The position numbers were made by a program, and so were the translations under genes. Source: a virus (Duplodnaviria; Heunggongvirae; Uroviricota; Caudoviricetes; Schitoviridae). From it: a stretch of DNA of 64,000 nucleotides. The notes below the pieces were generated by a model, which worked only from the letters and a program-made list of their open reading frames with translations, ran no database searches and was not told where the DNA came from. How positions within the stretch are numbered: the first letter of the stretch is position 1; each line of letters begins with the position of its first letter. Shown piece by piece: positions 1 through 64,000 of this stretch. The stretch lies in the IMG/VR virus record IMGVR_UViG_2228664000_000024, positions 12,205 through 76,204 of that record. One strand, written 5' to 3'.

Positions 1-3000
1 GCCAATTCAGCGTAGGTAGTACGCATACGAGTCTGGATCTTAGAACCATCAGTTTTACCAGAAGCCAGAGCTTTAACAGTAAAGTCCATCAGGTCTTTGG
101 CTTTTACCACACCGTCTTTGTGGCTCATCAGGAAGCGTTCTAACGCGTTTTTCTGTTGAGTTGACACAATGGCAGGTTCAGAGTCGCTTGCCGCTTCCTC
201 AACTGCCTGACGGCGTTGAGCAGCGTCCAGCTTCTCATTCGCACGAGCTTGCTTAGTAGTACCAGCAGTTAACTGGCTTGCCAGTGTAGTACCCAGGGTT
301 TCAGCTTCAGCTACAGCTGAATCACGCTGAGAACGCAGCTTCTCAATCTTCTTGTCGAGAGCCTTACGGTCGGCAGCAGTAACCTGATATTCACCACCTT
401 CGTAACCATACTGGTTTACGTACTCGATCCCTTTCAGGGTTTCGAGTTTGGCGATTTCACGGTTATACGCATCACCGACTACTCGGCCCAATACGACACT
501 CGGATTAACAGGATCTTTGAAGTTACGATTGATACCAACTTTGAAAGCCAGTTGACGCAGTGAAGCAGCTACGTTCGTCCAGTCGGACGGCGTTAAGTTC
601 TGTTCAGTAGCATTCTCGCTAATGCCACGGAAAGAACGGATCATTGCTTCAGTGTTTGCCAACTGTGAGTCATAACCGGTAACCGTATCCCACATTGCCT
701 TGTTCTGCGAGCGAGCACCTTCCACCATGTCTTTAATACCGAACAGGTTAGCATCATGGAAGTTCTGTGCAGGACGCTCCGAGATAACACGAGTAGAGAT
801 AGCAGCATCAGTACCCTGAACAATCAACGCAGACGTAGATACACCCGGAGCAGCTTTGTCTTTGACTTGAGCACCGGAGGTATATGACGTAAACGTGTTG
901 TTCTTCGTCTGGCTTAAGCCAGTGTTTGCAGGATTAGCAGCGTCAGCAAAGAAGCCTTTTACTTCGGTAGCCGGGTTATTGGCATCGAAGGAGGTATTTG
1001 CTTTAGCAGCTACGTAGCCAGATTCCAGTTTATTACTGGAGATGGATCCTGTAGCACTGGTGACAATAGCACTGGAGTTACGCAGTTGTTCGTTAAGTTT
1101 AGCTTTCACGTTAGAGGACAAGCCTTCAACAGCTACGCCATTAACGGAACCCACTTGACCATCACGAACAGCCTGTACCAGAGCATTGGCTTCCACACGA
1201 TCAGTCAGCACTTTGTTTACTTCATACGCAGCGTTGGTGATCGCAGTATTGGTATCACGAGTTTCAATGTACTGAGCAGCTACCTGCTCAATTGCAGCCT
1301 CGGATGCCTCACCACGAGTAGCCATTTCCACTTGCATGATTGCAGCAGTTACATCACGCGGCAGTTCATACGACAGAAGGCTTTCTGTTTTGCCAATGCC
1401 TTTAAATGCGGGAGTTTTAATCCCTAGCGATTGGCCTTGGCGCAGTACGATCTGAATAGCTTTATCCAGACGGTTACGCAGCATATCCCCAGTTTCTTTG
1501 TCTTGACTGTAGGCTTTCGCAACATCAGCGATATGCGAGTAAATGCCATCAATGGCGTCACGAGCACTTGCTCGCTTGAGCGAGTCTAAGCCAGAGCCAT
1601 AGTTAAATGGGGTTGCCAGTACCTTGGCTTTCTTACGAGAGCCGAAGCCAGGAGATAAGTAATCAATCGCACGACGGAAGGCTTCATTCTGAGTGGTCGC
1701 CTTACCAGCAGGACGTGGGTACATCTGGTTCCAGAATGTATTCTGTGCTGCACCCAATAACTGGTAATAGTCCTGACCGCCTTTCTCACGGTACTGTGGC
1801 ACGTTGGTTACACCAGCGTCAGCAGTGTAGAGGCCACCACGAGCGAGGAGGTCATAGTCGGCTGTACCATAGAGAACGTTAGTAAGGATCGGGCCGTTGG
1901 TCACACCATCTGATTCACCGCCAATGGCTACTCGTACATTATCAGCACCTGCTTCACGAGCCATGTATTCCAGTGCCAGTGCATGTAATGACTGGAAGGA
2001 TTGTGGCCCCATGCCGAACTCTGCAACCATATCTTTTACGGTAGCAATGTCTTTGGCGTTTGCATCTTCGTTGATTAAACGAGACATAGCCTGAACTGCT
2101 TCACGGACGCGTGGAGTATTCAGGTAGTCTTGCATACCTTGAAGATACGTAGCTCCGGTAACTTTATCCACGGTAGGCATATCGCCACCATTTGGAGTCT
2201 TGATCGGGGCTTCTTCCATACCCTGTGCAACAGTAAGCAGGTATTGACCATATTCAGTGATATTCCCGGAGGCATCCATAGGAGCCTGGTTTAAAGGAAT
2301 ATCAGTCTGGTGGGCTTCCATACCTACCATGATACGGTGGATCTTATTACCTTGTGGGTTGAGCATATTGCTTGCTACACCAACACGGTTGTTTGACCAC
2401 ACTGCCAATGGCATGTAGATAGCCTGAGTCTGCCCCAGTTCATCACGGCCTAAGCCAGAGATGAATTCATTGGCATTCTCAAGAGCACGCAGTACGTCAG
2501 CATTCTTCGCTTCCTGACCGATACGGTCACGGTCGTGCATGAACGGAGTTTCAGCCTGAGTACGTACACCCATCATGTGGTGAAGTGCAGCCTCATCCAT
2601 ACCGGCAATTTTAGTCATGGTGTTAACCACAGACTCATTGATACGGTATGGCTGTTGCTGTGCTTTAGTCAGACGTTCAGCCAGTTCAGAAGGAACCTGC
2701 TGACCGAAATCACCAACAGTATTCTGAATGAACTTACCTGGCTTAGAAGTCAGTGGGGCAACCTTAGCAGCGTCAAAGCTAAATAGCTTAGACATAATGC
2801 CTTTAGTGCCTTTGTTGGCTTCTGTAATACGACCGATCACATCAGCAGGTACAAGCTTACCGTTAACTTCTTTACGTGGTACACGCACGAAGTTGAAGGT
2901 CACACGGGACTTATTAACAGGCTGTCCACCCAGGAAGTCACGGGAGAACTCAGCCAGTTTAGTCTGTGCTGCATCAGGCTCTAAACCAGATACCAGAATG

Positions 3001-6000
3001 TCGGCGTACTCACGGGCAGACATGGTGGTCTGTTCCAGATAGCCACGCTTCATCATGGTATGGAGAGCGTACATACCCAGAGCCTGCTGCATACGACCAG
3101 CACGGTTTGGATCCACATCTGGCAGGACTTTGAAGCCCAGCATCTGATATGCACGTTGACCCAGTGACTGTACTACAGCACGCTGGCTTGAACCGATTTC
3201 AGAGTAACGGTTAACCAGTTCGGTAGACACTTCGGATGAGTCAATATGGAACAGTGATGCCAGATCGTCACGAGTAGCGATCAGGTTATTACCATTCTCT
3301 GCAAGCCAGGAGAACATAGAGGCAGTCATTGCCGTCTTAGTGTTTTCGTCCAGTTGACCGTTTTCATTAACCAGATACTGAACAAAATCCTGATAACGGA
3401 AGTTAGCCAGGTCATTACCAGTTTTAGTTTTACCTTGTTTAACTTTGATAGCTGCATCAATATCACCAGCTACTTTGTTATGGAACTGGGTAAACATACC
3501 GATAAAGTTTTTCTGGGCAGCATCCATAGGAGTTGCCAGATAGCGGTTTACTTCAGTGAAGCGACCAGACCAATCAGCTTTTGAGATAACCCCGGACATA
3601 AAGTCAGGCACTGTAACCAGTGGGTTAACAAAGCCCTCCCGTACTTTCTGGATGAAACCAGTGAGTACAAGGTTTTGCTGTTCAAAAGGTTTGGCGAGTT
3701 CTTCAGTTCGTGCAGTCTCAAGGGATTTACCTTCAGGACGAAGCACAGAAACAGAGCCTTCAGCTTTGGTGTTTTCATCAGATTTAACCGCAGTAGTTTG
3801 ATCGGATACAACGTTAGCATCAGTCTCAGTAGTGCTTACCGGAGCAGGATCGACTTCATTGGTAGTAGCCAGATTTGGCTGTTCCTGTTGAGTCTGGGTT
3901 TCTGCGGGTGCAATACGTTCCTGCTGCTTAGCAGTACGGGTTTTCAGATCGTCAGAAGTACGACGGTTAGGACGGTCGATATTCTTCTGTTTCTGTTCAG
4001 TCGCTCCTGACTCCACTGCTGCCGGTTCCGGCTGCGCCTGCACCGTTGCAGTTGCATCAGTCGCTGGTGTAGTGGTTGGGGCAGGGGAGGACGGCTGCGT
4101 AGCGTTAGCGGTAGCAGTCGGACGAGCCTGACTCATTGCATCGAGTGCGCGAGAGGTTGCCTGAATAGCTTCTGCTTCCTGTTGGATACGGGAAACCAGG
4201 CCACCAGACTTAGCGTGGATATCCAGAGCACCATTCAGAGTTTTGGCTTTACCTTTCAGCTTCGCACCTGGGTTAATTACCCATTGGTTACCCTGACGGA
4301 TGATCTGACCATACTGTTGGTTATCCATCATCTGCTGAGCCAATGCAGCTTTCTGAGTATGAGACTGTTCAAAGCGAGCCAGTGAATCATGCAGGTTTGC
4401 TGCCAGGGTAGTGTTACCACTACGGATAGCATCAGCATACTGAGAGGTATAGTCACCCAGAGAACGGTAACCCTTACCACCCTGCATAATATCCTGGTTT
4501 ACAGTGAGATCAGATTTGAGGTTGTTTTGAGCAACTCGTGCATCAGCCAGAGCGCGTATAGCATCCCGTTGAGTCTCACTAAAACGGTTAGTTGTGTCAT
4601 CAGCCAGAGTTCTCAGTTGTTCCGGGGTGTACTGCATCGGATGAGTTACAACGTGATCAGCAGCAGTGTCTACCTGTTCCTGAGTAGCATCAGGATTAGT
4701 AGCAGTCTCTACTTGCTTTTCTACTTCGGATGGTGAGACTTTCTCACGAATACCAGCAGCAGTTTCAAACTGGCTGTAAGCATTACGGATACGCTCAGCA
4801 TTCTGAGTAGCAGCCTGATAACGTTCAACCAGAGAGTTCTGTTGTTCCTCGTTATAAGCACGAGAATCAATATCAGCGATACGCTGAGTGAACTGATCCA
4901 CAATAGCCTGTTTCTGTGGGCTATCTGGATACTGATCCAGTTCTGCAAGTTTCTCAGTCAATGCAGCACGCATTGCGTTGTCTTGCTGGATCTGCCCAAT
5001 TTCTTCACGTACTGAAGCCAGTTCAGCTTCTGCGTTATCACGTACTGTCTGAGCACGGTTAACAGCTTCGGCTTTAACTTCAGGCGTAGCATTGGCATCA
5101 GCCACTACATTGAGTTGCTGACGGATAGCGGCCTGTGGGTTGTAATCCACATGCTCAGGGTTAGTCAGATCCTCAAATGGCTTAGCAGCATCTTCAGCAG
5201 CTTTACGAGCTTCCGCAGCTTGTGGGTTAGCAGCTTCTGCACGTTCACGAGTAGCAGTACGAGCAGCATCAACACTACGTGCTACACCAGCACCGATGGT
5301 AGATGGGCCAGTCATTACGCCAGCAGACAGAGCACCAAGCACACCAGCATTGATATTACCCTCGGTATCCCAACGGTTATCACCGAGAAGGTTACGAGTT
5401 TCAATCTGGTTTTGAGCAGCTTCTGTCAGGCCATTGATAGCCATAGTGGTAGCAAGCTCACGTACAGGCTCTGCACCAAGAATGGACTTTGCTGCATTAG
5501 CAAGGCGAGATACGCCAGACCCAGCGATAGCCCTGGAAGCCGCTTGTCCGATGGCAGAGTCAGCCAGTGCTTCACCACCACGACGAAGTGGAGCAGTGAT
5601 AGCAAGGTTAGAAAGACCAGAAAGAGCGCGAGCATTGACGACGTTCTCCACAAAGTTCAAGCCAGAGTGCAAAGCATTCCACTGGCTAACATCGGCAATC
5701 TGTTCGTCAGTAGGTAACTGACCATCAGCTTGACCACGGATACCATCAATCTGGTTTTGTACTGCCTGACCTGCTGTACCCGCACCGATACCAATCGGGC
5801 CAAGTGCATAAGGCAGAGATTCAGCAGCAGACTGAACGACGAGAGAAGGATTCTGTAAGTATTCACCTACAGTGTTGAGGATCGCACCTGGGATAGAGAG
5901 GTTTTTATTTTCTTCTTCCAGTTGCTGAGCCAGACGCTGTGACTGTTCACGGTTAACCCAAGCATCGGTTCCCCATTCATTATCAACACCCTGGTTTGGA

Positions 6001-6779
6001 TTACCCAGTGATTTGCTGGCAGTGTCCAGAGCAGACTGCGCACGTTGCAGACGCTGGCGAACATTCTCACCACCACGTTGCTGAACAGGCATACCAGGGT
6101 ACTGAGGGATATAAATCTCAGTGTTAGAGAATTCATCAGCAGGACGATCCAGAAGCTGAGCATCGCCAGGGTATGCAGTCTGCTGACGTGCTACCTGGTC
6201 TACAGCCTGGATACGTTCGGCATTAGCACCCGGAGTACCGTTAAGAATATCCTGAGCCACCAGAGCATTACGTGCCACAGTGCTACGCTGTTCTGCCTGG
6301 TTCTGGACTTGCTCACGGTTGAAAGCCAGACGTTCAGCATCAGTAGTTCCATACAGTGCAGAGTTGGCATTGTCCAGATTGCCTTTGTTGGCAAGCTGTA
6401 AAGCAATACGAGCCAGAGAACTACCAAAACCACCGATAGCATTACTAACCTGAGCACCAGCTTTAACCAAAGCAGAGCCAGATTCTAAATCAGTAGTTGG
6501 GGTAAATTTCTGGAGGTCTTCAGCCATAGCTGATTGAACTTGTTCACGTCCTTTCGCCATATTGTCGAAACGTGCAATTTCGCCCGCTAAAGTAGGGAAC
6601 TGACCTTTCGCAGCGAAATCAGAAGTGATTCGCTGTGTAGCGTCGGCAACCTGGAGATCTTTAGTAGAAACAGGCTGCACAGGAGCAGCCTGGGGGACAG
6701 AAATAGCCGGGGTAGGATTAGTGAACTCGCCGTTGCTTAAAGCATTTAAAGCCTGGGTCAACAGAGAGTCGCGGGCCAT
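1..6779 (-). CDS. Giant virion-encapsidated RNA polymerase (N4 vRNAP-like), partial; C-terminus lies beyond the window start
   Basis: ATG at 6779 (reverse strand). By my manual translation the frame stays open to nt 1. T7-family motif B R-x3-K-x7-YG (GSRKKAKVLATPFNYGSGLD, about nt 1570-1640), a putative motif A (AIGGESDGVTNGPI) and a T/DxxGR-like SGLGRDE lie upstream of it. Position at the downstream end of the structural operon as in N4 gene 50. Confidence 0.75.
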   Translation of the reverse strand, partial: MARDSLLTQALNALSNGEFTNPTPAISVPQAAPVQPVSTKDLQVADATQRITSDFAAKGQFPTLAGEIARFDNMAKGREQVQSAMAEDLQKFTPTTDLESGSALVKAGAQVSNAIGGFGSSLARIALQLANKGNLDNANSALYGTTDAERLAFNREQVQNQAEQRSTVARNALVAQDILNGTPGANAERIQAVDQVARQQTAYPGDAQLLDRPADEFSNTEIYIPQYPGMPVQQRGGENVRQRLQRAQSALDTASKSLGNPNQGVDNEWGTDAWVNREQSQRLAQQLEEENKNLSIPGAILNTVGEYLQNPSLVVQSAAESLPYALGPIGIGAGTAGQAVQNQIDGIRGQADGQLPTDEQIADVSQWNALHSGLNFVENVVNARALSGLSNLAITAPLRRGGEALADSAIGQAASRAIAGSGVSRLANAAKSILGAEPVRELATTMAINGLTEAAQNQIETRNLLGDNRWDTEGNINAGVLGALSAGVMTGPSTIGAGVARSVDAARTATRERAEAANPQAAEARKAAEDAAKPFEDLTNPEHVDYNPQAAIRQQLNVVADANATPEVKAEAVNRAQTVRDNAEAELASVREEIGQIQQDNAMRAALTEKLAELDQYPDSPQKQAIVDQFTQRIADIDSRAYNEEQQNSLVERYQAATQNAERIRNAYSQFETAAGIREKVSPSEVEKQVETATNPDATQEQVDTAADHVVTHPMQYTPEQLRTLADDTTNRFSETQRDAIRALADARVAQNNLKSDLTVNQDIMQGGKGYRSLGDYTSQYADAIRSGNTTLAANLHDSLARFEQSHTQKAALAQQMMDNQQYGQIIRQGNQWVINPGAKLKGKAKTLNGALDIHAKSGGLVSRIQQEAEAIQATSRALDAMSQARPTATANATQPSSPAPTTTPATDATATVQAQPEPAAVESGATEQKQKNIDRPNRRTSDDLKTRTAKQQERIAPAETQTQQEQPNLATTNEVDPAPVSTTETDANVVSDQTTAVKSDENTKAEGSVSVLRPEGKSLETARTEELAKPFEQQNLVLTGFIQKVREGFVNPLVTVPDFMSGVISKADWSGRFTEVNRYLATPMDAAQKNFIGMFTQFHNKVAGDIDAAIKVKQGKTKTGNDLANFRYQDFVQYLVNENGQLDENTKTAMTASMFSWLAENGNNLIATRDDLASLFHIDSSEVSTELVNRYSEIGSSQRAVVQSLGQRAYQMLGFKVLPDVDPNRAGRMQQALGMYALHTMMKRGYLEQTTMSAREYADILVSGLEPDAAQTKLAEFSRDFLGGQPVNKSRVTFNFVRVPRKEVNGKLVPADVIGRITEANKGTKGIMSKLFSFDAAKVAPLTSKPGKFIQNTVGDFGQQVPSELAERLTKAQQQPYRINESVVNTMTKIAGMDEAALHHMMGVRTQAETPFMHDRDRIGQEAKNADVLRALENANEFISGLGRDELGQTQAIYMPLAVWSNNRVGVASNMLNPQGNKIHRIMVGMEAHQTDIPLNQAPMDASGNITEYGQYLLTVAQGMEEAPIKTPNGGDMPTVDKVTGATYLQGMQDYLNTPRVREAVQAMSRLINEDANAKDIATVKDMVAEFGMGPQSFQSLHALALEYMAREAGADNVRVAIGGESDGVTNGPILTNVLYGTADYDLLARGGLYTADAGVTNVPQYREKGGQDYYQLLGAAQNTFWNQMYPRPAGKATTQNEAFRRAIDYLSPGFGSRKKAKVLATPFNYGSGLDSLKRASARDAIDGIYSHIADVAKAYSQDKETGDMLRNRLDKAIQIVLRQGQSLGIKTPAFKGIGKTESLLSYELPRDVTAAIMQVEMATRGEASEAAIEQVAAQYIETRDTNTAITNAAYEVNKVLTDRVEANALVQAVRDGQVGSVNGVAVEGLSSNVKAKLNEQLRNSSAIVTSATGSISSNKLESGYVAAKANTSFDANNPATEVKGFFADAANPANTGLSQTKNNTFTSYTSGAQVKDKAAPGVSTSALIVQGTDAAISTRVISERPAQNFHDANLFGIKDMVEGARSQNKAMWDTVTGYDSQLANTEAMIRSFRGISENATEQNLTPSDWTNVAASLRQLAFKVGINRNFKDPVNPSVVLGRVVGDAYNREIAKLETLKGIEYVNQYGYEGGEYQVTAADRKALDKKIEKLRSQRDSAVAEAETLGTTLASQLTAGTTKQARANEKLDAAQRRQAVEEAASDSEPAIVSTQQKNALERFLMSHKDGVVKAKDLMDFTVKALASGKTDGSKIQTRMRTTYAEL

Positions 6780-6781
6780 TT

Positions 6782-7915
6782 TTATTCCTCGTCATCAAGA
6801 TTAAGTAACTGTAAGGCCAGTGGGTTCACAGAACCATTGCCTCCCAATGCACTTAATAATACTTGCTGACGAGCGAGTTGAGTAGCTCTTTTGTTAGAGA
6901 TACGAGCCTGAGTATTTTGCAACTGTGACTGTTGGGCTTTCTGAAGCTGGTCAATAGCTTGTTTACCCCAATCCAGTGCAGCCTTATCAGGTGAGCCATC
7001 GGCACTGTCAAATGCCCGGTTCATACCTTCCAACAGGTTAACTTGCTGTGCTGGAGTCAGTGTACCTTCAGGGTCAAGCTGACCTACCAGTTTTTGTAGC
7101 TTCGTACCACGTTCCGGGTTAAACCAGTACCAAGGATTATTTTCCTCATTGATACGAGCAACAGTAGCATCTGGGTTAGCCTTCGGGTTGTTGAGAGGAT
7201 TACTCTTCTCAGCCTCAGCAGCACGCTTGTTACGTTCCTCTACGGCAGCAGCTACAGAGTCCTGTTCTGCTGTAGCATTGATACCAGTGATGGTTTTAAG
7301 CAGGTTCTGCATCTGCTTATTACCATTGGTTACTGCCGCAGCACGATCCCTTGCAGCTTGTTGACGTAAGGCCAAACCAGCCTGTTGAATACCCAGTTGC
7401 TTTTGCTGAATGCCACGATTGAACTGTTCATCAGCACGATTAGCACCAAACATCACTGCTTTGGACGCATCACCTTGCACCTGGCTTAACAGGTTGTTAG
7501 CCCCGGCTGTGTCACCTGAAGCATACAGACTCATAGCCTGATTAATCAGGGGTTGGTCATGTTGCTGTTGGGTAAACTCAGTCAGGGCATTCTGGCCTCG
7601 TTGACGGTTAATGAGGGTGTCAGGCATCGTCAGTTGTGCTCGTTGCACCGCCTCATTGTTAATGTCACCACCAGCAGCCTGTAACAGTGCATTGGCAGTT
7701 TGCTGACGTTGGGCCAGGTCATTTAAGTCCGTAGCCCCCGTCAGAGTATTAACAACATTGGCAGTGTTACGATCCACAACTGCATTACGGTAGCCCGTAA
7801 AGGCATCAGTCAAACCGCCAGCACCTTGCAGAATCATCTGCTGGGCTGCACGTAGCAACTGGTTAGAGTCGCCAAAATTAACTGGTGCTAACTGCTGTGG
7901 ACGAATAGTAGCCAT
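6782..7915 (-). CDS. Virion structural protein, Q/N/A-rich (N4 gp51-like position)
   Basis: 377-aa ORF; translationally coupled to neighbours in the late operon. Confidence 0.4.
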   Translation of the reverse strand: MATIRPQQLAPVNFGDSNQLLRAAQQMILQGAGGLTDAFTGYRNAVVDRNTANVVNTLTGATDLNDLAQRQQTANALLQAAGGDINNEAVQRAQLTMPDTLINRQRGQNALTEFTQQQHDQPLINQAMSLYASGDTAGANNLLSQVQGDASKAVMFGANRADEQFNRGIQQKQLGIQQAGLALRQQAARDRAAAVTNGNKQMQNLLKTITGINATAEQDSVAAAVEERNKRAAEAEKSNPLNNPKANPDATVARINEENNPWYWFNPERGTKLQKLVGQLDPEGTLTPAQQVNLLEGMNRAFDSADGSPDKAALDWGKQAIDQLQKAQQSQLQNTQARISNKRATQLARQQVLLSALGGNGSVNPLALQLLNLDDEE

Positions 7916-8337
7916 TAGCTGATCCCGTATTTCTTCATGTAAGAGTCAACAGACTCGTAAGCATTAGGGTTAGAAGCCACACGAGCTTTCTGGCGATCTT
8001 CCAGAGCAGCGTTAGTAGACTTCACGTTTGCACCCCACTGTTTATCCCAGTTCTTCTGCGCCTGACGAGCCTGGTCTTTAGCCAGCCCCAGGTTCTGGAA
8101 ACCGAGATAACCGGACAGCAGGCCATTAGCCGCACCCAAACCCAGTTGACCAAGCTGAAGCCCGGAAATACCGCCCAGGGAATCAGCCAGACTACCCGTG
8201 TTAAAGGTATTAGCAGGTGCTCCGGTGAGGATACTGGAGCCTGTCATACCCGGCGTTGGCGGTACAATGCCAGTAGTCTGAGTAGCATCATTGCTGCTAA
8301 ACAGATTACTAAGCCAGGAAGTTAAGTTGTCACCCAT
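7915..8337 (-). CDS. Small Gly/Ser-rich virion protein
   Basis: 140-aa ORF; stop/start overlap with the downstream gene. Confidence 0.35.
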   Translation of the reverse strand: MGDNLTSWLSNLFSSNDATQTTGIVPPTPGMTGSSILTGAPANTFNTGSLADSLGGISGLQLGQLGLGAANGLLSGYLGFQNLGLAKDQARQAQKNWDKQWGANVKSTNAALEDRQKARVASNPNAYESVDSYMKKYGIS

Positions 8338-8346
8338 TGTGACCTC

Positions 8347-11073
8347 CTATAAGTTGTCATCGAGTATGTTGTTAAGCTCGAATGGTTTCTCAATATTCTG
8401 CTGGATCTGGTTCAAAATTGATACATTAGAAGGCAATGCAAATGACTGAGTGAAGTACATCTCAGGCAAATTCAATGCTTCAATGCCAATGTTGGTATTC
8501 AGTGTCCGGGCATAATATTCCTCTGGGGTTTCCCCTAAGTACGAGTAACCCTGGACTGCTTTAAAGAATACGCCATCTTCAATGGTGTTAGGTGGATTTT
8601 CCAGTTCCTTCTGAGCACGTTCCAGTTCCTCCTGCTTCTGAGCAATCTCATCTTCGAGGTTCGCAATTTTACGTAGCTCCTTCTCGATCATACCTTGTTG
8701 GGCAGATTGTGCAGCTTTAAATGCAACATTGCTTACCTGCATCATTTGCTGTGCCGTGATACTGAATGGCCCGGTAGTACCAGAGAAGTACAGGTAACCA
8801 GTGTAGATAGCAACAGCCACAGCAACAATGGCAGCAACGATAGCGAACACACCACCCAATTTACTGAATACGTGCTTACTCAATAGTGAGAATGCCACGT
8901 ATGCACCGATAGCTGTAGCAGCAGCTGTGATAGCTCCAATCAATGTCAGCGATGCACCACCAGTCCACCAGGACAGAGCAACCGAAATTACAACAACTAC
9001 AGCTTTAAAGATCCCGGTCTGATACCACTTAGTCTTAACAGTGTACTCAGTACCAATAAGGATGTGAGTAGCCCGTGCAAACAGAGTTTCTCGGTCATGC
9101 GCAGAGAACATCTTGCGGAAAGCATAATCCAGAGGAACCATTAAGTTCTCATTATCCCCACCTTTACTGATGTTCTTACCACCTACCTTGAAACGCCCAT
9201 TGAGGTTGTATGCACGGACTTCCTCATACTGGGTTGACGAAGTTTGAATACGGTAGAAATGGTAACTAACATTCTGGTTTACGTAGGTTGTAGAGGTAGA
9301 TCCATCACTGTTAGTTACAGTAGTTCCCACTTTACGTTGGCCTGTGCCACGACCTGATGCGGTGAACCCCACCGGGCCAATGACACCTGTAATTTTACGG
9401 TAGCCTATAGCATCCAGAGAGTTTCCAATTTCACTGGCTACATCAGCAGTTGTCATAGTACAACCCTGGTGTGCAGCCCACGTCGTGTACTCATCAGATG
9501 GTTGAGCAGGGTCAAATACAATAGGACTACGCATCCCATATAGGATGCGGAAATACTGGAAGAGGTATTCCTGTTCCAGGGTATTTGTCGTATTGGCAGG
9601 AACACACTGAACCATCAATACAGAACGAATTTTGCTGAGTGAACTCAAGCTGTTATAAATCTGATCTGTAATTTCAAGCCAGGGTAAATCAAGTTTATTA
9701 CCCAGCTTAATGGAATCCTTATATGGCTTCTTCCCAACAAAATTACCCGTGTCCAAACGGTCACCGTTAAGACGGAAATACATTCGAGGATACCCCTTAC
9801 CAAAATCAGCTACCGGGGTACTGGTAATACCATCCAGAGATGGATAAGAACCAGAGCCATATTGGTAAGTGAAGTAGTTAATGGCTAGACCACCACTTGA
9901 AGTAGGATAGGTAAAGCAAACCTGGAAATAGTCTTCATCTGAACCCACTGATTCACCAGAAGGATCCAATGGTGCATTAGGGTCAACGTTACCCATATCG
10001 TCATCATCCAGTACGGTATCAGTATCGACATTCTGATCTGGAATGAAGTCATATTGACCAAAGCTCATTTGGATTCTGGCAATGATATCAACGGTCACAG
10101 TACGGGTAGTAATAGCCCGGCTAACCGTAGTGGTTACCTCAGTGATAACACCAGTGGTTGGATCCGTTGTAGAGGTTGTAGTTGGTGGGTCACTTTCATT
10201 AGTGGTGTTAGTACCTGTTTGAGTTTCAGTCTGGCTGATAACCCCAGTAGTAGGTAAAGTCTGCCCGTTCCAGTCAGTTGTATTACTGGTTTGGTCGGAT
10301 GAGGTTGTAGTGGTTGTCTCATCATAGCCACCTGAACCATTAGGCGTCTTAACCTTAGTATCTACCTTAGTGGTGGTCACTGTGGTAATACGCTTTACCC
10401 CCAGGAAACGGGTAGCATACTGAACGTCTACATAGTTGGAATCAGTAGTGCTTGTACCATCAAGAGTATCTGCACGGGTATAGTCAGCATTACGCGTAGG
10501 CGTAGCTCCACCTGTAGGTGGGTAGCCCCAGTGCTGTAAAACATAAGGATCTGCATCAGTCACTGTCTTAGTAGTGAGCATATTCTTGGCATCATGCAGA
10601 TAAGCATCAGCACCCAATGTTGCTCTTAAACCAGTGAGTTTATTATCAGTGGCTGTATACCCATAGTTAGAGATGAGCAATTGCCACATGGCATGGCGCA
10701 TATTGATTGGCCCGAACTTACTGTATATGTAAGACAAGTCATTACGCCCGGTAAGTGAAACCAGAACATCGTTAAGGGAACCAGAATCAGTAAAATCTGT
10801 CTGTGCTACCACAGTGGACTTACCCACACCGTAGTAATACTTATCTGGCTTCGATGCCCAGCGGTAAGCTGCATTCCACTTAACAGCGTTACTCTTCCAG
10901 CCATACTGGATCATGAGGTCAGCCAGTGGGGTAGTATTCTCTTCGTCAAGGACGTAAGTAGTAATAGCCTGTCCAATTACGTCTGGCAGATATTCATCTT
11001 CTATAAGACGTGAATACGAGAAGTCTCGGTACGTCTTCTTCTTGCTGCCAAATAAACCCATAGGATTCTCCAA
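8347..11073 (-). CDS. Large internal virion protein with a transmembrane helix bundle and C-terminal coiled coil
   Basis: 908-aa ORF. Central about 90-aa hydrophobic stretch (GIFKAVVVVISVALSWW...IVAAIVAVAVAIYTGYLYF). Thr-rich low-complexity region. Coiled-coil C-terminus. Confidence 0.5.
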   Translation of the reverse strand: MENPMGLFGSKKKTYRDFSYSRLIEDEYLPDVIGQAITTYVLDEENTTPLADLMIQYGWKSNAVKWNAAYRWASKPDKYYYGVGKSTVVAQTDFTDSGSLNDVLVSLTGRNDLSYIYSKFGPINMRHAMWQLLISNYGYTATDNKLTGLRATLGADAYLHDAKNMLTTKTVTDADPYVLQHWGYPPTGGATPTRNADYTRADTLDGTSTTDSNYVDVQYATRFLGVKRITTVTTTKVDTKVKTPNGSGGYDETTTTTSSDQTSNTTDWNGQTLPTTGVISQTETQTGTNTTNESDPPTTTSTTDPTTGVITEVTTTVSRAITTRTVTVDIIARIQMSFGQYDFIPDQNVDTDTVLDDDDMGNVDPNAPLDPSGESVGSDEDYFQVCFTYPTSSGGLAINYFTYQYGSGSYPSLDGITSTPVADFGKGYPRMYFRLNGDRLDTGNFVGKKPYKDSIKLGNKLDLPWLEITDQIYNSLSSLSKIRSVLMVQCVPANTTNTLEQEYLFQYFRILYGMRSPIVFDPAQPSDEYTTWAAHQGCTMTTADVASEIGNSLDAIGYRKITGVIGPVGFTASGRGTGQRKVGTTVTNSDGSTSTTYVNQNVSYHFYRIQTSSTQYEEVRAYNLNGRFKVGGKNISKGGDNENLMVPLDYAFRKMFSAHDRETLFARATHILIGTEYTVKTKWYQTGIFKAVVVVISVALSWWTGGASLTLIGAITAAATAIGAYVAFSLLSKHVFSKLGGVFAIVAAIVAVAVAIYTGYLYFSGTTGPFSITAQQMMQVSNVAFKAAQSAQQGMIEKELRKIANLEDEIAQKQEELERAQKELENPPNTIEDGVFFKAVQGYSYLGETPEEYYARTLNTNIGIEALNLPEMYFTQSFALPSNVSILNQIQQNIEKPFELNNILDDNL

Positions 11074-11074
11074 A

Positions 11075-11096
11075 TAAAAAGGGAGCCGAAGCTCCC
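11075..11096 (-). terminator. Intrinsic terminator (GGGAGC-cgaa-GCTCCC plus U-tract on minus strand)
   Basis: Hairpin 11081-11096 with A-run 11075-11080 on plus strand. Confidence 0.65.
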
Positions 11097-11115
11097 TTTA
11101 TGATACTCAACTTTC

Positions 11116-11913
11116 TTAGGTCGGGGTAACGTTAACGTTAATCCCTGCCAGCAATTTCTGCATGGTCTTACCGAGAGTGGCATCATCCAGCAAGTTAGTG
11201 CTGTTGGCCTGGGTATCTTCGTCAGTCTGACGGCGAACGTTCCAGGTGTTAGCGATAATTTGAGCCGCCTGCTGTTCAGCATTACGGTCATAACCATCAG
11301 CCTGTTTGTTCATCAGTGCAACCTGAGTACCAATAACAGAACCAGAAGCAGCAACACCTGCCTGGGTCTGAGCCTTTTCAGTAATAGTACGCTGTTTGTA
11401 GTAATCAGTCTGGGCTTGGGCTTGCTTAAGCTGTTCAGCCATAAGTTCAAGCTGTTTAAGCTGAACCTGGATTTGAGCATCTTTAAGCTCCAGATCCTTT
11501 TCTGCCAATTCAATGTTCTTATCGGCAAGCTCAGTCTGCTTGATGATAAGGTTTGTCTGTGCAGTGATCTGATCCATCTCCAGAGGAATCTTTTGCATCT
11601 CTGCACGGATCTGGTCTTCTTGAGCCTGAACCAGAGATGCCTGACCTTCAAGGAGTTTAAGCTCTAAGCCCTGCTTCTGTTTAGCAAGCAGGAACTCAAT
11701 AGCAGCTTGTAGCGTAGCCTGAAAAGCACCCAGATAGACAGTGGCATACTCCGGCCCACGGATACGTTCTTTCTCAAACTGGTCACCCAAATGCACACGC
11801 ATGGTTTCCAGCATTTTGTCCAGAACACCCGTACCTACTAATTTCGTTTCCGTCAGATCAGTAACATCTAACGGAGTAGTTGAAACCATCGGTGGAATAA
11901 TAATCTCTGCCAT
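11116..11913 (-). CDS. Coiled-coil structural protein
   Basis: 265-aa ORF; heptad-rich (LELKLLEGQASLVQAQEDQIRAEMQK...). Confidence 0.4.
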   Translation of the reverse strand: MAEIIIPPMVSTTPLDVTDLTETKLVGTGVLDKMLETMRVHLGDQFEKERIRGPEYATVYLGAFQATLQAAIEFLLAKQKQGLELKLLEGQASLVQAQEDQIRAEMQKIPLEMDQITAQTNLIIKQTELADKNIELAEKDLELKDAQIQVQLKQLELMAEQLKQAQAQTDYYKQRTITEKAQTQAGVAASGSVIGTQVALMNKQADGYDRNAEQQAAQIIANTWNVRRQTDEDTQANSTNLLDDATLGKTMQKLLAGINVNVTPT

Positions 11914-11924
11914 CTGGGTTTACC

Positions 11925-12485
11925 TTATGCGTTGTCGTCGGTAGCTCGACGTGCCAACTGCTGTGCTGCCAGCGCCTTCAGTTCTTCTTCAGTCAGCGGA
12001 GGCAGAACTTCGATGGTATACGCAGCAATTGACTTGGATTCACGAATTGGAATGCCGTGCTTACCTTTTTTAGTGGTGAACACCTGTACGCGTTTTTCAC
12101 GCAAAGCGTTAACCATAATCTGCGGTAAGTGCCACGGTTCATCCAGGTTATACGGGATGTACTTACGATAAGTACCGACGAAGGAGTTACCTACCGTTAT
12201 GTACTCACCAGGCCATTCTTTCTTGGCCGGGTCGTTACAGTGGATACGCACACGCACCAGTTTTGATGCTTCGGCTTTCTTACGACTACGACGAGCAGCA
12301 TCGTCTTCATCGGCAGCCGGACGGACTGTACCTGTGGACTGGTTTGCCAGCGTATTGTTTACACGCTCACGCAGGGTATCTACAGAGATAGAAGGATGGT
12401 ATTTAATTCCCAGAATATCAGCACGAGCTTTCAGGGATTCCAGTTCATCTACTTGGGGCAGATCATCATTATCGACTTGTGACAT
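11925..12485 (-). CDS. Structural/head protein, unknown function
   Basis: 186-aa ORF immediately downstream of the capsid gene on the minus strand. Confidence 0.4.
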   Translation of the reverse strand: MSQVDNDDLPQVDELESLKARADILGIKYHPSISVDTLRERVNNTLANQSTGTVRPAADEDDAARRSRKKAEASKLVRVRIHCNDPAKKEWPGEYITVGNSFVGTYRKYIPYNLDEPWHLPQIMVNALREKRVQVFTTKKGKHGIPIRESKSIAAYTIEVLPPLTEEELKALAAQQLARRATDDNA

Positions 12486-12511
12486 AAAGAAAAATCCTCA
12501 TTGGTTTAAAT

Positions 12512-12537
12512 AAAAAAGCCGGGGAATTATCCCCGGC
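12512..12537 (-). terminator. Strong intrinsic terminator after the capsid gene (GCCGGGGA-atta-TCCCCGGC plus U-tract)
   Basis: 8-bp GC stem; A-run 12512-12517 on plus strand gives a U-tract for the minus-strand transcript. Confidence 0.7.
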
Positions 12538-12572
12538 CTTAGCTTAGCTCACTTTAATAACCGAAGCCAGAA

Positions 12573-13745
12573 TTACATCTTAGCCGCAGTCATAACCAGA
12601 GCGATACGTTCTGGACGCAGAGCCATGAAGCCGTAGAACCAGCGAATGGAGATGAAGCCAGTTTCGCCATATGGATCCAGACGGTCAAGGTTCTCACCAG
12701 GACGTTTGTGGTTGATTTCGAACTTAACGGTATTGCCCGAAGTCTGGAAGGAGATGGTCGCAAAGGACTCGTCACCAACTACCAGCATTGGGAATACATC
12801 ATAGTTCGTACCGTTGTTGTAGTACACGGCATCGTCGCCAGAAGCCAGCGTAGCACCTGCACCTTCCCACTTGAACATGTTCGGGTTAACGATGATACGG
12901 AACTGGTCAATCTGACCGACTTCGCCAGCAGCCAGGGTAGTACCCGCAGCATAGTGCTCAGCAGAGATGAACGCAGCGTTGTCGTGCATATCTTTCATTG
13001 CACGCAGCGTAGGGATCAGCTCAGAGCCGATGTACATATAACGCGCAGCCGGAACAACACGGGTATCGATATTACGAGTACCGTTCAGGATAGTGGTGTG
13101 TTTCGGAGTACGGTTGTTGTCCAGATCAATGGACAGGCGCATCAGATCACCATAGGTAACGATATCGCCCTGGCCGATTTCGGCACGAGAAGTTGCATCG
13201 CCAGCGTAACGGATTGTACCTGCGTTGTTAATCAGGTCGATCTGAAGGGCGTCTTCAGTGATCTGGTTAGCAGCAGTCAGCAGTTCGCGGTTGATGTGTT
13301 GCAGCAGGTCTGCGTCAGAATCGAAGTTCAGAGAGTCTTTGGTGTATTCAGTGAAGAAACCAAATTTCTCGAAAGTGCCTTCGAGTTCCAGACGAGTAAC
13401 GCCGACACGGTTAACACGACCGCCGTTCTCACCCAGTACAGGCAGTTTACCCGGCACAGAGCCAATATCTTTGCTGGAACCGTACAGGTTACCATTGGAG
13501 ATCTTCGCACCAGTTGCATCGATACCCTGGTCGTTGACGTTACGGTCATCCAGGATCGGCATGTAGTGGAAGCGCTTAATGGTTTTACCATAGTTCGCTG
13601 GGATGGCTGTTGCAGTAGCCAACTGAGTGAAGAACTGTTCTTTACGCAGTTCAGTCAGAGCCTGGCGCTGGTAATACGCAGTTACGATCTGCGGGCCAAT
13701 GCTGGACTCTTTCCCATTAATGGGGTCTTTATATTGCATAACCAT
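12573..13745 (-). CDS. Major capsid protein (candidate)
   Basis: 390-aa ORF. Strong RBS AAGAGG. Followed by a strong terminator. Preceded by an acidic scaffold-like gene and the portal, as in the N4 gp59-gp57-gp56 order. Confidence 0.6.
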   Translation of the reverse strand: MVMQYKDPINGKESSIGPQIVTAYYQRQALTELRKEQFFTQLATATAIPANYGKTIKRFHYMPILDDRNVNDQGIDATGAKISNGNLYGSSKDIGSVPGKLPVLGENGGRVNRVGVTRLELEGTFEKFGFFTEYTKDSLNFDSDADLLQHINRELLTAANQITEDALQIDLINNAGTIRYAGDATSRAEIGQGDIVTYGDLMRLSIDLDNNRTPKHTTILNGTRNIDTRVVPAARYMYIGSELIPTLRAMKDMHDNAAFISAEHYAAGTTLAAGEVGQIDQFRIIVNPNMFKWEGAGATLASGDDAVYYNNGTNYDVFPMLVVGDESFATISFQTSGNTVKFEINHKRPGENLDRLDPYGETGFISIRWFYGFMALRPERIALVMTAAKM

Positions 13746-13759
13746 AAATAGTCAGCCTC

Positions 13760-14935
13760 TTACCGGAATTGAGTTGGGTCAATCTTAGCAAACTCTTCGT
13801 CAGAAAGGGAAAATAAGTTTTCACCTTTAACTGCTGGTTTGCTTTGGACGGTTTGTTTTGGTGCAGCCGCGGCTTTCTTAGCATTCACCGTTTCTTTCTT
13901 CGGTGCAGCTTTAGCTGGTGGCACTACTTCTTTGGCAGGGGCTGGTTGTACGCCCGGAACTTTAAGTAAGCCCTGAGCTTGCAACTGCTGTTCTACTGCC
14001 GCGTGAGCTTGCAGAGAGTTCATGCCATTCAATTGGCCTAAGACCTTCTGGCGCTGAACTTCATTTGCAATGAGGTCAAAATTGCCCAAAGACTTTTGAG
14101 CATCCAGTACACGGAGTAGCCCAGGGTTGTTGGCAATAAAGTCCTGGCTTGCTGAATCCCATGCAGAAGTAACATGAGTCAGCACTTCTTTGAAACCAGG
14201 GTTGTTCTGTAACTCTTGAACTGTGTCAGCAAGTTCAATCTGGCTTTCTGGCGGAGCCTGGTGTTGAGACTGATAGCCTGCACCTTGCTCTACGTCGAAG
14301 TCCATAAGGTCGATGCCGCTGTCCTGAACCAGCTTAGCGATAGCCTTCGGATCTTTCTTGTGCAGATCGATTAAGAAACCGAGTTCCTGCTCGTTCAGAA
14401 GGTTTTCGTTTTCCAGCATCTTCATAATGCGACGGGTGGGCTTCAGAGCAGCCATCTTCTCATGGTAGTTCGCACCCATCTGCATAAGCTTGATCACTTC
14501 TTCAGGTGACTGAACAGTGATATCACGCCCATTGGCTTTGAAGGGTTTACCAACGATGGACTCATAAAACGCTTTGTGATCCGGTACATTCTGAGATTCA
14601 GGATCAGTCTTCGCTTTAGAGGTTTCTTTGGCAGGGGCTTTATCCTTCGCCTTACCTTCTTCGCTCTGCTGCGCAGGCTCATCGGTAGGCTCAGGGTTCT
14701 CAGGATCTACTTCAGGTTCTTGTTCCGGTTCTGGATCCGTTTCAACTACTTCTTCTTCCGGCTCCACTCCAGTGGTTGGCTGGTTTTCAGTAGTCTGTTC
14801 CGGTTGTCCATCTTCAGGGTTTTCTGAACTTTGATTCAGATACTGAGAGATATCTAACCGGCTTAATTCATCTTCAGACATGTTCAGTACATCTGGAACA
14901 TTCTGTTGATCTAGTTGCTCGGTATTAGCACTCAT
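13760..14935 (-). CDS. Scaffolding protein (candidate), acidic low-complexity N-terminus
   Basis: 391 aa; E/P/T-rich acidic N-terminal half; location between portal and capsid. Confidence 0.5.
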   Translation of the reverse strand: MSANTEQLDQQNVPDVLNMSEDELSRLDISQYLNQSSENPEDGQPEQTTENQPTTGVEPEEEVVETDPEPEQEPEVDPENPEPTDEPAQQSEEGKAKDKAPAKETSKAKTDPESQNVPDHKAFYESIVGKPFKANGRDITVQSPEEVIKLMQMGANYHEKMAALKPTRRIMKMLENENLLNEQELGFLIDLHKKDPKAIAKLVQDSGIDLMDFDVEQGAGYQSQHQAPPESQIELADTVQELQNNPGFKEVLTHVTSAWDSASQDFIANNPGLLRVLDAQKSLGNFDLIANEVQRQKVLGQLNGMNSLQAHAAVEQQLQAQGLLKVPGVQPAPAKEVVPPAKAAPKKETVNAKKAAAAPKQTVQSKPAVKGENLFSLSDEEFAKIDPTQFR

Positions 14936-14937
14936 GC

Positions 14938-15300
14938 TTATTCCTCATTACGCGATTGATATAGTGTTTCGCCATTTTCAGCGATTGCCTTATCTGCAAT
15001 TTCAGCTTCATCAAGAACGCTGTCGAGATAGGCTTTGAACTGAGCTACGGCGTCTATCTTGCGTGACGTTGCATCGTCAGCTTCGGTAGAGTTGGCACGG
15101 TCATAAACAAGTTTAAGCGCGTGTTCTCTGAGGAAGCCAGAGAGAATAACATTCTTGAAATCTGTACTGTTCAGTAAGCGTTTTAACGCTTTGCCCCGTT
15201 CAGATATCTTCTTGTCTTTCTCAATTAACGATTCAAGTTCGTCTTCGAAGTTAGCCATACGTACCTCAGATATAAAATAGGCAGGTGGACAATAACGCAA
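14938..15300 (-). CDS. Hypothetical head-module protein
   Basis: 120-aa ORF between portal and scaffold. Confidence 0.4.
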   Translation of the reverse strand: MRYCPPAYFISEVRMANFEDELESLIEKDKKISERGKALKRLLNSTDFKNVILSGFLREHALKLVYDRANSTEADDATSRKIDAVAQFKAYLDSVLDEAEIADKAIAENGETLYQSRNEE

Positions 15301-15332
15301 ACTGCCTCACCTGCCTAATATTTTTAAACAAA

Positions 15333-17567
15333 TTACTGGTTATTGCCAGCGTTGTTTCGTTGTGCTCTTAACTGATTACGCAAATCCAGGCTTGATTTAG
15401 CATGTTGCTGTAACAGATTCAGGTTATGAGAGAGACTCATCTTCTCTTGTTCACCCTGCTGATTCATAGCAAGCACAGCTAATTGATCGTCACCTTTCTG
15501 CTTAGCCAATTCCAGTTGCTGCTGGTGTTTAACCCCATTCTGCGTTTGCAGGAAGTCGAGGTTATTCTTATCAGCAGTAGACTGAATCTGTGCAGCACGA
15601 GCCTGTTCGACACCAACTTTAGTAGCATTGAGATCGCCTTTAGTACCCGCTTCACCAGCTTGAGAGAGCGTAAGCTGAATCTGTGCTTGGAGCAGTTGGA
15701 TCTGAAGCATCTGCATTTGCTGTTGCATTGGGTCAGGTTGAGGCTGGAAGTCCATAATCTGCTTACGCAGGTCAGGCATTTTACGCAGTCGTGCAATCTC
15801 ACCGAGGATAAGTTGCTTAAACCCAAAGTCGATATCGCCCATAGTCTGAAGCATAAATGCCAGGTCTTGTGCCTGTTGCTCATCTGCCTCAGCAGTGGAG
15901 ATAGTAACTTTAAGGTCAAACTCACCTTTCAGATCATCACGGCGTACTGGTACGAACTGGTCTTCAGTAACACGTACAACTTCTTCTTCATCAAGCCAGA
16001 CAGCATTCATGGCAATGACTTTACGGGCTACTTTAACCAAACCAGTAGAAAGACGGCGCAGAATACCCATCTCACGTTTGGACGCTGCATCCAATGCACC
16101 ACGTACAGCAGTAGCTGTATCACCCAGAGATGAACCGTCAATACCGGTAGTAGCAAACGCTTTAACACCAGTAAGGGATTCAGCATCTGAGTTCATCATA
16201 GCTACCATGAACTGAGCAGAGTTTGGGATCTCAGGGTATTGGTGAGTATAGATACCCGCCTGTGGGTTCATGCCTGGGTTGTATTCATAGTCTTCACCCT
16301 GCTGGAATCGTTTCTTGTTCGCAGCATCCAGCATATTCTTAGCGAACGCTGTCTGGGAGTTAGCAGACTTACCGAGCAGATCAATCATCCCACGGGTAAC
16401 AGCACCGACAATATCCTGGTTATCTTTCAGGAGTTCGGCATCAGGTTCACCGTATACAGATTTACGAACCGGCAGGTATTGAACCAGGACAAAAGGAAGC
16501 TCACGATCCGGGAATGGGTTCTCTTCCATTCGGATACAAACATCCCCTACCCATGTTGCTACAATCGGAGTAAGAGTACCACTACCGTCAATATCCCAAT
16601 ATCCCCAATACTCGTAAGCAACAATTCTTTTGCGTGATTCACCCGCTGGTTGAAAGTCCGGGGCAGTGTTGGGCTGAAAGTCTGGTGCTGATAAAGGCGA
16701 TTGATTAGAGACATTGATTTTCTCCAGATTTTTATAACGACCTTCAGCTTTAAGTTCAGCAAGTGAAGTCTCGAAGCTGTAGATAATAAAGTTAGCTTTA
16801 TTAAGGTCGCCGTTACATGACGGATCGATATACAGGTTAGCCAGACGGCACACTTCTACAGTCGGCTGGTTTTTAACAACCTTAACCTGCTCTACCATTT
16901 CAACGCCTGTCACTACAAAGCGGATAGGCTGTTGAGTCTGTTTAAATTGAGTATAACCGTCCTGTAACTCTTGAGGATAATTTAGGAGTTGTACTGGGTC
17001 TGACTGTTCGATCTGAGCCATCTGCTGATAGATCTGCACGACGCTATAGTCATAGACATAGGTGTAGACAGGCTGAGGTACAGTCTCAATGACTTCCTCA
17101 TAATCCCAACCAGTACGAAGAACAACCGTACCATCATCGACAGCAGCACGAACGTACTCATCGATTAAAGCTACACGGTCGATCTTATTAGTGAACTGCA
17201 TGTTCAGAATGAGTTCATTCTGTAACGCACCCTTCTTGTCTTCCCAGGTTACCGGGGTAACCTTGAATAGATCAGGGGTAGACAGGAATGGTTCAGACAG
17301 GGCGGAGTAGCGCCACTCAGCCTGTTTACGGACGAGTTTAGGCTGAACCTTTGATTGCCCTTTTTGCGCCTTTGGTGCTGCTTTGCCAGTACCGTTCTTG
17401 TAGTCAGCCCATTCAGTAACTTTCGTCATCTGTGTATCATGGGAAGACTTACAACTGTCCAGGTCTTGTTTAAGCAAAGCCAAACGTGGCTCCTGAACCC
17501 AGTCGGTAAGACGTGGCACCTCGACCCCCGGCAATACTTGAACATCATCTGGGGCAGAATTGTCCAT
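15333..17567 (-). CDS. Portal protein (candidate)
   Basis: 744-aa ORF; size and position upstream of scaffold/capsid; Q-rich C-terminus. Confidence 0.6.
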   Translation of the reverse strand: MDNSAPDDVQVLPGVEVPRLTDWVQEPRLALLKQDLDSCKSSHDTQMTKVTEWADYKNGTGKAAPKAQKGQSKVQPKLVRKQAEWRYSALSEPFLSTPDLFKVTPVTWEDKKGALQNELILNMQFTNKIDRVALIDEYVRAAVDDGTVVLRTGWDYEEVIETVPQPVYTYVYDYSVVQIYQQMAQIEQSDPVQLLNYPQELQDGYTQFKQTQQPIRFVVTGVEMVEQVKVVKNQPTVEVCRLANLYIDPSCNGDLNKANFIIYSFETSLAELKAEGRYKNLEKINVSNQSPLSAPDFQPNTAPDFQPAGESRKRIVAYEYWGYWDIDGSGTLTPIVATWVGDVCIRMEENPFPDRELPFVLVQYLPVRKSVYGEPDAELLKDNQDIVGAVTRGMIDLLGKSANSQTAFAKNMLDAANKKRFQQGEDYEYNPGMNPQAGIYTHQYPEIPNSAQFMVAMMNSDAESLTGVKAFATTGIDGSSLGDTATAVRGALDAASKREMGILRRLSTGLVKVARKVIAMNAVWLDEEEVVRVTEDQFVPVRRDDLKGEFDLKVTISTAEADEQQAQDLAFMLQTMGDIDFGFKQLILGEIARLRKMPDLRKQIMDFQPQPDPMQQQMQMLQIQLLQAQIQLTLSQAGEAGTKGDLNATKVGVEQARAAQIQSTADKNNLDFLQTQNGVKHQQQLELAKQKGDDQLAVLAMNQQGEQEKMSLSHNLNLLQQHAKSSLDLRNQLRAQRNNAGNNQ

Positions 17568-17637
17568 CGTGTCCTCTACTTATGGTGAAAATAACTTCAC
17601 CCATTATTGTCAAATAAACCAGAAAGGAAACCTTTCA

Positions 17638-18177
17638 ATGCAAACTACCTTTGAAAAAGTTGCTGCACTTAATCTCGCTTTCGGAAATGAAAAGGGCGAC
17701 TTAGCTAATCCTAACGTAAAAGCCTTAAGAAAGCAGGCAATGCTTTGCCTGGAAGAGGCTATTGAATTAGTTGAAGCAGCACACCCAGGCATGAAAGTTG
17801 TTTGGGATCTCAACGGTGATGCCGATGAAACCAGTGTTGATATGGTGGGCATCATGGATGCCCAGGGCGATCTCACTACTGTGAATGACGGTATAGCTCA
17901 TGTTGCTGGTTTCGACGGCAATGCCTGCTATGACCTGGTACATGAGTCTAACATGTCTAAGTTCATTGCTAGTGAAGAAGACAAAATTAAAGCTCTGGCT
18001 TACTACTACGAAATCGGCTTCCAACCAGATGACCTTTATCTACACGGTAATTACCCTACCATGTGCATAAAAGTTCGCCGGGATATCAAGCTGAACGGTA
18101 AGTTCTACCCTGAAGGAAAGTTCTTGAAAAACATGGTCACTTTTAAAGAACCAGATTTTTCTAATCTTTTACCGTAA
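17638..18177 (+). CDS. MazG-like all-alpha nucleoside triphosphate pyrophosphohydrolase (candidate)
   Basis: 180 aa from ATG 17638 (RBS GAAAGGAAA). EExxE-type motif LCLEEAIELVEAAH followed by conserved Asp residues. Confidence 0.45.
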   Translation: MQTTFEKVAALNLAFGNEKGDLANPNVKALRKQAMLCLEEAIELVEAAHPGMKVVWDLNGDADETSVDMVGIMDAQGDLTTVNDGIAHVAGFDGNACYDLVHESNMSKFIASEEDKIKALAYYYEIGFQPDDLYLHGNYPTMCIKVRRDIKLNGKFYPEGKFLKNMVTFKEPDFSNLLP

Positions 18178-18285
18178 AGCGGTTGCATGTCCGTAAGGTG
18201 TAAGGTATTAATTATTACAGCTACTGACATGGCGACCTTACAGGAGGTGATCTCATCTCCGAACCCAGCTACGGTTACTGGGAAA

Positions 18286-18310
18286 GCTCCCCTTCGGGGG
18301 AGCACCTTTT
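18286..18310 (+). terminator. Intrinsic terminator GCTCCCC-ttcg-GGGGAGC plus U-tract
   Basis: UUCG tetraloop hairpin followed by ACCTTTT. Confidence 0.75.
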
Positions 18311-18503
18311 ATAAACCTGAATACATTGAAACCAGTGTATTGATGCTTATAGCGGGTGCTGCGTGCTTAGCGATAAGACTGCCATTTTCCATTTTGGAAC
18401 GAGATACGTAACCAGGGCAGTGACCCTGAACTGCATGAAGGCTTAAAAACTGGAGTGCTCTGGAACCAGAACCAGATTACCGAACTCGGAGTTGCCCCCG
18501 GCT

Positions 18504-18530
18504 TTACAGGGGGCTTATTAATTAGGGCAC
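18504..18530 (+). terminator. Weak hairpin/terminator GCCCCC-(9 nt)-GGGGGC
   Basis: Stem-loop followed by TTATTAATT. Confidence 0.3.
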
Positions 18531-18620
18531 TCAGCATTGAACAGGTTCATACCCTAATCTCAATGTGTAGAAACAACCTCGGCAAAGGTTGCCCCAACTA
18601 CAGAGTGTCTTAATTAATAA

Positions 18621-18695
18621 GATGGGATAGCTAAACGGTGAAGCGGTAGACTGTTAATCTATGATAGCTGGGTTCGAGTCCCAGTCCCATCGCCA
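18621..18695 (+). tRNA. tRNA-Asn (anticodon GTT), CCA encoded
   Basis: Acceptor GATGGGA/TCCCATC. Anticodon loop CTGTTAA. T-arm CTGGGTTCGAGTCCCAG. Resembles E. coli tRNA-Asn. Confidence 0.85.
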
Positions 18696-18700
18696 AATTT

Positions 18701-18775
18701 GGTACTATAGTTCATCGGTTAGAATACTCCCCTGTCACGGGAGCGAGCCGGGTTCGATTCCCGGTAGTACCGCCA
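18701..18775 (+). tRNA. tRNA-Asp (anticodon GTC), CCA encoded
   Basis: Acceptor GGTACTA/TAGTACC. D-arm AGTTCATCGGTTAGAATAC. Anticodon loop CTGTCAC. T-loop TTCGATT. Confidence 0.85.
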
Positions 18776-18780
18776 AATAT

Positions 18781-18864
18781 GTGAGTGTGGCTGAACGGTT
18801 GAAAGCACCTGACTGTAAATCAGGCTCGAAAGACGTGGTGGTTCGAATCCATCCACTCACACCA
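18781..18864 (+). tRNA. tRNA-Tyr (anticodon GTA) with long variable arm, CCA encoded
   Basis: Acceptor GTGAGTG/CACTCAC. Anticodon loop CTGTAAA. Long variable arm. T-loop TTCGAAT. Confidence 0.8.
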
Positions 18865-18986
18865 AATTCTGAAGAGTGCCCATGTCTATTGGGGGATCAA
18901 CGGTGAGAAGCCGTGGTGTTCCTGCTGCAAGCCTTAAGTGGACAGAACAGCCAGCCTGGTGACGCAGGCAACTCTTCACCCTCTAT

Positions 18987-19061
18987 TGGGGTATAGCCAA
19001 GCGGTAAGGCAGGAGGCTTTGATCCTTCGATTCTCTGGTTCGAATCCAGATACCCCATCCA
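18987..19061 (+). tRNA. tRNA-Gln (anticodon TTG), U1-A72 pair as in E. coli tRNA-Gln, CCA encoded
   Basis: Starts TGGGGTAT as E. coli tRNA-Gln does. Anticodon loop CTTTGAT. T-arm TCTGGTTCGAATCCAGA. Confidence 0.8.
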
Positions 19062-19063
19062 AA

Positions 19064-19142
19064 TTACCCGATAGGCTTAATGGTTAAGACGCCCCCAGAA
19101 CTTAAGACTGGGATACAGGTTCGAATCCTGTCCGGGTAACCA
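19064..19142 (+). tRNA. tRNA-like gene with aberrant anticodon arm (possible anticodon UUA or 9-nt loop); identity unresolved
   Basis: Good acceptor stem (TTACCCG/CGGGTAA). U8 and G18G19 present. Canonical T-arm ACAGGTTCGAATCCTGT. The only clean anticodon helix is CCCAG/CTGGG, closing a 9-nt loop AACTTAAGA and leaving a 2-nt variable region. D-arm irregular. Confidence 0.45.
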
Positions 19143-19168
19143 ATCCCTTTCAAACCAGAGTAACAATC

Positions 19169-19414
19169 ATGTTCCCCGATCCTATTGATGAATTCCTTGA
19201 TGCCGTGGATACGGTAGACCTCTGTATTGCTATGGCAAAAAAGTATAACGAACCCGTTGACGATAAACTCAAATGTTGTAGTCTGGCTGTAGCAAAACGA
19301 ATACATACCCCTCAGATACGTGACATGTTTATCAATCTCGGTTACGAGAAGATACCAGCCGTATTCTGGGTGATGATGAAAAACCAGTTAGAAGTTATCA
19401 AAGCTGGTTTATAA
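19169..19414 (+). CDS. Hypothetical protein (81 aa)
   Basis: ORF directly after the tRNA cluster. Confidence 0.4.
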   Translation: MFPDPIDEFLDAVDTVDLCIAMAKKYNEPVDDKLKCCSLAVAKRIHTPQIRDMFINLGYEKIPAVFWVMMKNQLEVIKAGL

Positions 19415-19599
19415 GTTCCCGTCGTTACGCCTCGTGCGTGATGGTTGGAAACACCCGACAAGGTGCATTAACCGCGAGGACTCACGAAGTACAACACTGC
19501 GGTATACAAATAGGTGAGTCTGCCTGAGTAAAGGGTACGGAGCTATCAACTCCAGTCTGCAAAGTAATCTTGTGTACCCGGAACTGCAAAGCCTGGAAT

Positions 19600-19622
19600 A
19601 GCCCCACTTCGGTGGGGCTTTT
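19600..19622 (+). terminator. Intrinsic terminator GCCCCAC-ttcg-GTGGGGC plus TTTTT
   Basis: UUCG tetraloop, 7-bp stem, U-tract. Confidence 0.8.
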
Positions 19623-19637
19623 TCCATTAAGGAGCTA

Positions 19638-19769
19638 TGATGCCTTACGCATATGAAGTCACTGATCGCCGGGGTAAGAAATACCTGGTGTTCGCTAACT
19701 CTGTCGAACATGACAATGCAGTAATGTTCGGCTATTCCATCAAACCTCTTTACGAGAAACCAGAATGAC
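19638..19769 (+). CDS. Small hypothetical protein (43 aa)
   Basis: RBS AAGGAG 8 nt upstream of ATG; stop overlaps next start (ATGA). Confidence 0.4.
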
Positions 19770-20133
19770 AACTGTTACCAAAGAGTCTATCGAAGCAAAA
19801 ATCAAATCGACGTATTATCTTAATGCCGGGGCAGCACTGGCAATGATGGATAAGATCGATGAAGCAGACAAAGCAAACCTTTCTCTGGTTACCATCTGCA
19901 TCATCATCCTGGAAAACGGCTTTAAAGTTGAAGGCGTATCAGCCTGCGTTGATCCGGCTAATTACAACGAAGCTATCGGCAAGCAGTGTGCGTATGAAAA
20001 CGCATTCAATAAAATCTGGGAACTGGAAGGCTACATGCTGCGTCAGTCTCTCCATGAGAAAGCCGAAAGCCAAGCAATGCTGGCATCGTTTGCTGAGAAC
20101 AATAAGTGCGAAGGGGGCGGTTGTACGATATGA
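19765..20133 (+). CDS. Hypothetical protein (122 aa)
   Basis: ORF with overlapping start. Confidence 0.45.
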   Translation: MTTVTKESIEAKIKSTYYLNAGAALAMMDKIDEADKANLSLVTICIIILENGFKVEGVSACVDPANYNEAIGKQCAYENAFNKIWELEGYMLRQSLHEKAESQAMLASFAENNKCEGGGCTI

Positions 20134-20336
20134 CCAAAGAACTATTACCACACCAGCAGCGTGTAGTAGATGAGCAAACAGAACTGGAGATTAAGCTAAA
20201 AGCTCTGCGTGATTTCATTAGTGGCAATCCAGTGTTTGATACTTTGCCTGCTGAGGACCGTACACTTATGAAGACACAGATGGATCTTATGTCTGCTTAC
20301 TCTAATGTGCTCAGTCTGCGTATTGCACGCTTCTAA
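20130..20336 (+). CDS. Hypothetical protein (68 aa)
   Basis: ATG overlapping the previous stop (ATGA); ends at a bidirectional terminator. Confidence 0.4.
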   Translation: MTKELLPHQQRVVDEQTELEIKLKALRDFISGNPVFDTLPAEDRTLMKTQMDLMSAYSNVLSLRIARF

Positions 20337-20342
20337 AAATTA

Positions 20343-20367
20343 AGCCCCTCATTGAGGGGCTTTTTTA
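20343..20367. terminator. Bidirectional intrinsic terminator AGCCCCTC-att-GAGGGGCT flanked by T/A runs
   Basis: 8-bp stem; TTTTTTATTA downstream and AAAAATT upstream. Confidence 0.75.
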
Positions 20368-21270
20368 TTATACGAATCCATTCTGTTCGAATTTACTTCC
20401 GTGGTTGCCAACCGGCTCTACCCCCGCACCCTGGTCTTGCAGTAACTGACAAGCTGACAGGTATTTGGTGTAGTAGTTGTTCCCTTCATGGAACCCTTGC
20501 TGAACGCCCTGCATGTTAGGGTTAAATTTCCGGGATGCAATGTAATACAGGATTGCCTGGAGATATTCCATAGGCACATCCAGGAAAATACGATCCGGGA
20601 AGTAAGTACCATCATCAGCAACTTTCTTCAGGCGTTTAGCAGTCGCACGATAAACAATACGTAGCGTCTGTGGTTCCAGATCATCAGGCACACGAATTGT
20701 GTTGTAAGCCTGTAGCTGAATAACACGTCCGTTGCGTGGCACAGCATTAGGCGTACCGTATGGGTGACGACGAGTGACGATAGTACCCGGTTCATCCAAT
20801 GTGTTCACATAACGCTTCTGCTTGCAGCATTCGCACATGTTATCAAACTGGTTTTGACTGATGATCTTGTTGCCGCAGCCACAGGTACGCCCCACTGCGT
20901 GAGGCTCCCCTGTGTCTACGCCGATAGGCATTTCCCTGCCTGCACAGTCATAGATCTCATAAATTTCCTGAAGATCATCCTCAAAGATATCCCCAGTGGA
21001 GGTAGTTAGGTAACTACCACCCTGAAGTTTACTTTGCTTACTTGCTACCGAGTTATCGATAACGTATACCGTCTGCCCTTTGCAGGTTCGGAGGAAGACC
21101 TCTTTACGCTTCACCCAGAAGCGAGAAGAGATATCAGCCATTGCTGCATTAAGTAGGACGATAATCTTGTTGACGGTGGCAATGGAAAACTCACCGTCTG
21201 CTGCCCAACCTGTCTGGGAGAATTCCCCGATCAGCAGGTTGTCGAGCACATCCTGTAATCTGAGTTTCAT
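20368..21270 (-). CDS. Hypothetical late protein with Cys-cluster (CGCGNK...CECC) zinc-ribbon-like motif
   Basis: 300-aa ORF immediately downstream of the terminase large subunit gene. Confidence 0.45.
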   Translation of the reverse strand: MKLRLQDVLDNLLIGEFSQTGWAADGEFSIATVNKIIVLLNAAMADISSRFWVKRKEVFLRTCKGQTVYVIDNSVASKQSKLQGGSYLTTSTGDIFEDDLQEIYEIYDCAGREMPIGVDTGEPHAVGRTCGCGNKIISQNQFDNMCECCKQKRYVNTLDEPGTIVTRRHPYGTPNAVPRNGRVIQLQAYNTIRVPDDLEPQTLRIVYRATAKRLKKVADDGTYFPDRIFLDVPMEYLQAILYYIASRKFNPNMQGVQQGFHEGNNYYTKYLSACQLLQDQGAGVEPVGNHGSKFEQNGFV

Positions 21271-21276
21271 AGTACC

Positions 21277-22887
21277 TCACACGAGATAGGAGTTGAGGCC
21301 ACTATTACCCCAACCATCGTCTTGTTGAATATCCCAAATATTACCACTATCACTGTAACTAAGGTTAGCTTCCTCTGAAGGTTTCCATGCCTTCATGTTG
21401 GCGAGCATAGACACAGTATCGATAGCATCATCATGTTTGGATTTGAAGCCAGCAAGAGATGCTTTGGTCAGTTCGTCCATCATCTCCATCAACGGTACGG
21501 AGTGTCTCATTTCTTGAGGGAAGTACATCTTACCCGCCTTGAAGAAAGGAACCACAACGTTGAAACGCTGCATCTTGTTGGTGTTCGGTCGGATCCCCGG
21601 CATGTCAGAGTTATCTTTGGAAGCCAGAGTAAAATAGTTATTACGTGTCATCATCTGTTCCTGAATCCACGGAATGAACCCGCCCTGCTGTCCGGTAACC
21701 TCAATACCTACTGACACTGGCTTGTACTTACTGTTAAGCATGAACAGATCATCCAGGTTTTTACCCATGTCCTGTCGCTTACAGATACCGTCTACCCAGA
21801 ACCAGTCACCGTTATTGTTATAAGCCCAGACCGATATAAACGAGAAGTCGGCTGCTTGCTTATCGCTGGTGGCAAAGTCAGTGGTGATGTAGAAGTTGAA
21901 CATATGCTTGTTGTTAAGCACAAGCTCACGGCGATACCAGCGAATATCACCATCGGCAATAAGACGATCTTCATCGGACATAATTCGAAGCATAAGCTCC
22001 TGGTTAAATGTCGCAATCTTCCCTGCCTTCAGTGCTTTGTCATACTGGTTTTTAACATACTTATAATCGAAACGGTCAGGCCAGCTACCCCGGAAGTCTT
22101 TCTCGTCACAAGGGAAACGCTCACATACTGGGTAGACGTTAACAGCCCATGCCCCGGACTCTACTGCCTTGTACAGAGGATCCCCTGCGTTAAACGGCGT
22201 ACCAGACCAGATCATCATGTTACGTTGAGGGTGCAGAGCGTACTCAACCGCCTTATACACCGTATCCTCAATCGCACTGATAACAGTAGGGGAACGAGCA
22301 TCCTCATCCGAAACCAGGTCATCGAGTACAGCAAGACGTGGACGTTTACCCATCTCTTTCGTACCACGCACCCCGGTCTTCGCACCGTAACCCTTAACGA
22401 CGAACTTGTTACCTTCGACGTTTTGGAACTCCCAACGGATATCAGTAAACTTGGCTACTGGAATATACTTACGCAGGAAGTCAGAGTTCTCGTAACGGAA
22501 CTCTAAGTTTTTACGCATGTTCTTCACGCCGTTATCCACGGAGTCCGATACGTACAAAGCAAGCTCTACAGATCCGAAGCCAGGAATCCCACCATAGGTT
22601 CCAATGTACAAGAACAGGTATTCACCCAGTACCGTCGTTTTAGCAGCACCACGGTGTACCATGTTTGCAATCCTGGTTTCCCCAGTACTTACCTGGTCGA
22701 GCATCTTATAGTGCAGCACTGGGGTTTTGTTCTCTTCACCCTGCCCACCGTTTACCATTTTGATAAACAGCACGAACTCTAACGCAAAGGGTGAAGGCAC
22801 ATAACCTGGATCGTCACTGTAGTCCACGTCAGACAGCCAGGCATCCACTGTCTTAGGGGTTATCATTTCAGCATTGGTGATGTTCAT
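21277..22887 (-). CDS. terL: Terminase large subunit
   Basis: 536 aa. Walker A-like HRGAAKTTVLGE. Acidic LAVLDDLVSDED (Walker B-like). Size and position as N4 gp68. Confidence 0.7.
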   Translation of the reverse strand: MNITNAEMITPKTVDAWLSDVDYSDDPGYVPSPFALEFVLFIKMVNGGQGEENKTPVLHYKMLDQVSTGETRIANMVHRGAAKTTVLGEYLFLYIGTYGGIPGFGSVELALYVSDSVDNGVKNMRKNLEFRYENSDFLRKYIPVAKFTDIRWEFQNVEGNKFVVKGYGAKTGVRGTKEMGKRPRLAVLDDLVSDEDARSPTVISAIEDTVYKAVEYALHPQRNMMIWSGTPFNAGDPLYKAVESGAWAVNVYPVCERFPCDEKDFRGSWPDRFDYKYVKNQYDKALKAGKIATFNQELMLRIMSDEDRLIADGDIRWYRRELVLNNKHMFNFYITTDFATSDKQAADFSFISVWAYNNNGDWFWVDGICKRQDMGKNLDDLFMLNSKYKPVSVGIEVTGQQGGFIPWIQEQMMTRNNYFTLASKDNSDMPGIRPNTNKMQRFNVVVPFFKAGKMYFPQEMRHSVPLMEMMDELTKASLAGFKSKHDDAIDTVSMLANMKAWKPSEEANLSYSDSGNIWDIQQDDGWGNSGLNSYLV

Positions 22888-23606
22888 GCTTTCTCACCCT
22901 CAATCAGGCGTCCACCAGCAATCTGCCCGGCTGTCTGAGCACCAGAGCGTATAGTTTCCTGCTGTGCCTGTACCAGATTACCCACAGCCGCACGCAGAGC
23001 ATCCAACGTACCATCGTCCTTGTGGTTGATATCCAATTCAACCTTCTTGGTTTCTGGTGGCTTAAGGTGACTCATCAGACTGTTGGCTGCATCACTACGT
23101 ACCTTTTCACTGGTAGCAGTCATCATGATCTCAGCCTGTGTCTGCACAGCCTTCCAGAAGAAATCACGCCCCAGGATATGAACAGGAATCATAGCCTGTT
23201 CCATAATCAAGCCTACCAGCTTGTTATTGTGGTAAGCATGAACGTAACTGGAGATGGCCTTAGCAGTCGTACCTTTCTGCATGAAGTAGTTATAACGCTC
23301 AGGGAACGTCTTAATGTAAGCATCCTGGTTGTTCAACCCCATCAGCTTATAGCTGACATAGCGTACTGCATCCAGATAGCTTTCCAGCTTGTACTTACCC
23401 TCACGCATAACATGAGCATACGTAAGCAGGTTCTCACGATACTGCCCATAGAATGCAGGGTCACTGATTGCTTTGTTAATATTCTGAAGGACTGTATCTG
23501 TCACTGACTTACGTACAGTATCTGGCAGTGCAGCCCTTAACTCATCTATCGTTAACTTTGACATAAGGTATAGGCTCCCTATAGGTTTTAGTGGAGTATA
23601 TGCCAA
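22884..23606 (-). CDS. Hypothetical protein upstream of terL (small terminase subunit candidate)
   Basis: 240-aa ORF; ATGA overlap with the terL start. Confidence 0.35.
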   Translation of the reverse strand: MAYTPLKPIGSLYLMSKLTIDELRAALPDTVRKSVTDTVLQNINKAISDPAFYGQYRENLLTYAHVMREGKYKLESYLDAVRYVSYKLMGLNNQDAYIKTFPERYNYFMQKGTTAKAISSYVHAYHNNKLVGLIMEQAMIPVHILGRDFFWKAVQTQAEIMMTATSEKVRSDAANSLMSHLKPPETKKVELDINHKDDGTLDALRAAVGNLVQAQQETIRSGAQTAGQIAGGRLIEGEKA

Positions 23607-23615
23607 GGAGCCTCT

Positions 23616-23864
23616 ATGTTTAAATATTTCATTGCTTTTGTCGTTAGCTTTGCTTTGGGATTCTTTATCAATACCCTGCTACAACCTGACACATCTAAAC
23701 CAGTAGAAAAGACAGTCACAGTAACGAAGGTAGTTACTAACCCTGGTGTACCGGAAACTATCCGGGTGTTCCATGATGATAGCCGGGGTGTAACTTGCTA
23801 TGAGGGTAAGCAGTCACCTTTACTGTCTTGTGTACCTGATACACAGCTTCGACCTAAGCTATAA
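23616..23864 (+). CDS. Small membrane/secreted protein (82 aa)
   Basis: RBS AAGGAG; N-terminal hydrophobic helix. Confidence 0.45.
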   Translation: MFKYFIAFVVSFALGFFINTLLQPDTSKPVEKTVTVTKVVTNPGVPETIRVFHDDSRGVTCYEGKQSPLLSCVPDTQLRPKL

Positions 23865-23865
23865 A

Positions 23866-23879
23866 TTTTTATAATTTTT
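23866..23879 (+). promoter_or_regulatory. TTTTTATAATTTTT box (copy 1) containing a perfect TATAAT
   Basis: Identical 14-mer repeated at 24075-24088. Confidence 0.35.
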
Positions 23880-23892
23880 ATGAGGAAATTTT

Positions 23893-24057
23893 ATGGGTAA
23901 ACGGATAGCGGTAGCTTGGCGTGTACAGTTCACTAACCCTGAATCATCAGGCAGTAACTTTACCAAGATATACGATAACGAAACAGAGAAAGATAAGTGG
24001 GTACACTTACACCAATTAGGAGGTTTTACCGTTAAGGTTACTCCCCTCTATGAATAA
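23893..24057 (+). CDS. Small hypothetical protein (54 aa)
   Basis: RBS GAGGAAA; ORF shorter than the track cutoff. Confidence 0.35.
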   Translation: MGKRIAVAWRVQFTNPESSGSNFTKIYDNETEKDKWVHLHQLGGFTVKVTPLYE

Positions 24058-24074
24058 AAAGTTTGAGGAAAAAC

Positions 24075-24088
24075 TTTTTATAATTTTT
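24075..24088 (+). promoter_or_regulatory. TTTTTATAATTTTT box (copy 2)
   Basis: Identical to 23866-23879. Confidence 0.35.
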
Positions 24089-24258
24089 CTCATTTAGGTA
24101 CGGATGCACTACTTACTACTCTGGCTGTTAGAAATCTGGGACTCCCCCCGGTGTCATCGCTGTAGAAAAAGAATTCTTACTCCTTACACAAATAAACTTA
24201 AGGCCATAGGCCATGCTGTGAGCAATGGTGCTCATCATACATGTATGGAGTAATACAA

Positions 24259-24531
24259 ATGTCTAACGTATCTAACGTAGCTAAGCCTTCTCTCTTCGCA
24301 GCAATCACTGGTGCTGTTGTCTCTACTGTGTCAGTGGTAACTACTACTGCTGAAGCCATGAACTCACTGGCTAATGCTGGTAACCAACTGGCTAAGGTAG
24401 CAGAGAACAAAGCTACTCGTTTCGGTGAACTCATCGAGATGAAAGACCAGATGACTTACAACGCAATGAAGCATGAGCTTGACCAGCAGGTTGCTGCTCT
24501 CGCTGCATCTCTCGATACCAAACGTAAGTAA
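24259..24531 (+). CDS. Hypothetical protein (90 aa), Ala/Thr/Val-rich N-terminus
   Basis: RBS GGAGTAA upstream of ATG 24259. Confidence 0.45.
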   Translation: MSNVSNVAKPSLFAAITGAVVSTVSVVTTTAEAMNSLANAGNQLAKVAENKATRFGELIEMKDQMTYNAMKHELDQQVAALAASLDTKRK

Positions 24532-24625
24532 GGGCTAAGCCAACATGAACTACATCATCAAGTTTGAAATTGCTGTACGAGTGTTGGCTTATCGCATTCG
24601 TCACTGGTACTGGAAGTAATCCATA

Positions 24626-24655
24626 GCTCACCTTCGGGTGAGCTTATTCTTTTTA
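24626..24655 (+). terminator. Intrinsic terminator AGCTCACC-ttcg-GGTGAGCT plus U-tract
   Basis: UUCG tetraloop, 8-bp stem, TATTCTTTTT. Confidence 0.8.
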
Positions 24656-25139
24656 CACAAGTACACAACTACACAATCAACCTATGACAGTAAGGTGCGC
24701 TAAGCAGGTTCAAAACTTATGGCAATTTACTCGCGCTAGGTATGCCACCTGGAATTCATATACAGATATTCACTTATCGATTTTACTCATAACACTTATC
24801 GAAAAAATGAGTTAGTCAAAAGGGTTGACAGCAAGGTACAGTAAATACATAGACACTTATTACTTAACTTACTACTTCAATCTAACTTAGCTTTGTTTAC
24901 CTCTATCTTATCAACTACTATCTCTATACCTATACTTACCCTATACACTATCTCTATGTATACCTTACATATACCTATAACCTTATAAACACTATGTATA
25001 TAAGTATGGGTATCCTATCTATAACTAGTGAGTACATCGTAGGTACGTAGTACCGTAGATGTACGAACGGTAGATAGTTATATCTATGTCCATAGGACAT
25101 TAAGTGGAGTAATACACTTAACCAATCGGAGATATAACT
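24656..25139. repeat. About 480-bp non-coding AT-rich region with short direct repeats (ACTATCTCTAT x2; CGTAG iterons x3-4)
   Basis: No ORF of 60 aa or more. Pyrimidine-rich plus strand. Repeated ctat/atac/tacc units. CGTAG repeated at 8-14 bp spacing around 25036-25075. Confidence 0.5.
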
Positions 25140-25358
25140 ATGCAAACTAACACTACTCTGTTCTACGTTGATAGCCGTCCTCAATACGGTGAGTTCATTC
25201 AGGCTCAGTATTCACACTGGGAACTATGGTTCTCAGAAGACCCTAACAAGCCAGTCATGCCTTTGGTCATTGACCATGAGTTTCCTGTTAAGCCTACTAA
25301 GCGTCAGGTGCGTAAGCTACGTCGTGCATTCCGTAAAGAAGCCAAACAATACCTGTAA
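25140..25358 (+). CDS. Small basic-tailed protein (72 aa), paralog of 25735-25995
   Basis: RBS GGAGA; C-terminus KPTKRQVRKLRRAFRKE. Confidence 0.5.
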   Translation: MQTNTTLFYVDSRPQYGEFIQAQYSHWELWFSEDPNKPVMPLVIDHEFPVKPTKRQVRKLRRAFRKEAKQYL

Positions 25359-25403
25359 TCACATAGGCCACTGTTGTGGCCTTTAACTTATGTGGAGTAA
25401 GCC

Positions 25404-25721
25404 ATGTCTAACTTATCTGAATGCTCACCTGCTTGTAATTGCATGTATTGCAGACTGTCACAGACTCCCTCAGAAGCTCTGAGAGCTGTTGATGCCAAAC
25501 TTCAAGCCATAGACACCCTCATAGCTAATTATGACAACCTGGAGCGATTCAGTGACCTTCCTGACGGTGCTATCTTCTACCTGGCACAAACCTATGCCTA
25601 TGGTGGGCGTCAGGCACTCATCAAGACACTGGAAGACGGTGGTGACCATAACGCATGTTATGCGGTATATGGGGGTATTGGTATCCACATTAACAATGAC
25701 CGACTGGTCATTCGTAAGTAA
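25404..25721 (+). CDS. Hypothetical Cys-rich N-terminus protein (105 aa)
   Basis: RBS GGAGTAAG. Confidence 0.5.
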   Translation: MSNLSECSPACNCMYCRLSQTPSEALRAVDAKLQAIDTLIANYDNLERFSDLPDGAIFYLAQTYAYGGRQALIKTLEDGGDHNACYAVYGGIGIHINNDRLVIRK

Positions 25722-25734
25722 ACCAGGAGTTAAT

Positions 25735-25995
25735 ATGTTGACTAAATGCAGTGTGTCTATTTCAACGGATGTAGTTTATGTCTCTGCATCCAAGTTCAGT
25801 ATCGGTAATGGCATCATTGAAGATGTGCCTGCTGTATGGCAGGTGTACTTCAGCCGTCAGACTGAACGAGAACATAACTATGGTCTGCCCTATGAACGCT
25901 GCTATGAGTTCGTGACTAAACCTACTCGTAAGCAGATTCGTAAAGCTCGTCGTGACTTCAAAGTGAAGTACGACATGTACGAAAACTACAACTGA
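25735..25995 (+). CDS. Small basic-tailed protein (86 aa), paralog of 25140-25358
   Basis: RBS AGGAG; C-terminus KPTRKQIRKARRDFKVK. Confidence 0.5.
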   Translation: MLTKCSVSISTDVVYVSASKFSIGNGIIEDVPAVWQVYFSRQTEREHNYGLPYERCYEFVTKPTRKQIRKARRDFKVKYDMYENYN

Positions 25996-26315
25996 TGCAC
26001 TACTACGAATCAGGTGCATGGTCATGGTCTATTGACGACTATGACCTTAACGATATCAAGATGAAGAACCTGCTCATACCGGGTTATAAATGCCCGGTTG
26101 ATATCTATATTAGGTCACCAAACCCAGGTATATGGGAATACCCAGACCGTATACCAATAGGACTTAAAGACATACCATTCTCTAAATGGAGATGGTGGGG
26201 TATGCGGTTCAATGGACTAATCATTGACCTACAACCGACAGCAATTTACTGCTGTCTCATAACCAGAAGAACAGTAATGGAATGCCTCGCTACTGTGCAT
26301 CGCAGAGCACAGTGA
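25995..26315 (+). CDS. Hypothetical protein (106 aa), Trp-rich
   Basis: ATGA overlap with the upstream gene. Confidence 0.45.
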   Translation: MHYYESGAWSWSIDDYDLNDIKMKNLLIPGYKCPVDIYIRSPNPGIWEYPDRIPIGLKDIPFSKWRWWGMRFNGLIIDLQPTAIYCCLITRRTVMECLATVHRRAQ

Positions 26316-26326
26316 GCAAAGCGAAC

Positions 26327-26339
26327 TGTGCATAGCACA
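26327..26339 (+). promoter_or_regulatory. Conserved hairpin, class ATA (TGTGC-ata-GCACA)
   Basis: 5-bp stem, 3-nt loop; flanks match copies at 29787 and 30152. Confidence 0.4.
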
Positions 26340-26374
26340 CGTATCGGAAACAACAATAACTAAGGTGCATAACT

Positions 26375-26464
26375 ATGCTTAATGACTTACCTCTTATTGC
26401 CCTCAGTGCAATCGTCTTCTTCGCAGCAATTTGCTACATCGACAACAAATATCCGAGGAAATAA
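26375..26464 (+). CDS. Tiny membrane peptide (29 aa)
   Basis: RBS AAGGTG; single hydrophobic helix. Confidence 0.3.
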   Translation: MLNDLPLIALSAIVFFAAICYIDNKYPRK

Positions 26465-26472
26465 ACCAGTGA

Positions 26473-26618
26473 ATGAACTACAGAAAATGTGGGTGAAAGC
26501 CTACGAAGAATACCTGGCACAAGCTAAAGCTGAAGGCCGGGTTGGCACTACATGGGTAAATGGTGCTCGTGTTCATGCTGATAATGTTATGGCATCCCTT
26601 AAACGTCTGGAGAACTAA
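26473..26618 (+). CDS. Small hypothetical protein (48 aa)
   Basis: RBS GAGGAAA. Confidence 0.35.
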
Positions 26619-26619
26619 T

Positions 26620-26709
26620 TATGACCATTCGTAAATCAACTATCCGTCGTATCGCTAAATGTACAGTGGCTATGGCTGCTGTTGCTCTCACTCTGTACGT
26701 GGGGGCATG
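26620..26709 (+). CDS. Tiny membrane peptide (29 aa)
   Basis: ATG follows the previous stop by 1 nt; hydrophobic segment. Confidence 0.3.
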
Positions 26710-26895
26710 ATGCGTAACGACTCTATGCGTAAAGAACTTAAGTTCAAACACGAGGGTGAAGACTACGTAGTAGTAGTTCAGTTAACCCGTAGAACTTTAG
26801 AAGCAGCAAAGAATAAAGCGAAGAGTAACAACGGTACTGTGCTATACAGCGCCAAACTATTCGCTATGTCTACCTGGAGGAATATATTCAAATGA
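26707..26895 (+). CDS. Small basic protein (62 aa)
   Basis: ATGA overlap. Confidence 0.4.
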   Translation: MMRNDSMRKELKFKHEGEDYVVVVQLTRRTLEAAKNKAKSNNGTVLYSAKLFAMSTWRNIFK

Positions 26896-27206
26896 ACGTA
26901 CATGATGCAATCGTTAAAGCCAGACAAGAAGGATGGGAGATGAGACTCGAAAGAGATCATCTGCGTGAGTTCGCTGAACCTCAAATCCGTAAACGTCTGG
27001 TAGAAACTCGTCTGGGCTATAGATATTACGTTATGCGTATCGAAATCCAGATTGGTGAAGACCTGTATTACCATATGGCTACCGAGTGCAAAGTGGATGA
27101 CACTACCAAGCTTCCAATACTTGAAGAGGTTGCTGGTAAAGTATTTAGACGCTACCACAGTGGTGGTCAAATTAACCTGTTACATTGGCAGAAGGTGGAG
27201 TTCTAA
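26892..27206 (+). CDS. Hypothetical protein (104 aa)
   Basis: RBS GGAGG; ATGA overlap. Confidence 0.5.
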   Translation: MNVHDAIVKARQEGWEMRLERDHLREFAEPQIRKRLVETRLGYRYYVMRIEIQIGEDLYYHMATECKVDDTTKLPILEEVAGKVFRRYHSGGQINLLHWQKVEF

Positions 27207-27385
27207 TGAAATTCAAAGATATCCCTGAACAAGCACACTTCAGCTTAACTGAAGATGAGCGTATTGGGCTGGATATAACTTACATTAAATCCTACCAGAA
27301 TGCTGGTAGGTATAACGCAGTTAAACTAGGTAAGTTAACTGTACCAGTCCTACTCCAGCCTGATTTCGAAGTTACTCTAAAATAA
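27206..27385 (+). CDS. Small hypothetical protein (59 aa)
   Basis: Overlapping start; ends at a terminator. Confidence 0.4.
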   Translation: MKFKDIPEQAHFSLTEDERIGLDITYIKSYQNAGRYNAVKLGKLTVPVLLQPDFEVTLK

Positions 27386-27408
27386 GCCCTTCGGGGCTTA
27401 TCTTTTTT
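27385..27408 (+). terminator. Intrinsic terminator AGCCC-ttcg-GGGCT plus TTTTTT
   Basis: UUCG tetraloop plus U-tract. Confidence 0.75.
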
Positions 27409-27425
27409 AATGCACTCCGTGCATT
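27409..27425 (+). promoter_or_regulatory. Conserved hairpin, class GGA (AATGCAC-tcc-GTGCATT; GGA loop on the template strand); candidate vRNAP-type hairpin promoter
   Basis: 7-bp stem, 3-nt loop. Shares GCACTCCGTGCRTTG(N2-3)TGAGTT with the copy at 34016. Lies between a terminator and the next gene. Confidence 0.45.
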
Positions 27426-27454
27426 GTAATGAGTTAGTAACTTAGGAGTAACCA

Positions 27455-27742
27455 ATGAAAGAAATAACCTATTGGGTAATTAGACACATACCCACTAAAC
27501 GTATCCTTGCTACTGCTGACAGCGTAGGCAAGGGCAGAGGTAATACTCGTGTTGATATTCAAGACACAGGTTTACCTCGACTGTTTGAAACAGAGAGGCG
27601 AGCTAAATATTGTCTCGCTCGCTGGCTTGAAGGTAAATTCCATATGACCTGGGAAGATGGAATTGAAGTTAGCACTCCAGCTATTCCTCGTATAAAGGAG
27701 GATATGGAAATCATACCTGTTCAACTTAAGGTGATGGTATGA
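27455..27742 (+). CDS. Hypothetical protein (95 aa)
   Basis: RBS AGGAGT. Confidence 0.5.
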   Translation: MKEITYWVIRHIPTKRILATADSVGKGRGNTRVDIQDTGLPRLFETERRAKYCLARWLEGKFHMTWEDGIEVSTPAIPRIKEDMEIIPVQLKVMV

Positions 27743-28041
27743 AGACTATTAACTTATGTTATCAAACAGGTAAATACACTTTTATTCTCACACTTGATGA
27801 GGGTGCTATACATAACTTAAAAACCAGAAGATTAATGGGTATGCACAAGCATACAGGTAAGTGGCCTATGTTAATTATGGAGACTGACCGCATAGCGTTA
27901 TACCCGAATGATCTTCATCGTATGTATACCATCCCAGAAACTGGTATGCGTATTCACCTCAATGTACCTATTGCACCTGATGCAATGTGTTGGGTATGCC
28001 CTACAACTGATGAGCTTAATGCTCTTATCTATTTCGAGTAA
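27739..28041 (+). CDS. Hypothetical protein (100 aa)
   Basis: ATGA overlap. Confidence 0.5.
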   Translation: MKTINLCYQTGKYTFILTLDEGAIHNLKTRRLMGMHKHTGKWPMLIMETDRIALYPNDLHRMYTIPETGMRIHLNVPIAPDAMCWVCPTTDELNALIYFE

Positions 28042-28047
28042 ACAACT

Positions 28048-28227
28048 ATGGTTGATATCGAATATAAACTCATTAGAAATGAGAATAAGTCTTCCAAATA
28101 CCCGTGGGTAGTTATTAAGAGCTATCCAGGATTCTTTCACTATTTCTACTGTTCTGATAAACAAAAGAAAGATTTCCCTAACTTAGCTGACTTATATAAA
28201 GAGGCCCGTAAAAATGGCAAAGCGTAG
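28048..28227 (+). CDS. Small hypothetical protein (59 aa)
   Basis: ORF just below the track cutoff; tight packing. Confidence 0.35.
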   Translation: MVDIEYKLIRNENKSSKYPWVVIKSYPGFFHYFYCSDKQKKDFPNLADLYKEARKNGKA

Positions 28228-28498
28228 ACTGCGTGCATTCAATGCTACAGCATTGTATATCCACATGACCCCAGAGTTACTGAAGAATCTGAAGATTAAA
28301 CTTCAGGTGCTTAAGGCCCCTTATGTGGAAATGAAATTGCCTACATTCAGAAACCAGCATAAGAAATCAACCAAGCAAATAAAGGTTGGTGATGGCCTAT
28401 GGATCGAAGCTCAGCTTATGTATCCTGACCTCTGTAAGGCTGGTACATATCTGGAAGCTTATTGGCGCTTTAATCTGACCCGGAGGATACCCTTCTAA
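28214..28498 (+). CDS. Hypothetical basic protein (94 aa)
   Basis: ORF overlaps the upstream end by 14 nt. Confidence 0.4.
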   Translation: MAKRRLRAFNATALYIHMTPELLKNLKIKLQVLKAPYVEMKLPTFRNQHKKSTKQIKVGDGLWIEAQLMYPDLCKAGTYLEAYWRFNLTRRIPF

Positions 28499-28608
28499 AA
28501 CTACGGTTTGGGGCAAATCCTACCTTGATGAGCTTGTGTCATTTACTGAGGCAGTTACTCAAACTGAACTTAGTAGAAGCCAGAAACAATTAATGGGAGT
28601 TTTAACTC

Positions 28609-28920
28609 ATGGTAATAATCCGTGATGTGATTCGATATCATCCATCAGGTACTAAGTTAATAGCTGAAGCTAAAGTAACTGAAGAAGAGTTCAATAAGAT
28701 CAGAACTCTATTCCTGATTGGTAATAAAGAACCAGTGGAACTGGTGACCAGTATCTATTGGTATGACGGTGGTTATCCACCTAAGCCAGTGTATATGGTA
28801 TGTCCTCAAGATTGGCGTGGTCAGCTAATAGGGGATGACTATGTAGTCAATAACAAAGAACCGCGTAAGTGGTTATTTGAATATAAACCAGTAAAGGATA
28901 CTGGCGGGGCTGCTATATGA
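28609..28920 (+). CDS. Hypothetical protein (103 aa)
   Basis: RBS GGGAG. Confidence 0.5.
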   Translation: MVIIRDVIRYHPSGTKLIAEAKVTEEEFNKIRTLFLIGNKEPVELVTSIYWYDGGYPPKPVYMVCPQDWRGQLIGDDYVVNNKEPRKWLFEYKPVKDTGGAAI

Positions 28921-29210
28921 GAGTTGGTAACGCATCAATGGCAACGCCATCTAAGTTTTACACTAAATTAACTGAAGACGAGTTAATGAAACTTAAGACT
29001 AAAGCTTTACTTACTGGTGATTCATTTACCAATGATGACTACCAAAGTTTCCTTGTTACATTACCAACATGGACAAGCAAAGGTAAACCTGAAAAGTCTA
29101 ACTGCTTAAAGTTTCAGACTCGTTCTGTTCATCTCATTTATGTGGATGACAATTCATACTCAACCAAACCAGGAGTAATGGAAAAGTGGATAATCAGAAT
29201 ATACCATTAG
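28917..29210 (+). CDS. Hypothetical protein (97 aa)
   Basis: ATGA overlap. Confidence 0.45.
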   Translation: MRVGNASMATPSKFYTKLTEDELMKLKTKALLTGDSFTNDDYQSFLVTLPTWTSKGKPEKSNCLKFQTRSVHLIYVDDNSYSTKPGVMEKWIIRIYH

Positions 29211-29527
29211 ACGTTGTAGAGATATTACGTTGGGAAGCCACCACAAGGCAATTTGACCGTATAGGTTATGTGCTTCCAGATGTAATGGAAAACCTCAAAA
29301 CTCGTGTAATGCTTACACCCAATTTTACATGGACAGGTGATATCATTATTGATATTCGCATGTTCGAATTGGGGCCGGGTAGACTAGTCGGAGAACTCAT
29401 GTTCAAAGTAGATATACCGGGCATTAAATGTAAAACCATACTGCTCAGTGTCCGTTTAACCAAGCAAATGCTTCAGGGTAAGGAACCCTATGTTAAAACG
29501 GAGGCAACAATTAAAGGATTCGGTTAA
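29186..29527 (+). CDS. Hypothetical protein (113 aa; start uncertain, GTG at 29186 or a later ATG)
   Basis: ORF from the track; overlaps the upstream gene. Confidence 0.4.
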   Translation: MDNQNIPLDVVEILRWEATTRQFDRIGYVLPDVMENLKTRVMLTPNFTWTGDIIIDIRMFELGPGRLVGELMFKVDIPGIKCKTILLSVRLTKQMLQGKEPYVKTEATIKGFG

Positions 29528-29787
29528 TGGCTACAATAAAAAGAAAAGGCACTAATGTGTTTACTGCTACGTTTGATAGCTCACTATTAACCAATAACGG
29601 TGGATCTTTACTAATTGATTTGGAAATTAGTAAATGGGGTTCTAAAGCATTTAGTGATGGTTTTCTATTTAGTCGTTATCACTTTAAGTTCAACCTTGAG
29701 CAAGAGTTAACTTTGCAAGTAAAAACCAAACTTTTGTTAGGTGCAACAGTACGTATAACTGTACCTGCAACATACGAAGATTGGTAA
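29527..29787 (+). CDS. Hypothetical protein (86 aa)
   Basis: RBS AAGGA; TAATG overlap. Confidence 0.45.
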   Translation: MATIKRKGTNVFTATFDSSLLTNNGGSLLIDLEISKWGSKAFSDGFLFSRYHFKFNLEQELTLQVKTKLLLGATVRITVPATYEDW

Positions 29788-29803
29788 ACGTGCATAGCAC
29801 GTT
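29787..29803 (+). promoter_or_regulatory. Conserved hairpin, class ATA (AACGTGC-ata-GCACGTT)
   Basis: 7-bp stem, 3-nt loop. Abuts the upstream stop codon. Ends 2 nt before ATG 29806, which has no RBS. Confidence 0.45.
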
Positions 29804-29805
29804 AA

Positions 29806-30150
29806 ATGACTAATAATACTCTGGTTTCAGGGCTGCTGAAGCCAGGGTTCAACTCTAAGGATTGTTGTATGCCAACTATGAATATTGATCATGCTCAGAC
29901 TAATCTGCGCTGGTGTAAGCGTGCGTGGATGGACGGAGAAATGCGTGATCTGGCATTGTTCCTGTTCCACAAAGGTATGTCTCAATTAATTATGTCCGAC
30001 CTGGCTTTAGAGACTCAGGTTGAAGTCGCTGCCTCTATTCTGGGGCGTGAAGCATTCGAAGACCTCTCTGCGTTTAGTGAAGAGGTCAACGGCTGTCCTC
30101 TGCAATATGCTGCATGGCGTGACCGTGTTAGCTGCTTAATCATCTGTTAG
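29806..30150 (+). CDS. Hypothetical protein (114 aa), no recognizable SD
   Basis: ORF from the track; start 2 nt after the hairpin. Confidence 0.4.
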   Translation: MTNNTLVSGLLKPGFNSKDCCMPTMNIDHAQTNLRWCKRAWMDGEMRDLALFLFHKGMSQLIMSDLALETQVEVAASILGREAFEDLSAFSEEVNGCPLQYAAWRDRVSCLIIC

Positions 30151-30151
30151 A

Positions 30152-30168
30152 AACGCGCATAGCGCGTT
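30152..30168 (+). promoter_or_regulatory. Conserved hairpin, class ATA (AACGCGC-ata-GCGCGTT)
   Basis: 7-bp stem, 3-nt loop; begins 1 nt after stop 30150; flank GTTATGTGCAA. Confidence 0.45.
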
Positions 30169-30240
30169 ATGTGCAATTAAGGGCATGTTAAGCCCACATT
30201 CTGTTATTAATCATCTACTCATCTTTAAGAGGTATATATC

Positions 30241-30525
30241 ATGGCTTTCACTCGTACTCCTTCTGCAAACAACGCTCCTGCTGACAACGCTGCTAAGAAC
30301 AAAGTTGGCGGCTATCTGAACATCAACATTCTGACCCGTGACGGTTCCCGTAAACGTCTGGGCGGCTCTGGTATTGCTCTGCGTGAAAACCACCCGGTTG
30401 AAGGCGCGATTCTGGCTCTGATTCGTTCAAATCCAGAGAAGCTGCAAGACCTGGTTGGCCGTATTGAGCTGACCTTTGGCGAAGCTCACAAAGAAGGCGA
30501 ATTCGTCGATCTGGGCATCGAATAA
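30241..30525 (+). CDS. Small abundantly expressed protein (94 aa), monocistronic unit; candidate early DNA-binding/activator protein
   Basis: Strong RBS TAAGAGGT. Bracketed by the hairpin at 30152 and a terminator at 30535. Gly/Arg-rich. Confidence 0.5.
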   Translation: MAFTRTPSANNAPADNAAKNKVGGYLNINILTRDGSRKRLGGSGIALRENHPVEGAILALIRSNPEKLQDLVGRIELTFGEAHKEGEFVDLGIE

Positions 30526-30534
30526 TCCAACCAA

Positions 30535-30558
30535 GCCAACCTTCGGGTTGGCTTTTTT
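30535..30558 (+). terminator. Intrinsic terminator GCCAACC-ttcg-GGTTGGC plus TTTTTT
   Basis: UUCG tetraloop plus U-tract. Confidence 0.8.
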
Positions 30559-30570
30559 ATTGAGGTATGT

Positions 30571-30735
30571 ATGGAAAAGATCTCTGTAACACCAACCAAA
30601 TGGGCAGTAGTCGTAGGTTACGTTGAGTATCACGCTGGGCGTCAGTTCCCGTGGTTAGGGCGTCATGGCTGTGCCATCAGCTTCTTCGTTACCGAGGATG
30701 AAGCTACTCAGTTCGCTATCACAGGTAATCTGTAA
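30571..30735 (+). CDS. Small hypothetical protein (54 aa)
   Basis: RBS GAGGT. Confidence 0.35.
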   Translation: MEKISVTPTKWAVVVGYVEYHAGRQFPWLGRHGCAISFFVTEDEATQFAITGNL

Positions 30736-31022
30736 TGGGTGACGAATACAACAGTGAGTATCCACAGATACCACCTACGCATTTACGCTGCAAAGTAGAT
30801 AAATGTGTAGCCCTCAAACTCGATCCACGATTCGACAAAATCGTTCGTACCAAGATGCTGTTAGGCATCACTAAAAGTATCAAATTACGGGGCCATATCC
30901 CGTATAGAACTGCATCAATCAAACCAGAACGTATTACATCAGAGCTTGAATTCTCTGGCTTCAAGGCCAGTGCAGAATACAGAGGCTCTGGTACATGGGT
31001 GATTAACGTAAGGAGAAAGTAA
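30735..31022 (+). CDS. Hypothetical protein (95 aa)
   Basis: TAATG overlap on both sides. Confidence 0.45.
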   Translation: MGDEYNSEYPQIPPTHLRCKVDKCVALKLDPRFDKIVRTKMLLGITKSIKLRGHIPYRTASIKPERITSELEFSGFKASAEYRGSGTWVINVRRK

Positions 31023-32002
31023 TGCACCATTGGCTCGCTAAGGAAGAATTGCAACTCATCAATGAACGTCAGTTCAACCGTAAGCATATCGATGGCTATA
31101 TCCGTGCAGAACTCTTCGAAGGCCAGGAGAACCTCTGGCCTGAAGTAGCACAGGGCGTAGAGCTATTGAATCAATGGATGGATCAGCAGTTCTATGACAG
31201 CAAAGCTGTTCGTATCAGTCACTTAAGACAACTGGACTTAGAGAAGCTCGTTGTCGAGATATTCGTAGGTGTGTGCTACGTACAGGAGGAAACACCACTG
31301 GTCAACGTCATTGGTCAACTGGCTTCACGTATCGGCTTTGACGATAAGCGTGACAGCATTCAGACCATTGCCGAAGTGCTGGCTGTGCTGTGTGAAACTG
31401 ATGTTTATGACATCAGCAAACCACACCCTAAAGCCAGTCTGTATATCAAATCGAACATCACCTTTGATGAGAGATTAAGCAATTTCATTGCATACTCATG
31501 CTATTTACCGCCGCTGGTTTGTGAACCTCGTGAACTGGTAAATAACCGTTCAACCGCTTATTACACGCACGAATCAGATAGCCTGATTCTGGGTGGAGGA
31601 TTTAACCATCATGACGGAAACATCTGCCTTGATGTACTTAATTCACGCAATCGTGTTCCTCTTTCCCTGGACGTGCAATTCCTTTGCACAGTGGAAGAAG
31701 AACCAACTCACGATCTCGATGTTATTGACTCTGACGAGGATCTCAGTGACTGGCAAATAGCCGATATGGTACGCAAACAGAAGCAAAACTGGGCGCGTTA
31801 CAAAGAGCAGTCGTACTACTTCTACAGCCTGATGGTGAACCAGGGTAATAGGTTCTACATCAGCAACAAGGTAGACAAACGCGGGCGCATGTACGCCTGT
31901 GGCTACCACATCACCCCACAGGGAACCAGCTTCAAGAAAGCGATGATTAACTTTGCCGATCAAGAGCAAGTAACAGGTGTCCCTGCACAATTCAGAAAAT
32001 GA
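31022..32002 (+). CDS. Phage RNA polymerase II, N-terminal-type subunit (T7-like RNAP promoter-binding/DxxGR region)
   Basis: DKRGRMYACGYHITPQGT matches T7 RNAP DWRGRVYA...NPQGN. Followed by the palm-domain subunit. Confidence 0.7.
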   Translation: MHHWLAKEELQLINERQFNRKHIDGYIRAELFEGQENLWPEVAQGVELLNQWMDQQFYDSKAVRISHLRQLDLEKLVVEIFVGVCYVQEETPLVNVIGQLASRIGFDDKRDSIQTIAEVLAVLCETDVYDISKPHPKASLYIKSNITFDERLSNFIAYSCYLPPLVCEPRELVNNRSTAYYTHESDSLILGGGFNHHDGNICLDVLNSRNRVPLSLDVQFLCTVEEEPTHDLDVIDSDEDLSDWQIADMVRKQKQNWARYKEQSYYFYSLMVNQGNRFYISNKVDKRGRMYACGYHITPQGTSFKKAMINFADQEQVTGVPAQFRK

Positions 32003-32014
32003 GAGGAATAACTT

Positions 32015-33289
32015 ATGCAACATACTATCAATTTCGGTACTGGCTTCCAGAGATTCTCCGGCTGGGAATATCTCTGCATCGACGTAGCCAACCATTATGG
32101 GCTGGATAAAGAACTATTCAATACCCGCATTCAGTGGGTGTATGACCACATCGATAACCTGGAAACATTGGCAGATGATGCCGATGAACCAGTGCTGTTC
32201 AAGAAAGCTGTTATGACCCTTCGCCGTGCTCAGCACGGTGAGGCTGTAGGCCATGTAGTTCACTTCGATGCCTGCTGCTCTGGTATCCAGATTATGTCTG
32301 CACTTACTGGCTGTGAAGCTGGTGCATACAACACTGGTATGGTTGACCCGGATCAGCGTATGGATGCGTACAGCAACACCACTGGCGAGATGAACAAGAT
32401 TCTGCAAACCAAAGGGTTAGCAAGTATCACTGTTCCTCGTGGTGATGTTAAACAAGCCGTAATGACTTCAGGCTATGGCTCCAAAGCTGTACCTAAGAAG
32501 GTATTCGGTGAAGGTGAGATGCTGGACGTGTTCTACGATGCAGCTATGACCATCGCTCCGGGCGCATTTAAGCTCATGGATGAACTTCTGGAATCATGGC
32601 GTCCATTTGCCTTAGAACACCGTCTGGTGGCTCCTGATGGCTTCACAGCCGTCATTAAGGTAATGGAAACCAAGGAAACCAGAATTGAAGTGGATGAACT
32701 CGACCATGCAACGTTTACGCTGCAATACCGTGTGAACGAAGGTACAGAGCGTGGACGTGCTAACGTAGCGAATACCATTCACTTCTGTGATGCGTATCTC
32801 CTGCGTGGCATTGAGCGTCGTTGCAACTACGATCCAGTGGTTGTAAGCAATGCTCAGGAAGTCCTGCGTATGGCTGCTCTGGGCTATTCCTGCGGTAATA
32901 CGCAGATGGCTTGCACTGACGAACTCAGTGAACTACTGCCACTGTGCATTCGCTCTCACATCGCTGATGTGGCGCTTCTGCCATTGCTGCGTTGGGATAA
33001 CGTCATGTGTCTGCCTAAGTGGATGGTGCATAAGCTGCTGTCTATCGTTAACGATATGCTGTCTTACAAGCCATTCCCTATTCTGACTGTCCATGATGCC
33101 TTCGGTGCTCATGCCAATAACTGTGACCTCACTCGTTACTGGTACAAAGAGATCATGGCCGATATGGCTGATTCCAACCTGCTGGAAATGCTGATGTGCC
33201 AGCTTTACCAAATCACTGACGGTAAGTATGAAAAGCTCAGCCCAAATCTGGGAGATAAAATCAGGAACTCAAACTATGCGCTTTCTTAA
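32015..33289 (+). CDS. Phage RNA polymerase II, catalytic (palm) subunit, T7-like
   Basis: Motif A HFDACCSGIQIMSAL (T7 DGSCSGIQHFSAM). Motif B KQAVMTSGYGS. Motif C HDAFGAH (T7 HDSFGTH). Confidence 0.75.
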   Translation: MQHTINFGTGFQRFSGWEYLCIDVANHYGLDKELFNTRIQWVYDHIDNLETLADDADEPVLFKKAVMTLRRAQHGEAVGHVVHFDACCSGIQIMSALTGCEAGAYNTGMVDPDQRMDAYSNTTGEMNKILQTKGLASITVPRGDVKQAVMTSGYGSKAVPKKVFGEGEMLDVFYDAAMTIAPGAFKLMDELLESWRPFALEHRLVAPDGFTAVIKVMETKETRIEVDELDHATFTLQYRVNEGTERGRANVANTIHFCDAYLLRGIERRCNYDPVVVSNAQEVLRMAALGYSCGNTQMACTDELSELLPLCIRSHIADVALLPLLRWDNVMCLPKWMVHKLLSIVNDMLSYKPFPILTVHDAFGAHANNCDLTRYWYKEIMADMADSNLLEMLMCQLYQITDGKYEKLSPNLGDKIRNSNYALS

Positions 33290-33473
33290 GATCTGGTGGC
33301 ACAAACGTCAAGCCAGAAAAGCACGTATAGCATTCTACAACCTTACCTATATGTACCAGTGCGGGATAGATGTAATCAACACTGTGACAGGGGGTGAATA
33401 CAACCGTCTGGTTAATGTCTACAACAAGCACATTCTCTGGCTTAAAGAGCATGACCCAAAGTATCCGAAATAA
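33276..33473 (+). CDS. Small hypothetical protein (65 aa)
   Basis: RBS AGGAA; overlaps the RNAP gene end. Confidence 0.35.
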   Translation: MRFLKIWWHKRQARKARIAFYNLTYMYQCGIDVINTVTGGEYNRLVNVYNKHILWLKEHDPKYPK

Positions 33474-33479
33474 CCACCA

Positions 33480-33502
33480 GCCACCCTTCGGGGTGGCTTT
33501 TT
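33480..33502 (+). terminator. Intrinsic terminator GCCACCC-ttcg-GGGTGGC plus TTTTT
   Basis: UUCG tetraloop plus U-tract. Confidence 0.8.
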
Positions 33503-33516
33503 CATTTGGAGATCCT

Positions 33517-33771
33517 ATGAAACTACTGCACTCGCTGCCTTACACAAAGGACGGAGTAGTCCATCCAGTAGGCAGAATGACTGTACCTAAATCACTGGTT
33601 TCAACTATGAAAGCCAGTCTGTTATGTGGTATGCCAGAGGTTGAACTCAGACTTACGCCTGACATTATTAAATCTCAAGGTATGCCAGTTCACTTACCTA
33701 CGTTGGGCGTAGTTGGTGTAGCTGTATACGCTGATGGTGACGACCGGGTAGTGAAACTCTACCAGGAGTAA
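33517..33771 (+). CDS. Hypothetical protein (84 aa)
   Basis: RBS GGAGA. Confidence 0.45.
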   Translation: MKLLHSLPYTKDGVVHPVGRMTVPKSLVSTMKASLLCGMPEVELRLTPDIIKSQGMPVHLPTLGVVGVAVYADGDDRVVKLYQE

Positions 33772-33773
33772 CT

Positions 33774-34016
33774 ATGGCTGCATTCGAAGGCTACCAGGTC
33801 TTCCGAGATAAGATGACCGCTGTTTACACAACAAAAGAGATGTACGATCAGTTCATGACTAAGAAGCTCTTAGGCGTGAAAGTGATAAATCTTAGAGGAA
33901 CCTTAATGGAAGATGCTACGCATGTAATCGACTTCAAAGAACATGGAGTGATTGAAGCCAAAGCATCTTACTTTGACTTTGACAGAACCCAACGTATTAC
34001 GCTTAAACTTAAATGA
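33774..34016 (+). CDS. Hypothetical protein (80 aa)
   Basis: RBS AGGAGT. Confidence 0.45.
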   Translation: MAAFEGYQVFRDKMTAVYTTKEMYDQFMTKKLLGVKVINLRGTLMEDATHVIDFKEHGVIEAKASYFDFDRTQRITLKLK

Positions 34017-34030
34017 CGCACTCCGTGCGT
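34016..34030 (+). promoter_or_regulatory. Conserved hairpin, class GGA (ACGCAC-tcc-GTGCGT)
   Basis: 6-bp stem, 3-nt loop. Same flanking consensus as 27409. Followed by a second hairpin GACGC-tttc-GCGTC (34041-34054) and a terminator. Confidence 0.45.
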
Positions 34031-34083
34031 TGAGTGAGTTGACGCTTTCGCGTCTGTATAACTTAATTTTCTCATTTCTGAAG

Positions 34084-34116
34084 GGCTATCCTATTTATTG
34101 GGATAGCCTATTTTTT
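34084..34116 (+). terminator. Intrinsic terminator GGCTATCC-(9 nt)-GGATAGCC plus TTTTTT
   Basis: 8-bp stem plus U-tract; likely end of the early transcription unit. Confidence 0.7.
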
Positions 34117-34260
34117 ATACTTCAGAGACTTCTAAGACAGTCATGTACATAGTTCTAGAACTTCTATAGAAGTTTTATACCTATATGCTAGACAGTCAAA
34201 AATCGACACTTTTGACTTTACCCTACCTAAACCCTAAATCCACTTATCTATAGGCTAAAA

Positions 34261-34497
34261 ATGAACGCAATAACCTTCATTGCTATGGTCGGTGCTGTCT
34301 GGTTCGGACTCGGCTGGACACTCGGATCTGGCGCTAAAAAACGACTGATGCACCGTCTTGAAAATACACCTGACGCACTTGTAGCTTTAAGTCTAGCCTT
34401 ACAAGTAAACCAGATTAACCAAGCACGAAAGGTATATCTCCTTAAGTGCATAGTCTGTTTAATCGTAGGTGTATTGGCACATCTGGTCGTGAGGTAG
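34261..34497 (+). CDS. Small membrane protein (78 aa, 2 TM)
   Basis: Two hydrophobic helices. Confidence 0.45.
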   Translation: MNAITFIAMVGAVWFGLGWTLGSGAKKRLMHRLENTPDALVALSLALQVNQINQARKVYLLKCIVCLIVGVLAHLVVR

Positions 34498-34499
34498 TT

Positions 34500-34727
34500 A
34501 TGGACTACAAACTGTTTACTTACGTGTTAGCTGTAATGGCTTTTCTCTGCTTCCTAAATGCAGCGGATTACTGGGAAGATTATCGCCGTTATTACTGGCA
34601 ATTCACTTCCCAGGCTCAAGCCAGGTATGGGAGACACATCCGTCGCAATGCAGTGCTCTGTGTACTGTGGGGTGTCTTTTGGGCAGCTATTGCAGCTATT
34701 TGTTGGTTTATTCCACAAGGAACTTAA
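34500..34727 (+). CDS. Small membrane protein (75 aa, 2 TM)
   Basis: RBS GAGGT; hydrophobic helices. Confidence 0.45.
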   Translation: MDYKLFTYVLAVMAFLCFLNAADYWEDYRRYYWQFTSQAQARYGRHIRRNAVLCVLWGVFWAAIAAICWFIPQGT

Positions 34728-34728
34728 C

Positions 34729-35346
34729 ATGCAACTTACTAAAGATATGGAACTGAAAGTTCGCCGTGCATTAATGCAATACAGTGAATATCAGGTAGCC
34801 AATATGTATGGCCTTCGTGTAGGCACGGTACGTGCTATCAAGGTGCAGATGGAAGAAGAACGTCAAGTTCCGATTAACTTCTCTGCCGGTAGATCTCAAC
34901 TGGATCTGTACCGTGAACTAACGGCTACTGGCCGTAAGCAGGAAACTCCCCTGGAAATGGGATTACGTCTTCATGAGGATCTGTTTAAGTCCCATAACCT
35001 TGCGTTAGACAAGGTGCATAAAGCAGCCTCTGATGCGGATTACGCTGGTTTAGAAGGCCGTGTAATGGCTGGCTTCTTCACGCCTAACGGCTTGCCTACG
35101 CCAGCCTTCTGGGGCTTTATAAGCCAGTATGTGAAGAAGTCCGGGCATACCATGCTGGACATTCTGCACGACAATGAAATCTACGCTCCAGAGCAATTAG
35201 AACGTGCTCTGGATATCGACTCACAAATTCAAGACATGACACAGGCTCAGCGTATTGCTTTGCTACGTCGTCTTTCTGCTGCGGTATATTCAGATGAATT
35301 CAAAGATCCAACCGATCCCGGTTCCGATGTTCAGGACAGCGAATAA
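34729..35346 (+). CDS. Hypothetical protein with helix-turn-helix-like segment (205 aa)
   Basis: RBS AAGGAA; EYQVANMYGLRVGTVRAIK is HTH-like. Confidence 0.4.
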   Translation: MQLTKDMELKVRRALMQYSEYQVANMYGLRVGTVRAIKVQMEEERQVPINFSAGRSQLDLYRELTATGRKQETPLEMGLRLHEDLFKSHNLALDKVHKAASDADYAGLEGRVMAGFFTPNGLPTPAFWGFISQYVKKSGHTMLDILHDNEIYAPEQLERALDIDSQIQDMTQAQRIALLRRLSAAVYSDEFKDPTDPGSDVQDSE

Positions 35347-35353
35347 CCTCAAT

Positions 35354-35632
35354 GAGGCTATGTCCGAAATCAAGCAGCATACGTATCCGTATGATCCCAA
35401 TACTATTCACTCACTGGTGATGATGTACCACAACACACTACTGAGCGAACTCAAAAAAGAAGGCCGTCTGGTTAACATTTATATCGTTAAACCAGGTGAT
35501 AGCCTTTACTCGATTGCAGAAACCTACACAGGTATCGGAGAGAACTGGAAGATCCTGGCTGAAATGAATGATGTGGATCCACCAGATCTCATCTATCCAA
35601 ACCAGGTATTGAAGATTCCTGCTGATTGGTAG
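35354..35632 (+). CDS. LysM domain protein (about 92 aa; alternative start at 35321)
   Basis: C-terminal YIVKPGDSLYSIAETYTG...NQVLKIP matches the LysM pattern. Confidence 0.6.
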   Translation, partial: EAMSEIKQHTYPYDPNTIHSLVMMYHNTLLSELKKEGRLVNIYIVKPGDSLYSIAETYTGIGENWKILAEMNDVDPPDLIYPNQVLKIPADW

Positions 35633-35646
35633 TGGCCTCCGGCCAC
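35632..35646 (+). promoter_or_regulatory. Hairpin GTGGCC-tcc-GGCCAC (class GGA-like loop, divergent flanks)
   Basis: 6-bp GC stem, TCC loop, directly after the stop codon. Confidence 0.3.
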
Positions 35647-35693
35647 CATGTGGCTTGCTGATCTCACCACTTCGTGAGTAAGCGGAGAAAACT

Positions 35694-35930
35694 ATGGAAC
35701 ATGTAATTGAACATCCTCATCACAATGCGACTAAGACAGTCACGATTGAGCCTGTAAAGCTCAAACCTGGCTTAGCTTACCGTATTCGAATCACCTCTCA
35801 GAATTATTCTGGAAGAACCTCTATGTACTCTGAACAGAACATTGAGTTGATTCTATTTGAGGAAGAACTGGACGGGCTTATTACTGCCCTCAATAAAGCC
35901 AAAATGGCTAAGTTATTAGGGGTTAAGTAA
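35694..35930 (+). CDS. Hypothetical protein (78 aa)
   Basis: RBS GGAGAAA. Confidence 0.45.
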   Translation: MEHVIEHPHHNATKTVTIEPVKLKPGLAYRIRITSQNYSGRTSMYSEQNIELILFEEELDGLITALNKAKMAKLLGVK

Positions 35931-36292
35931 TGCCACCCAGTAAGAATCATCCCCATCCTGATCGTCGTCAGGAGATCTGCAATCGCATTATGCAACGTGT
36001 AGATATCCGTGACTGCGGTTATCGAGTTAATGGTGTTGTATCCCCTTGTCACGTATGGACTGGCCCCACTTCGGGCGAAGGACGAGGCGGAGGCTATGGG
36101 CGTATTAGCATCAACAGTCAGACGTGCGCTACCCACATCGTTATGGCTACCCACTATTTCGGTTATATCCCCGGCAATAAGCAGGTAGACCATAAGTGTC
36201 GTAATCGCTTGTGTTGTAATCCTGAGCATCTCGAACTGGTAAGCCAGAAAGAGAATTGCCGTCGTCGTGACAAAGCCCTAAAGGAGAAGTAA
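35930..36292 (+). CDS. HNH endonuclease (free-standing, homing-type)
   Basis: CHVWTG...GYGRI...HKCRNRLCCNPEHLELVSQKEN: His-Asn-His with a Cys4 zinc site. Confidence 0.75.
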   Translation: MPPSKNHPHPDRRQEICNRIMQRVDIRDCGYRVNGVVSPCHVWTGPTSGEGRGGGYGRISINSQTCATHIVMATHYFGYIPGNKQVDHKCRNRLCCNPEHLELVSQKENCRRRDKALKEK

Positions 36293-36495
36293 TGAATAAG
36301 TATTTCAAACTCTACCTGTACGCAGTAATCATATTGCTCGTATCGGGTGTGTTATACGGTGGCTTGCTGCCGTCAATGGTATCGGCTAACGATACTATCC
36401 TCGTGTTCATCGGCATTGCTGGTGCTCTGGTGTGGCCTGCTCTGGTGGTCACTTTTGTCTATCGTCAATTTAAGAAGAAATTTAAAAATGCGTAA
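36292..36495 (+). CDS. Small membrane protein (67 aa, 2 TM)
   Basis: RBS AAGGAGAAG; hydrophobic helices. Confidence 0.45.
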   Translation: MNKYFKLYLYAVIILLVSGVLYGGLLPSMVSANDTILVFIGIAGALVWPALVVTFVYRQFKKKFKNA

Positions 36496-37324
36496 ACTCA
36501 TCATGGGCTGCATCCTGGCAGTCGTTGCAATGACCTCGTTGACCGGCTGCTATGATCGTGTCGAACCAGGTAACGTAGGTATCATCGTCAACCGTCTGGG
36601 CGACGATAAAGGCGTTGACCAACAGGTCAAAGGCGTTGGCCGTTACTGGATCGGCTGGAACGAAGATCTGTATACGTTCCCGACGTTCAAACAAATGAAG
36701 ACCTACGACGAGAAGTTTTACTTCCAACTGTCGGACGGTACTCAAATCGGTCATCAACTGGCTATCAGCTATAAGGTCAATCCGACCAAAGTAGCGACTA
36801 TCTTCCAGACCTACCGTAAAGGTGTCGATGAAATCACTGACCAGGATCTGCGTCAGCGTATTGCCGATATCCTGAACCGTCAGGGCAACCTGATTAACAC
36901 CGACAAGTTTATTGACGGTGGTAAGTCTCGTCTGCTGGATAGCGTAGCTGATGCAGTCAAAAAAGAGATGGAACCAGTCGGTATCGACATTATGGCTATC
37001 TCCTGGGTAGGTGCGCCGGAATACCCGGACAACGTTAAGCGTGCAATCAACGCTAAAGTGGAAGCTACCCAGAAAACTCTGCAACGTGAGCAGGAAGTGC
37101 AACAGCGTATTGCTGAAGCAAACATGGCTCGTGAGCAAGCCAAAGGTGAAGCTGACGCCGTGGTACTGAAAGCAAAAGCGGAAGCTGATGCTATCAAACT
37201 GCGTGGGGATGCACTCCGTGAAAACCCTGGTGTAATGGAACTGGAAGCGATCAACAAGTGGAATGGCGTACTGCCTACCACGATGATTCCGGGTGCCTCT
37301 ACACCGTTTGTACCGGTTAAGTAA
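36492..37324 (+). CDS. Lipoprotein with SPFH/band-7 (HflK/C-stomatin-like) domain
   Basis: Signal peptide plus lipobox LTGC. N-terminal VEPGNVGIIVNRLG SPFH start. C-terminal Glu/Ala-rich coiled coil (QREQEVQQRIAEANMAREQAKGEADAVVLKAKAEADAIKLRGDA). Confidence 0.65.
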
Positions 37325-37391
37325 GTCCCTAAGCCAGATTAGAAATAGTCTGGCTTGTGAATCTTATTTTTCCACAACTCAGGAATAGGCC

Positions 37392-37790
37392 ATGAAAAAA
37401 CTTATTGTTGTTGCTGTCGCTGTTCTTTCTCTGTCTGGGTGCGTCGTCAACACGCCTGCACCTGCTCCGCAGGTTACGGCTGTTGCCTCCGCCCCGGCTA
37501 AGTCGGGTGAAGTGTGGTGCTTTGCTGATGCCAAGTTTGGCAAAGAGGCTGAGCAGCATTTAGGGCTGGTTTTCCTCACTGACAACGGTAACAGCTTCTC
37601 CGTGCGTAACCGAGAAGGTAAGACGGTGGTAGTCAGTCCGGTGCTGAATATCCCGGCGTCCAATTCCATGACAGCAACCGACTCTAAAGGTCTGCTGTAC
37701 TCCAAAGGTACTCAGCGTTTCGCTGGTTTCTATGGGGTATTCCGTAATTACACAGGTGGTCAAGACTATCTGACTTTCAATTGCCGTTAA
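37392..37790 (+). CDS. Lipoprotein (132 aa), lipobox LSGC
   Basis: Signal peptide MKKLIVVAVAVLSLSGC; RBS AGGAA. Confidence 0.55.
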   Translation: MKKLIVVAVAVLSLSGCVVNTPAPAPQVTAVASAPAKSGEVWCFADAKFGKEAEQHLGLVFLTDNGNSFSVRNREGKTVVVSPVLNIPASNSMTATDSKGLLYSKGTQRFAGFYGVFRNYTGGQDYLTFNCR

Positions 37791-37799
37791 GAGGTATTT

Positions 37800-38555
37800 A
37801 TGATCCTCCCAGAACAAGAAGAAGTTGCTGGCGTATTAGGCCGTGTCTTCGATGCGTATACTCGTTCCCGTGGTGTAATCCGACCTCACTTCATTCTTTC
37901 TGGTGAATCAGGATCGGGTAAGTCACACCTCATTAAAACGTTAGCCAAAGAGCGTGATATCGAGGTACTCGAAGTCAATGCTGCTGGCTTAACCAAAGAA
38001 GGTGTATCCGGTAACTCATTATCGAAAGCCTTAACTCCCCTGCGTAACATGAATGCTACTGGTGGCATCGTTATCTTCGTGGATGAGTTCGACAAGCTGT
38101 TTACCAACGGCGTAGGCGGTGATACCCATGAAGCCCTTGCTGGTGTTCAGAATGAATTTCTGACCATGCTGGAGAGCGATACAGCCAGCGTATTTGGCGA
38201 CTACGGTAAGTATGAAAAAGTTAACGTCGGTCAGACGCTTTTCGTGTTCGCCGGGGCTTTTAATGGTGAAGCCAACCTCACCCATGAACGTATGCGTGAA
38301 ATGGGTGTACGCACAGAATTCCTGGGGCGTGTAGCATTGCACTTCAGCACTACCCGTCCATCGCTTCAATCACTCCTGGATCTCGTCCCACAGAACATTC
38401 TTCTGATGGAATATCTGAAAGCTTTCAGTAAGCAAAACCAGAAGAAGAAGATCATCAATGAAATTCAGGCTCAAATTAAGATGGCCTACAAGAAGAATGC
38501 CATTGGCGTTCGTATCGTAAGTCAACTCGTCCATCAATACTTTTTACAGGTGTAA
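37800..38555 (+). CDS. AAA-type ATPase (251 aa)
   Basis: Walker A GESGSGKSH; Walker B VIFVDEFD. Confidence 0.65.
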   Translation: MILPEQEEVAGVLGRVFDAYTRSRGVIRPHFILSGESGSGKSHLIKTLAKERDIEVLEVNAAGLTKEGVSGNSLSKALTPLRNMNATGGIVIFVDEFDKLFTNGVGGDTHEALAGVQNEFLTMLESDTASVFGDYGKYEKVNVGQTLFVFAGAFNGEANLTHERMREMGVRTEFLGRVALHFSTTRPSLQSLLDLVPQNILLMEYLKAFSKQNQKKKIINEIQAQIKMAYKKNAIGVRIVSQLVHQYFLQV

Positions 38556-38560
38556 ATAAA

Positions 38561-39595
38561 ATGGCTGTCGAAACCCTTATCGCTGATGTAATCCCATTCG
38601 TTAAACGTGTTATCACCAAGCGCCTGGTTCCAATGATCCACGGTAGCCCGGCTATTGGTAAATCCGATATCGTCAAACAGATTGCGGCTGAAGCAAAACT
38701 GTTCGTTATCGATATCCGTCTGTCTATGTATGACCCGGCTGACCTTAATGGTCTGCCATTCCGTACAGAAAAGAACGGGCGTCAATTGGCAGAGTATCTG
38801 CCTTTCGGTGTCTTCCCTACCGAAGACACACCGATCCCAGAAGGTTATAAAGGCTGGCTCATCTTCATGGATGAACTGCCGTCAGCAGTCCCTGCTGTTC
38901 AGGCGGCTGCTTTTAAACTGATCCTGGATCGTGAAGTAGGTCAGCACAAGCTGCACCCAATGGCCTTCATGGTTGCCGCAGGTAACACTGAAGACGATGG
39001 TGCAATTGTTAACCCACTGCCGACTCCGTTGCAGTCACGTATGATCAACTTCAAGGTTAAACCAGAACTGAAATCGTTCCTGGCTTATGCCCTGAAGCAC
39101 GGTCTGGACTACCGCATCGCTGCGTTCCTCGAATTTAAACCAGAGTATCTGTATAAGTTCGACCCGAACCACGATGACCTGACTTACTCCTCACCTCGTA
39201 CTTTGATGTTCCTGTCAAAGTTAATCAACGGTGAAACGGTCACTCGTGACGATCTGGCGCTGGTTGCCGGTACTATCGGACAGGCTGCTGCGAATGAGTT
39301 TATCAGCTTTGTTAAGCTGTATGACGAAATCGCTAAGATCTCCGATATCGTCGCCAACCCAATGACGGCGAAGTGTCCAACCAACAACCCATCCCTGTGC
39401 TTTGCAATGGCTGGTTCATTGTCTCAGCACGCAACCAAAAAGAATCTGCCTGCCTTCATTCAGTACGCTGAACGAATGGATATGGAATACCAGATCATTA
39501 CCCTGCGCCAAATTCTCGGTCGTCATCCTGACCTCATGGACGAAGAGTGCATGGAAGAGTGGATCAACAAATATTCTTCCGAAATCTGGAACTAA
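38561..39595 (+). CDS. AAA+ ATPase, MoxR-like (344 aa)
   Basis: Walker A GSPAIGKSD; Walker B LIFMDELPS. Confidence 0.65.
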   Translation: MAVETLIADVIPFVKRVITKRLVPMIHGSPAIGKSDIVKQIAAEAKLFVIDIRLSMYDPADLNGLPFRTEKNGRQLAEYLPFGVFPTEDTPIPEGYKGWLIFMDELPSAVPAVQAAAFKLILDREVGQHKLHPMAFMVAAGNTEDDGAIVNPLPTPLQSRMINFKVKPELKSFLAYALKHGLDYRIAAFLEFKPEYLYKFDPNHDDLTYSSPRTLMFLSKLINGETVTRDDLALVAGTIGQAAANEFISFVKLYDEIAKISDIVANPMTAKCPTNNPSLCFAMAGSLSQHATKKNLPAFIQYAERMDMEYQIITLRQILGRHPDLMDEECMEEWINKYSSEIWN

Positions 39596-39600
39596 ACCCT

Positions 39601-39620
39601 GGGGCTTCGGCCCCACTTTT
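39601..39620 (+). terminator. Hairpin GGGGC-ttcg-GCCCC plus ACTTTT (weak terminator)
   Basis: UUCG tetraloop, short U-tract. Confidence 0.45.
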
Positions 39621-39633
39621 AACTGGAGTATTC

Positions 39634-40146
39634 ATGCAATACAGCAAATTATCACCTGAACTGAAAGATCTGGTACGTCACATGATGATTGTCCAGATGA
39701 AGACCAATGATGGTCTGATCTCCGCTGGAGATGTACGTAATATCCTGGACGCTGTAAGCGTACTGGTTAACCCAGAGGCTGGCTCTGTAGGGGAAATGAA
39801 AGTTGACCCGGCTAAGCCAGAAAGCGAAGAGACTGCTTTCCAGTATCAACGTGACCCAGAAATATCAGACGATGCTATCGATGCACTGTTATTCGCCCTG
39901 TTCGGCGCTGGTCTGACTCAGGCTGCTGAGTCCGTGGTTGATAAAGTGGAAACGTCCAAACCACGTTGGAAAGTAACTGCCACCTCTGGTGACATTACCC
40001 TGTGGGTAAATGTTGATCAGCCACAAAAATACATTGCCGTAGGGCGTGGTAAGAAGCTCGGCTTCGAACTGCCTGAAGGCGGTAATCTGCCACCAGCAGA
40101 ACTGGTAGCCCACATGCTGGACATGTTTGGCGAAGATGTAGCGTAA
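39634..40146 (+). CDS. Hypothetical protein (170 aa)
   Basis: RBS GGAGT. Confidence 0.45.
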   Translation: MQYSKLSPELKDLVRHMMIVQMKTNDGLISAGDVRNILDAVSVLVNPEAGSVGEMKVDPAKPESEETAFQYQRDPEISDDAIDALLFALFGAGLTQAAESVVDKVETSKPRWKVTATSGDITLWVNVDQPQKYIAVGRGKKLGFELPEGGNLPPAELVAHMLDMFGEDVA

Positions 40147-40160
40147 ATAAGGAAACCAGT

Positions 40161-40742
40161 ATGTTTACTAAACAGCCGTGGCTTAACCCTCAAGGGCTTA
40201 TACCCACCGAACAGAAGTATAAGGATATGTACGAGCAATCGTGGCTATCCCAGTTTGAAAAGGCAGAAACAGTTCACATACTGGTTCCTTTAGCATTCTA
40301 TGAGGATGCAAAGGTGATTGCCGACAAACTGACAGAACCTAACGAATTTCGTAGTGATGTTCGTGTAGGCGATGACCTCTGTTTCCTGACTCGCAGTATA
40401 AAACCTTCCCGTCCTAACGTGTCTACAGAGCTATGCAAAGGGTTAATTCCTCACGGAACAGCCCTGTATAAAAACCAGAAAATGAAACGTGATCTAATCA
40501 CTGTTACCTGGTTTTACTGGGATTGGCAGTCTGCGTTAAAAAACCTCTTAACATCTTACGTAGAGATAGGATTACCAGAATCCATGTTACCTGAGTACAT
40601 GGCAACAGCCTCCGGTATTAGCTGGAAGGATCAGGTAGCCTATATCCATAAAATTAAAACCATTCAGTTATTAAAAGGTAACTCTGATGGACTTCCAAAA
40701 ACTACTGTCGAAAGCCCGAATTGGACTCCTGGCAAAGGATGA
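40161..40742 (+). CDS. Hypothetical protein (193 aa)
   Basis: RBS AAGGAAA. Confidence 0.45.
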   Translation: MFTKQPWLNPQGLIPTEQKYKDMYEQSWLSQFEKAETVHILVPLAFYEDAKVIADKLTEPNEFRSDVRVGDDLCFLTRSIKPSRPNVSTELCKGLIPHGTALYKNQKMKRDLITVTWFYWDWQSALKNLLTSYVEIGLPESMLPEYMATASGISWKDQVAYIHKIKTIQLLKGNSDGLPKTTVESPNWTPGKG

Positions 40743-41844
40743 GTTTGTATTCTACAGCTCAATCATTCTGGGCGTTAAACACTCCATCGATATCAAAGCA
40801 GAAACTGCTTATACCGATGGGTTGAACTGCTATTACAACCCAGAGTTCTTCGAGAAGCTTACCAAAGACGAACGTGAGTTTTTGGTAGCCCATGAAGGGC
40901 TTCACATTGCTTTAGAGCACTGTACCTCACGCTCTGCTGGTATGGATCCAGAACGCTGGAACGATGCCTGTGATTATGTAATTAACGACATTCTTATCCG
41001 TGCTGGCTTGAAAATGCCTGCCGGGGGCTTACATGATATCCAGTATCGGAACATGTCTACCCTACAGGTTTATCGTCTACTCGAAGAGAAGGATAAACAG
41101 AACGGCGGTGGTGGATCTGGTGGTAACCAGTTAGGTGGTAAGCAACTGCGTGACCTTAAAGAGCCATCAGCTAACGACCAGAAAAAGCGTGAAGAGATCA
41201 AGCAACAAGCCGAAGATCTCGTTATGCGTGGCAAAACTCTCGCTGAAATGTCTGGTGAAATGCCAGGTGAAATTGGCCCGGATCTGCAACGTATCATTGA
41301 TCGTCTGACTAAGCCTGTCATCCCGTGGCAACGTATATTACAAAGGTTCTTTAATGCTATGCAAAAAAATGATTTCACCTGGGCGCGTCCAAATCGTCGA
41401 TACATAAGCCAGGATATTTATCTACCTTCTATGCTATCACCTGCCCTGGGGCCGATTGACTTCGCCTGGGATACCTCTGGTTCAATCACCGACAAGATCT
41501 TTAACTATTTTGTTAGTGAAACCTACCATGTACTCAAACGCTTTAAACCAGAGTATGTAAACGTCATGCAATTCGATCATGTCATGCGTAGTCGTGACAA
41601 GGTTCGTAATATGCGTGATCTGTTAAAACTGGAAATGAAGGGTGGTGGTGGAACTCGTGTAGATGAAGCCATTGAGGCATTTGCTAAATCCAACTCTCAA
41701 GCACTCATTGTGCTGACGGATGGTTATGTGAATACTCACCACATCCCAGATCCAGGTAAGCCTGTAATCTGGTGCATTTACCATAACAAAGCATTCCAGC
41801 CACCTTGGGGGCAGGTAGTGCATTTCGAAATGCCGGAGGAGTGA
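40687..41844 (+). CDS. von Willebrand factor A domain protein with N-terminal HExxH metallopeptidase-like motif
   Basis: HEGLHIALEH (HExxH). MIDAS DxSGS (FAWDTSGSI). Gly-rich linker. Confidence 0.65.
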   Translation: MDFQKLLSKARIGLLAKDEFVFYSSIILGVKHSIDIKAETAYTDGLNCYYNPEFFEKLTKDEREFLVAHEGLHIALEHCTSRSAGMDPERWNDACDYVINDILIRAGLKMPAGGLHDIQYRNMSTLQVYRLLEEKDKQNGGGGSGGNQLGGKQLRDLKEPSANDQKKREEIKQQAEDLVMRGKTLAEMSGEMPGEIGPDLQRIIDRLTKPVIPWQRILQRFFNAMQKNDFTWARPNRRYISQDIYLPSMLSPALGPIDFAWDTSGSITDKIFNYFVSETYHVLKRFKPEYVNVMQFDHVMRSRDKVRNMRDLLKLEMKGGGGTRVDEAIEAFAKSNSQALIVLTDGYVNTHHIPDPGKPVIWCIYHNKAFQPPWGQVVHFEMPEE

Positions 41845-41861
41845 TCCTCTGCGGAGGAATC

Positions 41862-43190
41862 ATGTCTGATGAAATTGTATTAAACGAGGGGCAGTTAGCT
41901 TGCATTAAGCAAGTACACGGCTTCCTCAGTAGCTCAGCAGAAACCTTTATGGTTATTGATGGTGCTGGTGGTACGGGTAAAACTACGGTTGCAAAGCATA
42001 TCGTAAAGACCCTCCATGAGTATCACAAAACCAGAGCACTACTGGGCTTCAAAGATAAAACCGAACTTAAGGTGGCATTCACTGCCACCACAAACAAAGC
42101 CTGTGAAGCTCTACGCTTCGCTTTAGGCGGGCCGGGCGAAGTTGTCCAGGATGTACCAACCATCCACAGCTATCTGCGACTGATCATGGCAGAGAATCCT
42201 GATACTCTGAGGGATGAACTGACCGACTCAGATCCAAAACTACGACTCGGTAAAGTGCTGTTATTCATTGATGAGGCCAGCTATATCGATGAAGAACTGA
42301 TGGCTTACATTGAAGCCAAAGTTACTCCGGGCGAAACCAAAGTTATCTTTATGGGTGATCCTGCCCAGCTTAAAAGTGCTGGCTCCAAACGGATGCCTGT
42401 ATTTGATAACGGTACGTATCGCCGGGCTGTGCTCACCAAAGTAGAACGCTTCGACGAATCAACCCCAATTCATGAACTGGCTGTTAAGCTACGTGAACTG
42501 ATTCTGGCTGGTGACTATCGTATCCCGAAGTGTCCTATCGATGGTAAGCATATCATCTGGCTTCCACGTCCTCAGTTTGACCGCCTGATGTTAACTGACA
42601 TGAGTTCAAACGACTGGTCTTACAGCACCAGCAAATTCCTGGCTTACCGTAATAAGCGTGTTCAACAGTACAACAAAGGACTGTATGAACACATCCAGGG
42701 ATCTCGTAACTTCCGGGCAGGTGACTACGCAGTCAATAACCATTTCGTATCTGGCACTAAAGCCAGTGGCAGTATTGGTACTGATCGGATGGTCTTCATT
42801 GACGCAATGGAACCAACTGTAGAACTGGATGTGCCAGGACATTGGGTATATCTGGACGGGCAGGATAAACGTAAATTTTTCTTGCCCGATGATCACAATG
42901 CCATAGTGCGTAAGCAACATCGATACTTCCGTTTAATGGAACGCGCTGATAATGAGCACGATGCGCATGTAGCCAGAGAACACTTCAAAAAGGTAAAGAA
43001 TACCTGGATTGACCTTCGACCTATCTATAGCCAGACGGTCTATAAAGCACAGGGATCCACCTTCAGACGCGTTTTCATTGACCTGGCTGACCTTGGGTAC
43101 TGCCCAGACCCAGAACAGCGTATACGTATGTTATACGTCGCCTGTAGCCGTGCTCGTAAGCAGCTATTCCTCACTGGAGACTTCTACTGA
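41862..43190 (+). CDS. SF1 DNA helicase (Dda/RecD-like)
   Basis: Walker A GAGGTGKTT; Walker B LLFIDEAS; RBS GGAGGAA. Confidence 0.7.
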   Translation: MSDEIVLNEGQLACIKQVHGFLSSSAETFMVIDGAGGTGKTTVAKHIVKTLHEYHKTRALLGFKDKTELKVAFTATTNKACEALRFALGGPGEVVQDVPTIHSYLRLIMAENPDTLRDELTDSDPKLRLGKVLLFIDEASYIDEELMAYIEAKVTPGETKVIFMGDPAQLKSAGSKRMPVFDNGTYRRAVLTKVERFDESTPIHELAVKLRELILAGDYRIPKCPIDGKHIIWLPRPQFDRLMLTDMSSNDWSYSTSKFLAYRNKRVQQYNKGLYEHIQGSRNFRAGDYAVNNHFVSGTKASGSIGTDRMVFIDAMEPTVELDVPGHWVYLDGQDKRKFFLPDDHNAIVRKQHRYFRLMERADNEHDAHVAREHFKKVKNTWIDLRPIYSQTVYKAQGSTFRRVFIDLADLGYCPDPEQRIRMLYVACSRARKQLFLTGDFY

Positions 43191-43714
43191 TGATCAAGGA
43201 CTACTCCGCAAGGGATGTTCAGCGAATCGTCACTTACTGTCTCAACTGGCTTTACACTAAATCTGTTACTCATTTCAATGAGGAGATATTTAATATCGCT
43301 GTACAGAATCGTGAAGCCAGACAGTCCACAGTGCTGACATTCCGTTTTGGGAACGAGACTTTCAAGTATGAAAATGCTGAAATTCGTTTCCCACAAACAC
43401 TGGTTAAAGAACTCTATCCAGCCATGCACGCTACTATGGCACGCAGACGTAAGATCCTTACTGAGGAACAAGCGTATGCAAATGCAGCCATAGTAGCTGC
43501 CTGTTCTCGCTGTGAGACTGCAAGCCAGTTGTATCAGTTACTCCCGGTAAAGCTGCATGAAGCACTGCATAACATGCAGATCAGTCGGGATATCGAACCG
43601 CCCTTTGAACCGTTATCGGAAAAAGTGGTAAGTGAATTTCAAGAGAAACACGCAGTCAATCTGGACAAGATTGCACAGCGTATAACTCGTAACCTGTTGG
43701 GAATTATCCAATGA
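43190..43714 (+). CDS. Hypothetical protein (174 aa)
   Basis: ATGA overlap. Confidence 0.45.
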   Translation: MIKDYSARDVQRIVTYCLNWLYTKSVTHFNEEIFNIAVQNREARQSTVLTFRFGNETFKYENAEIRFPQTLVKELYPAMHATMARRRKILTEEQAYANAAIVAACSRCETASQLYQLLPVKLHEALHNMQISRDIEPPFEPLSEKVVSEFQEKHAVNLDKIAQRITRNLLGIIQ

Positions 43715-44076
43715 CCGAACAAACTGTAGTTAACGTAAGTTACAACAAAGACAAAACCTGGACGGTGCTGATTAAGCAACCTGATGGTACTGAGGTGAAA
43801 CAGTCACTAAAGCTGGAAGGTATGGCTCAGGTAGCTATGCTGGCTATGCTGACTCGCCTTACTGAGTTTGAAGAGAAAGCTCGTCTGTGGACTCAACCAA
43901 CCCCTGAAATGGTTCAGGCTGGTTTAGCCGAAGTGCAGCGTATGCTCGACGAGTGGGCAGAAACCGGTGTGCTCTCATACTCTGATGTTGAAGAGGTGAG
44001 TGACGACATGGCATCTGATATGGCCGTATTCATGCTACAGGCTATGGCAGGTAAACTGCCGAAGGCAGGTGAATGA
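43711..44076 (+). CDS. Hypothetical protein (121 aa)
   Basis: ATGA overlap. Confidence 0.45.
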   Translation: MTEQTVVNVSYNKDKTWTVLIKQPDGTEVKQSLKLEGMAQVAMLAMLTRLTEFEEKARLWTQPTPEMVQAGLAEVQRMLDEWAETGVLSYSDVEEVSDDMASDMAVFMLQAMAGKLPKAGE

Positions 44077-44255
44077 TGGGTGACGCTTTCGTTGATAAAC
44101 TCTGTCGATATCGTATCGCTCTCATACCTCAGTATGAAGGCGGCTGGCAAGCAGATATGTACGGTGAACATGAATATGTTATTCATGCAGCTACCGGCCA
44201 ATCCCCACAGGAAGCTGTAGATAAAGTCATTGAACTTTATAAGGCAGGTGAATAA
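44073..44255 (+). CDS. Small hypothetical protein (60 aa)
   Basis: RBS AGGTG; ATGA overlap. Confidence 0.4.
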   Translation: MMGDAFVDKLCRYRIALIPQYEGGWQADMYGEHEYVIHAATGQSPQEAVDKVIELYKAGE

Positions 44256-44443
44256 TGCCAAAAGCCGACTGCCAGCACATGACCCACTTCGTCCTGACTC
44301 TTGAGCTTTCGCCTAATGAGTTAGATCGTTTGCGGAGCATGATGCAGAATCCGTTAAACGGGAATACCCCGGATACGGAACCATCAGACGAGCGAGCCAT
44401 TCGCCGTGCCATCTTCGATGCGTGTGCCAAGCACCGCACCTAA
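44255..44443 (+). CDS. Small hypothetical protein (62 aa)
   Basis: RBS AGGTG. Confidence 0.4.
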   Translation: MPKADCQHMTHFVLTLELSPNELDRLRSMMQNPLNGNTPDTEPSDERAIRRAIFDACAKHRT

Positions 44444-44450
44444 TAAAATA

Positions 44451-44478
44451 AGCCAGATTTATTCTGGCTTTTTCTTTT
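44451..44478 (+). terminator. Intrinsic terminator AGCCAGA-tttat-TCTGGCT plus TTTTTCTTTT
   Basis: 7-bp stem plus U-tract. Confidence 0.7.
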
Positions 44479-44512
44479 AAAAGTCTTTGTAAATCTTACT
44501 TGAGGAATTCAA

Positions 44513-46978
44513 ATGCAAGTCGCAACTCTCGATCATGGCTCGTCTGCAACCCTGGGTGCTGTAGCTGCACCACAAGCTGTATCCATTACTGGTGATATGT
44601 CACTCATTATGATGCTGACCACCAACCTGTATTCAAACCAGATGTTAGCAGCTATCCGTGAACCTCTGTGTAACGCGTGGGATGCCAACATCGAAGCTAG
44701 TACTACTGATCAGCCCCTGGTGATTAAAATCACCAAAGACGGTAACCTGATGATTCAGGATAGTGGTCTGGGTATCCCGGCGCACAAAATGAAAGACGTA
44801 TACGGTGTATACGGTCAGTCTACGAAGAAAGACAATGACGCCGTTACTGGTGGCTTTGGTCTGGGTAGTAAAGCTCCATGGGCTTTGGCTGACAGCTTCC
44901 GTGTTATATCTGAGTGTGATGGTATCAAGACCATCTACAACATGCCTAAGTCATGTGTAGAAAATGATGGTCTGCCCGGTATTCTGCCTGTGGCTACTAT
45001 GCCAACTGAACGTTCTGGCTTAACCCTGCTGATCCCAATCCCTGAAGACAAAATGGCTGAAGCAGTTGACTACGTTAAAGCCATTGTCTGTCACGGTGCA
45101 ATGAATGCGACCTTCGAGAACGAGATCATCGGTGAAGGCCCGTATCCAATGCCTGTGTTAGAAATGTCTGATGAGCCGGGTTCATATAACGTGGACTCTG
45201 TAAGCTGGTGGCGTGGTTACATGGGTGACCATACGATCTTTGTTCGTTATGGTGCTGTCATCTATCCGATGCTGCGTAACCCTAAAACTGACAAAGTGGC
45301 TGATGTACTCGAAGAATTCATGAGTATGGTAGGCTTCCGTCGTATGGTCGTTCAGGCCGCACCAGGTAGCCTGGCATTAACCCCAAGCCGTGAAGCCTTA
45401 TCATCGCATAAGATGACAGAGGATGGTCTTGTAGACCTTCTGACGGCATTGGTTAAACGTATCGAAGAAGACCTGATTGAACAGGTTCCGGGTAGCATTA
45501 AAGATGCGATCCGAAGACTGGAAACGGGTAACTACGATAACTTCGGTGAATCCACTTTAACTTCACGTCACAATGGTGAGTGTGCTATCCAGCCTCATGC
45601 TGTGCGTAAATATCTCCGTTCCAAACTCGGTAATGGTTTCCTTGCTAAGTATCAGCGTTTCCTGTATCACGCAGAAAACCGGGGATTCAAACTTAAGTAT
45701 CAGTTTGAAAACCAGACAGCAAGTAAACGCTATCATAAGCTACGCTCTATGTTCACTCAGAACTACAAACGTAAAGCTGGTCGCCGGGAAACCCTCCTGC
45801 AATTCTTCAATCACTTTGTGATGCGTCCGCTGGGTAAAGTGTTCACTGATAACCCAGATATGCACCCTAGTAACCTTCGCCTCAGTTTCCAGAATTACTG
45901 GAATGACCGTAAGGTAACCAAAGACGATTTCTACCATTCCACTGGTAGTGCTGAAGACTTTAAACGTCTTCAGCAGATGGTTGATAAAAAGGTTTATGTA
46001 TTTATCACCACACGTCTGGCCGGGGTAGCTAAAAGCATCAGCGATTGCCCTAACATTGGTCATACCGACCTGGCCTGGGTATATCGTGTAGATCCGAGGA
46101 AACGTAAAGAGATCTCCAACTATGTGAAGGCATTCGAAGATGCCGGATATACTGTAGTGGATCTAAGCCAGAACCATTCATGGGATTCAGTCGCACAGGA
46201 AGCTTTGCTTGCTGCCCGCACTAAACCCAAGAAGGCGAAGGAAGATAAACCACAGATTAAAAACATGTTGGCTACTCTGGTGAACTTCTACACTCCACGC
46301 CGTAAACGTAAGATGGAAATCGGTGAAATTGCTGTAGCCGAGAACCTAGCTTACGTAACGGATTCACCACTGTTCTATGTAGAACTGGATGAATTCCGTG
46401 AAGGTACTCTGGGGCGTTTTGTTCACGCACTGGATCTCACCGATGAAGAAATGCAATTCGGTGTGGTAGTGCGTAACGGTATTGAACGCCGTATGGCTGA
46501 AAACCGTGGTGCTGTCTCTGTGGATACTTACTTTGCTCCTAAGCTTATCGCTAAGCTGAAGACCAAAGCGTATGCCCGGTACGTTACCAAACAACGCCAG
46601 CCATCCATCAGTGAAGAGTTTGACGTTACTTCCAATGACCTTAAGCTATTCCGTACACTGGGTATTACCTTACCTGGTTTGGATAAACTTAAGTTCATCC
46701 CTGAACTGGAACGAGCACGGGAACGTGCAAGATCCTATCCAGGATCTCTGATGGCAACTATCGACGATCCCGTAGAACAAGACGCTGTTCAGGCTATTCT
46801 GGGCTTACGTTTCGAAGCTCCGGCATTCGTCAAGAAATTGGCAATCCTGAAAGACGACCCGATGTTGCGTCAGTTGAATATGCGTAACAACAGTCTGCTT
46901 GACTGGGTCGACCAATACCCAGAGCGTATTCCTGCTCTGAAATCCCTCGTTTTAAGCGCGCTCAAAAAACGGAACTAA
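44513..46978 (+). CDS. rIIA: rIIA-like protein with N-terminal GHKL (Bergerat-fold) ATPase-like domain
   Basis: N-box EPLCNAWDAN; G1 DSGLGIP; G2 GGFGLGSKAP; 821 aa; adjacent to an rIIB-like gene upstream of the DNA polymerase, as in N4. Confidence 0.5.
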   Translation: MQVATLDHGSSATLGAVAAPQAVSITGDMSLIMMLTTNLYSNQMLAAIREPLCNAWDANIEASTTDQPLVIKITKDGNLMIQDSGLGIPAHKMKDVYGVYGQSTKKDNDAVTGGFGLGSKAPWALADSFRVISECDGIKTIYNMPKSCVENDGLPGILPVATMPTERSGLTLLIPIPEDKMAEAVDYVKAIVCHGAMNATFENEIIGEGPYPMPVLEMSDEPGSYNVDSVSWWRGYMGDHTIFVRYGAVIYPMLRNPKTDKVADVLEEFMSMVGFRRMVVQAAPGSLALTPSREALSSHKMTEDGLVDLLTALVKRIEEDLIEQVPGSIKDAIRRLETGNYDNFGESTLTSRHNGECAIQPHAVRKYLRSKLGNGFLAKYQRFLYHAENRGFKLKYQFENQTASKRYHKLRSMFTQNYKRKAGRRETLLQFFNHFVMRPLGKVFTDNPDMHPSNLRLSFQNYWNDRKVTKDDFYHSTGSAEDFKRLQQMVDKKVYVFITTRLAGVAKSISDCPNIGHTDLAWVYRVDPRKRKEISNYVKAFEDAGYTVVDLSQNHSWDSVAQEALLAARTKPKKAKEDKPQIKNMLATLVNFYTPRRKRKMEIGEIAVAENLAYVTDSPLFYVELDEFREGTLGRFVHALDLTDEEMQFGVVVRNGIERRMAENRGAVSVDTYFAPKLIAKLKTKAYARYVTKQRQPSISEEFDVTSNDLKLFRTLGITLPGLDKLKFIPELERARERARSYPGSLMATIDDPVEQDAVQAILGLRFEAPAFVKKLAILKDDPMLRQLNMRNNSLLDWVDQYPERIPALKSLVLSALKKRN

Positions 46979-46981
46979 ACC

Positions 46982-49129
46982 ATGAAACAACAACTGATTA
47001 CTATCATTGCTTTGTCAGTAGATAGCAAGGTAGCTGTTCTCTATAAAGAGGACGGTTCTACCGTCACTATCCCACAAGGGGATGCTCGACTCCCTGTAAT
47101 CGTAGAGAAGGCCCGTGGGCCTCTCTCGTTAAATCCACCTCTTCCCGTTGAGGTTGATATCACCCCTATCTTTGCTCGTCGTGCAGAATTCGAAGACGCA
47201 GAAAAAGGTACTGGCGGTGTTATCAAATTCTTCCGCGTAGCGAAGAAATTCCTCACCGACCTGATCAACACTGAATCACCCGATAAGGTTGATGAAAGTG
47301 CTGCTCACATCAGCCCGCTGGAAATCGGTAAATTACCGTGGAAAGCTCCAGTTGATGTAGCACCAGCAGTTGATGTTAATGCTGCCATTGAAGAAATGGG
47401 GAATGATGGCTGGGAAGCCAGTGATGAACCAGAGATTCCCCTGGACACACCGGCTAAACCGCCTCAATCAGTGTTCATCGAAAAGCTGCCAAAAGACTAC
47501 AACAAAGTTGCAGTCATTAAAGCAGTGCGTGAAATCACTGGCCTGGGCTTACGTGAAGCCAAAGATCTGGTTGAGTCACCTCAACCGATTTTGGTACTCA
47601 CCAATGCCGATGAAGAGTCTGCCAGCGTAGCTGGTATGCTTCTGGATCGTGCGGGAGTACACGTAAAAATGAAACCAAGTGTGCCGGGCGAGAAGCTGTT
47701 TGCTCTTAGCAATGACCAGAAAGTTGAAGCTGCGCAAGAACGTATGCAGCAACTAATGGGCAATGCCAAAGACACCAGCGATCCTGAGTTTCACGCTCCG
47801 ATGAAGGAAGACGAAACCATTGTTGCAGTTCACACTGAAACAGGTGCAATCATCCCGGATGCTCACAAACTCGGCCACCAGCTTAAGGCTGCGTCGAAGC
47901 TTCAGAACTACACTGGTTTCACGAACTTTGTGGAACGTCTGTCGGCTATTATCGACCAGCGTGGTCACTCGGTTGAAGACCTGATGAAGTTCATCGAACA
48001 TGGCGATCTGCCAATTGCAGATGATGGTTGTATCATCATTTACAAACGTCTGAATCGCCAGGGTAAAGGTCTGTTTACCGATGTTCACTCCGGTAAAATC
48101 AAACAGAAAGTCGGCTCTTATGTATTCATGAAGCCAGGTCTGGTTGACCCTAGCCGTCGTCAGGACTGCTCCAACGGTCTGCACGTAGCTTCCCTATCGT
48201 ACCTGCGCCAATTCAGTGGTGATGCCACTGTAGTGGCTAAAGTTCGCCCGGAAGATGTGTTTGCTGTACCACAGTACAACACCAATAAAATGCGTGTTTG
48301 TGGTTATCACATTCTGGCTGAACTGGGTACGGAAGAACGTAACATCGTTAATGACGGTGGTTCTCTGTCCAGCACTGAAGTAGGCAAAGCGTTACTGAAC
48401 GACATTATCGCTGGACGCCATGTGCCAATCTCTCAGCTTGTTGAAGTGGGTGGGCATAATGGCAGCAACGTCACTTATACTGACGTTAAACCAGAAGATC
48501 TTGTGCAACCAGAAGTGTCTCAGCAAAGTGCTGTACACGAAACGCTGGATACCAAAGCTTCACTGGAACCCACTGTACCAGTAGCTGATGCTATTGAAGC
48601 TGACAAACTGAAACCGGTTAGCCCGGCTGAACCTGAAGCGAAAGCTGAAGCAGAGCCAGCCAAACCTGAAGAGGTTACTGAAGTGAAACGTGAAACCAAA
48701 GCACAGACTGCACAGCGCTTGTGGGCAGAGTATCGTACTCAGCCTTCTGCTGGTCGTCTGGAAGCCCTGGTGACCTTTAAAAAGGCATCCAAAAAGGGCT
48801 GGTCTGCACTGGGTATCGACGATGCTGCTGTTAAGCTGATCGAAGAAGAAACGGCCAAAGCTGCTGAGACTACCGTTAAGGTAAACAAAGTCTCTGGCTT
48901 TGAAGACGTTAAACCAGTAGCGAAAAAACAGCCTAAAGCACAGTCGTTCACCTCTCCGGTGAAAGGTACTGGGCCAAAGGCTAAAATGGCTGAATGCCTT
49001 AAAAATGGTGTTGATTCAATCAGCACTGCTCAGTTAGCCCTGCTTATTAAGAAGTCGGCTAAGAAATCCTGGGCTGCGTTAGGCGTTAGCGAAGATCTGG
49101 TTAAACAGATTGAAGACGCAACAAAGTAA
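46982..49129 (+). CDS. rIIB-like protein (715 aa) carrying an embedded ribosomal bL12 (L7/L12) C-terminal domain
   Basis: Residues about 160-230 (nt 47462-47670), [67 protein letters not shown], align with E. coli bL12 CTD ([36 protein letters not shown]...AGAEVEVK). rIIB call from position only. Confidence 0.5.
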
Positions 49130-49150
49130 GCTGTAAACTGCTGTACCCCA

Positions 49151-49173
49151 GGCCACCTTCGGGTGGCCTTTTC
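49151..49173 (+). terminator. Intrinsic terminator GGCCACC-ttcg-GGTGGCC plus TTTTC
   Basis: UUCG tetraloop. Confidence 0.7.
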
Positions 49174-49206
49174 AATGTTTATCCACGAGAGAGGTCGGAT
49201 TTACAT

Positions 49207-51817
49207 GAGGCATATCATCTATGCTACGCGGGAAACCTATGAGACAGCGATCCTTATTAAAGAGGCGGCATTACTGCCATCTTCGATAGAACGCTTCTAT
49301 GTGGATCCCATGCACATGACTGGATACAACAAGGAAAATATTGTTGTATTCACTCTGGATTATCAACTCAACAACAAAGCTCCAGTAGGTCACTGCAAAG
49401 ACTATCTACTGAAATCCCTGTTACCTGCCCTTAAGAAGCTCAAGACGAAGTACGTTTACTGTGCTGACTCGAACTACTTTAAGGTACTCACCAAAAACAC
49501 CAAAGCAGATGCCCAACTGGGCTATGTGTTGCCTTGTGCTTTACCGGGTTATGAAGATTTACAAGTGATCCTGGGTATCAACTACCAGGCACTGACTTAT
49601 AACCCAAACCAGGAAGACAAGTTAAACCTGTCTATTCAGACGCTCACCAGCACGCTTGCAGGCTCTTATAAAGCTTTGGGTGAGGGTATCATCAAGTGGG
49701 CAGATTATCCTGTCACAGACCGGGAAATTGACGCTGCATTCGCACGTATCATGACCTGGCCTGAAGTGGCGATAGATACTGAAACTTTCAGTCTTCACCC
49801 GTTTAAAGCTGGCTTAGGCACTATCTCATTCTCCCCGGATACAACGGGTGGTATTGGGATGCGCTGTGACATGATCCAGCAGGATGGTGAAAACGTCAGG
49901 ATCTTCAACCCGTACTTCCGTCATAAGCTCCGTAAGTTCTTCGAAGCGTATAAAGGCAAAGTGGTGTATCACCACGGTGCTTACGATATCAAGGTGCTCA
50001 TCTACAACCTGTTTATGGCTGACCCGTTGGATAACGCTGGTCTGCTGGAAGGGTTAGAGGTGCTTACCCGGAATATCGACGATACAAAGCTGATTGCTTA
50101 TCTGGCTTTAAACAGCACCGCAGGTAACGAGTTAGGGCTGAAATCACTTGCTCACGAGTTTGCCGGTAACTGGGCGAAAGACGATATCAACAACATCATG
50201 GCTATCCCATTGATGGAACTTCTGCAATACAACGTAGTGGATACTATGTCCACCATGTATGTAAAACAGAAGTATTATCCGGTCATGGTGCGTGACGGTC
50301 AGAAGAAGATTTATCAGGAACAGTTCCTGCCAAGTCTGAAGACGATCATCCAGATTGAGTTGTCTGGTATGCCGCTTATACCTGAGAAGGTTAAAGCTGT
50401 CAGGAAGCAACTGGAAGCAGGTCTGGACGCAGCTATCCAGCTTATGCGTGGAACGAAAGCTGTGAAGGCAGCCGAACGTATCATCCAACAAAATGCGATG
50501 ATAGCGGCTAATGCCAAACTGAAGACCAAGCAGCATCCTATTGAGCATTTTGCTCATATGCAGCTTAACCCAGGCTCAAACCAGCAAGTAGCAATACTGC
50601 TGTATGAGGTGATGAAGCTTCCGGTCATTGAACGAACAAAGACAAAGCAACCTGCTACAGGTGCTGACGTTATTGAGAAACTGGCTAACCATGCGAAAAC
50701 AGAAGAAGCGAAAGCTCTGATGAAAGCACTGGTGGACTATAACAAAGTAGCCAAAATCCTCAGTTCGTTTATCCCGGCGTTCGAAGCCGCATTTGATAAG
50801 GGTAATGGTCGTGCGTATCTCCACGGTAGTTTCAACCTCGGTGGAACGTTATCCGGGCGATTAAGCTCATCAGATCCAAACCTGCAAAACCTGCCATCTG
50901 GTTCTCGCTTCGGTAAACTGGTCAAACAGTGCTTCTCTGCACCTGACGGATGGATATTCGCCGGGGCTGACTTTAACGCACTGGAAGACCGTATTAATGC
51001 CTTGCTCACCCAGGATCCGAATAAGATTAAAGTCTTTACGGATGGTTATGATCCTCACTCAATGCGTACCTACGCATACTGGCCGGAGAAGTTCGCACAC
51101 CTGCCAAACACAGTTGAGGGAATTAACCGAATCCAGGAAGAGTTCAAGGCTGAACGTGGTCAGTCCAAACCAGTATCGTTTGCTCTGCAATATCTGGGAA
51201 CCTGGCTTACTCTGGTGAAGAACTGTGGTTTCGAACCGGATGAAGCAAAGCGTATCGAAGCTAACTTCCACAAGCTGTACGAAGTATCAGGTAAGTGGGT
51301 TAAAGGTAAAATCGAACAGGCCACAAAAGATGGTTATGGTACAGGAGCCTTTGGCTTACGTATCCGTACACCTCTGTTGGCTAAATCGGTACTGGGTTCA
51401 AGTCGTACCATGCGAGAGGCAGAGGCCGAAGGCCGTAGCCTCGGCAATGCTGTCAGTGGTCAGTCTTATGGATTGCTCACCAACCGGGCTGTAAACGAGT
51501 TTATGGAACGTGTATGGGCATCGCCTTATCGTAACGACATAATCCCTGTAGCGTTGATTCATGACGCTATTTACGTGCTTATCCGTAACAACCCTGCTGC
51601 CGTTAAGTTTGCCAATGACAATCTTATTGAGTGTATGGCCTGGAAAGGTTTACCGGAGATCGCAGATCCCCGTGTACCGTTACCAGCCAACCTTGATTTG
51701 TATTGGCCTAACTGGGCTACTCCAATCACTCTGGATAACAACCTCAGCGAGGATGAGATCCGTCAGGCTGTGGCGAAAGAGCTTCAAGCCAGAAAGGAAA
51801 AAGCTAAGGCCGCATAA
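49207..51817 (+). CDS. DNA polymerase I (family A) with 3'-5' exonuclease domain
   Basis: Exo I AIDTETF; motif A DFNALEDRI; motif B RGQSKPVSFALQYLG; motif C HDAIYV; RBS GAGAGAGG. Confidence 0.85.
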
Positions 51818-51820
51818 CCG

Positions 51821-51838
51821 ATGCCCCTTCGGGGGCAT
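51821..51838 (+). other. UUCG-tetraloop hairpin ATGCCCC-ttcg-GGGGCAT without U-tract
   Basis: 7-bp stem; possible processing site or weak terminator. Confidence 0.35.
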
Positions 51839-51849
51839 AACGAGGAACT

Positions 51850-52239
51850 ATGAAAAAGTTTTTACTTATCGGTTTACCACTGCAAGCATTTGTTTGCCTA
51901 CTAATCATTACCTGCTGGTTTAAGTGGCCTATGGCTCATGCAGCAGAAAATATTCTGAATTTTTGGGGTATCCTCTGCTTAGTAGTAAGTGCTTTAGCAT
52001 TATTCACACAAGGCCATAAGTACCAGGAAAAAGCTAATGATCCTGAGTATAAAGTTACCCCAAATTACCGCTATTACTTTGTTAACCTAATCAACTTCTT
52101 GCAAATAGTTGTATTAGTAGCAATGGGCTGGTATTGGGTTGCTGGTGGTATAGCACTCAGTCGCGTCGTGTTTAACATCGAACGTGACACAATAATTAAA
52201 CTACGGAAAGAGCGAGCATCCAATGAGCAAACCAGTTGA
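51850..52239 (+). CDS. Membrane protein (129 aa, 4 TM)
   Basis: RBS GAGGAA; multiple hydrophobic helices. Confidence 0.45.
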   Translation: MKKFLLIGLPLQAFVCLLIITCWFKWPMAHAAENILNFWGILCLVVSALALFTQGHKYQEKANDPEYKVTPNYRYYFVNLINFLQIVVLVAMGWYWVAGGIALSRVVFNIERDTIIKLRKERASNEQTS

Positions 52240-52380
52240 TAAAGTACATGAAGATGTACTCCGTTCATATGATATTCGTATTGCCAATGCAGAGGCCAAA
52301 CTGACCGAACTGTACGAAGGCAAACGCGAATACATCAACCGTCACAACCTCAACGAAAAACTGCCAGCGAGAAAACGATG
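52223..52380 (+). CDS. Small hypothetical protein (52 aa)
   Basis: Overlapping ORF below the track cutoff. Confidence 0.3.
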
Positions 52381-52722
52381 ACCGTTAGAGTAGTCATTCC
52401 AGCAAGTAAGTTCGTTACAAAGCCTTTGTACTTCGAACACCTGAAGAAAGATCAGGTCATGCTGTCACCACCAACCTATAACAAAGAGTTGGTAGCTGAA
52501 GGGTATGACTACATCCTGACAGGTAAGCTCGATGTACGTGAGCAGGATTTGGTATTCCGGCAGGATAACGAAGGTGACCCGATCTACCTCGAAGAGTTAA
52601 AAGTTGAAATGAAAAGCTTTAAAGCTTCATTCATCGATCTGGAGTTTAAGTCTCACGACGATAAACGGATACAGAAAGCTCTCATAGCTGCTCTTGCCCA
52701 GAAACGCAAGGCGGGTAATTAG
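52378..52722 (+). CDS. Hypothetical protein (114 aa)
   Basis: ATGA overlap. Confidence 0.45.
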   Translation: MTVRVVIPASKFVTKPLYFEHLKKDQVMLSPPTYNKELVAEGYDYILTGKLDVREQDLVFRQDNEGDPIYLEELKVEMKSFKASFIDLEFKSHDDKRIQKALIAALAQKRKAGN

Positions 52723-52782
52723 TAGGCATCGGATTATTCTGCATGTACAATCCCAGGTAATCAGTAACCCCCTGGAGTGATC

Positions 52783-53109
52783 ATGCCACCGGATAACCAA
52801 CCAAATCAGTATTATTGGGATTTGTTTGGCATTCTTCTCATCTCTTTGATGAGTGGCTTTATCTCAGTAGGTCGTAGGCTGTTGCGGAAAACCAACCCAT
52901 CTATTATGTGGGTACTTACGGAGTTTTGTGCCGCTGTACTGGCAGGCTATCTGGCTTCGGGCGCTTATCCAGACTTGAAGGATAGCTTACCCAAAGGTAT
53001 GACGATGCCTGTATTCGTAGCCGTATGTGCTCACTTCGGTGGAAGGTTCTTTCAACTCTCTGAGTCTATTATTGAGTCAAAGCTACAAAAGCCAGACAAT
53101 ACCAGGTAA
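52783..53109 (+). CDS. Membrane protein (108 aa)
   Basis: RBS GGAGTGA; hydrophobic helices. Confidence 0.45.
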   Translation: MPPDNQPNQYYWDLFGILLISLMSGFISVGRRLLRKTNPSIMWVLTEFCAAVLAGYLASGAYPDLKDSLPKGMTMPVFVAVCAHFGGRFFQLSESIIESKLQKPDNTR

Positions 53110-53116
53110 CTTAACC

Positions 53117-53138
53117 GCCCTCTTCGGAGGGCTTTTTT
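53117..53138 (+). terminator. Intrinsic terminator GCCCTC-ttcg-GAGGGC plus TTTTTT
   Basis: UUCG tetraloop plus U-tract. Confidence 0.8.
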
Positions 53139-53259
53139 ATGAGGATTTTATGAATATCTCTCGTAAGGTATGGACGATTCTGATCGTCATTTGTATTGCG
53201 TTCTGGTGGTTAGCCTGGAACGTATTCGAACTCATCATGCACATTATCCGGGGGATCGT

Positions 53260-54066
53260 ATGAAGCCTTTCCTGAAATGGGCTGGTGGTAAGCACAGCCA
53301 GATAAACCAGATTGTTCATCACTTACCAAAGGGTGAACGTCTGATTGAGCCATTCGTAGGCGCAGGTTCAGTATTCATGAACTCTGGCTTTCAGGACGTT
53401 GTGCTTAATGATGTCAACCCTGACCTGATTAATCTGTACAGCATCCTGAAGCATCAGGGGCAGCGTTTACTTGATGAAGCAGAGCGCCTCTGTAAATGGG
53501 TGAATAGTGAAGAACGCTACTATGCAGTTCTGGATCGCTTTAACACCCGTGAGTATACCCATTACTCAATGGCTGCATTCTTCCTGATACTCAACCGTAC
53601 CTGCTTTAATGGCCTGTGCCGTTACAACCAGCAGCGTCAGTTCAATGTACCGTGGGGCAAGAAGGAACAGTGTTACTTCCCACGAGCAGAACTGGAAGAG
53701 TATCTCGCATCTGGCTTCAATCCCCAACTATTCTGCACTGACTTTGCTACCATCTTCGGCTTATGCCGTAGTGGTGACGTTATATTCTGTGATCCTCCCT
53801 ACCATCCAATGCCGGGCAAAGATGGCTTTACCACTTATTCTGGTAAGAAGTTTGATCTTAATGACCAGAAGCGATTAGTGGATATGGCTATCATGGCTAA
53901 AGGCCGGGGAGTACCAACAGTAATCACCAACAGTGCAGCCCCGATCATTATTGAAATGTATACAAAGGCTGGCTTTACCATTCATGAACTCACTGCCCGC
54001 CGTAGCATCTCTGCTGGTGGCGATCAACGTGGTGAAGTGAAGGATATCATTGCCGTCTTAAAGTGA
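53260..54066 (+). CDS. dam: DNA adenine methyltransferase (Dam family, N6-adenine)
   Basis: N-terminal FLKWAGGKH; catalytic DPPY (FCDPPYHP); RBS GGGGGA. Confidence 0.85.
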   Translation: MKPFLKWAGGKHSQINQIVHHLPKGERLIEPFVGAGSVFMNSGFQDVVLNDVNPDLINLYSILKHQGQRLLDEAERLCKWVNSEERYYAVLDRFNTREYTHYSMAAFFLILNRTCFNGLCRYNQQRQFNVPWGKKEQCYFPRAELEEYLASGFNPQLFCTDFATIFGLCRSGDVIFCDPPYHPMPGKDGFTTYSGKKFDLNDQKRLVDMAIMAKGRGVPTVITNSAAPIIIEMYTKAGFTIHELTARRSISAGGDQRGEVKDIIAVLK

Positions 54067-54072
54067 GGTCTT

Positions 54073-54300
54073 ATGTACTCTGTCTGTGAAGTGTGTGGCA
54101 AATACCGAAACCAGGGTAAGCATGTTAAGTGCTCCCGTATACGTCGTAAGATGTATGCCCCGGATACCGAGAAGGGTAAGCTCCAGCGTGCTGACCGTGA
54201 AGGCCGCAAAGCAGCCAGAGTCGTATTACCTGCACGACGTGTAGATATCGTCAATGGTAAATCTGGTTTGTTCTCTCGCTTCCGTAAGGAGGACTTGTGA
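54073..54300 (+). CDS. Small basic zinc-ribbon protein (75 aa)
   Basis: CEVCGKYRNQGKHVKC; RBS GTGAGGT. Confidence 0.45.
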   Translation: MYSVCEVCGKYRNQGKHVKCSRIRRKMYAPDTEKGKLQRADREGRKAARVVLPARRVDIVNGKSGLFSRFRKEDL

Positions 54301-54545
54301 GTCAATTTGGTTCCCATGATCCTATTCAGGTATCTGAGTTTAAGGATCGTAAAATCCGTACTGCTTGTATTATCCAGTGCGGTATGAATGAGTATTACAT
54401 TGCTCTATTTATCTTCCGTGATCGTAAACGTTATGTGGTGTATAACACCGCAGAATTCAAACCCCGGACATTCATGTCCATTGACACGGCTGCACGCTTC
54501 TTGCGTCAGAACTATGTGAGAAAAATTGAAGTCATCATGGAATAA
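54297..54545 (+). CDS. Hypothetical protein (82 aa), GTG start
   Basis: Perfect SD TAAGGAGG before GTG. Confidence 0.45.
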   Translation: MSQFGSHDPIQVSEFKDRKIRTACIIQCGMNEYYIALFIFRDRKRYVVYNTAEFKPRTFMSIDTAARFLRQNYVRKIEVIME

Positions 54546-54574
54546 AAAAGCCCCCGTATGGGGGCTTAGTTTTA
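54544..54574. terminator. Bidirectional terminator GCCCCC-gtat-GGGGGC flanked by A-run and T-run
   Basis: Sits between convergent plus and minus transcription units. Confidence 0.75.
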
Positions 54575-55303
54575 TGCAGCATTAACCGTAACAGTAGAGT
54601 TAGAACTCTGAACTGTCTTGTTATTCGCGTCTTTCATAATCAGGTAATAGACGCCAGCATCCCCTGTTGCTGCTGAGGCTTTAGTGTAAGTCGCAGCAGT
54701 AGCACCAGAAATAGCTGAACCATCCTTATACCATTGATAAGTACGTGGAGCTTTACTGGTCGTTGCTGGAGTGGAAGCAATAGATAATTGCTGACCCGCA
54801 GTAACGGTAACAGTAGCCGGTGGTTGAGTTGTGAAGCTCGGCAGACGATAAGCCGTCACTGGCATAACACTAGAGGTAATTTTAGTACCCTCAGCATCAG
54901 TGACTTCACATGACCAGTTGAATGCACCATTCGACGGGAACACAGAATCAACAGTACTTGGCCCAAAGGTATTGGAGTTAGATCCAACGTTGGCTGAACC
55001 ACGTTTCCACTGATACGTATAAGGTTCAACACCACCCTGTACTGCTACAGTTAGCGGGCCAAACTGCTCGCTGTTACCCAGATAAACATCTGGTGCAGTG
55101 GTGGGAAGATCCGTGGTGAAAGCCAGTGGATATACATGCCCTGGTGGGTAATACTGTTCATCGCCTTTAATGGTCAAATCTTGCTCAACCGTAGGATCCT
55201 GCACTTTCAACATGCCAGCCATCTTCAAGCCTATAAAATCGTAACCTTGTTTGATGACCTCATCGGTGGTAACGACACCGTTACCAATAAGCATTTTGCT
55301 CAT
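54572..55303 (-). CDS. Ig-like (two I-set-like domains) virion decoration/adhesin protein
   Basis: YQWKRG / YQWYKDG...AGVYY Ig signatures. N-terminal about 60 aa conserved with the 55370-55822 product. Confidence 0.55.
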   Translation of the reverse strand: MSKMLIGNGVVTTDEVIKQGYDFIGLKMAGMLKVQDPTVEQDLTIKGDEQYYPPGHVYPLAFTTDLPTTAPDVYLGNSEQFGPLTVAVQGGVEPYTYQWKRGSANVGSNSNTFGPSTVDSVFPSNGAFNWSCEVTDAEGTKITSSVMPVTAYRLPSFTTQPPATVTVTAGQQLSIASTPATTSKAPRTYQWYKDGSAISGATAATYTKASAATGDAGVYYLIMKDANNKTVQSSNSTVTVNAA

Positions 55304-55312
55304 AGAAACCCC

Positions 55313-55338
55313 ATATAAAAAAGCCCTCTTTCGAGGGC
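55313..55338 (-). terminator. Intrinsic terminator AGCCCTC-tttc-GAGGGCT plus U-tract (minus strand)
   Basis: A-run 55313-55320 on plus strand. Confidence 0.7.
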
Positions 55339-55369
55339 TAGTTTACATAGCTTAGAGTAGCGTAGCTAC

Positions 55370-55822
55370 TTAAGCAGTTACGGTCACAGTACACTGTTTG
55401 GACTGAGCCTTGTCACCATTTTTATCGGTAACTTCACAGTAGTACACACCAGCATCGCCAGCTTCCGCAGCAGACTTGCTGAAGGACGCACTGGTACGAC
55501 CGGACAGCGGAGCACCATCTTTATACCACTGGTAGGTGTAATCACCGAAACCGTCTTTAGCAGCAACGGTCAGAGTGAGTGCAGCACCAGTAGCTACAGA
55601 TTTGGTAGCAGTCAGATCGGTGGAGAAGCCCAGAGGCTTAGGCGCTTCATAGGCAGTATCACCTTTAATGGTGAGATCACCATCAACGGTTGCTTCCTGA
55701 ACCTTCAGCATACCGCCCATTTTAAGGGGCAGAAAATCGTAGCCCTGAGCGATAACATCGTCAGTGGTGACAACAGCCGAGCCGATTGGGGCTGGCTTTA
55801 CATATACACCATTAGTAGCCAT
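55370..55822 (-). CDS. Ig-like (one domain) decoration protein, paralog of 54572-55303
   Basis: YQWYKDGAPLSG...AGVYYCEVTD; shared N-terminal module VVTTDDVIAQGYDFLPLKMGGMLKVQ. Confidence 0.55.
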   Translation of the reverse strand: MATNGVYVKPAPIGSAVVTTDDVIAQGYDFLPLKMGGMLKVQEATVDGDLTIKGDTAYEAPKPLGFSTDLTATKSVATGAALTLTVAAKDGFGDYTYQWYKDGAPLSGRTSASFSKSAAEAGDAGVYYCEVTDKNGDKAQSKQCTVTVTA

Positions 55823-55880
55823 AAATAATTCCTCTCATGAAAGATTACTAACTGTACTGTATTTTACTGGTTTATAGCAA

Positions 55881-56210
55881 TTATACCAGCAAGGTATCAG
55901 TATCATTTTGCCACAGCATTGTAACTGGCTTCACAGGTAGCAGCGGCATTCCAGGACTCATCTGCGAAAGCTGCCAACTGTCGATTTCGTTCGACAGATT
56001 TTTGGAGCACGTTGGCAAGCAGAACGATGGTTTCGTTGGGGCTTTTGCCTTGCTGTCGAGTGCCGGTAACTTCGGTGCTGGTGTTGGCAAGTATCTTGTT
56101 GAGTTTTGCGTACAGCCGGTCAACAGCGGCGTTAGCAGAAGCAGCATCAGCAGCAGACTCAGCAACTCTGGCGTCAGCTTCCCCCTGAACCTTTTTAAGG
56201 TTTGTTGCAT
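55881..56210 (-). CDS. o-spanin (Rz1-like) lipoprotein embedded in +1 frame of the Rz gene
   Basis: Signal MQQTLKRFRGKLTPELLSLLLMLLLLTPLLTGC (lipobox LTGC); Pro-rich mature part; embedded architecture. Confidence 0.4.
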   Translation of the reverse strand: MQQTLKRFRGKLTPELLSLLLMLLLLTPLLTGCTQNSTRYLPTPAPKLPALDSKAKAPTKPSFCLPTCSKNLSNEIDSWQLSQMSPGMPLLPVKPVTMLWQNDTDTLLV

Positions 56211-56406
56211 ATTCTTGTTCCTTGTCTCTCGCAGCCTGCTGTGCCTTTGCTGACGCGTCGGCATACGCAGTCTGCTGGGAGTCATATTTGGACTGCCATT
56301 GGCTGTCCGTTACAAGCCAGGTTAAGTAACAAGCCCCGGCAATAATGCTCAGGGCGAGGACTAACTCGATATAAAGTTTATACTTCTGTATCAGGCTTTT
56401 GATCAT
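55903..56406 (-). CDS. i-spanin (Rz-like): N-terminal TM helix plus periplasmic coiled coil
   Basis: TM helix LYIELVLALSIIAGACYLTWLV; Ala/Gln-rich coiled coil; last gene of the lysis cassette. Confidence 0.5.
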   Translation of the reverse strand: MIKSLIQKYKLYIELVLALSIIAGACYLTWLVTDSQWQSKYDSQQTAYADASAKAQQAARDKEQEYATNLKKVQGEADARVAESAADAASANAAVDRLYAKLNKILANTSTEVTGTRQQGKSPNETIVLLANVLQKSVERNRQLAAFADESWNAAATCEASYNAVAK

Positions 56407-56617
56407 CAGGCGGAACCTTCTTCTGCTGGCTTACCACACGGGCATACAGAGCCAGTACACCAACCACACCACAGAGCCACTTAAGGGTATCTGGTGGCAG
56501 TGACTGCTTCCATTCCATAGGTAGCCAAGTCCACACTTCAGGAAGTGCTGCTAGCACGATGATCAGATGAACAGAAAACCACTTGTGGGCTTGTCTCCAG
56601 TTCTCAACCAGCTTCAT
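56378..56617 (-). CDS. Holin-like small membrane protein (79 aa, 2 TM)
   Basis: Two TM helices and a charged C-terminus; between the endolysin and spanin genes. Confidence 0.45.
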   Translation of the reverse strand: MKLVENWRQAHKWFSVHLIIVLAALPEVWTWLPMEWKQSLPPDTLKWLCGVVGVLALYARVVSQQKKVPPDDQKPDTEV

Positions 56618-57090
56618 GCTACAGTACCCCCGGCTTTTTTATACGCCAAAACCAGTGTATCCATCTTGTGCTCAAACTGTCCGTAGCCTGCACCAGGCAG
56701 AGATGCCCAACGGGATCGGCATTTAGTAATGGCAGACTCGATACGACCAGCATTGATATCGTCACTAGCTCTACATTCCTTGATCAGTTGCATTGCAATT
56801 GCATCCTGATCTTCCGGGTAAAATCCTTTAAGGCCAAGCTGCTTTTTATAAGCAACCCAGTATTTATAGAGGATCTGATATGCCCCGGCAGCGGTAGACT
56901 TAAGACCTTTATTGTTTACAGCGACCAGTACATTAGGATGCTTGCTGTAGTCAGTAAAGATCTTCGGTTCACCACCAATGCCATTAACAATTACATCGTA
57001 ACCGTTATTTTTGGTGTACTTGCTGGTACTGGTCCCTTCGGAAACAGTCAGCATTTTCAGAAAAGCTTTCTCATTATTAGTGAGTTGCAT
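56614..57090 (-). CDS. Endolysin, GH24 (T4 lysozyme-like) muramidase
   Basis: Catalytic region LTVSEGTSTSKY...NGYDV and AAGAYQILYKYW motifs. Confidence 0.7.
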   Translation of the reverse strand: MQLTNNEKAFLKMLTVSEGTSTSKYTKNNGYDVIVNGIGGEPKIFTDYSKHPNVLVAVNNKGLKSTAAGAYQILYKYWVAYKKQLGLKGFYPEDQDAIAMQLIKECRASDDINAGRIESAITKCRSRWASLPGAGYGQFEHKMDTLVLAYKKAGGTVA

Positions 57091-57102
57091 AAAACCTCCA
57101 AT

Positions 57103-57125
57103 TAAAAGGGAGCCGTTAGGCTCCC
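57103..57125 (-). terminator. Intrinsic terminator GGGAGCC-gtta-GGCTCCC plus U-tract (minus strand)
   Basis: A-run 57104-57107 on plus strand. Confidence 0.65.
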
Positions 57126-57131
57126 AGTATA

Positions 57132-59537
57132 TTACGTTGTTGGCAGAGTTGGGCGAGTAGTTAATGGAACAGTCGCCTTAATACGTGTGCCAGCAGGAAC
57201 AGCGGTCTGGATAGCGTCAGCAATGTCCATAGTGATAAGCGCACCAGGATCAGACGGTGGAGTCTGATACGGAGGCTTAACCACTCTGGTTTTCAGGTCA
57301 GTACCATTCGGCCCAGCACCAGGAATCGTAATACGAGCGCCTGGTTCAAACTGAGTGATGTAAAGCCACGGAGAACCAGAAGACTCACCATTTGGCACTT
57401 TCTGCTGAACGATGGTCTTCGTACCCACGGCTGCTGCACGGATAGCAAAGTTATCATTATCCGGTGCATACATCCCAGATGAGGTAACGATGTAAGTGGT
57501 AGTCACACCATTCTTCGTAACCAGTACCACATCTGACGTGTTGAACTCTTTCCCGGATGGGAAGTAAGAACCATCAGTACCATGTGGCCCGGTAGCCTGG
57601 TAGTACACCTGACCGACTGGAACCATCAACGGGCCAAGTTGACCAGTGAAGTTTACCCACGGCTCAGCATAGACGTTACCACCGGATCGGGTGATCTTAG
57701 AATAACGACAACGGCTGAAGAACTGACCACCCTGACCGTATTCATCGGTAGCGGTTACGTTAACCATCGTCAGCATGGTTTTATCGCTGCGTACAAAGTT
57801 ATTCGGGAATGCACCATCACCAGATTCAGGATGGCCTACGCAGTCAAACCAGCGACAGTCAATATTATTCAGGTTCAGGTGAGTAGCCACACCGAATACA
57901 CGGAAAGTGTTACAACGGATGTTTTCGAACGATGCGTTGTTATCCGTATTCGGCCCGGCAGACACACCAGCCCATACAGTACCGGTACGAGTGAAGACGT
58001 TACGCACTGCATAGTTGAAACAGGCATTAGACTTCTCACCTTGCCCGGTAGGGTTACCTTCTGGATCCAGAACAGGGTTAGTACCCCACTGGAGCATAAT
58101 CAGGCGAACCACATTAGGATTAGTGCCAGATGGTACTTTAGGCTCACCATAAACACCGTCAATGACGAAGTTCTTCGAGCCATAGCAAACGACAGTACCA
58201 GTCGCTAAACCAGAGCCAGTAGACACAGTGTTATCTGGGTCTGCGTGGATATTCTCAATGGTAAAATCACGGCCTACTTCGACGTGGACTACCTGACGAA
58301 CACCTTCGGCATAGACATTACGAATAACGAAATTCTTACAATATTGGCTATCATCGATCTCATAGCCATACGGCCCCTGCCCTGCAATACCAATACCGAT
58401 ACCCCAGTTGGACTGGAAGGTTGGAGTGTTAACGCCAGCTTTATCAGCATCGATGTTGAAGATAGCAATGTTCTCAATCACACAACCGTTGTCGTAGTGT
58501 TTCTGTACAACGTTCAGTTCGATAGCATCACCCATCAGATCGTAGAACGACAGGTTACGTGCAATGAAAGAGTTAACTTTCTCACCCGTACCCTGAGCCA
58601 GAATACCGTAGTACATACCACGGAACGTACAGCCGTCGATCTCAAACGTACCTTCAGTCTCATTACCTTGGAAGGAGATGGTAGCAACTTGACCTTTACG
58701 AGGTGGCCCATCGAAGTGGCAGTTGTGAATATACACATCACCACCCCAGTAACGCAGACGGCAGTTGTAGAACTGCACACCTTCAAGCTCAGTACCGGTT
58801 ATCTTATAATCACGGTCACCACGGAACACGCCACCAACAACTTTAATCTCACCGAGTACGAAGTTTAGAGTATTACCAAAAGTCACATCTACCCCAGTAG
58901 CATCAACGATCTTACTGGTAGTAGTTAGTGCTGCATCAAATGCAGACTGAACCGCAGCTTCAGTGGTGGCAAAACCAGCATTGATAAAATCACGCAGGTG
59001 GAGCACGTCATTCCATGCAGACAGGGAAGCTCCGGCTTTACCCAGTGTGAATTCAGCATTGGTTTCAATCCAGGCTGTAGACGATACACCGCCCGTTCCC
59101 GCAATGGTAGAACCAGCAGGTACATTAACAGGTAATGTACCGCCCCAACGATATCGCTTAGCACCAAGGCCAATAGTTTCATTCTTACGTTGCAACGTAG
59201 CGCCAGATGTAAACGTCTGGTTTAGATCGAAGTATTCACCCCGGTCTACTGCTAAAGCACCCAGGTCTACAGTGCCACCAGAATGCGTCAGAACACCCGC
59301 AGTGGAAAAGGACGTAACAGTACCAGTTAAGCCAGTAGGAAGCATATAAGCTCGCTGACTGGCTTTATCGTAGATAGCTTTATAGCCTGACAGAGGTTGC
59401 CCAGCTTTCGCATAGCAAACCTCGTTGTCACCAATACCAAAGTTACGAGCAATACTCTGCTTGTTTACCTCAGTATTGATAACCTGTTTGGGCTGTCGGA
59501 ATTGAGATTCCATAATAACTCCTGTTGTTATTCTCAA
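57132..59537 (-). CDS. Tailspike protein with right-handed beta-helix (pectate-lyase-like) fold, candidate polysaccharide depolymerase
   Basis: 801 aa; repetitive beta-helix rungs (NxxxGxxxxG-type, many Asn/Gly/Val ladders); position next to the second tailspike. Confidence 0.55.
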   Translation of the reverse strand: MRITTGVIMESQFRQPKQVINTEVNKQSIARNFGIGDNEVCYAKAGQPLSGYKAIYDKASQRAYMLPTGLTGTVTSFSTAGVLTHSGGTVDLGALAVDRGEYFDLNQTFTSGATLQRKNETIGLGAKRYRWGGTLPVNVPAGSTIAGTGGVSSTAWIETNAEFTLGKAGASLSAWNDVLHLRDFINAGFATTEAAVQSAFDAALTTTSKIVDATGVDVTFGNTLNFVLGEIKVVGGVFRGDRDYKITGTELEGVQFYNCRLRYWGGDVYIHNCHFDGPPRKGQVATISFQGNETEGTFEIDGCTFRGMYYGILAQGTGEKVNSFIARNLSFYDLMGDAIELNVVQKHYDNGCVIENIAIFNIDADKAGVNTPTFQSNWGIGIGIAGQGPYGYEIDDSQYCKNFVIRNVYAEGVRQVVHVEVGRDFTIENIHADPDNTVSTGSGLATGTVVCYGSKNFVIDGVYGEPKVPSGTNPNVVRLIMLQWGTNPVLDPEGNPTGQGEKSNACFNYAVRNVFTRTGTVWAGVSAGPNTDNNASFENIRCNTFRVFGVATHLNLNNIDCRWFDCVGHPESGDGAFPNNFVRSDKTMLTMVNVTATDEYGQGGQFFSRCRYSKITRSGGNVYAEPWVNFTGQLGPLMVPVGQVYYQATGPHGTDGSYFPSGKEFNTSDVVLVTKNGVTTTYIVTSSGMYAPDNDNFAIRAAAVGTKTIVQQKVPNGESSGSPWLYITQFEPGARITIPGAGPNGTDLKTRVVKPPYQTPPSDPGALITMDIADAIQTAVPAGTRIKATVPLTTRPTLPTT

Positions 59538-59539
59538 TG

Positions 59540-59559
59540 GAAAAGCCCCCGAAGGGGCT
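59540..59559 (-). terminator. Intrinsic terminator AGCCCC-ttcg-GGGGCT plus U-tract (minus strand)
   Basis: A-run on plus strand 59541-59544. Confidence 0.6.
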
Positions 59560-59563
59560 TGTC

Positions 59564-62332
59564 TTACTTACGCAACCACGTTAACCCAGATAAGCCAATG
59601 AAGTTAGTTGCCGTAGTTGCACCGTAAAGGAAGATCTCCCCTAACGGTGTAACTTGCACGTTTACCCCTTGAGTATCTGCGTACACCATAAACTGCTCTG
59701 TATAGATAGGCGCGAGATTACGAGGAATAGTTGCAATCAGTGTACCGTTTGCAACACTACCCGTACTTTTAAAAATAATACCGCCTAACGACACCATACC
59801 ATTGTTGCTTAAGCTAACACGGGCAGGGCGATCCCCAGTGTTAATCAACCAGTTATTTTGTGCGTTTACCACAAGCATGCCAGGGCTACGCTCAGTACGG
59901 GTAGAAGCCAGAGTACCCATGATAGCTCTGGCTACAGCACGAGCGATAACACAGTTAGCTGTAGTAGTAGGGTGAATGTTATCGTGCAGGAAACTATCCC
60001 CTGCCCCCACCATATTAACGTACAGATTCGGGTTAATGTAGTAGGCTGCAATCGGGCCTTCAATAGCCGTAAGGTCTACCAGTTTAGCTCCGGTTTCCGC
60101 AGCAACACGAGCAACAGTATTACGATAACGGAATGCCTTTTCAGCATTAGCTGATGGCTGACCACGAACAGATCCGGCCTCGGTCTGGGTGTACCAAATA
60201 CCAAACTTACACAGAATCACAGTAACACCAGCAGCATTACAGATATTAATCATGCTTGTAAGGTTATTTTTGTACGCCGTTAAATCGGTCTGCCCTTGAC
60301 CATCATTAGTGCCTACAGCGATAACAACAATATTGGCATCTGACACGCCTTCAGACTGCATGATAGCAAGCTGCCCGGCAGTATTATCACCCGGAATAGC
60401 TTTGTTGATGATACGCCAATTACGTAACCCTTCAGAGAACTCAAGTTCATCTTTAAGGAAGTTAGGCCAGCAATCAACACGGGGTGCTGAGATGGAATCC
60501 CCGAACACTTTAACCGTTACAAAACCATTTCGAGTGTAGCGGTTGTTAACGGTCAATACAGGTTGGTAAACGTTAACTAAAGGATTACTTAAACCAGTAT
60601 TGAAGTATGCACCGAAACCAGCATCTTTGATGTAACCAGGTGCATTGATAGTCGTTAAATGGAAACCATTTAACAGAATATCGTAATTATTCATACTGTT
60701 AATACGGATTTTCCACTCACAGTTAACCGGTGAATACGCCGGATGGTCATGCAGCATTGGGAAATCCAGAGTTGTGGTAAGGGCAGTCTTACCGATCTCT
60801 TTATAGATTTGCGTAATGCTAGCACCTGTCTGGGTTGGCTGAGCAAATACCCCAGAGAAACCACCGGAAGAACGCACAATAGCCGCTAACTGAGGGGTAC
60901 TGTTGATCAAGATACAGGAGGAGATCTCGTATCCAACAGTTACATCCATAAAGGCCATATGGAATGCGTCATCGCCAGCGGAAGCAGATATAGAAGCAGA
61001 CAGCGTATTTACACTGCTGAAAGTATCTGCAAGCCAGGTATCCTGATTAGGCCATGCAATCTTCTGAGCAAACATATCCGTAGATGGGATGATAGCCTTA
61101 GTAGTTGCTCGGTCAAAAGAAGCCTCCTCAAGGAAGGTACGTTTAGCCGCCTTAGTATGGTTATTATATGGAGAGGCCAGATACTCAGTCTTAAGGTTAC
61201 GGAACACAAAACGGGTATCCGTAGTGAAACCGATGTACTGAGCAGAAGCTTTACCGGCCAACCAATCAGTAGGTACTGAGAGTTTAACGTTAGGATCTAC
61301 GTCCAGGATTTTGTTCTGCACAGTATCAGGATCAAAAGCCGAGAAATAGTACACATTGGCTGTCCCAGGGATATATGGGAAGCGAATTACCGAACAGTTA
61401 GTTGCAATCAGATTCAGCAATGAAGGCGTACAATCAGTTACCCCATCCGGTTCTGCACCCGTAGTTGAACCATCTTGAATGGTTACAATGTGGCGCATCT
61501 TTTCGTGTACAGTAGTGGGGTTAGAGTTACTGAACGGCTGTTTAACCCGTACCAGTTCATCACCCTTACCGGATGCAGAACTAATTAAATCGCTACGGAC
61601 AGTACGATCTAAACCAGCCAAATCAGTATTGATATCATTCAATACTTCCTGAACCGTATCCCCAGAGGTAGTACCAACTAAACTAGCCCCATTATTGGAA
61701 GCCAGTGTATGAGGGAAATCCGTAGGGTTATCTGAGTACATACCCAGAATAATAGAGATTTCCATCCCCATAGGGATGCCTTCAGCCAGGGTAATAGTCT
61801 TCGTAGTCTTATCGAATACGAAGCCACGACCAGGCTCCTGTCGAGCACCTTCGATATAGATACACTGTACATCCAGTGCATTTTTATCATCTGGTACAGG
61901 AATGGTTGTCTGACCTTCGGATACAGCAGTGTAGTACCATGTAACCACAGCGATCCCTGCAATAGCAGTTGCCAGTTCATCAGCAATCTCTTGCAGTTTT
62001 TTAGCTGTCTCTTCAAGTGATACTGCTACATCGGTAATAGTTTTTAGTGCATCGGTTGCAGTAGTTGCTGCAAGTTCCGCTGCATCACGATAGTCCTTCG
62101 CTTCGGCTGCGCTGGCTGCTGACGCAGCCGCTGCATCCTCGCTGGCTTTGGCAGCGTCTTCTGCTCGTTTAACCAGGGCTTCAAGCTGCTCTTGCAAAGT
62201 AGCAAGAGCATCACGGATAGCCTGTTCGATGCAGTTCACTGGAGCACATTCGTTGCAATCACAAGTGCAATCGGAGTTACCACCGCAGCCGCAAGAGCAA
62301 GGTTCATAAGTTTTGTCATCATTGCAAGACAT
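59564..62332 (-). CDS. Tailspike with C-terminal SGNH/GDSL hydrolase (esterase) domain and Cys-rich N-terminus
   Basis: Block I VFGDSIS; block III GTNDG; block V DNIHPT (DxxH). N-terminal CSCGCGGNSDCTCDCNEC. Resembles the esterase tailspike architecture of G7C-like phages. Confidence 0.65.
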   Translation of the reverse strand: MSCNDDKTYEPCSCGCGGNSDCTCDCNECAPVNCIEQAIRDALATLQEQLEALVKRAEDAAKASEDAAAASAASAAEAKDYRDAAELAATTATDALKTITDVAVSLEETAKKLQEIADELATAIAGIAVVTWYYTAVSEGQTTIPVPDDKNALDVQCIYIEGARQEPGRGFVFDKTTKTITLAEGIPMGMEISIILGMYSDNPTDFPHTLASNNGASLVGTTSGDTVQEVLNDINTDLAGLDRTVRSDLISSASGKGDELVRVKQPFSNSNPTTVHEKMRHIVTIQDGSTTGAEPDGVTDCTPSLLNLIATNCSVIRFPYIPGTANVYYFSAFDPDTVQNKILDVDPNVKLSVPTDWLAGKASAQYIGFTTDTRFVFRNLKTEYLASPYNNHTKAAKRTFLEEASFDRATTKAIIPSTDMFAQKIAWPNQDTWLADTFSSVNTLSASISASAGDDAFHMAFMDVTVGYEISSCILINSTPQLAAIVRSSGGFSGVFAQPTQTGASITQIYKEIGKTALTTTLDFPMLHDHPAYSPVNCEWKIRINSMNNYDILLNGFHLTTINAPGYIKDAGFGAYFNTGLSNPLVNVYQPVLTVNNRYTRNGFVTVKVFGDSISAPRVDCWPNFLKDELEFSEGLRNWRIINKAIPGDNTAGQLAIMQSEGVSDANIVVIAVGTNDGQGQTDLTAYKNNLTSMINICNAAGVTVILCKFGIWYTQTEAGSVRGQPSANAEKAFRYRNTVARVAAETGAKLVDLTAIEGPIAAYYINPNLYVNMVGAGDSFLHDNIHPTTTANCVIARAVARAIMGTLASTRTERSPGMLVVNAQNNWLINTGDRPARVSLSNNGMVSLGGIIFKSTGSVANGTLIATIPRNLAPIYTEQFMVYADTQGVNVQVTPLGEIFLYGATTATNFIGLSGLTWLRK

Positions 62333-62341
62333 GGTATCTCC

Positions 62342-63064
62342 TTAGTTTGTTTGTGTACCAACAACAGTGCCATCAGTGTCACTGGTAGGCTCACCAAATT
62401 TAATACGTAACTTTCCAAAGGAATCTACCCAAAGAACATAACCACCCAAAAGCAATTTGTTCTGAAGGTTAATACCCTGGATCTTAACTACAGCTTCCAT
62501 GATGGAGTTAAGTACAGCTTGTAATGCAGCCTGAGTTAAGGCTACCTGCTGTCGGTCTTCACTGGTTTGCTGTGCATTTCCTGAAGCCTGATCAGCCGAG
62601 TTCTTAGCAGAGTTAGCATAAGACTCTGTATCAGCTTCCAGCACTTTGGCTTCATCAACAAGTGCTGACACTTCAGCTTTTGCTGCAACGATCTGAGCCA
62701 GGATATACTCACCATACTTATCCTGTTCGTTAGCTTGAGTAACGATAAGATCCTGAAAGTCTACCGGGGTAGAAATCTCAGGCACATAAAACAGGAAGTG
62801 ACCTGGTACAGCATCGTCGTCGTAAGAGTAGGTAAGGATGTAGGGATACGGCAGAGGCCACAGGTGCATCTGTACGTAACCTTTGTCATCCGTGCAATAG
62901 AGTTCCTCTTTATCCTCTACAACGCCGGTTAAACCATCCCAGTAGCTTGCACGTACTGGTTTGATAACGAAGCGAGTATTAGTAAGAGGCCACCCATTTG
63001 GGTTCTTCAGGTATACGTCAATCAACGTTGTACCCGCAGGAATGATAGCGGTATCGCTCATCAT
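62342..63064 (-). CDS. Tail fiber/tailspike adaptor protein (240 aa)
   Basis: First gene of the minus-strand tail operon; coiled-coil middle segment. Confidence 0.4.
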   Translation of the reverse strand: MMSDTAIIPAGTTLIDVYLKNPNGWPLTNTRFVIKPVRASYWDGLTGVVEDKEELYCTDDKGYVQMHLWPLPYPYILTYSYDDDAVPGHFLFYVPEISTPVDFQDLIVTQANEQDKYGEYILAQIVAAKAEVSALVDEAKVLEADTESYANSAKNSADQASGNAQQTSEDRQQVALTQAALQAVLNSIMEAVVKIQGINLQNKLLLGGYVLWVDSFGKLRIKFGEPTSDTDGTVVGTQTN

Positions 63065-63162
63065 GGAGTCTCCTATATTCGAATGCCTAAATCATAAACT
63101 GTTTTCTTACCAAAGGGCAGTTCCCTGCCCGCTTTATGATGTTAAATCTGGAGATTATCTAA

Positions 63163-63939
63163 ATGTCGCAACAAGTTGCTGAATATGTAGACCACATGGG
63201 TACTGATAAATCCGTGGTCAACGCAGCCCGTCTATCTTTCGGTGTAGGCCATGAAACCAGTGGTGAATTAACCAAGAAAGATATTGGCCTTATTCACTTT
63301 CTGGCTTTCGGTCTGCGTAGTGATGAACGTCAGTCTATCCTCGCGGAAATCCGTGACGGGGTGAAAAACGTTTACAGTGAAGAATTCGACGGGCAATCGG
63401 ATGAATACGCACTGGAACTTTATAACCAGATCCGCCATCAGGCCGTTCACTGGACGCCATTTGCACATACTGCAATTAGTATTCGCATGAAAGCCCCGAT
63501 CCCAATCCGTACCCAATGCTTCAAGCACAAGCAGGGTCTGGTTGAAAACGAGGAGTCTCGCCGTTACATCAGCGATACCCCGGAGATCTTTATCCCTGAA
63601 TTCCGATCCAAACCAGAAGGTTCAATTAAGCAGGGTAGTGGTGGCTTACATCCAGATAATGAATACTGGAAAGATGTATATACCGTTCAAACTATGTCTG
63701 CTGTACACACTTATAACGGTATGCTTAAAGCCGGTATTGCCCCGGAACAAGCACGTATGGTACTGCCACAGGGTGCAATGGTTAACTGGCTTTGGACAGG
63801 TAACCTCATGGCATTTGCCAACTTTTATAACAAGCGTAGCGATCCCCACGCGCAGGGTGAGATTCAGGATCTTGCTGAACTGGTGAAGCAAGTTGTTGAA
63901 TCCCTGTACCCAGTAAGCTGGGCAGCACTGACACGGTAA
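63163..63939 (+). CDS. thyX: ThyX-like flavin-dependent thymidylate synthase family protein (signature RHR replaced by KHK)
   Basis: FAHTAISIRMKAPIPIRTQCFKHKQGLVENEESRRY follows the Thy1 family pattern H..S..F.....S......RHR.......ESxRY; RBS GGAGA. Confidence 0.55.
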   Translation: MSQQVAEYVDHMGTDKSVVNAARLSFGVGHETSGELTKKDIGLIHFLAFGLRSDERQSILAEIRDGVKNVYSEEFDGQSDEYALELYNQIRHQAVHWTPFAHTAISIRMKAPIPIRTQCFKHKQGLVENEESRRYISDTPEIFIPEFRSKPEGSIKQGSGGLHPDNEYWKDVYTVQTMSAVHTYNGMLKAGIAPEQARMVLPQGAMVNWLWTGNLMAFANFYNKRSDPHAQGEIQDLAELVKQVVESLYPVSWAALTR

Positions 63940-64000
63940 CTCTATGGGTAAACAGTACAGTCAATTATCCCCAGCAGAACAAAGCTATGTCTTTAATAAT

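Follow-up and report, generated by a model that had tools for sequence, protein, structure and literature searches.

The non-coding stretch at positions 24656–25139 of the window, i.e., the whole 64,000-nucleotide piece of viral DNA analysed here, is probably a control region situated at the left end of a phage genome of the N4-like, Cbunavirus-like kind. Within it lie the predicted inner edge of the direct terminal repeat (DTR), a spacer that is AT-rich and unusually poor in G, and a pair of conserved DNA hairpins, so that it is largely an expected feature. In the layout that we predict from the sequence, the left ~215 bp would be inner DTR and the other ~270 bp unique sequence, with the G-poor spacer followed by the two hairpins. 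The evidence comprises the sequence anatomy of the region, its conservation in relatives, the covariation of its hairpins, the membership of hairpin 2 in a hairpin family, and positional homology to an annotated repeat and annotated promoters (Table 1).

Table 1. Features in and around the left-end region, in window coordinates.
Feature	Position	Strand	Remarks
Predicted DTR	24114..24869	+	~756 bp; homology to CB1/CB4; predicted left physical genome end ~24114
GGCC-ATA-GGCC hairpin in DTR	24202..24212	+	~88 nt from predicted left end; in all Cbunavirus-like relatives
Intrinsic terminator closing DTR-internal transcription unit	24625..24654	+	8-bp stem with 5 GC pairs, then TATTCTTTTT
TACACAA x3, iteron-like	24654..24676	+	8-bp spacing; TACACA units invariant in 12 phages including Klebsiella Efbeekayviruses
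Invariant non-coding block GACAGTAAGGTGCGCTA...CAAAACTT...TTTACTCGCGCTAGGTATG in DTR	24685..24745	+	conserved into Efbeekayvirus
TTGACA	24825..24830	+	invariant in all relatives; ~40 nt inside predicted DTR right boundary
ACTTA/TACTAC repeats at predicted DTR right boundary	24855..24877	+	predicted right physical end of packaged DNA
G-poor, AT-rich tract of short units (TATACCT, ACTATCTCTAT, CCTATAC)	24881..25026	+	most AT-rich stretch of window
Hairpin 1, GTACATC-GTA-GGTAC-GTA-GTACC-GTA-GATGTAC	25032..25064	+	33 nt; contains all three CGTAG
Linker CGA(A/C)CGGTA	25065..25073	+	conserved, by comparison with relatives; holds fourth repeat CGGTAG
12-bp perfect inverted repeat ATAGTTATATCT / AGATATAACTAT	25074..25141	+	brackets hairpin 2 and ribosome-binding site
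Hairpin 2, ATGTCC-ATA-GGACAT	25086..25100	+	6-bp stem, ATA loop; predicted virion-RNA-polymerase early promoter
Leader, conserved	25101..25139	+	5' stem-loop UAAGUG...CACUUA 25101–25120; Shine-Dalgarno GGAG 25128–25131; ATG 25140

Genome setting and composition of the region

The phage is N4-like (Schitoviridae) and Cbunavirus-like, with Enterobacter phage SABI as its nearest relative. Homologous nucleotide sequence was found in SABI, CB1, Possum, Nepra, Kc283 and EK8, and the region aligns with CB1 positions ~420–915, i.e., with the end of the read-depth-defined DTR and with 'CB1_promoter_1'. Just upstream, the minus strand encodes the large terminase and a gp69-like gene, RNAPII subunits are encoded at 31.0–33.3 kb, and the vRNAP gene is absent from the 64-kb window. 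The adjoining genes comprise one small membrane protein and small unknowns; similarity between the 96-aa membrane protein (24241–24531) and N4 gp1 was not detected.

A sequence-only reading had described the region as an AT-rich, ORF-free stretch of iteron-like repeats lying after a terminator. The intrinsic terminator was confirmed at 24625–24644, followed by a T-run. On the plus strand there is indeed no ORF of 60 aa or more up to the ATG at 25140; the minus strand, however, contains one TTG-initiated ORF of 69 aa (24975–25184). Since indels of 2, 6 and 12 nt cross the length of this ORF in relatives, we regard it as not coding. Base counts over 24656–25139 are A167, T150, C99 and G68, and no other 200-nt segment of the 64 kb is as rich in AT as the one from 24842 (71% vs a mean of 53.5%). 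The reported strand asymmetry is also present (local GC skew −0.44), but it is caused by G depletion and not by pyrimidine richness: pyrimidines amount to 51% over the whole region and reach 63% solely within 24845–25026. A single G occurs in the 100 nt at 24896–24995, the lowest content of the 64 kb (mean 23%, sd 4%).

The short repeats were likewise found as described, with the sole two copies of ACTATCTCTAT in the 64 kb at 24917 and 24947, 14 occurrences of CTAT vs 1.6 expected from density, CGTAG at 25038, 25046 and 25054, and CGGTAG at 25068. The earlier description omitted the TACACAA triplet (24654–24676), which is better conserved. Tandem Repeats Finder returned weak arrays only, with scores of 33–39. 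Scanning with Rfam at gathering thresholds gave no match in the region, only tRNAs at 18.6–19.1 kb, and an E-value scan of 24000–25400 gave a single chance-level match.

The predicted terminal repeat and its conserved blocks

The CB1 and CB4 DTRs (1–647 and 1–648, respectively) are read-depth estimates (PMC6027278). Because the repeat placed by homology to them spans ~24114–24869, the studied stretch straddles its inner boundary and overlaps the last ~215 bp of the predicted DTR. The packaging site or terminus proposed earlier would correspond to a predicted DTR inner boundary at ~24869, whose support is homology to the CB1/CB4 read-depth annotation. The CB1 genome start, TACTACTCTGGCTG, corresponds to window position 24114, and the left-junction motif, with ACT on one side of the junction and TACTAC[TC]C?TGGCT on the other, was found in 13 of 13 relatives. 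Plus-strand occurrences of the 10-mer ACTTACTACT are limited to 24111–24120 and 24867–24876. The DTR is present in the window as a single collapsed copy, and in the Horatius annotation its boundaries are displaced by ~45–55 nt. As a cut site at both boundaries, the TACTAC motif is suggestive only: the right-side copy is missing in Horatius and L013, and the motif is low-complexity given the local composition. Schitoviridae, including relatives of this phage, are reported to have fixed short DTRs (T7-like packaging) and not headful packaging.

Within the predicted DTR, the pair identity of the invariant block at 24685–24745 is 0.88, whereas the gene beside it has 0.57. Folding (−3 kcal/mol) and the lack of covariation led us to reject an sRNA or other structured element in the DTR block 24646–24760. 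The block at 24685–24745 is conserved at the level of sequence and not of structure, and is a candidate packaging site or other protein-binding site. Near the left end, the GGCC-ATA-GGCC hairpin has a mean pair identity of 0.94, and its counterpart is listed in CB1 Table S4 as a putative hairpin promoter (PMC6027278). We consider this hairpin a candidate first early promoter, for the 96-aa membrane-protein gene.

The G-poor tract and hairpin 1

G depletion of the tract (to 1–12%) persists in 11 of 11 relatives, which have a composition of 6–12% G and share the same heptamers, and it is seen in Efbeekayvirus as well. Its exact sequence is indel-rich (pair identity 0.33–0.41), with independent insertions in CB4, EK8 and L016, and it includes a nearly invariant core, TATACCTATACCTAYCCTATA. 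Being the most AT-rich stretch of the window, the tract is probably also the easiest to melt.

In hairpin 1, which is a unique element within the window, a 3x3 GTA/GTA internal loop separates the outer stem of 7 bp from the inner stem of 5 bp, and the latter is capped by a GTA apical loop. The hairpin folds at −8.0 kcal/mol on the top strand and −6.9 on the bottom strand. Its 12 pairs are 100% paired over five sequence variants (103 cells), with six pairs changing on both sides. Among the variants, L021 has swapped inner arms and a GAA loop, and L022 has GC-GTAA-GC. When hairpins 1 and 2 were scored together, 98% of cells were paired, seven pairs were compensatory and 0 of 500 shuffles reached the score. 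Because the stems of hairpin 1 covary, the CGTAG copies are not repeated protein sites. The constant features are specific to the top strand in 5/5 variants, i.e., the apical GTA/GAA/GTAA and the internal GTA/GTA, and hairpin 1 with this strand specificity is the sole moderately novel part of the region. Efbeekayvirus relatives keep the tract and hairpin 2 and have no hairpin 1. An exact-core search for hairpin 1 gave 0 matches in genome contigs and one in a metagenome scan, and a looser flank pattern gave, beyond known relatives, only chance matches in viral contigs.

Hairpin 2 as a predicted early promoter

Hairpin 2 is the likely promoter from which the virion RNA polymerase would transcribe the first non-redundant early operon, with a predicted start at ~25104 or 25106. 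Its distance is ~970 nt to the predicted left end and 47 nt to the downstream ATG at 25140, which opens a variable first gene. Its stem covaries, being AGTGC-ATA-GCACT in the CB1 clade and TACGC-ATA-GCGTA in SABI, and P184 has ATTACCC-ACA-GGGTAAT in the same position, ahead of the same leader. A G is present at +11 (25104) and +13 (25106) after the hairpin in the window and the CB1 clade, and SABI has A at +11. phiA41 and SABI form the leader stem from different sequences, although individual folds are not significant. Sequence 25028–25145 as a whole folds at −23.2 kcal/mol (z = −6.4). The 12-bp inverted repeat around hairpin 2 is lineage-specific, occurring in the window, SABI and L016 only, with the 5' arm missing in the CB1 clade.

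Hairpin 2 belongs to a C-ATA-G family of five hairpins, all on the plus strand between 24.2 and 30.2 kb, intergenic and upstream of early genes, with 0 in the opposite orientation; the family was found in every relative. Taken alone, the count of 5 exceeds chance only modestly (shuffles averaged 2.2 and reached at most 7); it is the clustering and orientation that carry the promoter argument. A second family of hairpins, with N4-like loops (C-TCC-G), is present at 27411 and 34017, and could be the real vRNAP promoter class, which would count against hairpin 2.

When compared with N4-type promoters, both hairpin 2 and the inner stem of hairpin 1 are inverted repeats with a 5–7 bp stem and a 3-nt loop. 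Hairpin 2 is also leftmost in location, co-oriented with the early genes downstream of it, and followed by a potential initiating G within 11–14 nt of the loop centre. The N4 template loop 5'-G-R-A-3' with G at −8 was not found, the template loops being TAT in hairpin 2 and TAC in hairpin 1; the closing C:G pair and the central purine of the template loop are kept. Position −8 is C in hairpin 2 of the window and G in GC-ATA-GC family members. BLASTP of the CB1 vRNAP against the N4 polymerase domain (mini-vRNAP) produced no alignment, and without BLASTP-detectable similarity the recognition rules of N4 are not transferable. For the same reason, and because the vRNAP gene is absent from the window, a transfer of the N4 contact residues K114, R119, W129, D901 and R904 (numbering confirmed) to the Cbunavirus polymerase was dropped. 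The comparative evidence suggests that Cbunavirus-like phages use a T-R-T/Y template loop in place of the G-R-A of N4.

The GenBank records of CB4 and CB1 mark the site of hairpin 2 as a promoter, whereas it is hairpin 1 that the table in the CB1 paper lists as the promoter (PMC6027278). The CB1 promoters are themselves predictions. With two conserved, covarying hairpins of the N4 early-promoter type, and the same spot annotated as a promoter in related phages, the early promoters suggested by the sequence-only reading have gained support.

Alternative explanations

The elements inside and beside the DTR might serve packaging or terminal-repeat processing, with TACACAA x3, GACAGTAAGG..., TTGACA and the short-repeat tract outside the repeat acting as terminase recognition or spacing elements. 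This is a tentative possibility, to which the conservation of the DTR blocks lends weight: they outdo the neighbouring gene, reach another genus and carry no structure signal, all within the terminal ~215 bp at the predicted right end of the genome. The occurrence of ACTTACTACT exactly at both predicted boundaries, the universal left-junction motif and the T7-like short-DTR packaging reported for Schitoviridae point the same way, although the boundaries are placed by homology and the low-complexity TACTAC is missing on the right side in two relatives. Under this explanation the elements would also serve the duplication of the repeat at concatemer junctions, in analogy to the short-repeat arrays that flank the terminal repeat of T7, and it is compatible with promoter function. 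The tract alone could instead be a functionless low-complexity spacer that changes by slippage, with selection acting on the hairpins and DTR blocks only. Its indels, independent insertions and weak tandem-repeat scores are as expected from such a spacer; its position as the compositional extreme of the window, the G depletion kept in all 11 relatives and in Efbeekayvirus, and the nearly invariant TATACCTATACCTAYCCTATA core make this explanation unlikely.

The iterons that had suggested a replication origin dissolve on comparison, given that the CGTAG triplet consists of the loops and stems of one hairpin and that the CTAT-type repeats, short and irregular, differ by many indels from one relative to another. 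Iteron origins have at least three direct repeats of ~17–22 bp at regular spacing, and the repeats here are 5–11 bp, irregular and in 2–3 copies; an adjacent AT-rich unwinding element is present (71% AT) but is not origin-specific. An origin of another kind can be envisaged, in which the tract would be the unwinding element and the top strand of hairpin 1 would be recognised by the virion RNA polymerase or the phage primase, so that synthesis is primed leftward, in the direction of the genome end. N4 DNA replication has a genetic requirement for vRNAP, and in T7 the primary origin combines an AT-rich stretch with tandem phage promoters. The window is at its most AT-rich next to the conserved hairpins, and the G..A apical loops and two unpaired, displayed GTA triplets are constant on the top strand of hairpin 1; as the stable G-R-A loop of N4 sits on the template strand, the top strand would be template and synthesis would run leftward. 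Yet the base at the N4-type leftward +1 varies (T, C, A) and lies inside a covarying stem, Efbeekayvirus relatives retain the tract and hairpin 2 while lacking hairpin 1, and neither true iterons, nor an adjacent initiator gene, nor DnaA/IHF-type sites were found. GC skew was uninformative as a test, since the weak cumulative minimum at 24–26 kb is explained by gene orientation flips and the G-poor tract, and a literature search for an N4 or Schitoviridae replication origin yielded nothing usable. We therefore hold an origin here to be improbable, and see equally little chance that hairpin 1, instead of being a rightward promoter, acts through its top (non-coding-template) strand as a folded-DNA signal specific to that strand, which could be a leftward priming site for vRNAP or the phage primase beside the most meltable DNA. 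A cluster of host sigma-70 early promoters with repressor operators, also proposed earlier, draws on the invariant TTGACA at 24825 and on one 9/12 promoter-like match at 24908–24936. The promoter scan did not support it (3 sites vs 5.0 ± 2.4 in shuffles), no relative has an acceptable −10 element 16–18 nt after TTGACA, a repressor gene is absent, and the early genes of N4-like phages are not transcribed by host polymerase. TTGACA is thus not credible as a sigma-70 promoter, and such a cluster is highly implausible.

Proposed mechanism and significance

For the left-end control region, we infer termini, transcription starts, the acting polymerase and any role of the tract; the mechanism proposed here follows by analogy with N4. 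Packaged DNA would end at the TACTAC-type repeats that close the DTR. The left end would enter the cell, whereupon gyrase-driven negative supercoiling would extrude the hairpins, with the AT-rich tract presumably acting as a local unwinding element. The injected virion RNA polymerase may then bind hairpin 2 as folded by the template strand (C:G closing pair, loop 5'-TAT-3') and begin transcription at the invariant G ~11 nt downstream (~25104), giving a leader with a 5' stem-loop and expression of the first non-redundant, highly variable early genes. Hairpin 1 could be a tandem upstream promoter, or a cruciform that aids extrusion.

For an N4-like phage that had no annotation, the analysis predicts where the genome physically ends and where its first early promoters lie, which aids orientation and the correction of annotation, and an apparent iteron cluster turns out to be a conserved DNA hairpin. 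The comparative data also sharpen a published ambiguity in Cbunavirus as to which hairpin is the promoter. Should the expected promoter function alone hold, the finding is an ordinary one. Hairpin 1 and the G-poor tract are candidate cis elements for supercoil-driven promoter activation, replication priming or terminal-repeat processing; if the priming role of hairpin 1 were true, it would represent a long-unmapped type of N4-like replication origin, or a device for copying the left terminal repeat.

Comparison with known systems

As with N4 P1/P2, the hairpins are at the left end, with one in the repeat ~90 nt from the end (N4 P1 at 91–103) and the next just beyond the first small gene and its terminator. 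Both systems have a 5–7 bp stem, a 3-nt loop, C:G closing, a central purine in the template loop and a G ~11 nt from the loop centre. They differ in the template loop, which is TAT (or TAC) here and G-R-A in N4, and in the intergenic region, ~500 bp here vs ~105 bp in N4; N4 is also without a counterpart of the G-poor tract, hairpin 1 and the conserved DTR blocks. The corresponding regions of CB1/CB3/CB4 (Buttimer et al., 2018; PMC6027278) are directly homologous; their elements follow one another as they do here, and the 21-nt core of hairpin 1 is identical. Overall identity to them is ~71%, with compensatory differences in the stem of hairpin 2 and in the outer of the two hairpin-1 stems; in the window, 12 nt are inserted between the hairpins, and the first gene differs. 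In Pseudomonas phage LUZ7, early promoters mapped by ONT-cappable-seq have a G start 13–14 nt from the centre, and the two strongest are in tandem, 33 nt apart (PMC9163698). Hairpins with stems of 4 bp or more and 3-nt loops are shared with LUZ7, and the hairpin spacing is 33 nt in CB1 and 45 nt here; LUZ7 belongs to another genus with no sequence similarity in the region, and its starts are measured whereas those here are predicted. At the T7 left end, a terminal repeat is flanked by an array of short imperfect repeats and then by early promoters for the first-entering genes. The order of repeat, short-repeat array and promoters is thus alike in T7, whose promoters, unlike the hairpins described here, are double-stranded sigma-70 sites with no sequence relationship.

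Position and composition of the gene-free stretch

The stretch at 24656–25139 corresponds to a left-end control region of the N4-like type, part of which is already annotated in CB1-like genomes. BLASTN against phage records returned matches only among N4-like Schitoviridae, the closest being Enterobacter phage vB_Ecl_SABI (89–92%). The Cbunavirus phages CB1, CB3, CB4, Possum, Horatius, Nepra, phiA41, Kc283 and EK8 matched at ~70–74%, and the match to Klebsiella Efbeekayviruses was confined to a short segment. The neighbouring genes (see table) fit the N4-like assignment. Four tRNA genes (Asn-GTT, Asp-GTC, Tyr-GTA, Gln-TTG) are clustered at 18621–19061, where they occupy the plus strand inside the minus-strand late region. 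The record PQ898399.1 (Enterobacter phage SonariX, 248,734 bp) carries N4-like left-end sequence with the same match statistics as the 76-kb SABI, and may be chimeric or concatenated.

The stretch is bounded by an intrinsic terminator on the left and the ATG at 25140 on the right. The sequence-only reading had described it as free of ORFs of at least 60 aa, which holds for the plus strand but not for the minus strand, where a 69-aa TTG ORF (24975..25184) is disrupted in relatives by indels of 2, 6 and 12 nt. Base counts were A167, T150, C99 and G68, and the 200-nt window starting at 24842 is the AT maximum of the 64 kb (71% vs. 53.5%). The strand asymmetry noted earlier is real (GC skew −0.44), but it reflects G depletion rather than general pyrimidine richness, since 24896–24995 has just one G, where windows average 23% G (sd 4%) and the next-lowest has 8%. 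The short repeats quoted were all present: ACTATCTCTAT at 24917 and 24947 (its sole copies in the window), CTAT in 14 copies where ~1.6 were expected, CGTAG at 25038, 25046 and 25054, and CGGTAG at 25068. Tandem Repeats Finder additionally recovered an overlooked repeat, 2.9 copies of TACACAAC at 24654–24676.

Features in and around the left-end control region
Feature	Position	Strand	Sequence or conservation
Large terminase	21277–22887	minus	
gp69-like gene	22884–23606	minus	
Terminal repeat, predicted by homology	~24114–24869		
Intrinsic terminator	24625–24644		followed by T-run
TACACA(A) x3			conserved block
GACAGTAAGGYGCGCTA...CAAAACTT...TTTACTCGCGCTAGGTATG			invariant block; pair identity 0.88 vs. 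0.57 for the adjacent protein gene
TTGACA	24825		invariant
ACTTA/TACTAC repeats	predicted repeat boundary		
G-poor tract			pair identity 0.33–0.41; many indels
Hairpin 1	25032–25064		GTACATC-GTA-GGTAC-GTA-GTACC-GTA-GATGTAC; pair identity 0.90; short conserved linker next
Hairpin 2	25086–25100		ATGTCC-ATA-GGACAT; pair identity 0.74; conserved leader next, as far as the Shine-Dalgarno
C-TCC-G hairpin	27411–27423	plus	TGCAC-TCC-GTGCA
N4-like RNA polymerase II, two subunits	31022–33289	plus	
C-TCC-G hairpin	34017–34029	plus	CGCAC-TCC-GTGCG

A predicted terminal repeat and its conserved blocks

The CB1 counterpart forms the left terminus of that phage's linear genome and includes a 'redundant terminal repeat' of 647 bp, an estimate based on a doubling of read depth (PMC6027278). 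In CB1, the repeat, with a small membrane-protein gene inside, is followed by 'CB1_promoter_1' at 829–883, directly before CB1_02. The CB1 genome start, TACTACTCTGGCTG, corresponds to window position 24114, and the sequence immediately left of the right-end copy (...ACGGATGCTCAACT) matches ...ACGGATGCACTACT in the window. The CB1 repeat end (...CATAACA/CTACTACC) aligns to ~24868/24869. Because both ends of the CB1 repeat align in this way, we predict a terminal repeat, present in the window as one collapsed copy, whose inner boundary the studied region straddles. In Horatius and Possum, the annotated repeat is 636 bp, is offset by ~45–55 nt and was placed by read depth and similarity. The 10-mer ACTTACTACT has plus-strand copies only at 24111–24120 and 24867–24876, the two predicted boundaries. 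The left junction motif ACT/TACTAC[TC]C?TGGCT was kept in 13 of 13 relatives from two genera, and TACTAC at the right boundary was not universal among relatives; as a shared cut motif, ACTTACTACT and TACTAC are suggestive only.

TTTTTATAATTTTT occurs twice, at 23866–23879, upstream of a small plus-strand ORF (23893–24057), and at 24075–24088, ~26 nt to the left of where the repeat is predicted to begin. CB1, Horatius and Klebsiella phage P184 have AT-rich motifs of a similar kind ahead of the junction, and the element may be middle-promoter-like or belong to the junction. Between the terminator and the membrane-protein gene, an insertion of ~75 nt contains a 24-aa ORF (MNYIIKFEIAVRVLAYRIRHWYWK, 24546–24620); SABI and the relative L022 lack this ORF, and the slot in L021 holds a different 38-aa gene call.

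Block anatomy was derived from an eight-phage alignment and a ten-phage conservation profile. No conserved fold and no Rfam match were detected for the repeat-internal block, which therefore probably acts through sequence recognition; the repeat-internal blocks possibly serve packaging and repeat duplication. The G-poor tract retained 6–12% G and the heptamers TATACCT and ACTATCT in all 11 relatives, and P184 has a similar tract. Independent insertions within it, in the metagenome contig ERZ1026872 NODE-151, CB4 and EK8, bear CGTAG, ACGAA and GC-GNA-GC motifs that look like fragments of hairpin 1 and the sequence beside it; the metagenome contig stops inside the tract. Among the window's intergenic regions, 34086–34260 ranks second for low G and high AT. 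It lies just past the RNA polymerase II genes, contains a terminator (34083–34116), a perfect 16-bp palindrome, AACTTCTATAGAAGTT (34159–34174), and the GACAGTCA motif twice, and is likely an early/middle boundary control region.

Two covarying hairpins

The stem of hairpin 2 covaries, reading AGTGC-ATA-GCACT in the CB1 clade and TACGC-ATA-GCGTA in SABI and L021. Five C-ATA-G hairpins with stems of at least 4 bp were found in the window (24202, 25087, 26327, 29789 and 30154), all on the plus strand, intergenic and within the first 6 kb past the predicted left end. None in the opposite orientation was found in the window; shuffles averaged 2.2, both orientations combined. The family occurs at equivalent positions in every relative. 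In N4 promoters, a 5–7 bp stem carries a 3-nt loop that, on the template strand, has a purine in the middle and is closed by a C:G pair; transcription begins 11 nt from the centre of the loop. In LUZ7, mapped early starts are G, 13–14 nt from the hairpin centre, and the two strongest early promoters form a tandem pair spaced by 33 nt (PMC9163698). Both the window and the CB1 clade have a G at +11 and another at +13 from hairpin 2. Before the same leader, P184 has a different hairpin, ATTACCC-ACA-GGGTAAT; here too, the middle base of the template loop (TGT) is a purine. Given this covariation, the plus-strand family, the N4/LUZ7 geometry and the P184 counterpart, hairpin 2 is the most likely virion-polymerase promoter of the first non-redundant early operon.

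Conservation of the promoter-leader module extends as far as the Shine-Dalgarno, and the gene behind it (25140 onward) differs in almost every relative (L001–L007, L013, L021, L022). C-ATA-G hairpins, their flanks conserved, are found repeatedly between small early genes, which suggests that such modules are recombination anchors for the shuffling of early genes.

The CGTAG triplet, previously read as iterons, proved to be part of a single structure, hairpin 1, which occurs once in the window. Its outer stem was GTACAT/ATGTAC, GTAACA/TGTTAC and GTATAC/GTATAC in the first three versions, and two further variants came from contigs with an identical copy of the repeat-internal 96-aa membrane protein. 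The inner arms are swapped in L021 (GTACC-GAA-GGTAC), and L022 has GTACACC-GTA-GC-GTAA-GC-GTA-GGTGTAC. All 12 pairs were 100% paired in 103 cells, with both-side changes in six, and no shuffle or slid register approached this pairing or covariation. Stem covariation of this kind could also arise if the two halves of a dimer-binding site co-evolved symmetrically, but the asymmetry conserved in the loops favours a folded single strand. Three features are constant: the C:G closing pairs, a 3x3 GTA/GTA internal loop, and G and A as first and last bases of the top-strand apical loop. The top strand folds ~1 kcal/mol better than the bottom, even with special loop bonuses left out. Hairpin 1 is proposed as a promoter in Table S4 of the CB1 paper (PMC6027278); if hairpin 2 is the promoter, hairpin 1 would be a tandem promoter or an accessory cruciform.

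A replication origin here is possible but unlikely. No specific sign of an iteron origin was found: the repeats are too short and irregular, an adjacent initiator gene is lacking, and the cumulative GC-skew minimum at 24–26 kb is shallow and accounted for by the gene-orientation flip and the G-poor tract. We found no account of an N4-type origin in the literature, and a promoter scan showed no enrichment of sigma-70 promoters in the region. Taken together, the observation itself was confirmed; of its interpretation, early promoters and, by homology to CB1, a physical-end or packaging region were supported, but iterons or an origin were not. The left-end reading accounts for all parts of the region but two, namely hairpin 1, with its full covariation and top-strand specificity, and the extremely G-poor tract.

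Proposed mechanism and comparison with N4

In N4, the left end enters the cell first, the entering DNA is supercoiled by gyrase and hairpins extrude; the template-strand hairpin is stabilised by host SSB, and the virion polymerase then initiates transcription, which also draws in further DNA. By analogy, the same sequence of events may apply to the present phage. Hairpins 1 and 2 lie ~920–985 nt from the predicted end, directly downstream of the window's most AT-rich DNA, probably the easiest to melt. Since AT-rich flanks promote cruciform extrusion, the G-poor, AT-rich tract could act as a local unwinding element. The single-strand fold of 25028–25145 is unusually good (−23.2 kcal/mol, z = −6.4), to which a lineage-specific 12-bp inverted repeat, with its arms on either side of hairpin 2 and the ribosome-binding site, contributes.

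Like N4 P1 (GTTGC-TTC-GCAAC at 91–103), the repeat-internal C-ATA-G hairpin lies close to the genome end, ~88 nt from its predicted position. The hairpin loops here differ from the G-R-A of N4, and the Cbunavirus polymerase is not alignable by BLASTP to the N4 polymerase domain. The loops of the C-TCC-G family are N4-like. Both of its members follow a terminator T-run and precede ...ATGAGTT, and relatives keep the family as GGCC-TCC-GGCC following the CCCCTTCGGGG terminator. This family could be a middle (RNAPII) promoter class, hairpin middle promoters being present in LUZ7 (PMC9163698), or the true virion-polymerase class.

Follow-up and report, generated by a model that had tools for sequence, protein, structure and literature searches.

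An N4-like phage genome (Schitoviridae, Cbunavirus-like) carries a family of short hairpins with an ATA loop, which are probably early promoters read by the virion RNA polymerase (vRNAP) of the phage. In the stretch of DNA analysed here, 64 kb in length and referred to as the window, a search of both strands reveals exactly five C-ATA-G triloop hairpins (Table 1). The five are intergenic and on the + strand without exception, and lie in one stretch of ~6 kb, at 24202-30168. The hairpins, their enrichment, position, covariation and synteny, and the identities of the Drc, RNAPII and vRNAP genes are direct observations.

Table 1. Hairpins, genes and terminator discussed in the text, in window coordinates.
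Feature	Position	Strand	Details
ATA hairpin copy 1	24202..24212	+	GGCC-ata-GGCC, 4 bp stem; GTG at 24218-24220
ATA hairpin copy 2	25086..25100	+	ATGTCC-ata-GGACAT, 6 bp stem; GTG at 25104-25106
ATA hairpin copy 3	26327..26339	+	TGTGC-ata-GCACA, 5 bp stem; weakest copy
ATA hairpin copy 4	29787..29803	+	AACGTGC-ata-GCACGTT, 7 bp stem; ATG at 29806-29808
ATA hairpin copy 5	30152..30168	+	AACGCGC-ata-GCGCGTT, 7 bp stem; GTG at 30171-30173
TCC-loop hairpin	27409..27425	+	AATGCAC-tcc-GTGCATT; directly after terminator 27382-27401
TCC-loop hairpin	34016..34030	+	ACGCAC-tcc-GTGCGT; downstream of RNAPII genes
TCC-loop hairpin	35632..35646	+	GTGGCC-tcc-GGCCAC
Gene downstream of copy 4	29869..30150	+	most likely (corrected) start ATG 29869; SD AAGGA; phrog_24678; SABI CDS
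Drc-like ssDNA-binding RNAPII cofactor	30241..30525	+	94 aa; phrog_6271, E = 1.7e-15
Intrinsic terminator closing Drc unit	30533..30554	+	TTCG tetraloop + T-run
RNAPII small subunit	31022-32002	+	phrog_2166, E = 2e-112
RNAPII large subunit	32015-33289	+	phrog_2051, E = 4.4e-149
Virion RNA polymerase	3..6779	-	N-terminal 2259 aa, runs off window; phrog_2206 'virion RNA polymerase', E = 0, 1080.8 bits

Inventory, enrichment and position of the hairpins

The preliminary description of this DNA had reported copies 3, 4 and 5, with coordinates and sequences that are all correct, and had missed copies 1 and 2. It had also proposed a motif search, and this search, run on the 64 kb window, placed all copies between genes and revealed their enrichment over shuffled sequence. 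Compared to 300 dinucleotide-preserving shuffles, which give the chance level of C-ATA-G hairpins, four hairpins with a stem of at least 5 bp are observed against a shuffle mean of 0.56, and one of the 300 shuffles reaches four. Three have a stem of at least 6 bp (mean 0.14) and two a stem of at least 7 bp (mean 0.04), counts that none of the 300 shuffles reaches. All five copies have a G at +13 from the loop centre, and across the hairpin family an R-T-G triplet is found at +11 to +13 in 43 of 64 distinct members. In copy 3, TCG at 26344-26346 takes the place of R-T-G, and the G at +13 is retained. The DNA fold of copy 4 has an energy of -6.6 kcal/mol (z = -4.2).

The genome's left end is inferred to be at 24114, where window 24114-24130 matches the first 17 nt of the mapped terminus of Pectobacterium phage CB1. 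The genome is ~75 kb long, a near-identical IMG/VR contig in L035 being 75,468 bp. Copy 1 is ~89 nt from this end, as is a hairpin from the entering genome end in CB1, and the five copies together span 89 nt to ~6 kb from it, all of them upstream of the RNAPII genes. Sigma-70-like promoters are scarce in the hairpin region (9 found, 26 expected).

The three copies described earlier do begin within 0-11 nt of a stop codon: copy 3 begins 11 nt past TGA 26313-26315, copy 4 has its first A in common with TAA 29785-29787, and copy 5 begins 1 nt past TAG 30148-30150. This placement, and the fact that the hairpins would fold in read-through RNA, are consistent with a function in RNA, as 3' stabilisers, processing sites, U-tract-independent terminators or RNase III sites. 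Flanking G·T pairs are possible in 22 of 64 next-pairs, which does not decide the matter. Such a function is nevertheless quite improbable. The preliminary description had considered RNase III processing, which calls for dsRNA of ~20 bp or more, far beyond the 4-7 bp of these stems, and termination independent of a U-tract, although each unit is already closed by a canonical terminator with a TTCG loop and a T-run. It had noted correctly that no U-tract follows copies 3 to 5, and a T-run follows none of the five copies, so that they do not resemble an intrinsic terminator with a GC-rich hairpin and a T/U tract. The + strand terminator scan selects the TTCG-loop hairpins (at 24625, 27382, 30533 and 33479 in the hairpin region), not the ATA copies. 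Furthermore, the invariant loop triplet and closing pair, with an invariant G always at +13, indicate a start downstream rather than a 3' end, the first copy has no gene upstream of it, and an Rfam search of the ATA hairpins gave no family match.

Synteny and covariation in related phages

Hairpins with other stems are found at syntenic sites in SABI, CB1, Kc283, EK8, MIF8, Klebsiella phages and LUZ7/LIT1-like phages. Copy 1 is syntenic to CB1 83-95 and Kc283 74159 (TGGCC-ata-GGCCA). At the site of copy 2 the stems are TACGC in SABI, ATAGTGC in CB1, AGTGC in Kc283 and EK8, and CTGTCC in MIF8. The copy 3 hairpin, which is identical in L034 and L035 and trailed there by GTG, is homologous to CB1 1778 (CGTGC-ata-GCACG), and copy 4 is syntenic to CB1 6381, Kc283 3770 and EK8 21756 (ACGCGC-ata-GCGCGT).

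To test covariation, the site upstream of Drc was aligned across 11 lineages. Compensatory changes are found in six of the seven stem pairs, and 93.5% of the cells are paired, compared to 63% in shuffles (none of 500 reaches 93.5%) and 21-47% when the partner is slid. All 11 lineages keep the closing C·G and the +13 G unchanged. As judged from the alignment, selection acts on the hairpin structure and not on the stem sequence. It should be mentioned that the copies are perfect palindromes of 11-17 bp in intergenic DNA upstream of genes, as would be expected of double-stranded operators bound by a dimeric regulator of phage or host. A dimeric operator would keep its arms and not its centre, whereas the half-sites here vary between copies and between syntenic sites, with only the pairing of the arms, the closing pair and the loop triplet kept; operators are therefore very hard to reconcile with the data.

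Pectobacterium phages CB1, CB3 and CB4 have the same ATA-loop family in the same syntenic places; CB1 83, 861, 1778, 2092, 6381 and 6745 match the copies in the window, and the stems differ through compensatory changes. Three ATA-hairpin stretches in the CB1 record (KY514264) are annotated 'stem loop typically associated with N4 early promoters', and Buttimer et al. 2018 (PMC6027278) give in Table S4 two further hairpins with a template-strand TAT loop as putative N4-type early promoters. The site of copy 2 lies within the annotated CB1_promoter_1, CB1 1778 (the counterpart of copy 3) is annotated CB1_promoter_2, and copy 5 is syntenic to CB1 6745-6759, annotated CB1_promoter_3. The list of the CB1 authors has only three for each genome, one of them a GTA-loop hairpin, and CB1 6381, the counterpart of copy 4, is without annotation in the CB1 record. 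As in the window, the early promoters of CB1, CB3 and CB4 are predictions only. The ATA hairpins described here add to promoters already predicted in relatives, and are a real but ordinary feature.

Comparison with the hairpin promoters of LUZ7 and N4

In Pseudomonas phage LUZ7, an early promoter is a hairpin with a stem of at least 4 bp and a 3-nt loop that is conserved, and transcription starts at a G located 13-14 nt from the centre of the hairpin; the two strongest, mapped by ONT-cappable-seq with a spacing of 33 nt, drive Drc (PMC9163698). All five window copies share this stem, loop and G, with the +13 G as the putative start; as in LUZ7, the loop is closed by C·G, and the R-T-G has its G at +13/+14. 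C-TAC-G hairpins are found upstream of Drc in LUZ7 at 3663 and 3695, with +13 and +14 G's exactly 33 nt apart; these two hairpins are tied to the published start sites only through being 33 nt apart and in the context of Drc. Copy 5 occupies the homologous place in the window, directly upstream of the Drc homologue. In both phages Drc is directly preceded by one or two copies and then a stem-loop in the 5' UTR, and both have a second, GC-rich class of TCC-loop hairpins downstream of the RNAPII genes. In contrast, the coding-strand loop is TAC in LUZ7 and ATA in the window, and the tandem pair upstream of Drc in LUZ7 corresponds to a single hairpin here. The LUZ7 sites were mapped experimentally, whereas those in the window are predicted from sequence.

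The vRNAP promoters of coliphage N4 occupy the genome's leftmost 10% and have a GC-rich heptamer centred at -11 with a template loop GGA (-10G, -11G, -12A; sheared G:A) (PMC4496689). Like N4 P1-P3, the window copies are short inverted repeats with a 3-nt loop, and their stems of 4, 6, 5, 7 and 7 bp are within the 5-7 bp range of N4 apart from copy 1. They are likewise near one end of a genome that encodes a giant virion RNAP. The central purine of the template-strand loop (-11) is the A of 5'-TAT-3' in all five copies, and -9C is present in all five as part of the closing C·G. GC-NNN-GC beside the loop provides the template -8G needed by N4 vRNAP in three of the five (GC-ata-GC in copies 3, 4 and 5); copies 1 and 2 have CC-ata-GG and are without it. 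However, no heptamer with a GGA template loop is found among the ATA copies, and their TAT loop is without the sheared G:A mini-hairpin. The conserved G is 13 nt from the loop centre in the window and 11 nt in N4, there are five copies versus three, and the second-polymerase cofactor is Drc-like in place of gp2.

Proposed mechanism and assignment of the polymerase

We propose that, at the entering left genome end, negative supercoiling would make every one of the short inverted repeats extrude into a hairpin. The vRNAP would recognise the template-strand hairpin, with its 5'-TAT-3' loop and central purine closed by C·G, and would initiate at the conserved R-T-G, which lies 11-13 nt past the loop centre; the invariant +13 G is the most likely starting base. 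The predicted starts are ~24220, 25106, 26346, 29808 and 30173. Early operons would be under the control of these five promoters, the heavily expressed gene for the Drc-like RNAPII cofactor among them. We infer by analogy which polymerase reads the hairpins, that they extrude and where exactly transcription starts, the polymerase being assigned from LUZ7 and N4.

The preliminary description had suggested promoters of the second phage RNAP acting on extruded or single-stranded DNA. A hairpin promoter for a phage-encoded RNAP is retained here, and the positions point to vRNAP rather than to RNAPII, because all copies fall within ~6 kb of the left genome end and upstream of the RNAPII genes, because one is so close to the inferred genome end, and because one directly precedes the Drc-like gene, the counterpart of which LUZ7 transcribes from mapped early hairpin promoters. 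On the other side, the RNAPII genes are beyond the terminator at 30533 and without a hairpin of their own, so that early RNAPII expression would need read-through, which counts against vRNAP.

The converse arrangement, with ATA hairpins as middle promoters of RNAPII and its Drc-like cofactor and TCC hairpins as vRNAP promoters, is unlikely, although several observations agree with it. N4 and KP8 vRNAP promoters are coding-strand GC-TCC-GC hairpins, and the TCC hairpins in the window have the template loop GGA, exactly that of N4 vRNAP promoters; one of them (27409) is in the early region. TCC is also the loop of the hairpins that precede Drc or RNAPII in the more distant lineages L021, L022 and L025. 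The middle promoters of LUZ7, placed where middle operons begin, are hairpins too, with a GC-rich stem of at least 6 bp and a 3-4 nt loop ~15 bp upstream of the start site (PMC9163698). However, the LUZ7 TCC hairpins (6-7 bp GC-rich stems, downstream of RNAPII) fit this published middle class, and those upstream of Drc (TAC loop, 4-5 bp stems) fit the early class. In the window, in CB1 and in Kc283, the DNA downstream of the RNAPII genes holds no ATA hairpin, and the middle class is better matched by the TCC family. The ATA hairpin near the entering end, in the window and in CB1, also argues against reading by RNAPII. Moreover, Drc and RNAPII are needed before RNAPII can act, yet an ATA hairpin is the promoter directly upstream of Drc. 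The N4 RNAPII middle promoter is an AT-rich minimal promoter from -7 to +2 with no hairpin (PMC4496689), whereas a hairpin that contains GC and has covarying arms is conserved here.

Genes downstream of the hairpins

Copy 2 is upstream of a gene that starts at 25140. For copy 4, the preliminary description had noted an ATG 2 nt 3' of the hairpin and proposed a leaderless mRNA. The ATG is present at 29806, and it falls on the R-T-G that trails nearly every copy at +11 to +13. The phrog_24678 profile starts at residue 22 of ORF 29806-30150, the SABI CDS (L001 11444-11725) starts at the ATG equivalent to 29869, and the 29806 ATG is missing from CB1, Kc283 and EK8. Profile, SABI start and relatives' sequences all point to a start at 29869 and speak against the leaderless mRNA; ATG 29806-29808 is most likely the R-T-G initiation motif and not a start codon.

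Copy 5, as a vRNAP promoter, would probably be that of the Drc-like gene; it lies ~75 nt upstream of this gene and ends 72 nt before the ATG at 30241. The homologous arrangement, with a hairpin upstream of Drc, is found in all lineages examined. The Drc-like protein matches LUZ7 Drc (BLASTP E = 4e-05), with the YLN...TRDG motif kept, and CB1_20 (E = 7e-29); its homologue in Kc283 carries the annotation 'ssDNA binding RNA Polymerase cofactor', and Drc homologues have been reported in CB1-like phages (PMC7145618). The strong RBS and the terminator described previously for this unit are both present.

A second class of hairpins with a TCC loop

Of the companion TCC-loop hairpins, the one at 34016 has analogues in LUZ7 at 8238, 9521 and 35252. 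The stem of the hairpin at 35632 covaries with those of SABI (AATGCCC), Kc283 (ATGCCC) and EK8 (AGTGCCC), and the hairpin at 27409 is a probable middle promoter for RNAPII with Drc. It is conceivable, if somewhat doubtful, that in the Drc-type branch of Schitoviridae each phage has two orthogonal classes of hairpin promoters distinguished mainly by the loop triplet, with a lineage-variable loop read by vRNAP and a constant TCC loop read by RNAPII with Drc. If so, an ancestral hairpin specificity would have been re-assigned between the two phage polymerases, TCC (template GGA) being the vRNAP loop in N4, and the loop specificity of vRNAP would have switched repeatedly between genera. The variable loop is ATA in the window and MIF8, ACA in Klebsiella Efbeekayviruses, TAC in LUZ7/LIT1-like phages and AAG in L012.

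Five ATA-loop hairpins in the early region

The whole window was scanned on both strands for inverted repeats whose stem, 4 bp or longer, is closed by C·G on an ATA triloop. Exactly five such hairpins were found, all intergenic, on the + strand and within 24202-30168. The preliminary description had listed three of them, at 26327, 29787 and 30152, each starting 0-11 nt past a stop codon and followed by no T-run; positions, spacing and the lack of a T-run are all exact in the sequence, and with the two new copies the observation stands for five.

Hairpins and polymerase genes of the window
Feature	Position	Strand	Remarks
ATA hairpin GGCC-ata-GGCC	24202-24212	+	new, from window scan
ATA hairpin ATGTCC-ata-GGACAT	25086-25100	+	new, from window scan
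ATA hairpin TGTGC-ata-GCACA	26327-26339	+	11 nt past TGA 26313-26315
ATA hairpin AACGTGC-ata-GCACGTT	29787-29803	+	0 nt past TAA 29785-29787
ATA hairpin AACGCGC-ata-GCGCGTT	30152-30168	+	1 nt past TAG 30148-30150
TCC hairpin	27409-27425		immediately after T-run of terminator 27382
TCC hairpin	34016-34030
TCC hairpin	35632-35646
RNAPII subunit gene	31022-32002
RNAPII subunit gene	32015-33289
vRNAP gene, N-terminal 2259 aa	3-6779	minus	phrog_2206, E = 0

Measured against 300 dinucleotide-preserving shuffles of the window, C-ATA-G hairpins with minimum stems of 5, 6 and 7 bp were observed 4, 3 and 2 times, with shuffle means of 0.56, 0.14 and 0.04; these counts were reached in 1/300, 0/300 and 0/300 shuffles, respectively. 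The bare heptamer GCATAGC is not enriched in the window (9 matches vs 8.7 expected), and the signal therefore lies in the hairpin context, not in the word. The hairpins of the template strand have folding energies, as single-stranded DNA, of -3.3 to -8.1 kcal/mol, with z-scores of -2.1 to -4.2 in four of the five.

The window belongs to an N4-like (Schitoviridae) phage. Its closest GenBank record is Enterobacter phage vB_Ecl_SABI (91% identity), Cbunavirus phages CB1, Kc283, Nepra, Possum, phiA41 and EK8 stand at ~70%, and the small subunit of the second phage polymerase, RNAPII, is identical in an IMG/VR contig of 75,468 bp (L035). Positions 24114-24130 (TACTACTCTGGCTGTTA) are identical to the first 17 nt of the experimentally defined left terminus of CB1. 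This match places the physical left end, with the start of the terminal repeat, most probably at ~24114, in which case the window would be a permuted assembly spanning the genome ends. With this end as origin, the first hairpin is found at +89 nt and the others at +1.0, +2.2, +5.7 and +6.0 kb. All five fall in the leftmost ~8% of the genome, ahead of the RNAPII genes. The transcription units are closed by canonical terminators (TTCG tetraloop and T-run) at 24625, 27382, 30533 and 33479. Sigma-70-like promoters are strongly depleted in 23500-36500 (9 found vs 26.1 ± 5.9 expected), which is consistent with transcription by phage polymerases and not by the host RNAP.

Two stretches next to the hairpins should be mentioned. 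Between terminator 24625 and the second hairpin, ~430 nt of AT-rich non-coding DNA (24650-25085) is full of short CTATAC/TATACC-type repeats and contains a TTGACA-type sigma-70-like site at ~24826. Downstream of the 26327 hairpin, a 29-codon ORF, MLNDLPLIALSAIVFFAAICYIDNKYPRK, with an AGG Shine-Dalgarno sequence (26375-26464) looks like a small membrane peptide; SABI has an annotated 90-nt CDS at the equivalent place (8010-8099), and a 78-aa frame in the ORF list (26382-26618) overlaps it.

Compensatory change across lineages

Syntenic ATA-loop hairpins with varying stems are found in SABI, CB1, Kc283, EK8, phiA41, Erwinia phage MIF8 and three related loci (L033-L035). The 5' arm reads ATGTCC, TACGC, ATAGTGC, AGTGC or CTGTCC at the site equivalent to 25086, and AACGCGC, ACGGCC, AGGCGC or GAATGGCC upstream of the gene for Drc, the RNAPII cofactor. 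At the latter site the loop is ACA in Klebsiella Efbeekayviruses (CATTGCCC-aca-GGGCAATG), AAG in one related locus (L012) and TAC in LUZ7/LIT1-like phages.

Related loci were gathered with an RNAPII small-subunit alignment, and pairing was counted over a 7-bp stem in an ungapped alignment of the site upstream of Drc from 11 lineages. Paired cells amount to 93.5%, compared with 63% after shuffling (0/500 reach the observed value) and 21-47% when the partner is slid. Both-sided changes occur in six of the seven pairs (22 compensatory cells). Two features never vary: the closing C·G, and a G located 13 nt past the loop centre. The motif R-T-G at +11 to +13 from the loop centre is present in 43/64 distinct family members. 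To distinguish an RNA from a DNA hairpin, the next position outside each perfect stem was examined: it holds a G·T or T·G pair in 22/64, in a set where many sequences are related. When the genomes of CB1 and Kc283 are searched in full, C-ATA-G hairpins (stem, 5 bp or longer) are confined to the early region or terminal repeat on the coding strand; the single exception, on the opposite strand, is a conserved palindrome in coding sequence. Based on the covariation, the strand and position specificity and the fixed downstream G, we conclude that the ATA hairpins are functional. Variable arms around a conserved centre make a dimeric operator unlikely.

Across lineages, this predicted hairpin-promoter family shows a lineage-specific loop triplet, a fixed C·G and G(+13), and stems that drift by compensation. 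Such a series is a natural mutagenesis set on hairpin reading by single-subunit vRNAPs, and could be used for orthogonal hairpin-promoter/polymerase pairs. In L033 (IMGVR_UViG_3300038674_000113, 7952-7968), the hairpin upstream of Drc, AAGGCGC-ata-GCGCGTT, has one G·G mismatch, with the left arm of the EK8/Kc283 variant and the right arm of the window variant. This hairpin has the appearance of a recombinant or of an intermediate in compensatory change.

Proposed assignment of the hairpins to the phage polymerases

Most likely, the ATA hairpins are a set of early promoters for the virion RNA polymerase, vRNAP; we infer the polymerase and the start sites by comparison with related phages. The vRNAP promoters of N4 consist of a hairpin in the template strand, its stem 5-7 bp and its loop 3 nt long. 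In LUZ7, nine early start sites were mapped by ONT-cappable-seq. Most have a hairpin whose stem is at least 4 bp long and whose 3-nt loop is conserved, and transcription begins at a G, 13-14 nt from the centre of the hairpin; Drc is driven by the two strongest, which are separated by 33 nt (PMC9163698). In the LUZ7 sequence, two C-TAC-G hairpins, 3663-3675 and 3695-3707, shortly precede Drc, and a spacing of exactly 33 nt separates their +13 and +14 G's, the match to the published description being made by this spacing and the Drc context only. The 30152 hairpin is the positional and architectural counterpart of these two. LUZ7 has a further TAC hairpin centred at 797.

In close relatives of this phage, such promoters have already been predicted. 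The CB1 GenBank record annotates promoters at 829-883, 1777-1891 and 6745-6769 as a 'predicted stem loop structure that is typically associated with N4 early', and each contains an ATA hairpin. Two more CB1 sites, 76-105 and 2085-2114, are given on the complementary strand, with a TAT loop, in Table S4 of Buttimer et al. (PMC6027278). In this clade, the ATA family had therefore already been put forward as predicted vRNAP promoters. For phage biology in general, an expected feature is confirmed and there is no surprise; for this uncharacterised N4-like phage, the result is a transcription map of the early region with five predicted promoters, start sites and terminators. The predicted starts are at ~24218-24220, 25104-25106, 26344-26346, 29806-29808 and 30171-30173.

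A second triloop family, with the loop TCC (template GGA) and GC-rich stems of 6-7 bp, is kept with covarying stems in SABI, CB1, Kc283, EK8, MIF8, Klebsiella phages and LUZ7. This family bears on the serious rival, that RNAPII/Drc and not vRNAP reads the ATA hairpins. Two facts speak for this rival: the vRNAP of N4 and KP8 uses the TCC loop, and hairpins preceding Drc carry TCC loops in some of the distant lineages. However, the LUZ7 TCC hairpins (8238, 9521 and 35252; stems of 6-7 bp) all lie downstream of the RNAPII genes and head + strand operons, and they fit the published middle promoters, which are GC-rich, have stems of 6 bp or longer and precede a G start by ~15 bp (PMC9163698). The TCC hairpins are thus probably the middle promoters of RNAPII/Drc, and we infer that ATA is read by vRNAP (early) and TCC by RNAPII/Drc (middle); the reverse reading of the ATA copies appears improbable. 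Starts from the TCC hairpins would lie at ~27428-27431, 34034-34038 and 35650-35653 and be used later in infection than the ATA-linked ones.

Two other functions suggested in the preliminary description do not hold: RNase III processing is excluded by the stem length, and termination by the missing T-run and by the canonical terminator that ends each unit. With Rfam, four tRNAs alone reach the gathering score in the window and no family matches the ATA hairpins. A phmmer comparison with N4 mini-vRNAP structures, aimed at the loop-contacting residues W129, K114, R119, D901 and R904, gave no similarity at E <= 10 for the whole vRNAP fragment or its polymerase-domain stretch. A literature search for transcript mapping in Schitoviridae other than LUZ7 found nothing relevant, and promoter diversity is not addressed in a 2026 N4 vRNAP structure paper or a Migulavirinae preprint.

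Genes and structured elements downstream of the hairpins

By sequence comparison, ORF 30241-30525 (94 aa), which follows the 30152 hairpin, encodes a homologue of Drc from LUZ7, an ssDNA-binding cofactor by which RNAPII is recruited. It matches phrog_6271 (E = 1.7e-15), CB1_20 (BLASTP, E = 7e-29) and LUZ7 gp14 (BLASTP, E = 4e-05, with the Y23-containing YLN...TRDG motif aligned), and PDB 6qlc weakly; in Kc283, the annotation of the homologue reads 'ssDNA binding RNA Polymerase cofactor'. Drc homologues are present in CB1-like phages (Boon et al., PMC7145618). Just 3' of the predicted start of the Drc mRNA is a stem-loop, GGGC-atgttaa-GCCC (30182-30196), and relatives retain differing stem-loops at the equivalent place (GGGCaaaatcGCCC, AGGCAatccTGCCT, AGGCaaaaGCCT; LUZ7, GGCaacaatcGCC). 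This element may serve to stabilise a very abundant mRNA at its 5' end.

The ATG at 29806 had been taken as a hint of a leaderless mRNA. The phrog_24678 profile begins at residue 22 of that ORF, the start annotated in SABI corresponds to 29869, and CB1, Kc283 and EK8 have no ATG at the equivalent place. Positions 29806-29808 are the R-T-G at +11 to +13 of the 29787 hairpin. The ATG is real and probably not a start codon; the true start is likely ATG 29869, with the Shine-Dalgarno sequence AAGGA, which corrects the mechanical ORF 29806-30150 as 21 codons too long.

Another TCC copy (37460-37474) is within a conserved coding region. Downstream of the TCC hairpin at 34016 is a unit of ~85 nt without an ORF (34031-34116), with a 5' stem-loop, GACGC-tttc-GCGTC (34041-34054), a conserved CTG(T/C)ATAACTTA(A/G)TTTT, and a closing terminator (34083-34109) with T-run, whose stem differs in CB1, Kc283, EK8 and MIF8 and is still complementary, as read from the alignment. 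This unit is a candidate small non-coding RNA.

What the first reader, a model, noticed from the sequence alone, without database searches (positions are those of the whole stretch)
27409..35646. Family of conserved GC-stem hairpins with 3-nt TCC loops (GGA on the template strand): candidate N4 vRNAP-type hairpin promoters
Two copies, 27409-27425 (AATGCAC-tcc-GTGCATT) and 34016-34030 (ACGCAC-tcc-GTGCGT), share the extended consensus GCACTCCGTGCRTTG(N2-3)TGAGTT. A third, 35632-35646 (GTGGCC-tcc-GGCCAC), has the same loop with different flanks. On the minus (template) strand the loop reads GGA with a central G. As I recall, N4 virion RNAP promoters are template-strand hairpins with a 5-7 bp stem and a 3-nt loop whose central base is a G at -11. 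The window also contains the giant vRNAP gene, and these hairpins sit in the presumptive early region upstream of plus-strand genes. Copy 1 lies between an intrinsic terminator and the next ORF, which suits a promoter.
Basis: partly seen in the sequence, partly recalled or inferred. Interest (0 to 1): 0.7.

Follow-up and report, generated by a model that had tools for sequence, protein, structure and literature searches.

The report
Second-class hairpin promoters in N4-like phage
The three small GC-stem/TCC-loop hairpins are real, conserved single-stranded-DNA hairpin promoters of an N4-like phage, but they are the minor of two hairpin classes here and are probably read by the phage's second RNA polymerase, not by the injected virion polymerase.

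Summary
The window is about 64 kb of an N4-like (Schitoviridae, Cbunavirus-like) phage, 93% identical to Enterobacter phage vB_Ecl_SABI. The three TCC-loop hairpins lie exactly where reported. They are enriched (5 observed, 0.23 expected). At syntenic sites in up to nine relatives the stems change by compensatory substitutions, while the loop and C:G closing pair never change. They match TCC hairpins in phage LUZ7 that sit 13 nt upstream of mapped transcription starts (PE7, PE8, PM2-4). They are therefore very probably promoters (about 0.85).

The vRNAP assignment is doubtful. A second, larger family with an ATA loop (24202, 25086, 26327, 29787, 30152) holds the positions of LUZ7's strong early vRNAP promoters: about 90 nt from the genome end, in front of the Drc gene, all upstream of the RNAPII genes. 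The TCC class lies mostly downstream of the RNAPII genes. It includes a fourth member (63115-63130) at the position of a validated LUZ7 middle promoter.

Best reading: ATA is the vRNAP class and TCC the RNAPII+Drc class (about 0.5); TCC as vRNAP about 0.3. This is a new member of a known kind. Copy 2 drives a conserved non-coding unit of about 80 nt.

The parts
27409..27425 (+). TCC hairpin copy 1, AATGCAC-TCC-GTGCATT, written on the non-template strand; the functional hairpin is on the - (template) strand with loop 5'-GGA-3'. It lies 3.3 kb from the inferred genome left end.
   Evidence: Template-strand DNA dG is -5.5 kcal/mol, z = -4.1. Syntenic orthologs have a different stem (TATGGCC-TCC-GGCCATA) in CB1, Possum, Nepra, phiA41 and EK8, and an identical stem in SABI.
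27382..27408 (+). Intrinsic terminator directly abutting copy 1 (ATAAGCCC-TTCG-GGGCTTAT plus a T-run).
   Evidence: The same T-run/hairpin juxtaposition occurs in all relatives ('tcttattttt' directly before the hairpin).
27426..27435 (+). Predicted initiation region of copy 1, GTAATGAGTT. The TSS is predicted at 27428 by the N4 rule (10th nt after the loop) or at 27431 by the LUZ7 rule (G of ATG|AGTT, 13th nt).
   Evidence: ATGAGTT is conserved after copy 1 in 6 of the 7 genomes (Nepra has ATGAGCT). LUZ7 PE7 reads ATTG|AGTTGG with the mapped TSS at that G.
34016..34030 (+). TCC hairpin copy 2, ACGCAC-TCC-GTGCGT. It overlaps the stop codon of ORF 33774-34016 and lies 9.9 kb from the left end, downstream of the RNAPII genes.
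   Evidence: dG is -5.8 kcal/mol. It is present at the syntenic site in 9 of 9 genomes with two alternative stems, ACGCAC or CTGGCC.
34031..34116 (+). Conserved non-coding unit downstream of copy 2. It contains the start region TGAGTGAGTT (TSS about 34034-34036), a small hairpin GACGC-TTTC-GCGTC (34041-34054), the near-invariant TGYATAACTTARTTTT, and an intrinsic terminator (34083-34116).
   Evidence: Alignment A2: the terminator stem covaries between clades. No ORF is present, and there is no Rfam hit. LUZ7 PE7 is likewise followed by a terminator before orf23.
35632..35646 (+). TCC hairpin copy 3, GTGGCC-TCC-GGCCAC. It overlaps the stop of the LysM-like ORF ending at 35632 and lies 48 nt upstream of ORF 35694-35930. 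The predicted TSS is at 35650-35652 (GTG).
   Evidence: dG is -6.2 kcal/mol. Orthologs with different stems: SABI AATGCCC, Kc283 and Nepra ATGCCC, EK8 AGTGCCC. It was not found in CB1, Possum, phiA41 or MIF8.
63115..63130 (+). Fourth intergenic TCC-type hairpin, GGGCAG-TTCC-CTGCCC (4-nt loop), 33 nt upstream of thyX (ATG at 63163), the first gene of the second rightward block. It lies 39 kb from the left end.
   Evidence: It is invariant in six genomes (A4). It is the positional equivalent of LUZ7 PM2 (a middle promoter validated by primer extension) and of LIT1 35492.
37460..37474 (+). Intragenic TCC hairpin ACCTGC-TCC-GCAGGT inside the lipoprotein ORF. Its status is unresolved.
   Evidence: It lies within a near-invariant 108-nt 5' end of the gene, and EK8 has loop TAC (A3).
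24202..24212 (+). ATA-class hairpin GGCC-ATA-GGCC, about 90 nt from the inferred genome left end (about 24114), in front of membrane-protein ORF 24241-24531. It is the candidate first vRNAP promoter.
   Evidence: It is orthologous to CB1 nt 83-95 inside the annotated terminal repeat. It has the same stem and position as LUZ7 PE1, GGCC-TTC-GGCC, the strongest early TSS.
25086..25100 (+). ATA-class hairpin ATGTCC-ATA-GGACAT, 40 nt upstream of ORF 25140 (the first ORF after the long AT-rich non-coding stretch).
   Evidence: The orthologs have different stems: CB1 ATAGTGC and SABI TACGC; CB1 shares the window's downstream AAGTGGAGTAATACACTTAA, SABI's downstream sequence differs. The CB1 copy is annotated as an N4-early-like promoter in GenBank.
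26327..26339 (+). ATA-class hairpin TGTGC-ATA-GCACA (intergenic).
29787..29803 (+). ATA-class hairpin AACGTGC-ATA-GCACGTT (intergenic).
   Evidence: Orthologs occur in all relatives with compensatory stem changes.
30152..30168 (+). ATA-class hairpin AACGCGC-ATA-GCGCGTT, upstream of the Drc-like ORF.
   Evidence: The CB1 ortholog at 6745 is annotated as a promoter. It is the equivalent of LUZ7 PE4/PE5 in front of Drc.
30241..30525 (+). Drc-like ssDNA-binding RNAPII cofactor gene (94 aa), followed by a terminator at 30533-30560.
   Evidence: BLASTP to LUZ7 Drc gives E = 4e-05. PMC7145618 assigns Drc homologs to CB1-like phages.
31022..33289 (+). RNAPII genes, RNAP1 (31022-32002) and RNAP2 (32015-33289).
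   Evidence: annotations. RNAP2 is 43% identical to LUZ7 and 33% to N4.
1..6779 (-). Virion RNA polymerase gene, N-terminal 2259 codons only (it runs off the window).
   Evidence: It is 25% identical to LUZ7 vRNAP over 1680 aa. It has 649 homologs, mostly 3,300-4,000 aa among the 150 listed.

Best explanation
The TCC-loop hairpins are promoters of the kind peculiar to N4-like phages. Negative supercoiling extrudes a short GC-rich hairpin on the template (minus) strand, with loop 5'-GGA-3' closed by a C:G pair. A phage single-subunit RNA polymerase then binds the hairpin and starts at a purine a fixed 10-13 nt downstream, within (A/G)TG|AGTT-like sequence.

The phage has two such promoter classes that differ essentially only in the loop. 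The ATA class has five copies. They run from about 90 nt inside the genome end up to the Drc gene, and all lie upstream of the RNAPII genes. This is the set used by the injected virion RNAP. The TCC class comprises copy 1 at 27409, copy 2 at 34016, copy 3 at 35632 and a TTCC variant at 63115. It is most likely used by the phage-encoded two-subunit RNAPII together with its ssDNA-binding cofactor Drc. On this reading the TCC class acts at the early-to-middle switch and drives genes downstream of the RNAPII operon and the second rightward (thyX/replication) block.

Shown here: the hairpins exist, are enriched, are structurally conserved with covariation, and are orthologous in form and position to TSS-associated hairpins of LUZ7. 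Inferred: that they fire in this phage, the exact TSS, and which polymerase uses them.
For: (1) Existence and enrichment.

(2) Covariation: on a loop-anchored alignment of 17 distinct hairpins, 96.6% of cells pair. Six of 7 pairs change on both sides. The covariation score is 0.88, against 0.23 in shuffles (0 of 500 reach it) and at most 0.11 for slid partners. The loop and closing pair are invariant.

(3) Synteny: copy 2 is found in 9 of 9 genomes with two different stems. Copy 1 is in 7 of 7. Copy 3 is in 5 of 9, with four stems.

(4) Experimental calibration in LUZ7 (bioRxiv 10.1101/2022.03.18.484859, Table S2): 5 of 7 TCC hairpins, and all 4 that are C:G-closed, lie 13-14 nt upstream of mapped TSSs. 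PE7 (GCGTTC-TCC-GAACGC tccattG|AGTTGG) sits directly after RNAP2 and is followed by a terminator, like copy 2.

(5) Polymerase assignment. PM2-PM4, classed 'middle', are TCC hairpins. PE7 and PE8 share their architecture (stems of at least 6 bp, TSS at the 13th nt) and are weak at 5 min (197 and 1111 RPM, against 3,900-46,000 for the TTC/TAC class). In LUZ7 and LIT1 every TCC hairpin lies downstream of the RNAPII genes. The window's 63115 hairpin sits at the PM2 position, 39 kb from the left end. CB1-like phages share the Drc-type RNAPII system with LUZ7 and LIT1 (Drc-like ORF).

(6) The ATA class holds the positions of the strong LUZ7 early promoters. These include the one in the terminal repeat, which has the same GGCC stem, and the one before Drc (CB1 GGCCA-TGTCATGGCAAT against LUZ7 PE5 GCCTG-TGTAATGGCAAC). 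R-T-G is fixed at nt 10-12 after the loop.

(7) The class I loop differs between genera (TTC/TAC in LUZ7 and LIT1, ATA here), while TCC is constant. This parallels vRNAP being far more diverged (25% identity) than RNAP2 (43%). ATA and TCC share no loop base on identical GGCC stems, which argues for two readers.
Against: In N4 itself the TCC hairpins P2 and P3 are proven vRNAP promoters. The LUZ7 authors class PE7 and PE8 as early. Copy 1 sits inside the early region, upstream of the RNAPII genes and directly after a terminator, where a restart promoter for vRNAP would make sense. In this clade the TCC and ATA classes share much the same start motif and spacing (R-T/C-G at nt 10-12), which would fit a single enzyme. 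No biochemical demonstration exists that any RNAPII-Drc complex recognises a hairpin. No transcript data exist for this phage or any Cbunavirus. Few TCC hairpins were found within the 36-54 kb replication block.
Confidence: 0.5

Rival explanations
1. One reading: the TCC hairpins are virion-RNAP (early) promoters, a second loop class read by the same injected enzyme that reads the ATA hairpins. This would parallel N4 vRNAP, which reads both TTC (P1) and TCC (P2, P3) loops.
For: The C-TCC-G core is identical to N4 P2 and P3, which are proven vRNAP promoters. In N4 the only C:G-closed TCC hairpins in the whole genome are those promoters. LUZ7 PE7 and PE8 were detected in the 5-min sample and classed early. 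Copy 1 lies in the early region just after a terminator. A purine sits at the 10th nt after the loop, and the R-T/C-G spacing matches the ATA class. Hairpin stability is like that of N4 P2 and P3.
Against: The template loops GGA and TAT share no base, yet N4 vRNAP makes base-specific contacts to -10G and -11G. N4's -8G is absent. The class I loop changed between genera while TCC did not. TCC hairpins in LUZ7 and LIT1 are all downstream of RNAPII, and three are middle-class, at 35-66 kb. A TCC-type hairpin lies 39 kb from the left end in front of thyX. PE7 and PE8 are 1-2 orders of magnitude weaker at 5 min than most of the TTC/TAC class (PE8 is about 3.5-fold below PE3).
Confidence: 0.3
2. The hairpins act at the RNA level, as processing (RNase III/E) sites, 3'-end stabilisers or weak terminators of read-through transcripts, rather than as DNA promoters.
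For: All lie at gene ends or in intergenic spacers on the transcribed strand, so upstream transcripts would contain them. Copies 2 and 3 overlap stop codons. The minus-strand reading of copy 2 was picked up by the loose terminator scan.
Against: No U-run follows them on the + strand. 3-nt loops with 6-7 bp stems are poor RNase III substrates. Only a DNA-level or polymerase-level reader explains an invariant loop plus closing pair with free stems and a fixed-distance purine start motif. In LUZ7 the equivalent hairpins lie upstream of primary (cap-enriched) 5' ends, not at 3' ends. Real terminators with T-runs stand next to copies 1 and 2.
Confidence: 0.07
3. The hairpins are chance palindromes, or binding sites for a DNA-binding protein (repressor, origin or packaging factor), unrelated to transcription initiation.
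For: Short palindromes are common: 120 perfect hairpins with stems of at least 5 bp and 3-nt loops occur in the window. Two TCC hairpins (37460, 38883) lie inside ORFs and may be incidental.
Against: Enrichment is about 20-fold over shuffles, with strand bias and clustering. Stems covary, which a sequence-specific dsDNA-binding protein would not allow. The elements are orthologous to mapped promoters.
Confidence: 0.05

Closest known systems
Coliphage N4 early promoters P2 and P3 (vRNAP hairpin promoters; Glucksmann 1992, Dai & Rothman-Denes 1998, Gleghorn 2008, reviewed in PMC4496689)
   Same: A 6-7 bp stem and a 3-nt loop reading TCC on the non-template strand (GGA on the template strand). 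The C:G closing pair, a purine 10 nt after the loop, an intergenic position on the rightward strand, and comparable ssDNA stability.
   Different: The N4 -8G contact base is A or C here. The T-rich spacer and GG start of N4 (TTTTGG) are replaced by (A/G)TG|AGTT-type sequence. N4 has no TCC hairpin downstream of RNAPII, whereas here 3 of 4 are downstream. This phage uses Drc, not gp2, and has a separate ATA-loop class at the N4 P1-equivalent positions.
Pseudomonas phage LUZ7 promoters PE7, PE8 and PM1-PM4 (ONT-cappable-seq; PMC9163698 and bioRxiv 10.1101/2022.03.18.484859, Table S2)
   Same: A TCC loop (or a 4-nt loop containing TCC) and GC-rich stems of at least 6 bp. One lies directly after RNAP2 and is followed by a short terminated unit (PE7, like copy 2). 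One lies at the head of the second rightward block (PM2, like 63115). The TG|AGTT start motif and the Drc-type RNAPII system are shared.
   Different: This is a different genus and host. Copy 1 lies upstream of the RNAPII genes, which no LUZ7 or LIT1 TCC hairpin does. The start motif sits 1 nt closer in copies 2 and 3. Timing and polymerase are unmeasured here.
LUZ7 and LIT1 strong early hairpin promoters (PE1, PE3-PE5; loops TTC/TAC), with the N4-early-like 'promoter' features annotated in the Pectobacterium phage CB1 GenBank record
   Same: These are the counterparts of the window's ATA-loop family, not of the TCC hairpins. They share position (terminal repeat, before Drc), 4-7 bp stems, R-T-G at nt 10-12, and near-identical downstream sequence.
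   Different: The loop is ATA (template TAT) rather than TTC/TAC (template GAA/GTA). It therefore lacks the 5'G...3'A sheared pair thought to stabilise N4-type loops.

Membership tests
N4-type vRNAP hairpin promoter | Template-strand hairpin with a 5-7 bp stem and a 3-nt loop. | tested here: met
   Stems are 7, 6 and 6 bp with a 3-nt loop. The predicted MFE structure is the hairpin, at -5.5 to -6.2 kcal/mol.
N4-type vRNAP hairpin promoter | Template loop 5'-G-purine-A-3' with a central purine at -11 and a C(-9):G(-13) closing pair. | tested here: met
   The template loop is GGA, closed by C:G, in all three copies and in every ortholog. N4 reference.
N4-type vRNAP hairpin promoter | -8G on the template strand (contact of specificity-loop residue R904). 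| tested here: not met
   The non-template -8 base is T in copies 1 and 2 (template A) and G in copy 3 (template C). LUZ7 PE7 and PE8 also lack it.
N4-type vRNAP hairpin promoter | Location in the leftmost approximately 10% of the genome, upstream of early genes including the RNAPII genes. | tested here: inconclusive
   With the left end at about 24114, copy 1 is at 3.3 kb (4%). Copies 2 and 3 are at 9.9 and 11.5 kb (13-15%) and lie downstream of the RNAPII genes. The 63115 member is at 39 kb.
N4-type vRNAP hairpin promoter | Transcribed by virion RNAP (rifampicin-resistant, independent of protein synthesis, active on ssDNA in vitro). | not testable with these tools
   No transcript data or biochemistry exist for this phage. 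An attempt to map N4 contact residues K114, R119, W129, D901 and R904 onto this vRNAP failed, because only N4 mini-vRNAP residues 327-876 align reliably.
LUZ7-type TCC hairpin promoter (PE7/PE8/PM class; proposed RNAPII-Drc class) | A TCC loop (or a 4-nt loop containing TCC) on a GC-rich stem of at least 6 bp. | tested here: met
LUZ7-type TCC hairpin promoter (PE7/PE8/PM class; proposed RNAPII-Drc class) | G start about 13 nt after the loop, preceded by T (..TG|). | tested here: inconclusive
   The motif is present: copy 1 has ATG| at nt 11-13, copies 2 and 3 have GTG| at nt 10-12, and 63115 has ATG| at nt 12-14. Actual TSSs are unmeasured.
LUZ7-type TCC hairpin promoter (PE7/PE8/PM class; proposed RNAPII-Drc class) | The genome encodes split RNAPII plus Drc (not gp2). 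| tested here: met
   RNAP1 and RNAP2 lie at 31022-33289. A Drc-like ORF lies at 30241-30525. The literature assigns Drc to CB1-like phages.
LUZ7-type TCC hairpin promoter (PE7/PE8/PM class; proposed RNAPII-Drc class) | Located downstream of the RNAPII genes or at the head of middle-gene blocks. | tested here: inconclusive
   Met for copy 2, copy 3 and 63115. Not met for copy 1, which is upstream of RNAPII.

The most novel reading that the evidence does not exclude
Drc-type schitoviruses use a loop-coded, two-polymerase hairpin promoter system. On interchangeable GC stems (GGCC stems occur in both classes), the 3-nt loop alone routes a promoter to the injected vRNAP or to RNAPII+Drc. The vRNAP loop is genus-specific: ATA here, TTC/TAC in LUZ7 and LIT1. 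The RNAPII+Drc loop is TCC, invariant from Pseudomonas to enterobacterial phages. The first TCC promoter after the RNAPII operon makes a conserved terminated non-coding RNA (about 80 nt here, about 45 nt in LUZ7) that could gate the early-to-middle switch.
Probability: 0.35. Interest if true: 0.6.

Novelty: new member of a known kind. Interest (0 to 1): 0.4.

Why it matters
Hairpin promoters are the hallmark of N4-like phage transcription, but they have been mapped experimentally only in N4 and LUZ7. This locus shows that the TCC-loop hairpin is conserved, with covariation, across distant schitovirus genera. It also shows that a Cbunavirus-like phage carries two cleanly separable hairpin classes that differ only in the loop. 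That gives a simple, testable handle on an open question raised by the LUZ7 work: whether the split RNAPII, helped by Drc, really recognises hairpin promoters, and how it is kept apart from vRNAP. A loop swap between ATA and TCC on the same stem would address it. In practice it gives a rule for annotating promoters in Cbunavirus and Efbeekayvirus genomes, where current annotations are ad hoc. It also flags a conserved small transcription unit after the RNAPII genes.

Tried and rejected
(1) Residue-level test of vRNAP loop specificity. phmmer against PDB found nothing. BLASTP to N4 gp50 aligned only 330 aa at 24%. The first homolog search returned no hits, probably swamped by low-complexity words. 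The exhaustive HMMER search gave 150 homologs but none from N4's subfamily. A profile built from 117 domain sequences aligned only N4 mini-vRNAP 327-876, so K114, R119, W129, D901 and R904 could not be mapped. I abandoned this line.

(2) Published CB1 supplementary promoter predictions (ACCGG-TAT-CCGGT and others). They share no motif with either family and were not used. The CB1 GenBank features do coincide with ATA hairpins.

(3) Rfam search of 24.0-36.5 kb at E <= 1 gave nothing.

(4) Sigma-70 promoters are depleted in the early region (11 found, 32.5 expected), so host-RNAP promoters do not explain these sites.

(5) The intragenic TCC hairpin at 37460 as a fifth member. It cannot be separated from the general conservation of the gene's first 108 nt. 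The one at 38883 has a G:C closing pair and lies inside an ORF, and I treated it as incidental.

(6) ATA hairpins at 2521, 4879 and 54442 have CG-ATA-CG or GT-ATA-AC cores and lie inside ORFs. I treated them as incidental.

(7) Literature searches found no other N4-like TSS maps and no RNAPII-hairpin biochemistry.

Full report
WHAT THE WINDOW IS. The 9 kb around the finding is 93% identical to Enterobacter phage vB_Ecl_SABI. It is 75-80% identical, in the RNA polymerase genes, to Cbunavirus phages (Pectobacterium CB1, Nepra, phiA41 and Possum, Kosakonia Kc283, Escherichia EK8) and to Erwinia phage MIF8. All of these are N4-like podoviruses (Schitoviridae). The split middle polymerase genes RNAP1 and RNAP2 lie at 31022-32002 and 32015-33289. 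The giant virion RNAP gene is present only in part: its first 2259 codons run from 6779 down to the window's left edge on the minus strand. That is why no giant ORF appears in the ORF list. CB1's first nucleotides, at the start of an annotated terminal repeat, align to window position 24114. The physical left end of the genome therefore lies there, and the rightward early genes follow.

THE OBSERVATION. A scan for perfect hairpins with 3-nt loops finds five TCC-loop hairpins with stems of at least 6 bp on the + strand, all between 27.4 and 38.9 kb. Dinucleotide shuffles give a mean of 0.23 and a maximum of 3 in 300, and the - strand has one. Copy 1 abuts the T-run of a strong terminator (27382-27408) and precedes ORF 27455. 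Copies 2 and 3 overlap the stop codons of the preceding ORFs, and both lie downstream of the RNAPII genes.

ARE THEY CONSERVED STRUCTURES? Yes. I oriented the early regions of eight relatives and scanned them.
- Copy 2's site carries a TCC hairpin in 9 of 9 genomes, with two unrelated stems (ACGCAC or CTGGCC).
- Copy 1's site carries one in 7 of 7, with stems AATGCAC or TATGGCC.
- Copy 3's site carries one in 5 of 9, with stems GTGGCC, AATGCCC, ATGCCC or AGTGCCC.
I built a loop-anchored alignment of 17 distinct hairpins, including LUZ7 PE7 and PE8 and N4 P2 and P3. On it, 96.6% of cells pair and 6 of 7 pairs change on both sides. The covariation score is 0.88, against 0.23 in shuffles (0 of 500 reach it) and at most 0.11 for slid partners. 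The loop TCC and the closing C:G pair never vary. One caveat applies: I picked the members with a hairpin scan. The independent evidence is that syntenic sites keep the hairpin while the stem sequence changes. The predicted ssDNA stability of the template-strand hairpins is -5.5 to -6.2 kcal/mol. Reference values are N4 P2 at -5.2, N4 P3 at -7.2 and LUZ7 PE7 at -7.1.

COMPARISON WITH PROVEN PROMOTERS. The N4 literature (PMC4496689) defines the vRNAP promoter on the template strand. It has -8G and -9C, then the loop -10G, -11G, -12A, with a C:G closing pair, a 5-7 bp stem, and the start 8 nt beyond -8. In the N4 genome, on the non-template strand, these read P1 GTTGC-TTC-GCAAC-ttatGG, P2 AAGAAGC-TCC-GCTTCTT-ttGG and P3 AAGCTGC-TCC-GCAGCTT-ttGG. 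They are the only C:G-closed TCC hairpins in all 70 kb. The window's hairpins share the loop, the closing pair, the stem length and a purine at the 10th nt after the loop. They do not share -8G.

The closest experimental system is Pseudomonas phage LUZ7, whose TSSs were mapped genome-wide. Table S2 of the preprint, checked against the genome, shows two hairpin classes.
- Strong early promoters: PE1, PE3, PE4 and PE5. They have loops TTC or TAC and 4-5 bp stems, and the TSS is the 11th-12th nt after the loop. Strengths are 3,900-46,000 RPM.
- TCC-loop promoters with GC-rich stems of at least 6 bp and the TSS at the 13th nt. PE7 and PE8 lie just after the RNAPII genes, are classed early and are weak (197 and 1111 RPM). 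PM2-PM4 are classed middle.
Five of the seven TCC hairpins in LUZ7, and all four that are C:G-closed, coincide with a mapped TSS. I therefore put the probability that the window's TCC hairpins are promoters at about 0.85.

The early region holds a second intergenic hairpin family with loop ATA and core [G/C]C-ATA-G[C/G]. Its members are at 24202, 25086, 26327, 29787 and 30152. It is as enriched as the TCC family. It is conserved at syntenic sites with compensatory stem changes. In almost every copy in nine genomes it is followed by R-T-G at exactly nt 10-12 after the loop, whatever the stem length. Its positions are those of LUZ7's strong early promoters.
- One lies about 90 nt from the genome end inside the terminal repeat. 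It has the same GGCC stem as LUZ7 PE1 and differs only in the loop.
- One lies in front of the Drc-like gene. CB1 reads GGCCA-TGTCATGGCAAT, and LUZ7 PE5 reads GCCTG-TGTAATGGCAAC.
- All copies lie upstream of the RNAPII genes.
The CB1 GenBank record already labels three of these as N4-early-like promoters. The first promoter to enter the cell must be read by the injected polymerase. The ATA class is therefore the best candidate for the vRNAP promoter set.

WHICH POLYMERASE READS THE TCC CLASS? This cannot be settled by computation. The evidence leans towards RNAPII with Drc.
(i) CB1-like phages share the Drc-type middle-transcription system with LUZ7 and LIT1, not N4's gp2 system (PMC7145618). 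The window has a Drc-like ORF at 30241-30525.
(ii) LUZ7's middle promoters PM2-PM4 are TCC hairpins, and PE7 and PE8 share their architecture rather than that of the strong early class.
(iii) In LUZ7 and LIT1 every TCC hairpin lies downstream of the RNAPII genes, whereas in gp2-type N4 none does.
(iv) A fourth TCC-type hairpin, GGGCAG-TTCC-CTGCCC at 63115-63130, heads the second rightward block in front of thyX. It lies 39 kb from the left end, at the position of the primer-extension-validated middle promoter PM2, and is invariant in six genomes.
(v) The class I loop changed between genera (TTC/TAC to ATA) while TCC stayed fixed. This parallels 25% identity for vRNAP against 43% for RNAP2.
(vi) On identical GGCC stems, the template loops TAT and GGA share no base. 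That is hard to reconcile with one loop-reading pocket.

Against this reading: N4 vRNAP does read TCC hairpins, PE7 and PE8 are formally early, and copy 1 sits in the early region after a terminator. In addition, both classes here share nearly the same start motif and spacing. I put RNAPII+Drc at about 0.5, vRNAP at about 0.3, and other roles at about 0.1-0.15.

An attempt to decide by mapping N4's loop-contact residues onto this vRNAP failed, because the relevant segments do not align reliably.

MECHANISM PROPOSED. Gyrase-driven negative supercoiling extrudes the template-strand hairpin. An ssDNA-binding protein stabilises the open state: host SSB for vRNAP, as in N4, and Drc for RNAPII, as proposed for LUZ7. 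The polymerase reads the loop and closing pair and starts at a purine a fixed distance downstream. The steps shown here are the sequence features and their conservation. Everything about extrusion, binding and timing is inferred from N4 and LUZ7.

NOVELTY. Hairpin promoters of this form are known in N4 and LUZ7, so this is a new member of a known kind. The modestly new elements are as follows. A Cbunavirus-like phage carries two loop-defined classes. The TCC class is conserved across genera. Copy 2 heads a conserved terminated non-coding unit.

Noticed in passing
window 34031-34116 (and 34117-34260): Downstream of TCC copy 2 lies a conserved non-coding unit. It contains the hairpin GACGC-TTTC-GCGTC (34041-34054) and the near-invariant TGYATAACTTARTTTT. 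It ends in an intrinsic terminator (34083-34116) whose stem covaries between clades. About 140 nt of AT-rich spacer with semi-conserved motifs follow before ORF 34261. The predicted product is an RNA of about 80 nt with no Rfam match. LUZ7 PE7 has an analogous promoter-terminator unit.
   Followed up: partly
window 24202-24212, 25086-25100, 26327-26339, 29787-29803, 30152-30168: A second intergenic hairpin family with an ATA loop and R-T-G fixed at nt 10-12 after the loop. It is orthologous in position to LUZ7's strong early vRNAP promoters, and its template loop (TAT) lacks the G...A pair of N4-type loops.
   Followed up: yes
window ~24114 and 24650-25140: The inferred physical left end of the genome is at about 24114, where CB1 nt 1 (TACTACTCTGGCTGTTA) aligns. 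A CTGG..CCCCCCGGTG motif nearby is shared with the first about 50 nt of LUZ7. A 490-nt AT-rich non-coding stretch with many short direct repeats (for example ACTATCTCTAT twice and TATACCTATA twice) follows the first gene and its terminator. It may be the end of the terminal repeat, or origin-like sequence.
   Followed up: partly
window 24246-24257 and 25105-25116: An identical 12-mer, TGGAGTAATACA, covering the ribosome-binding site, lies at different distances (34 nt and 5 nt) downstream of the first two ATA hairpins. This suggests duplicated promoter-leader cassettes.
   Followed up: no
window 18621-19061: A cluster of four tRNA genes (Asn-GTT, Asp-GTC, Tyr-GTA, Gln-TTG) on the + strand between late-gene blocks, matching the SABI annotation.
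   Followed up: partly
window 37392-37500: The first 108 nt of the lipoprotein gene, including an intragenic TCC hairpin at 37460-37474, are nearly invariant at nucleotide level across genomes whose remaining gene sequence is only about 60-70% identical. EK8 alone changes the loop to TAC. This could be a recombination module or a nucleotide-level constraint such as an internal promoter.
   Followed up: partly
window 23000-40000: Sigma-70-like promoter matches are depleted in the early and middle region (11 found, 32.5 +/- 6.2 expected in shuffles). This is consistent with avoidance of host RNAP promoters on the rightward strand.
   Followed up: no
GenBank PQ898399.1 (Enterobacter phage SonariX), hits H2 and H21: This record is 248.7 kb long, yet it contains sequence 93-95% identical to this ~76-kb-class N4-like genome. 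It may be a concatenated or chimeric assembly.
   Followed up: no
L022 (Klebsiella phage pKP-BM327-1.2, Efbeekayvirus) ~485-500: At the site of the thyX-upstream TTCC hairpin, this more distant phage has GGGCAGCATAGCCC, a different hairpin whose loop contains ATA. This hints that the loop class at this site can switch between genera.
   Followed up: no
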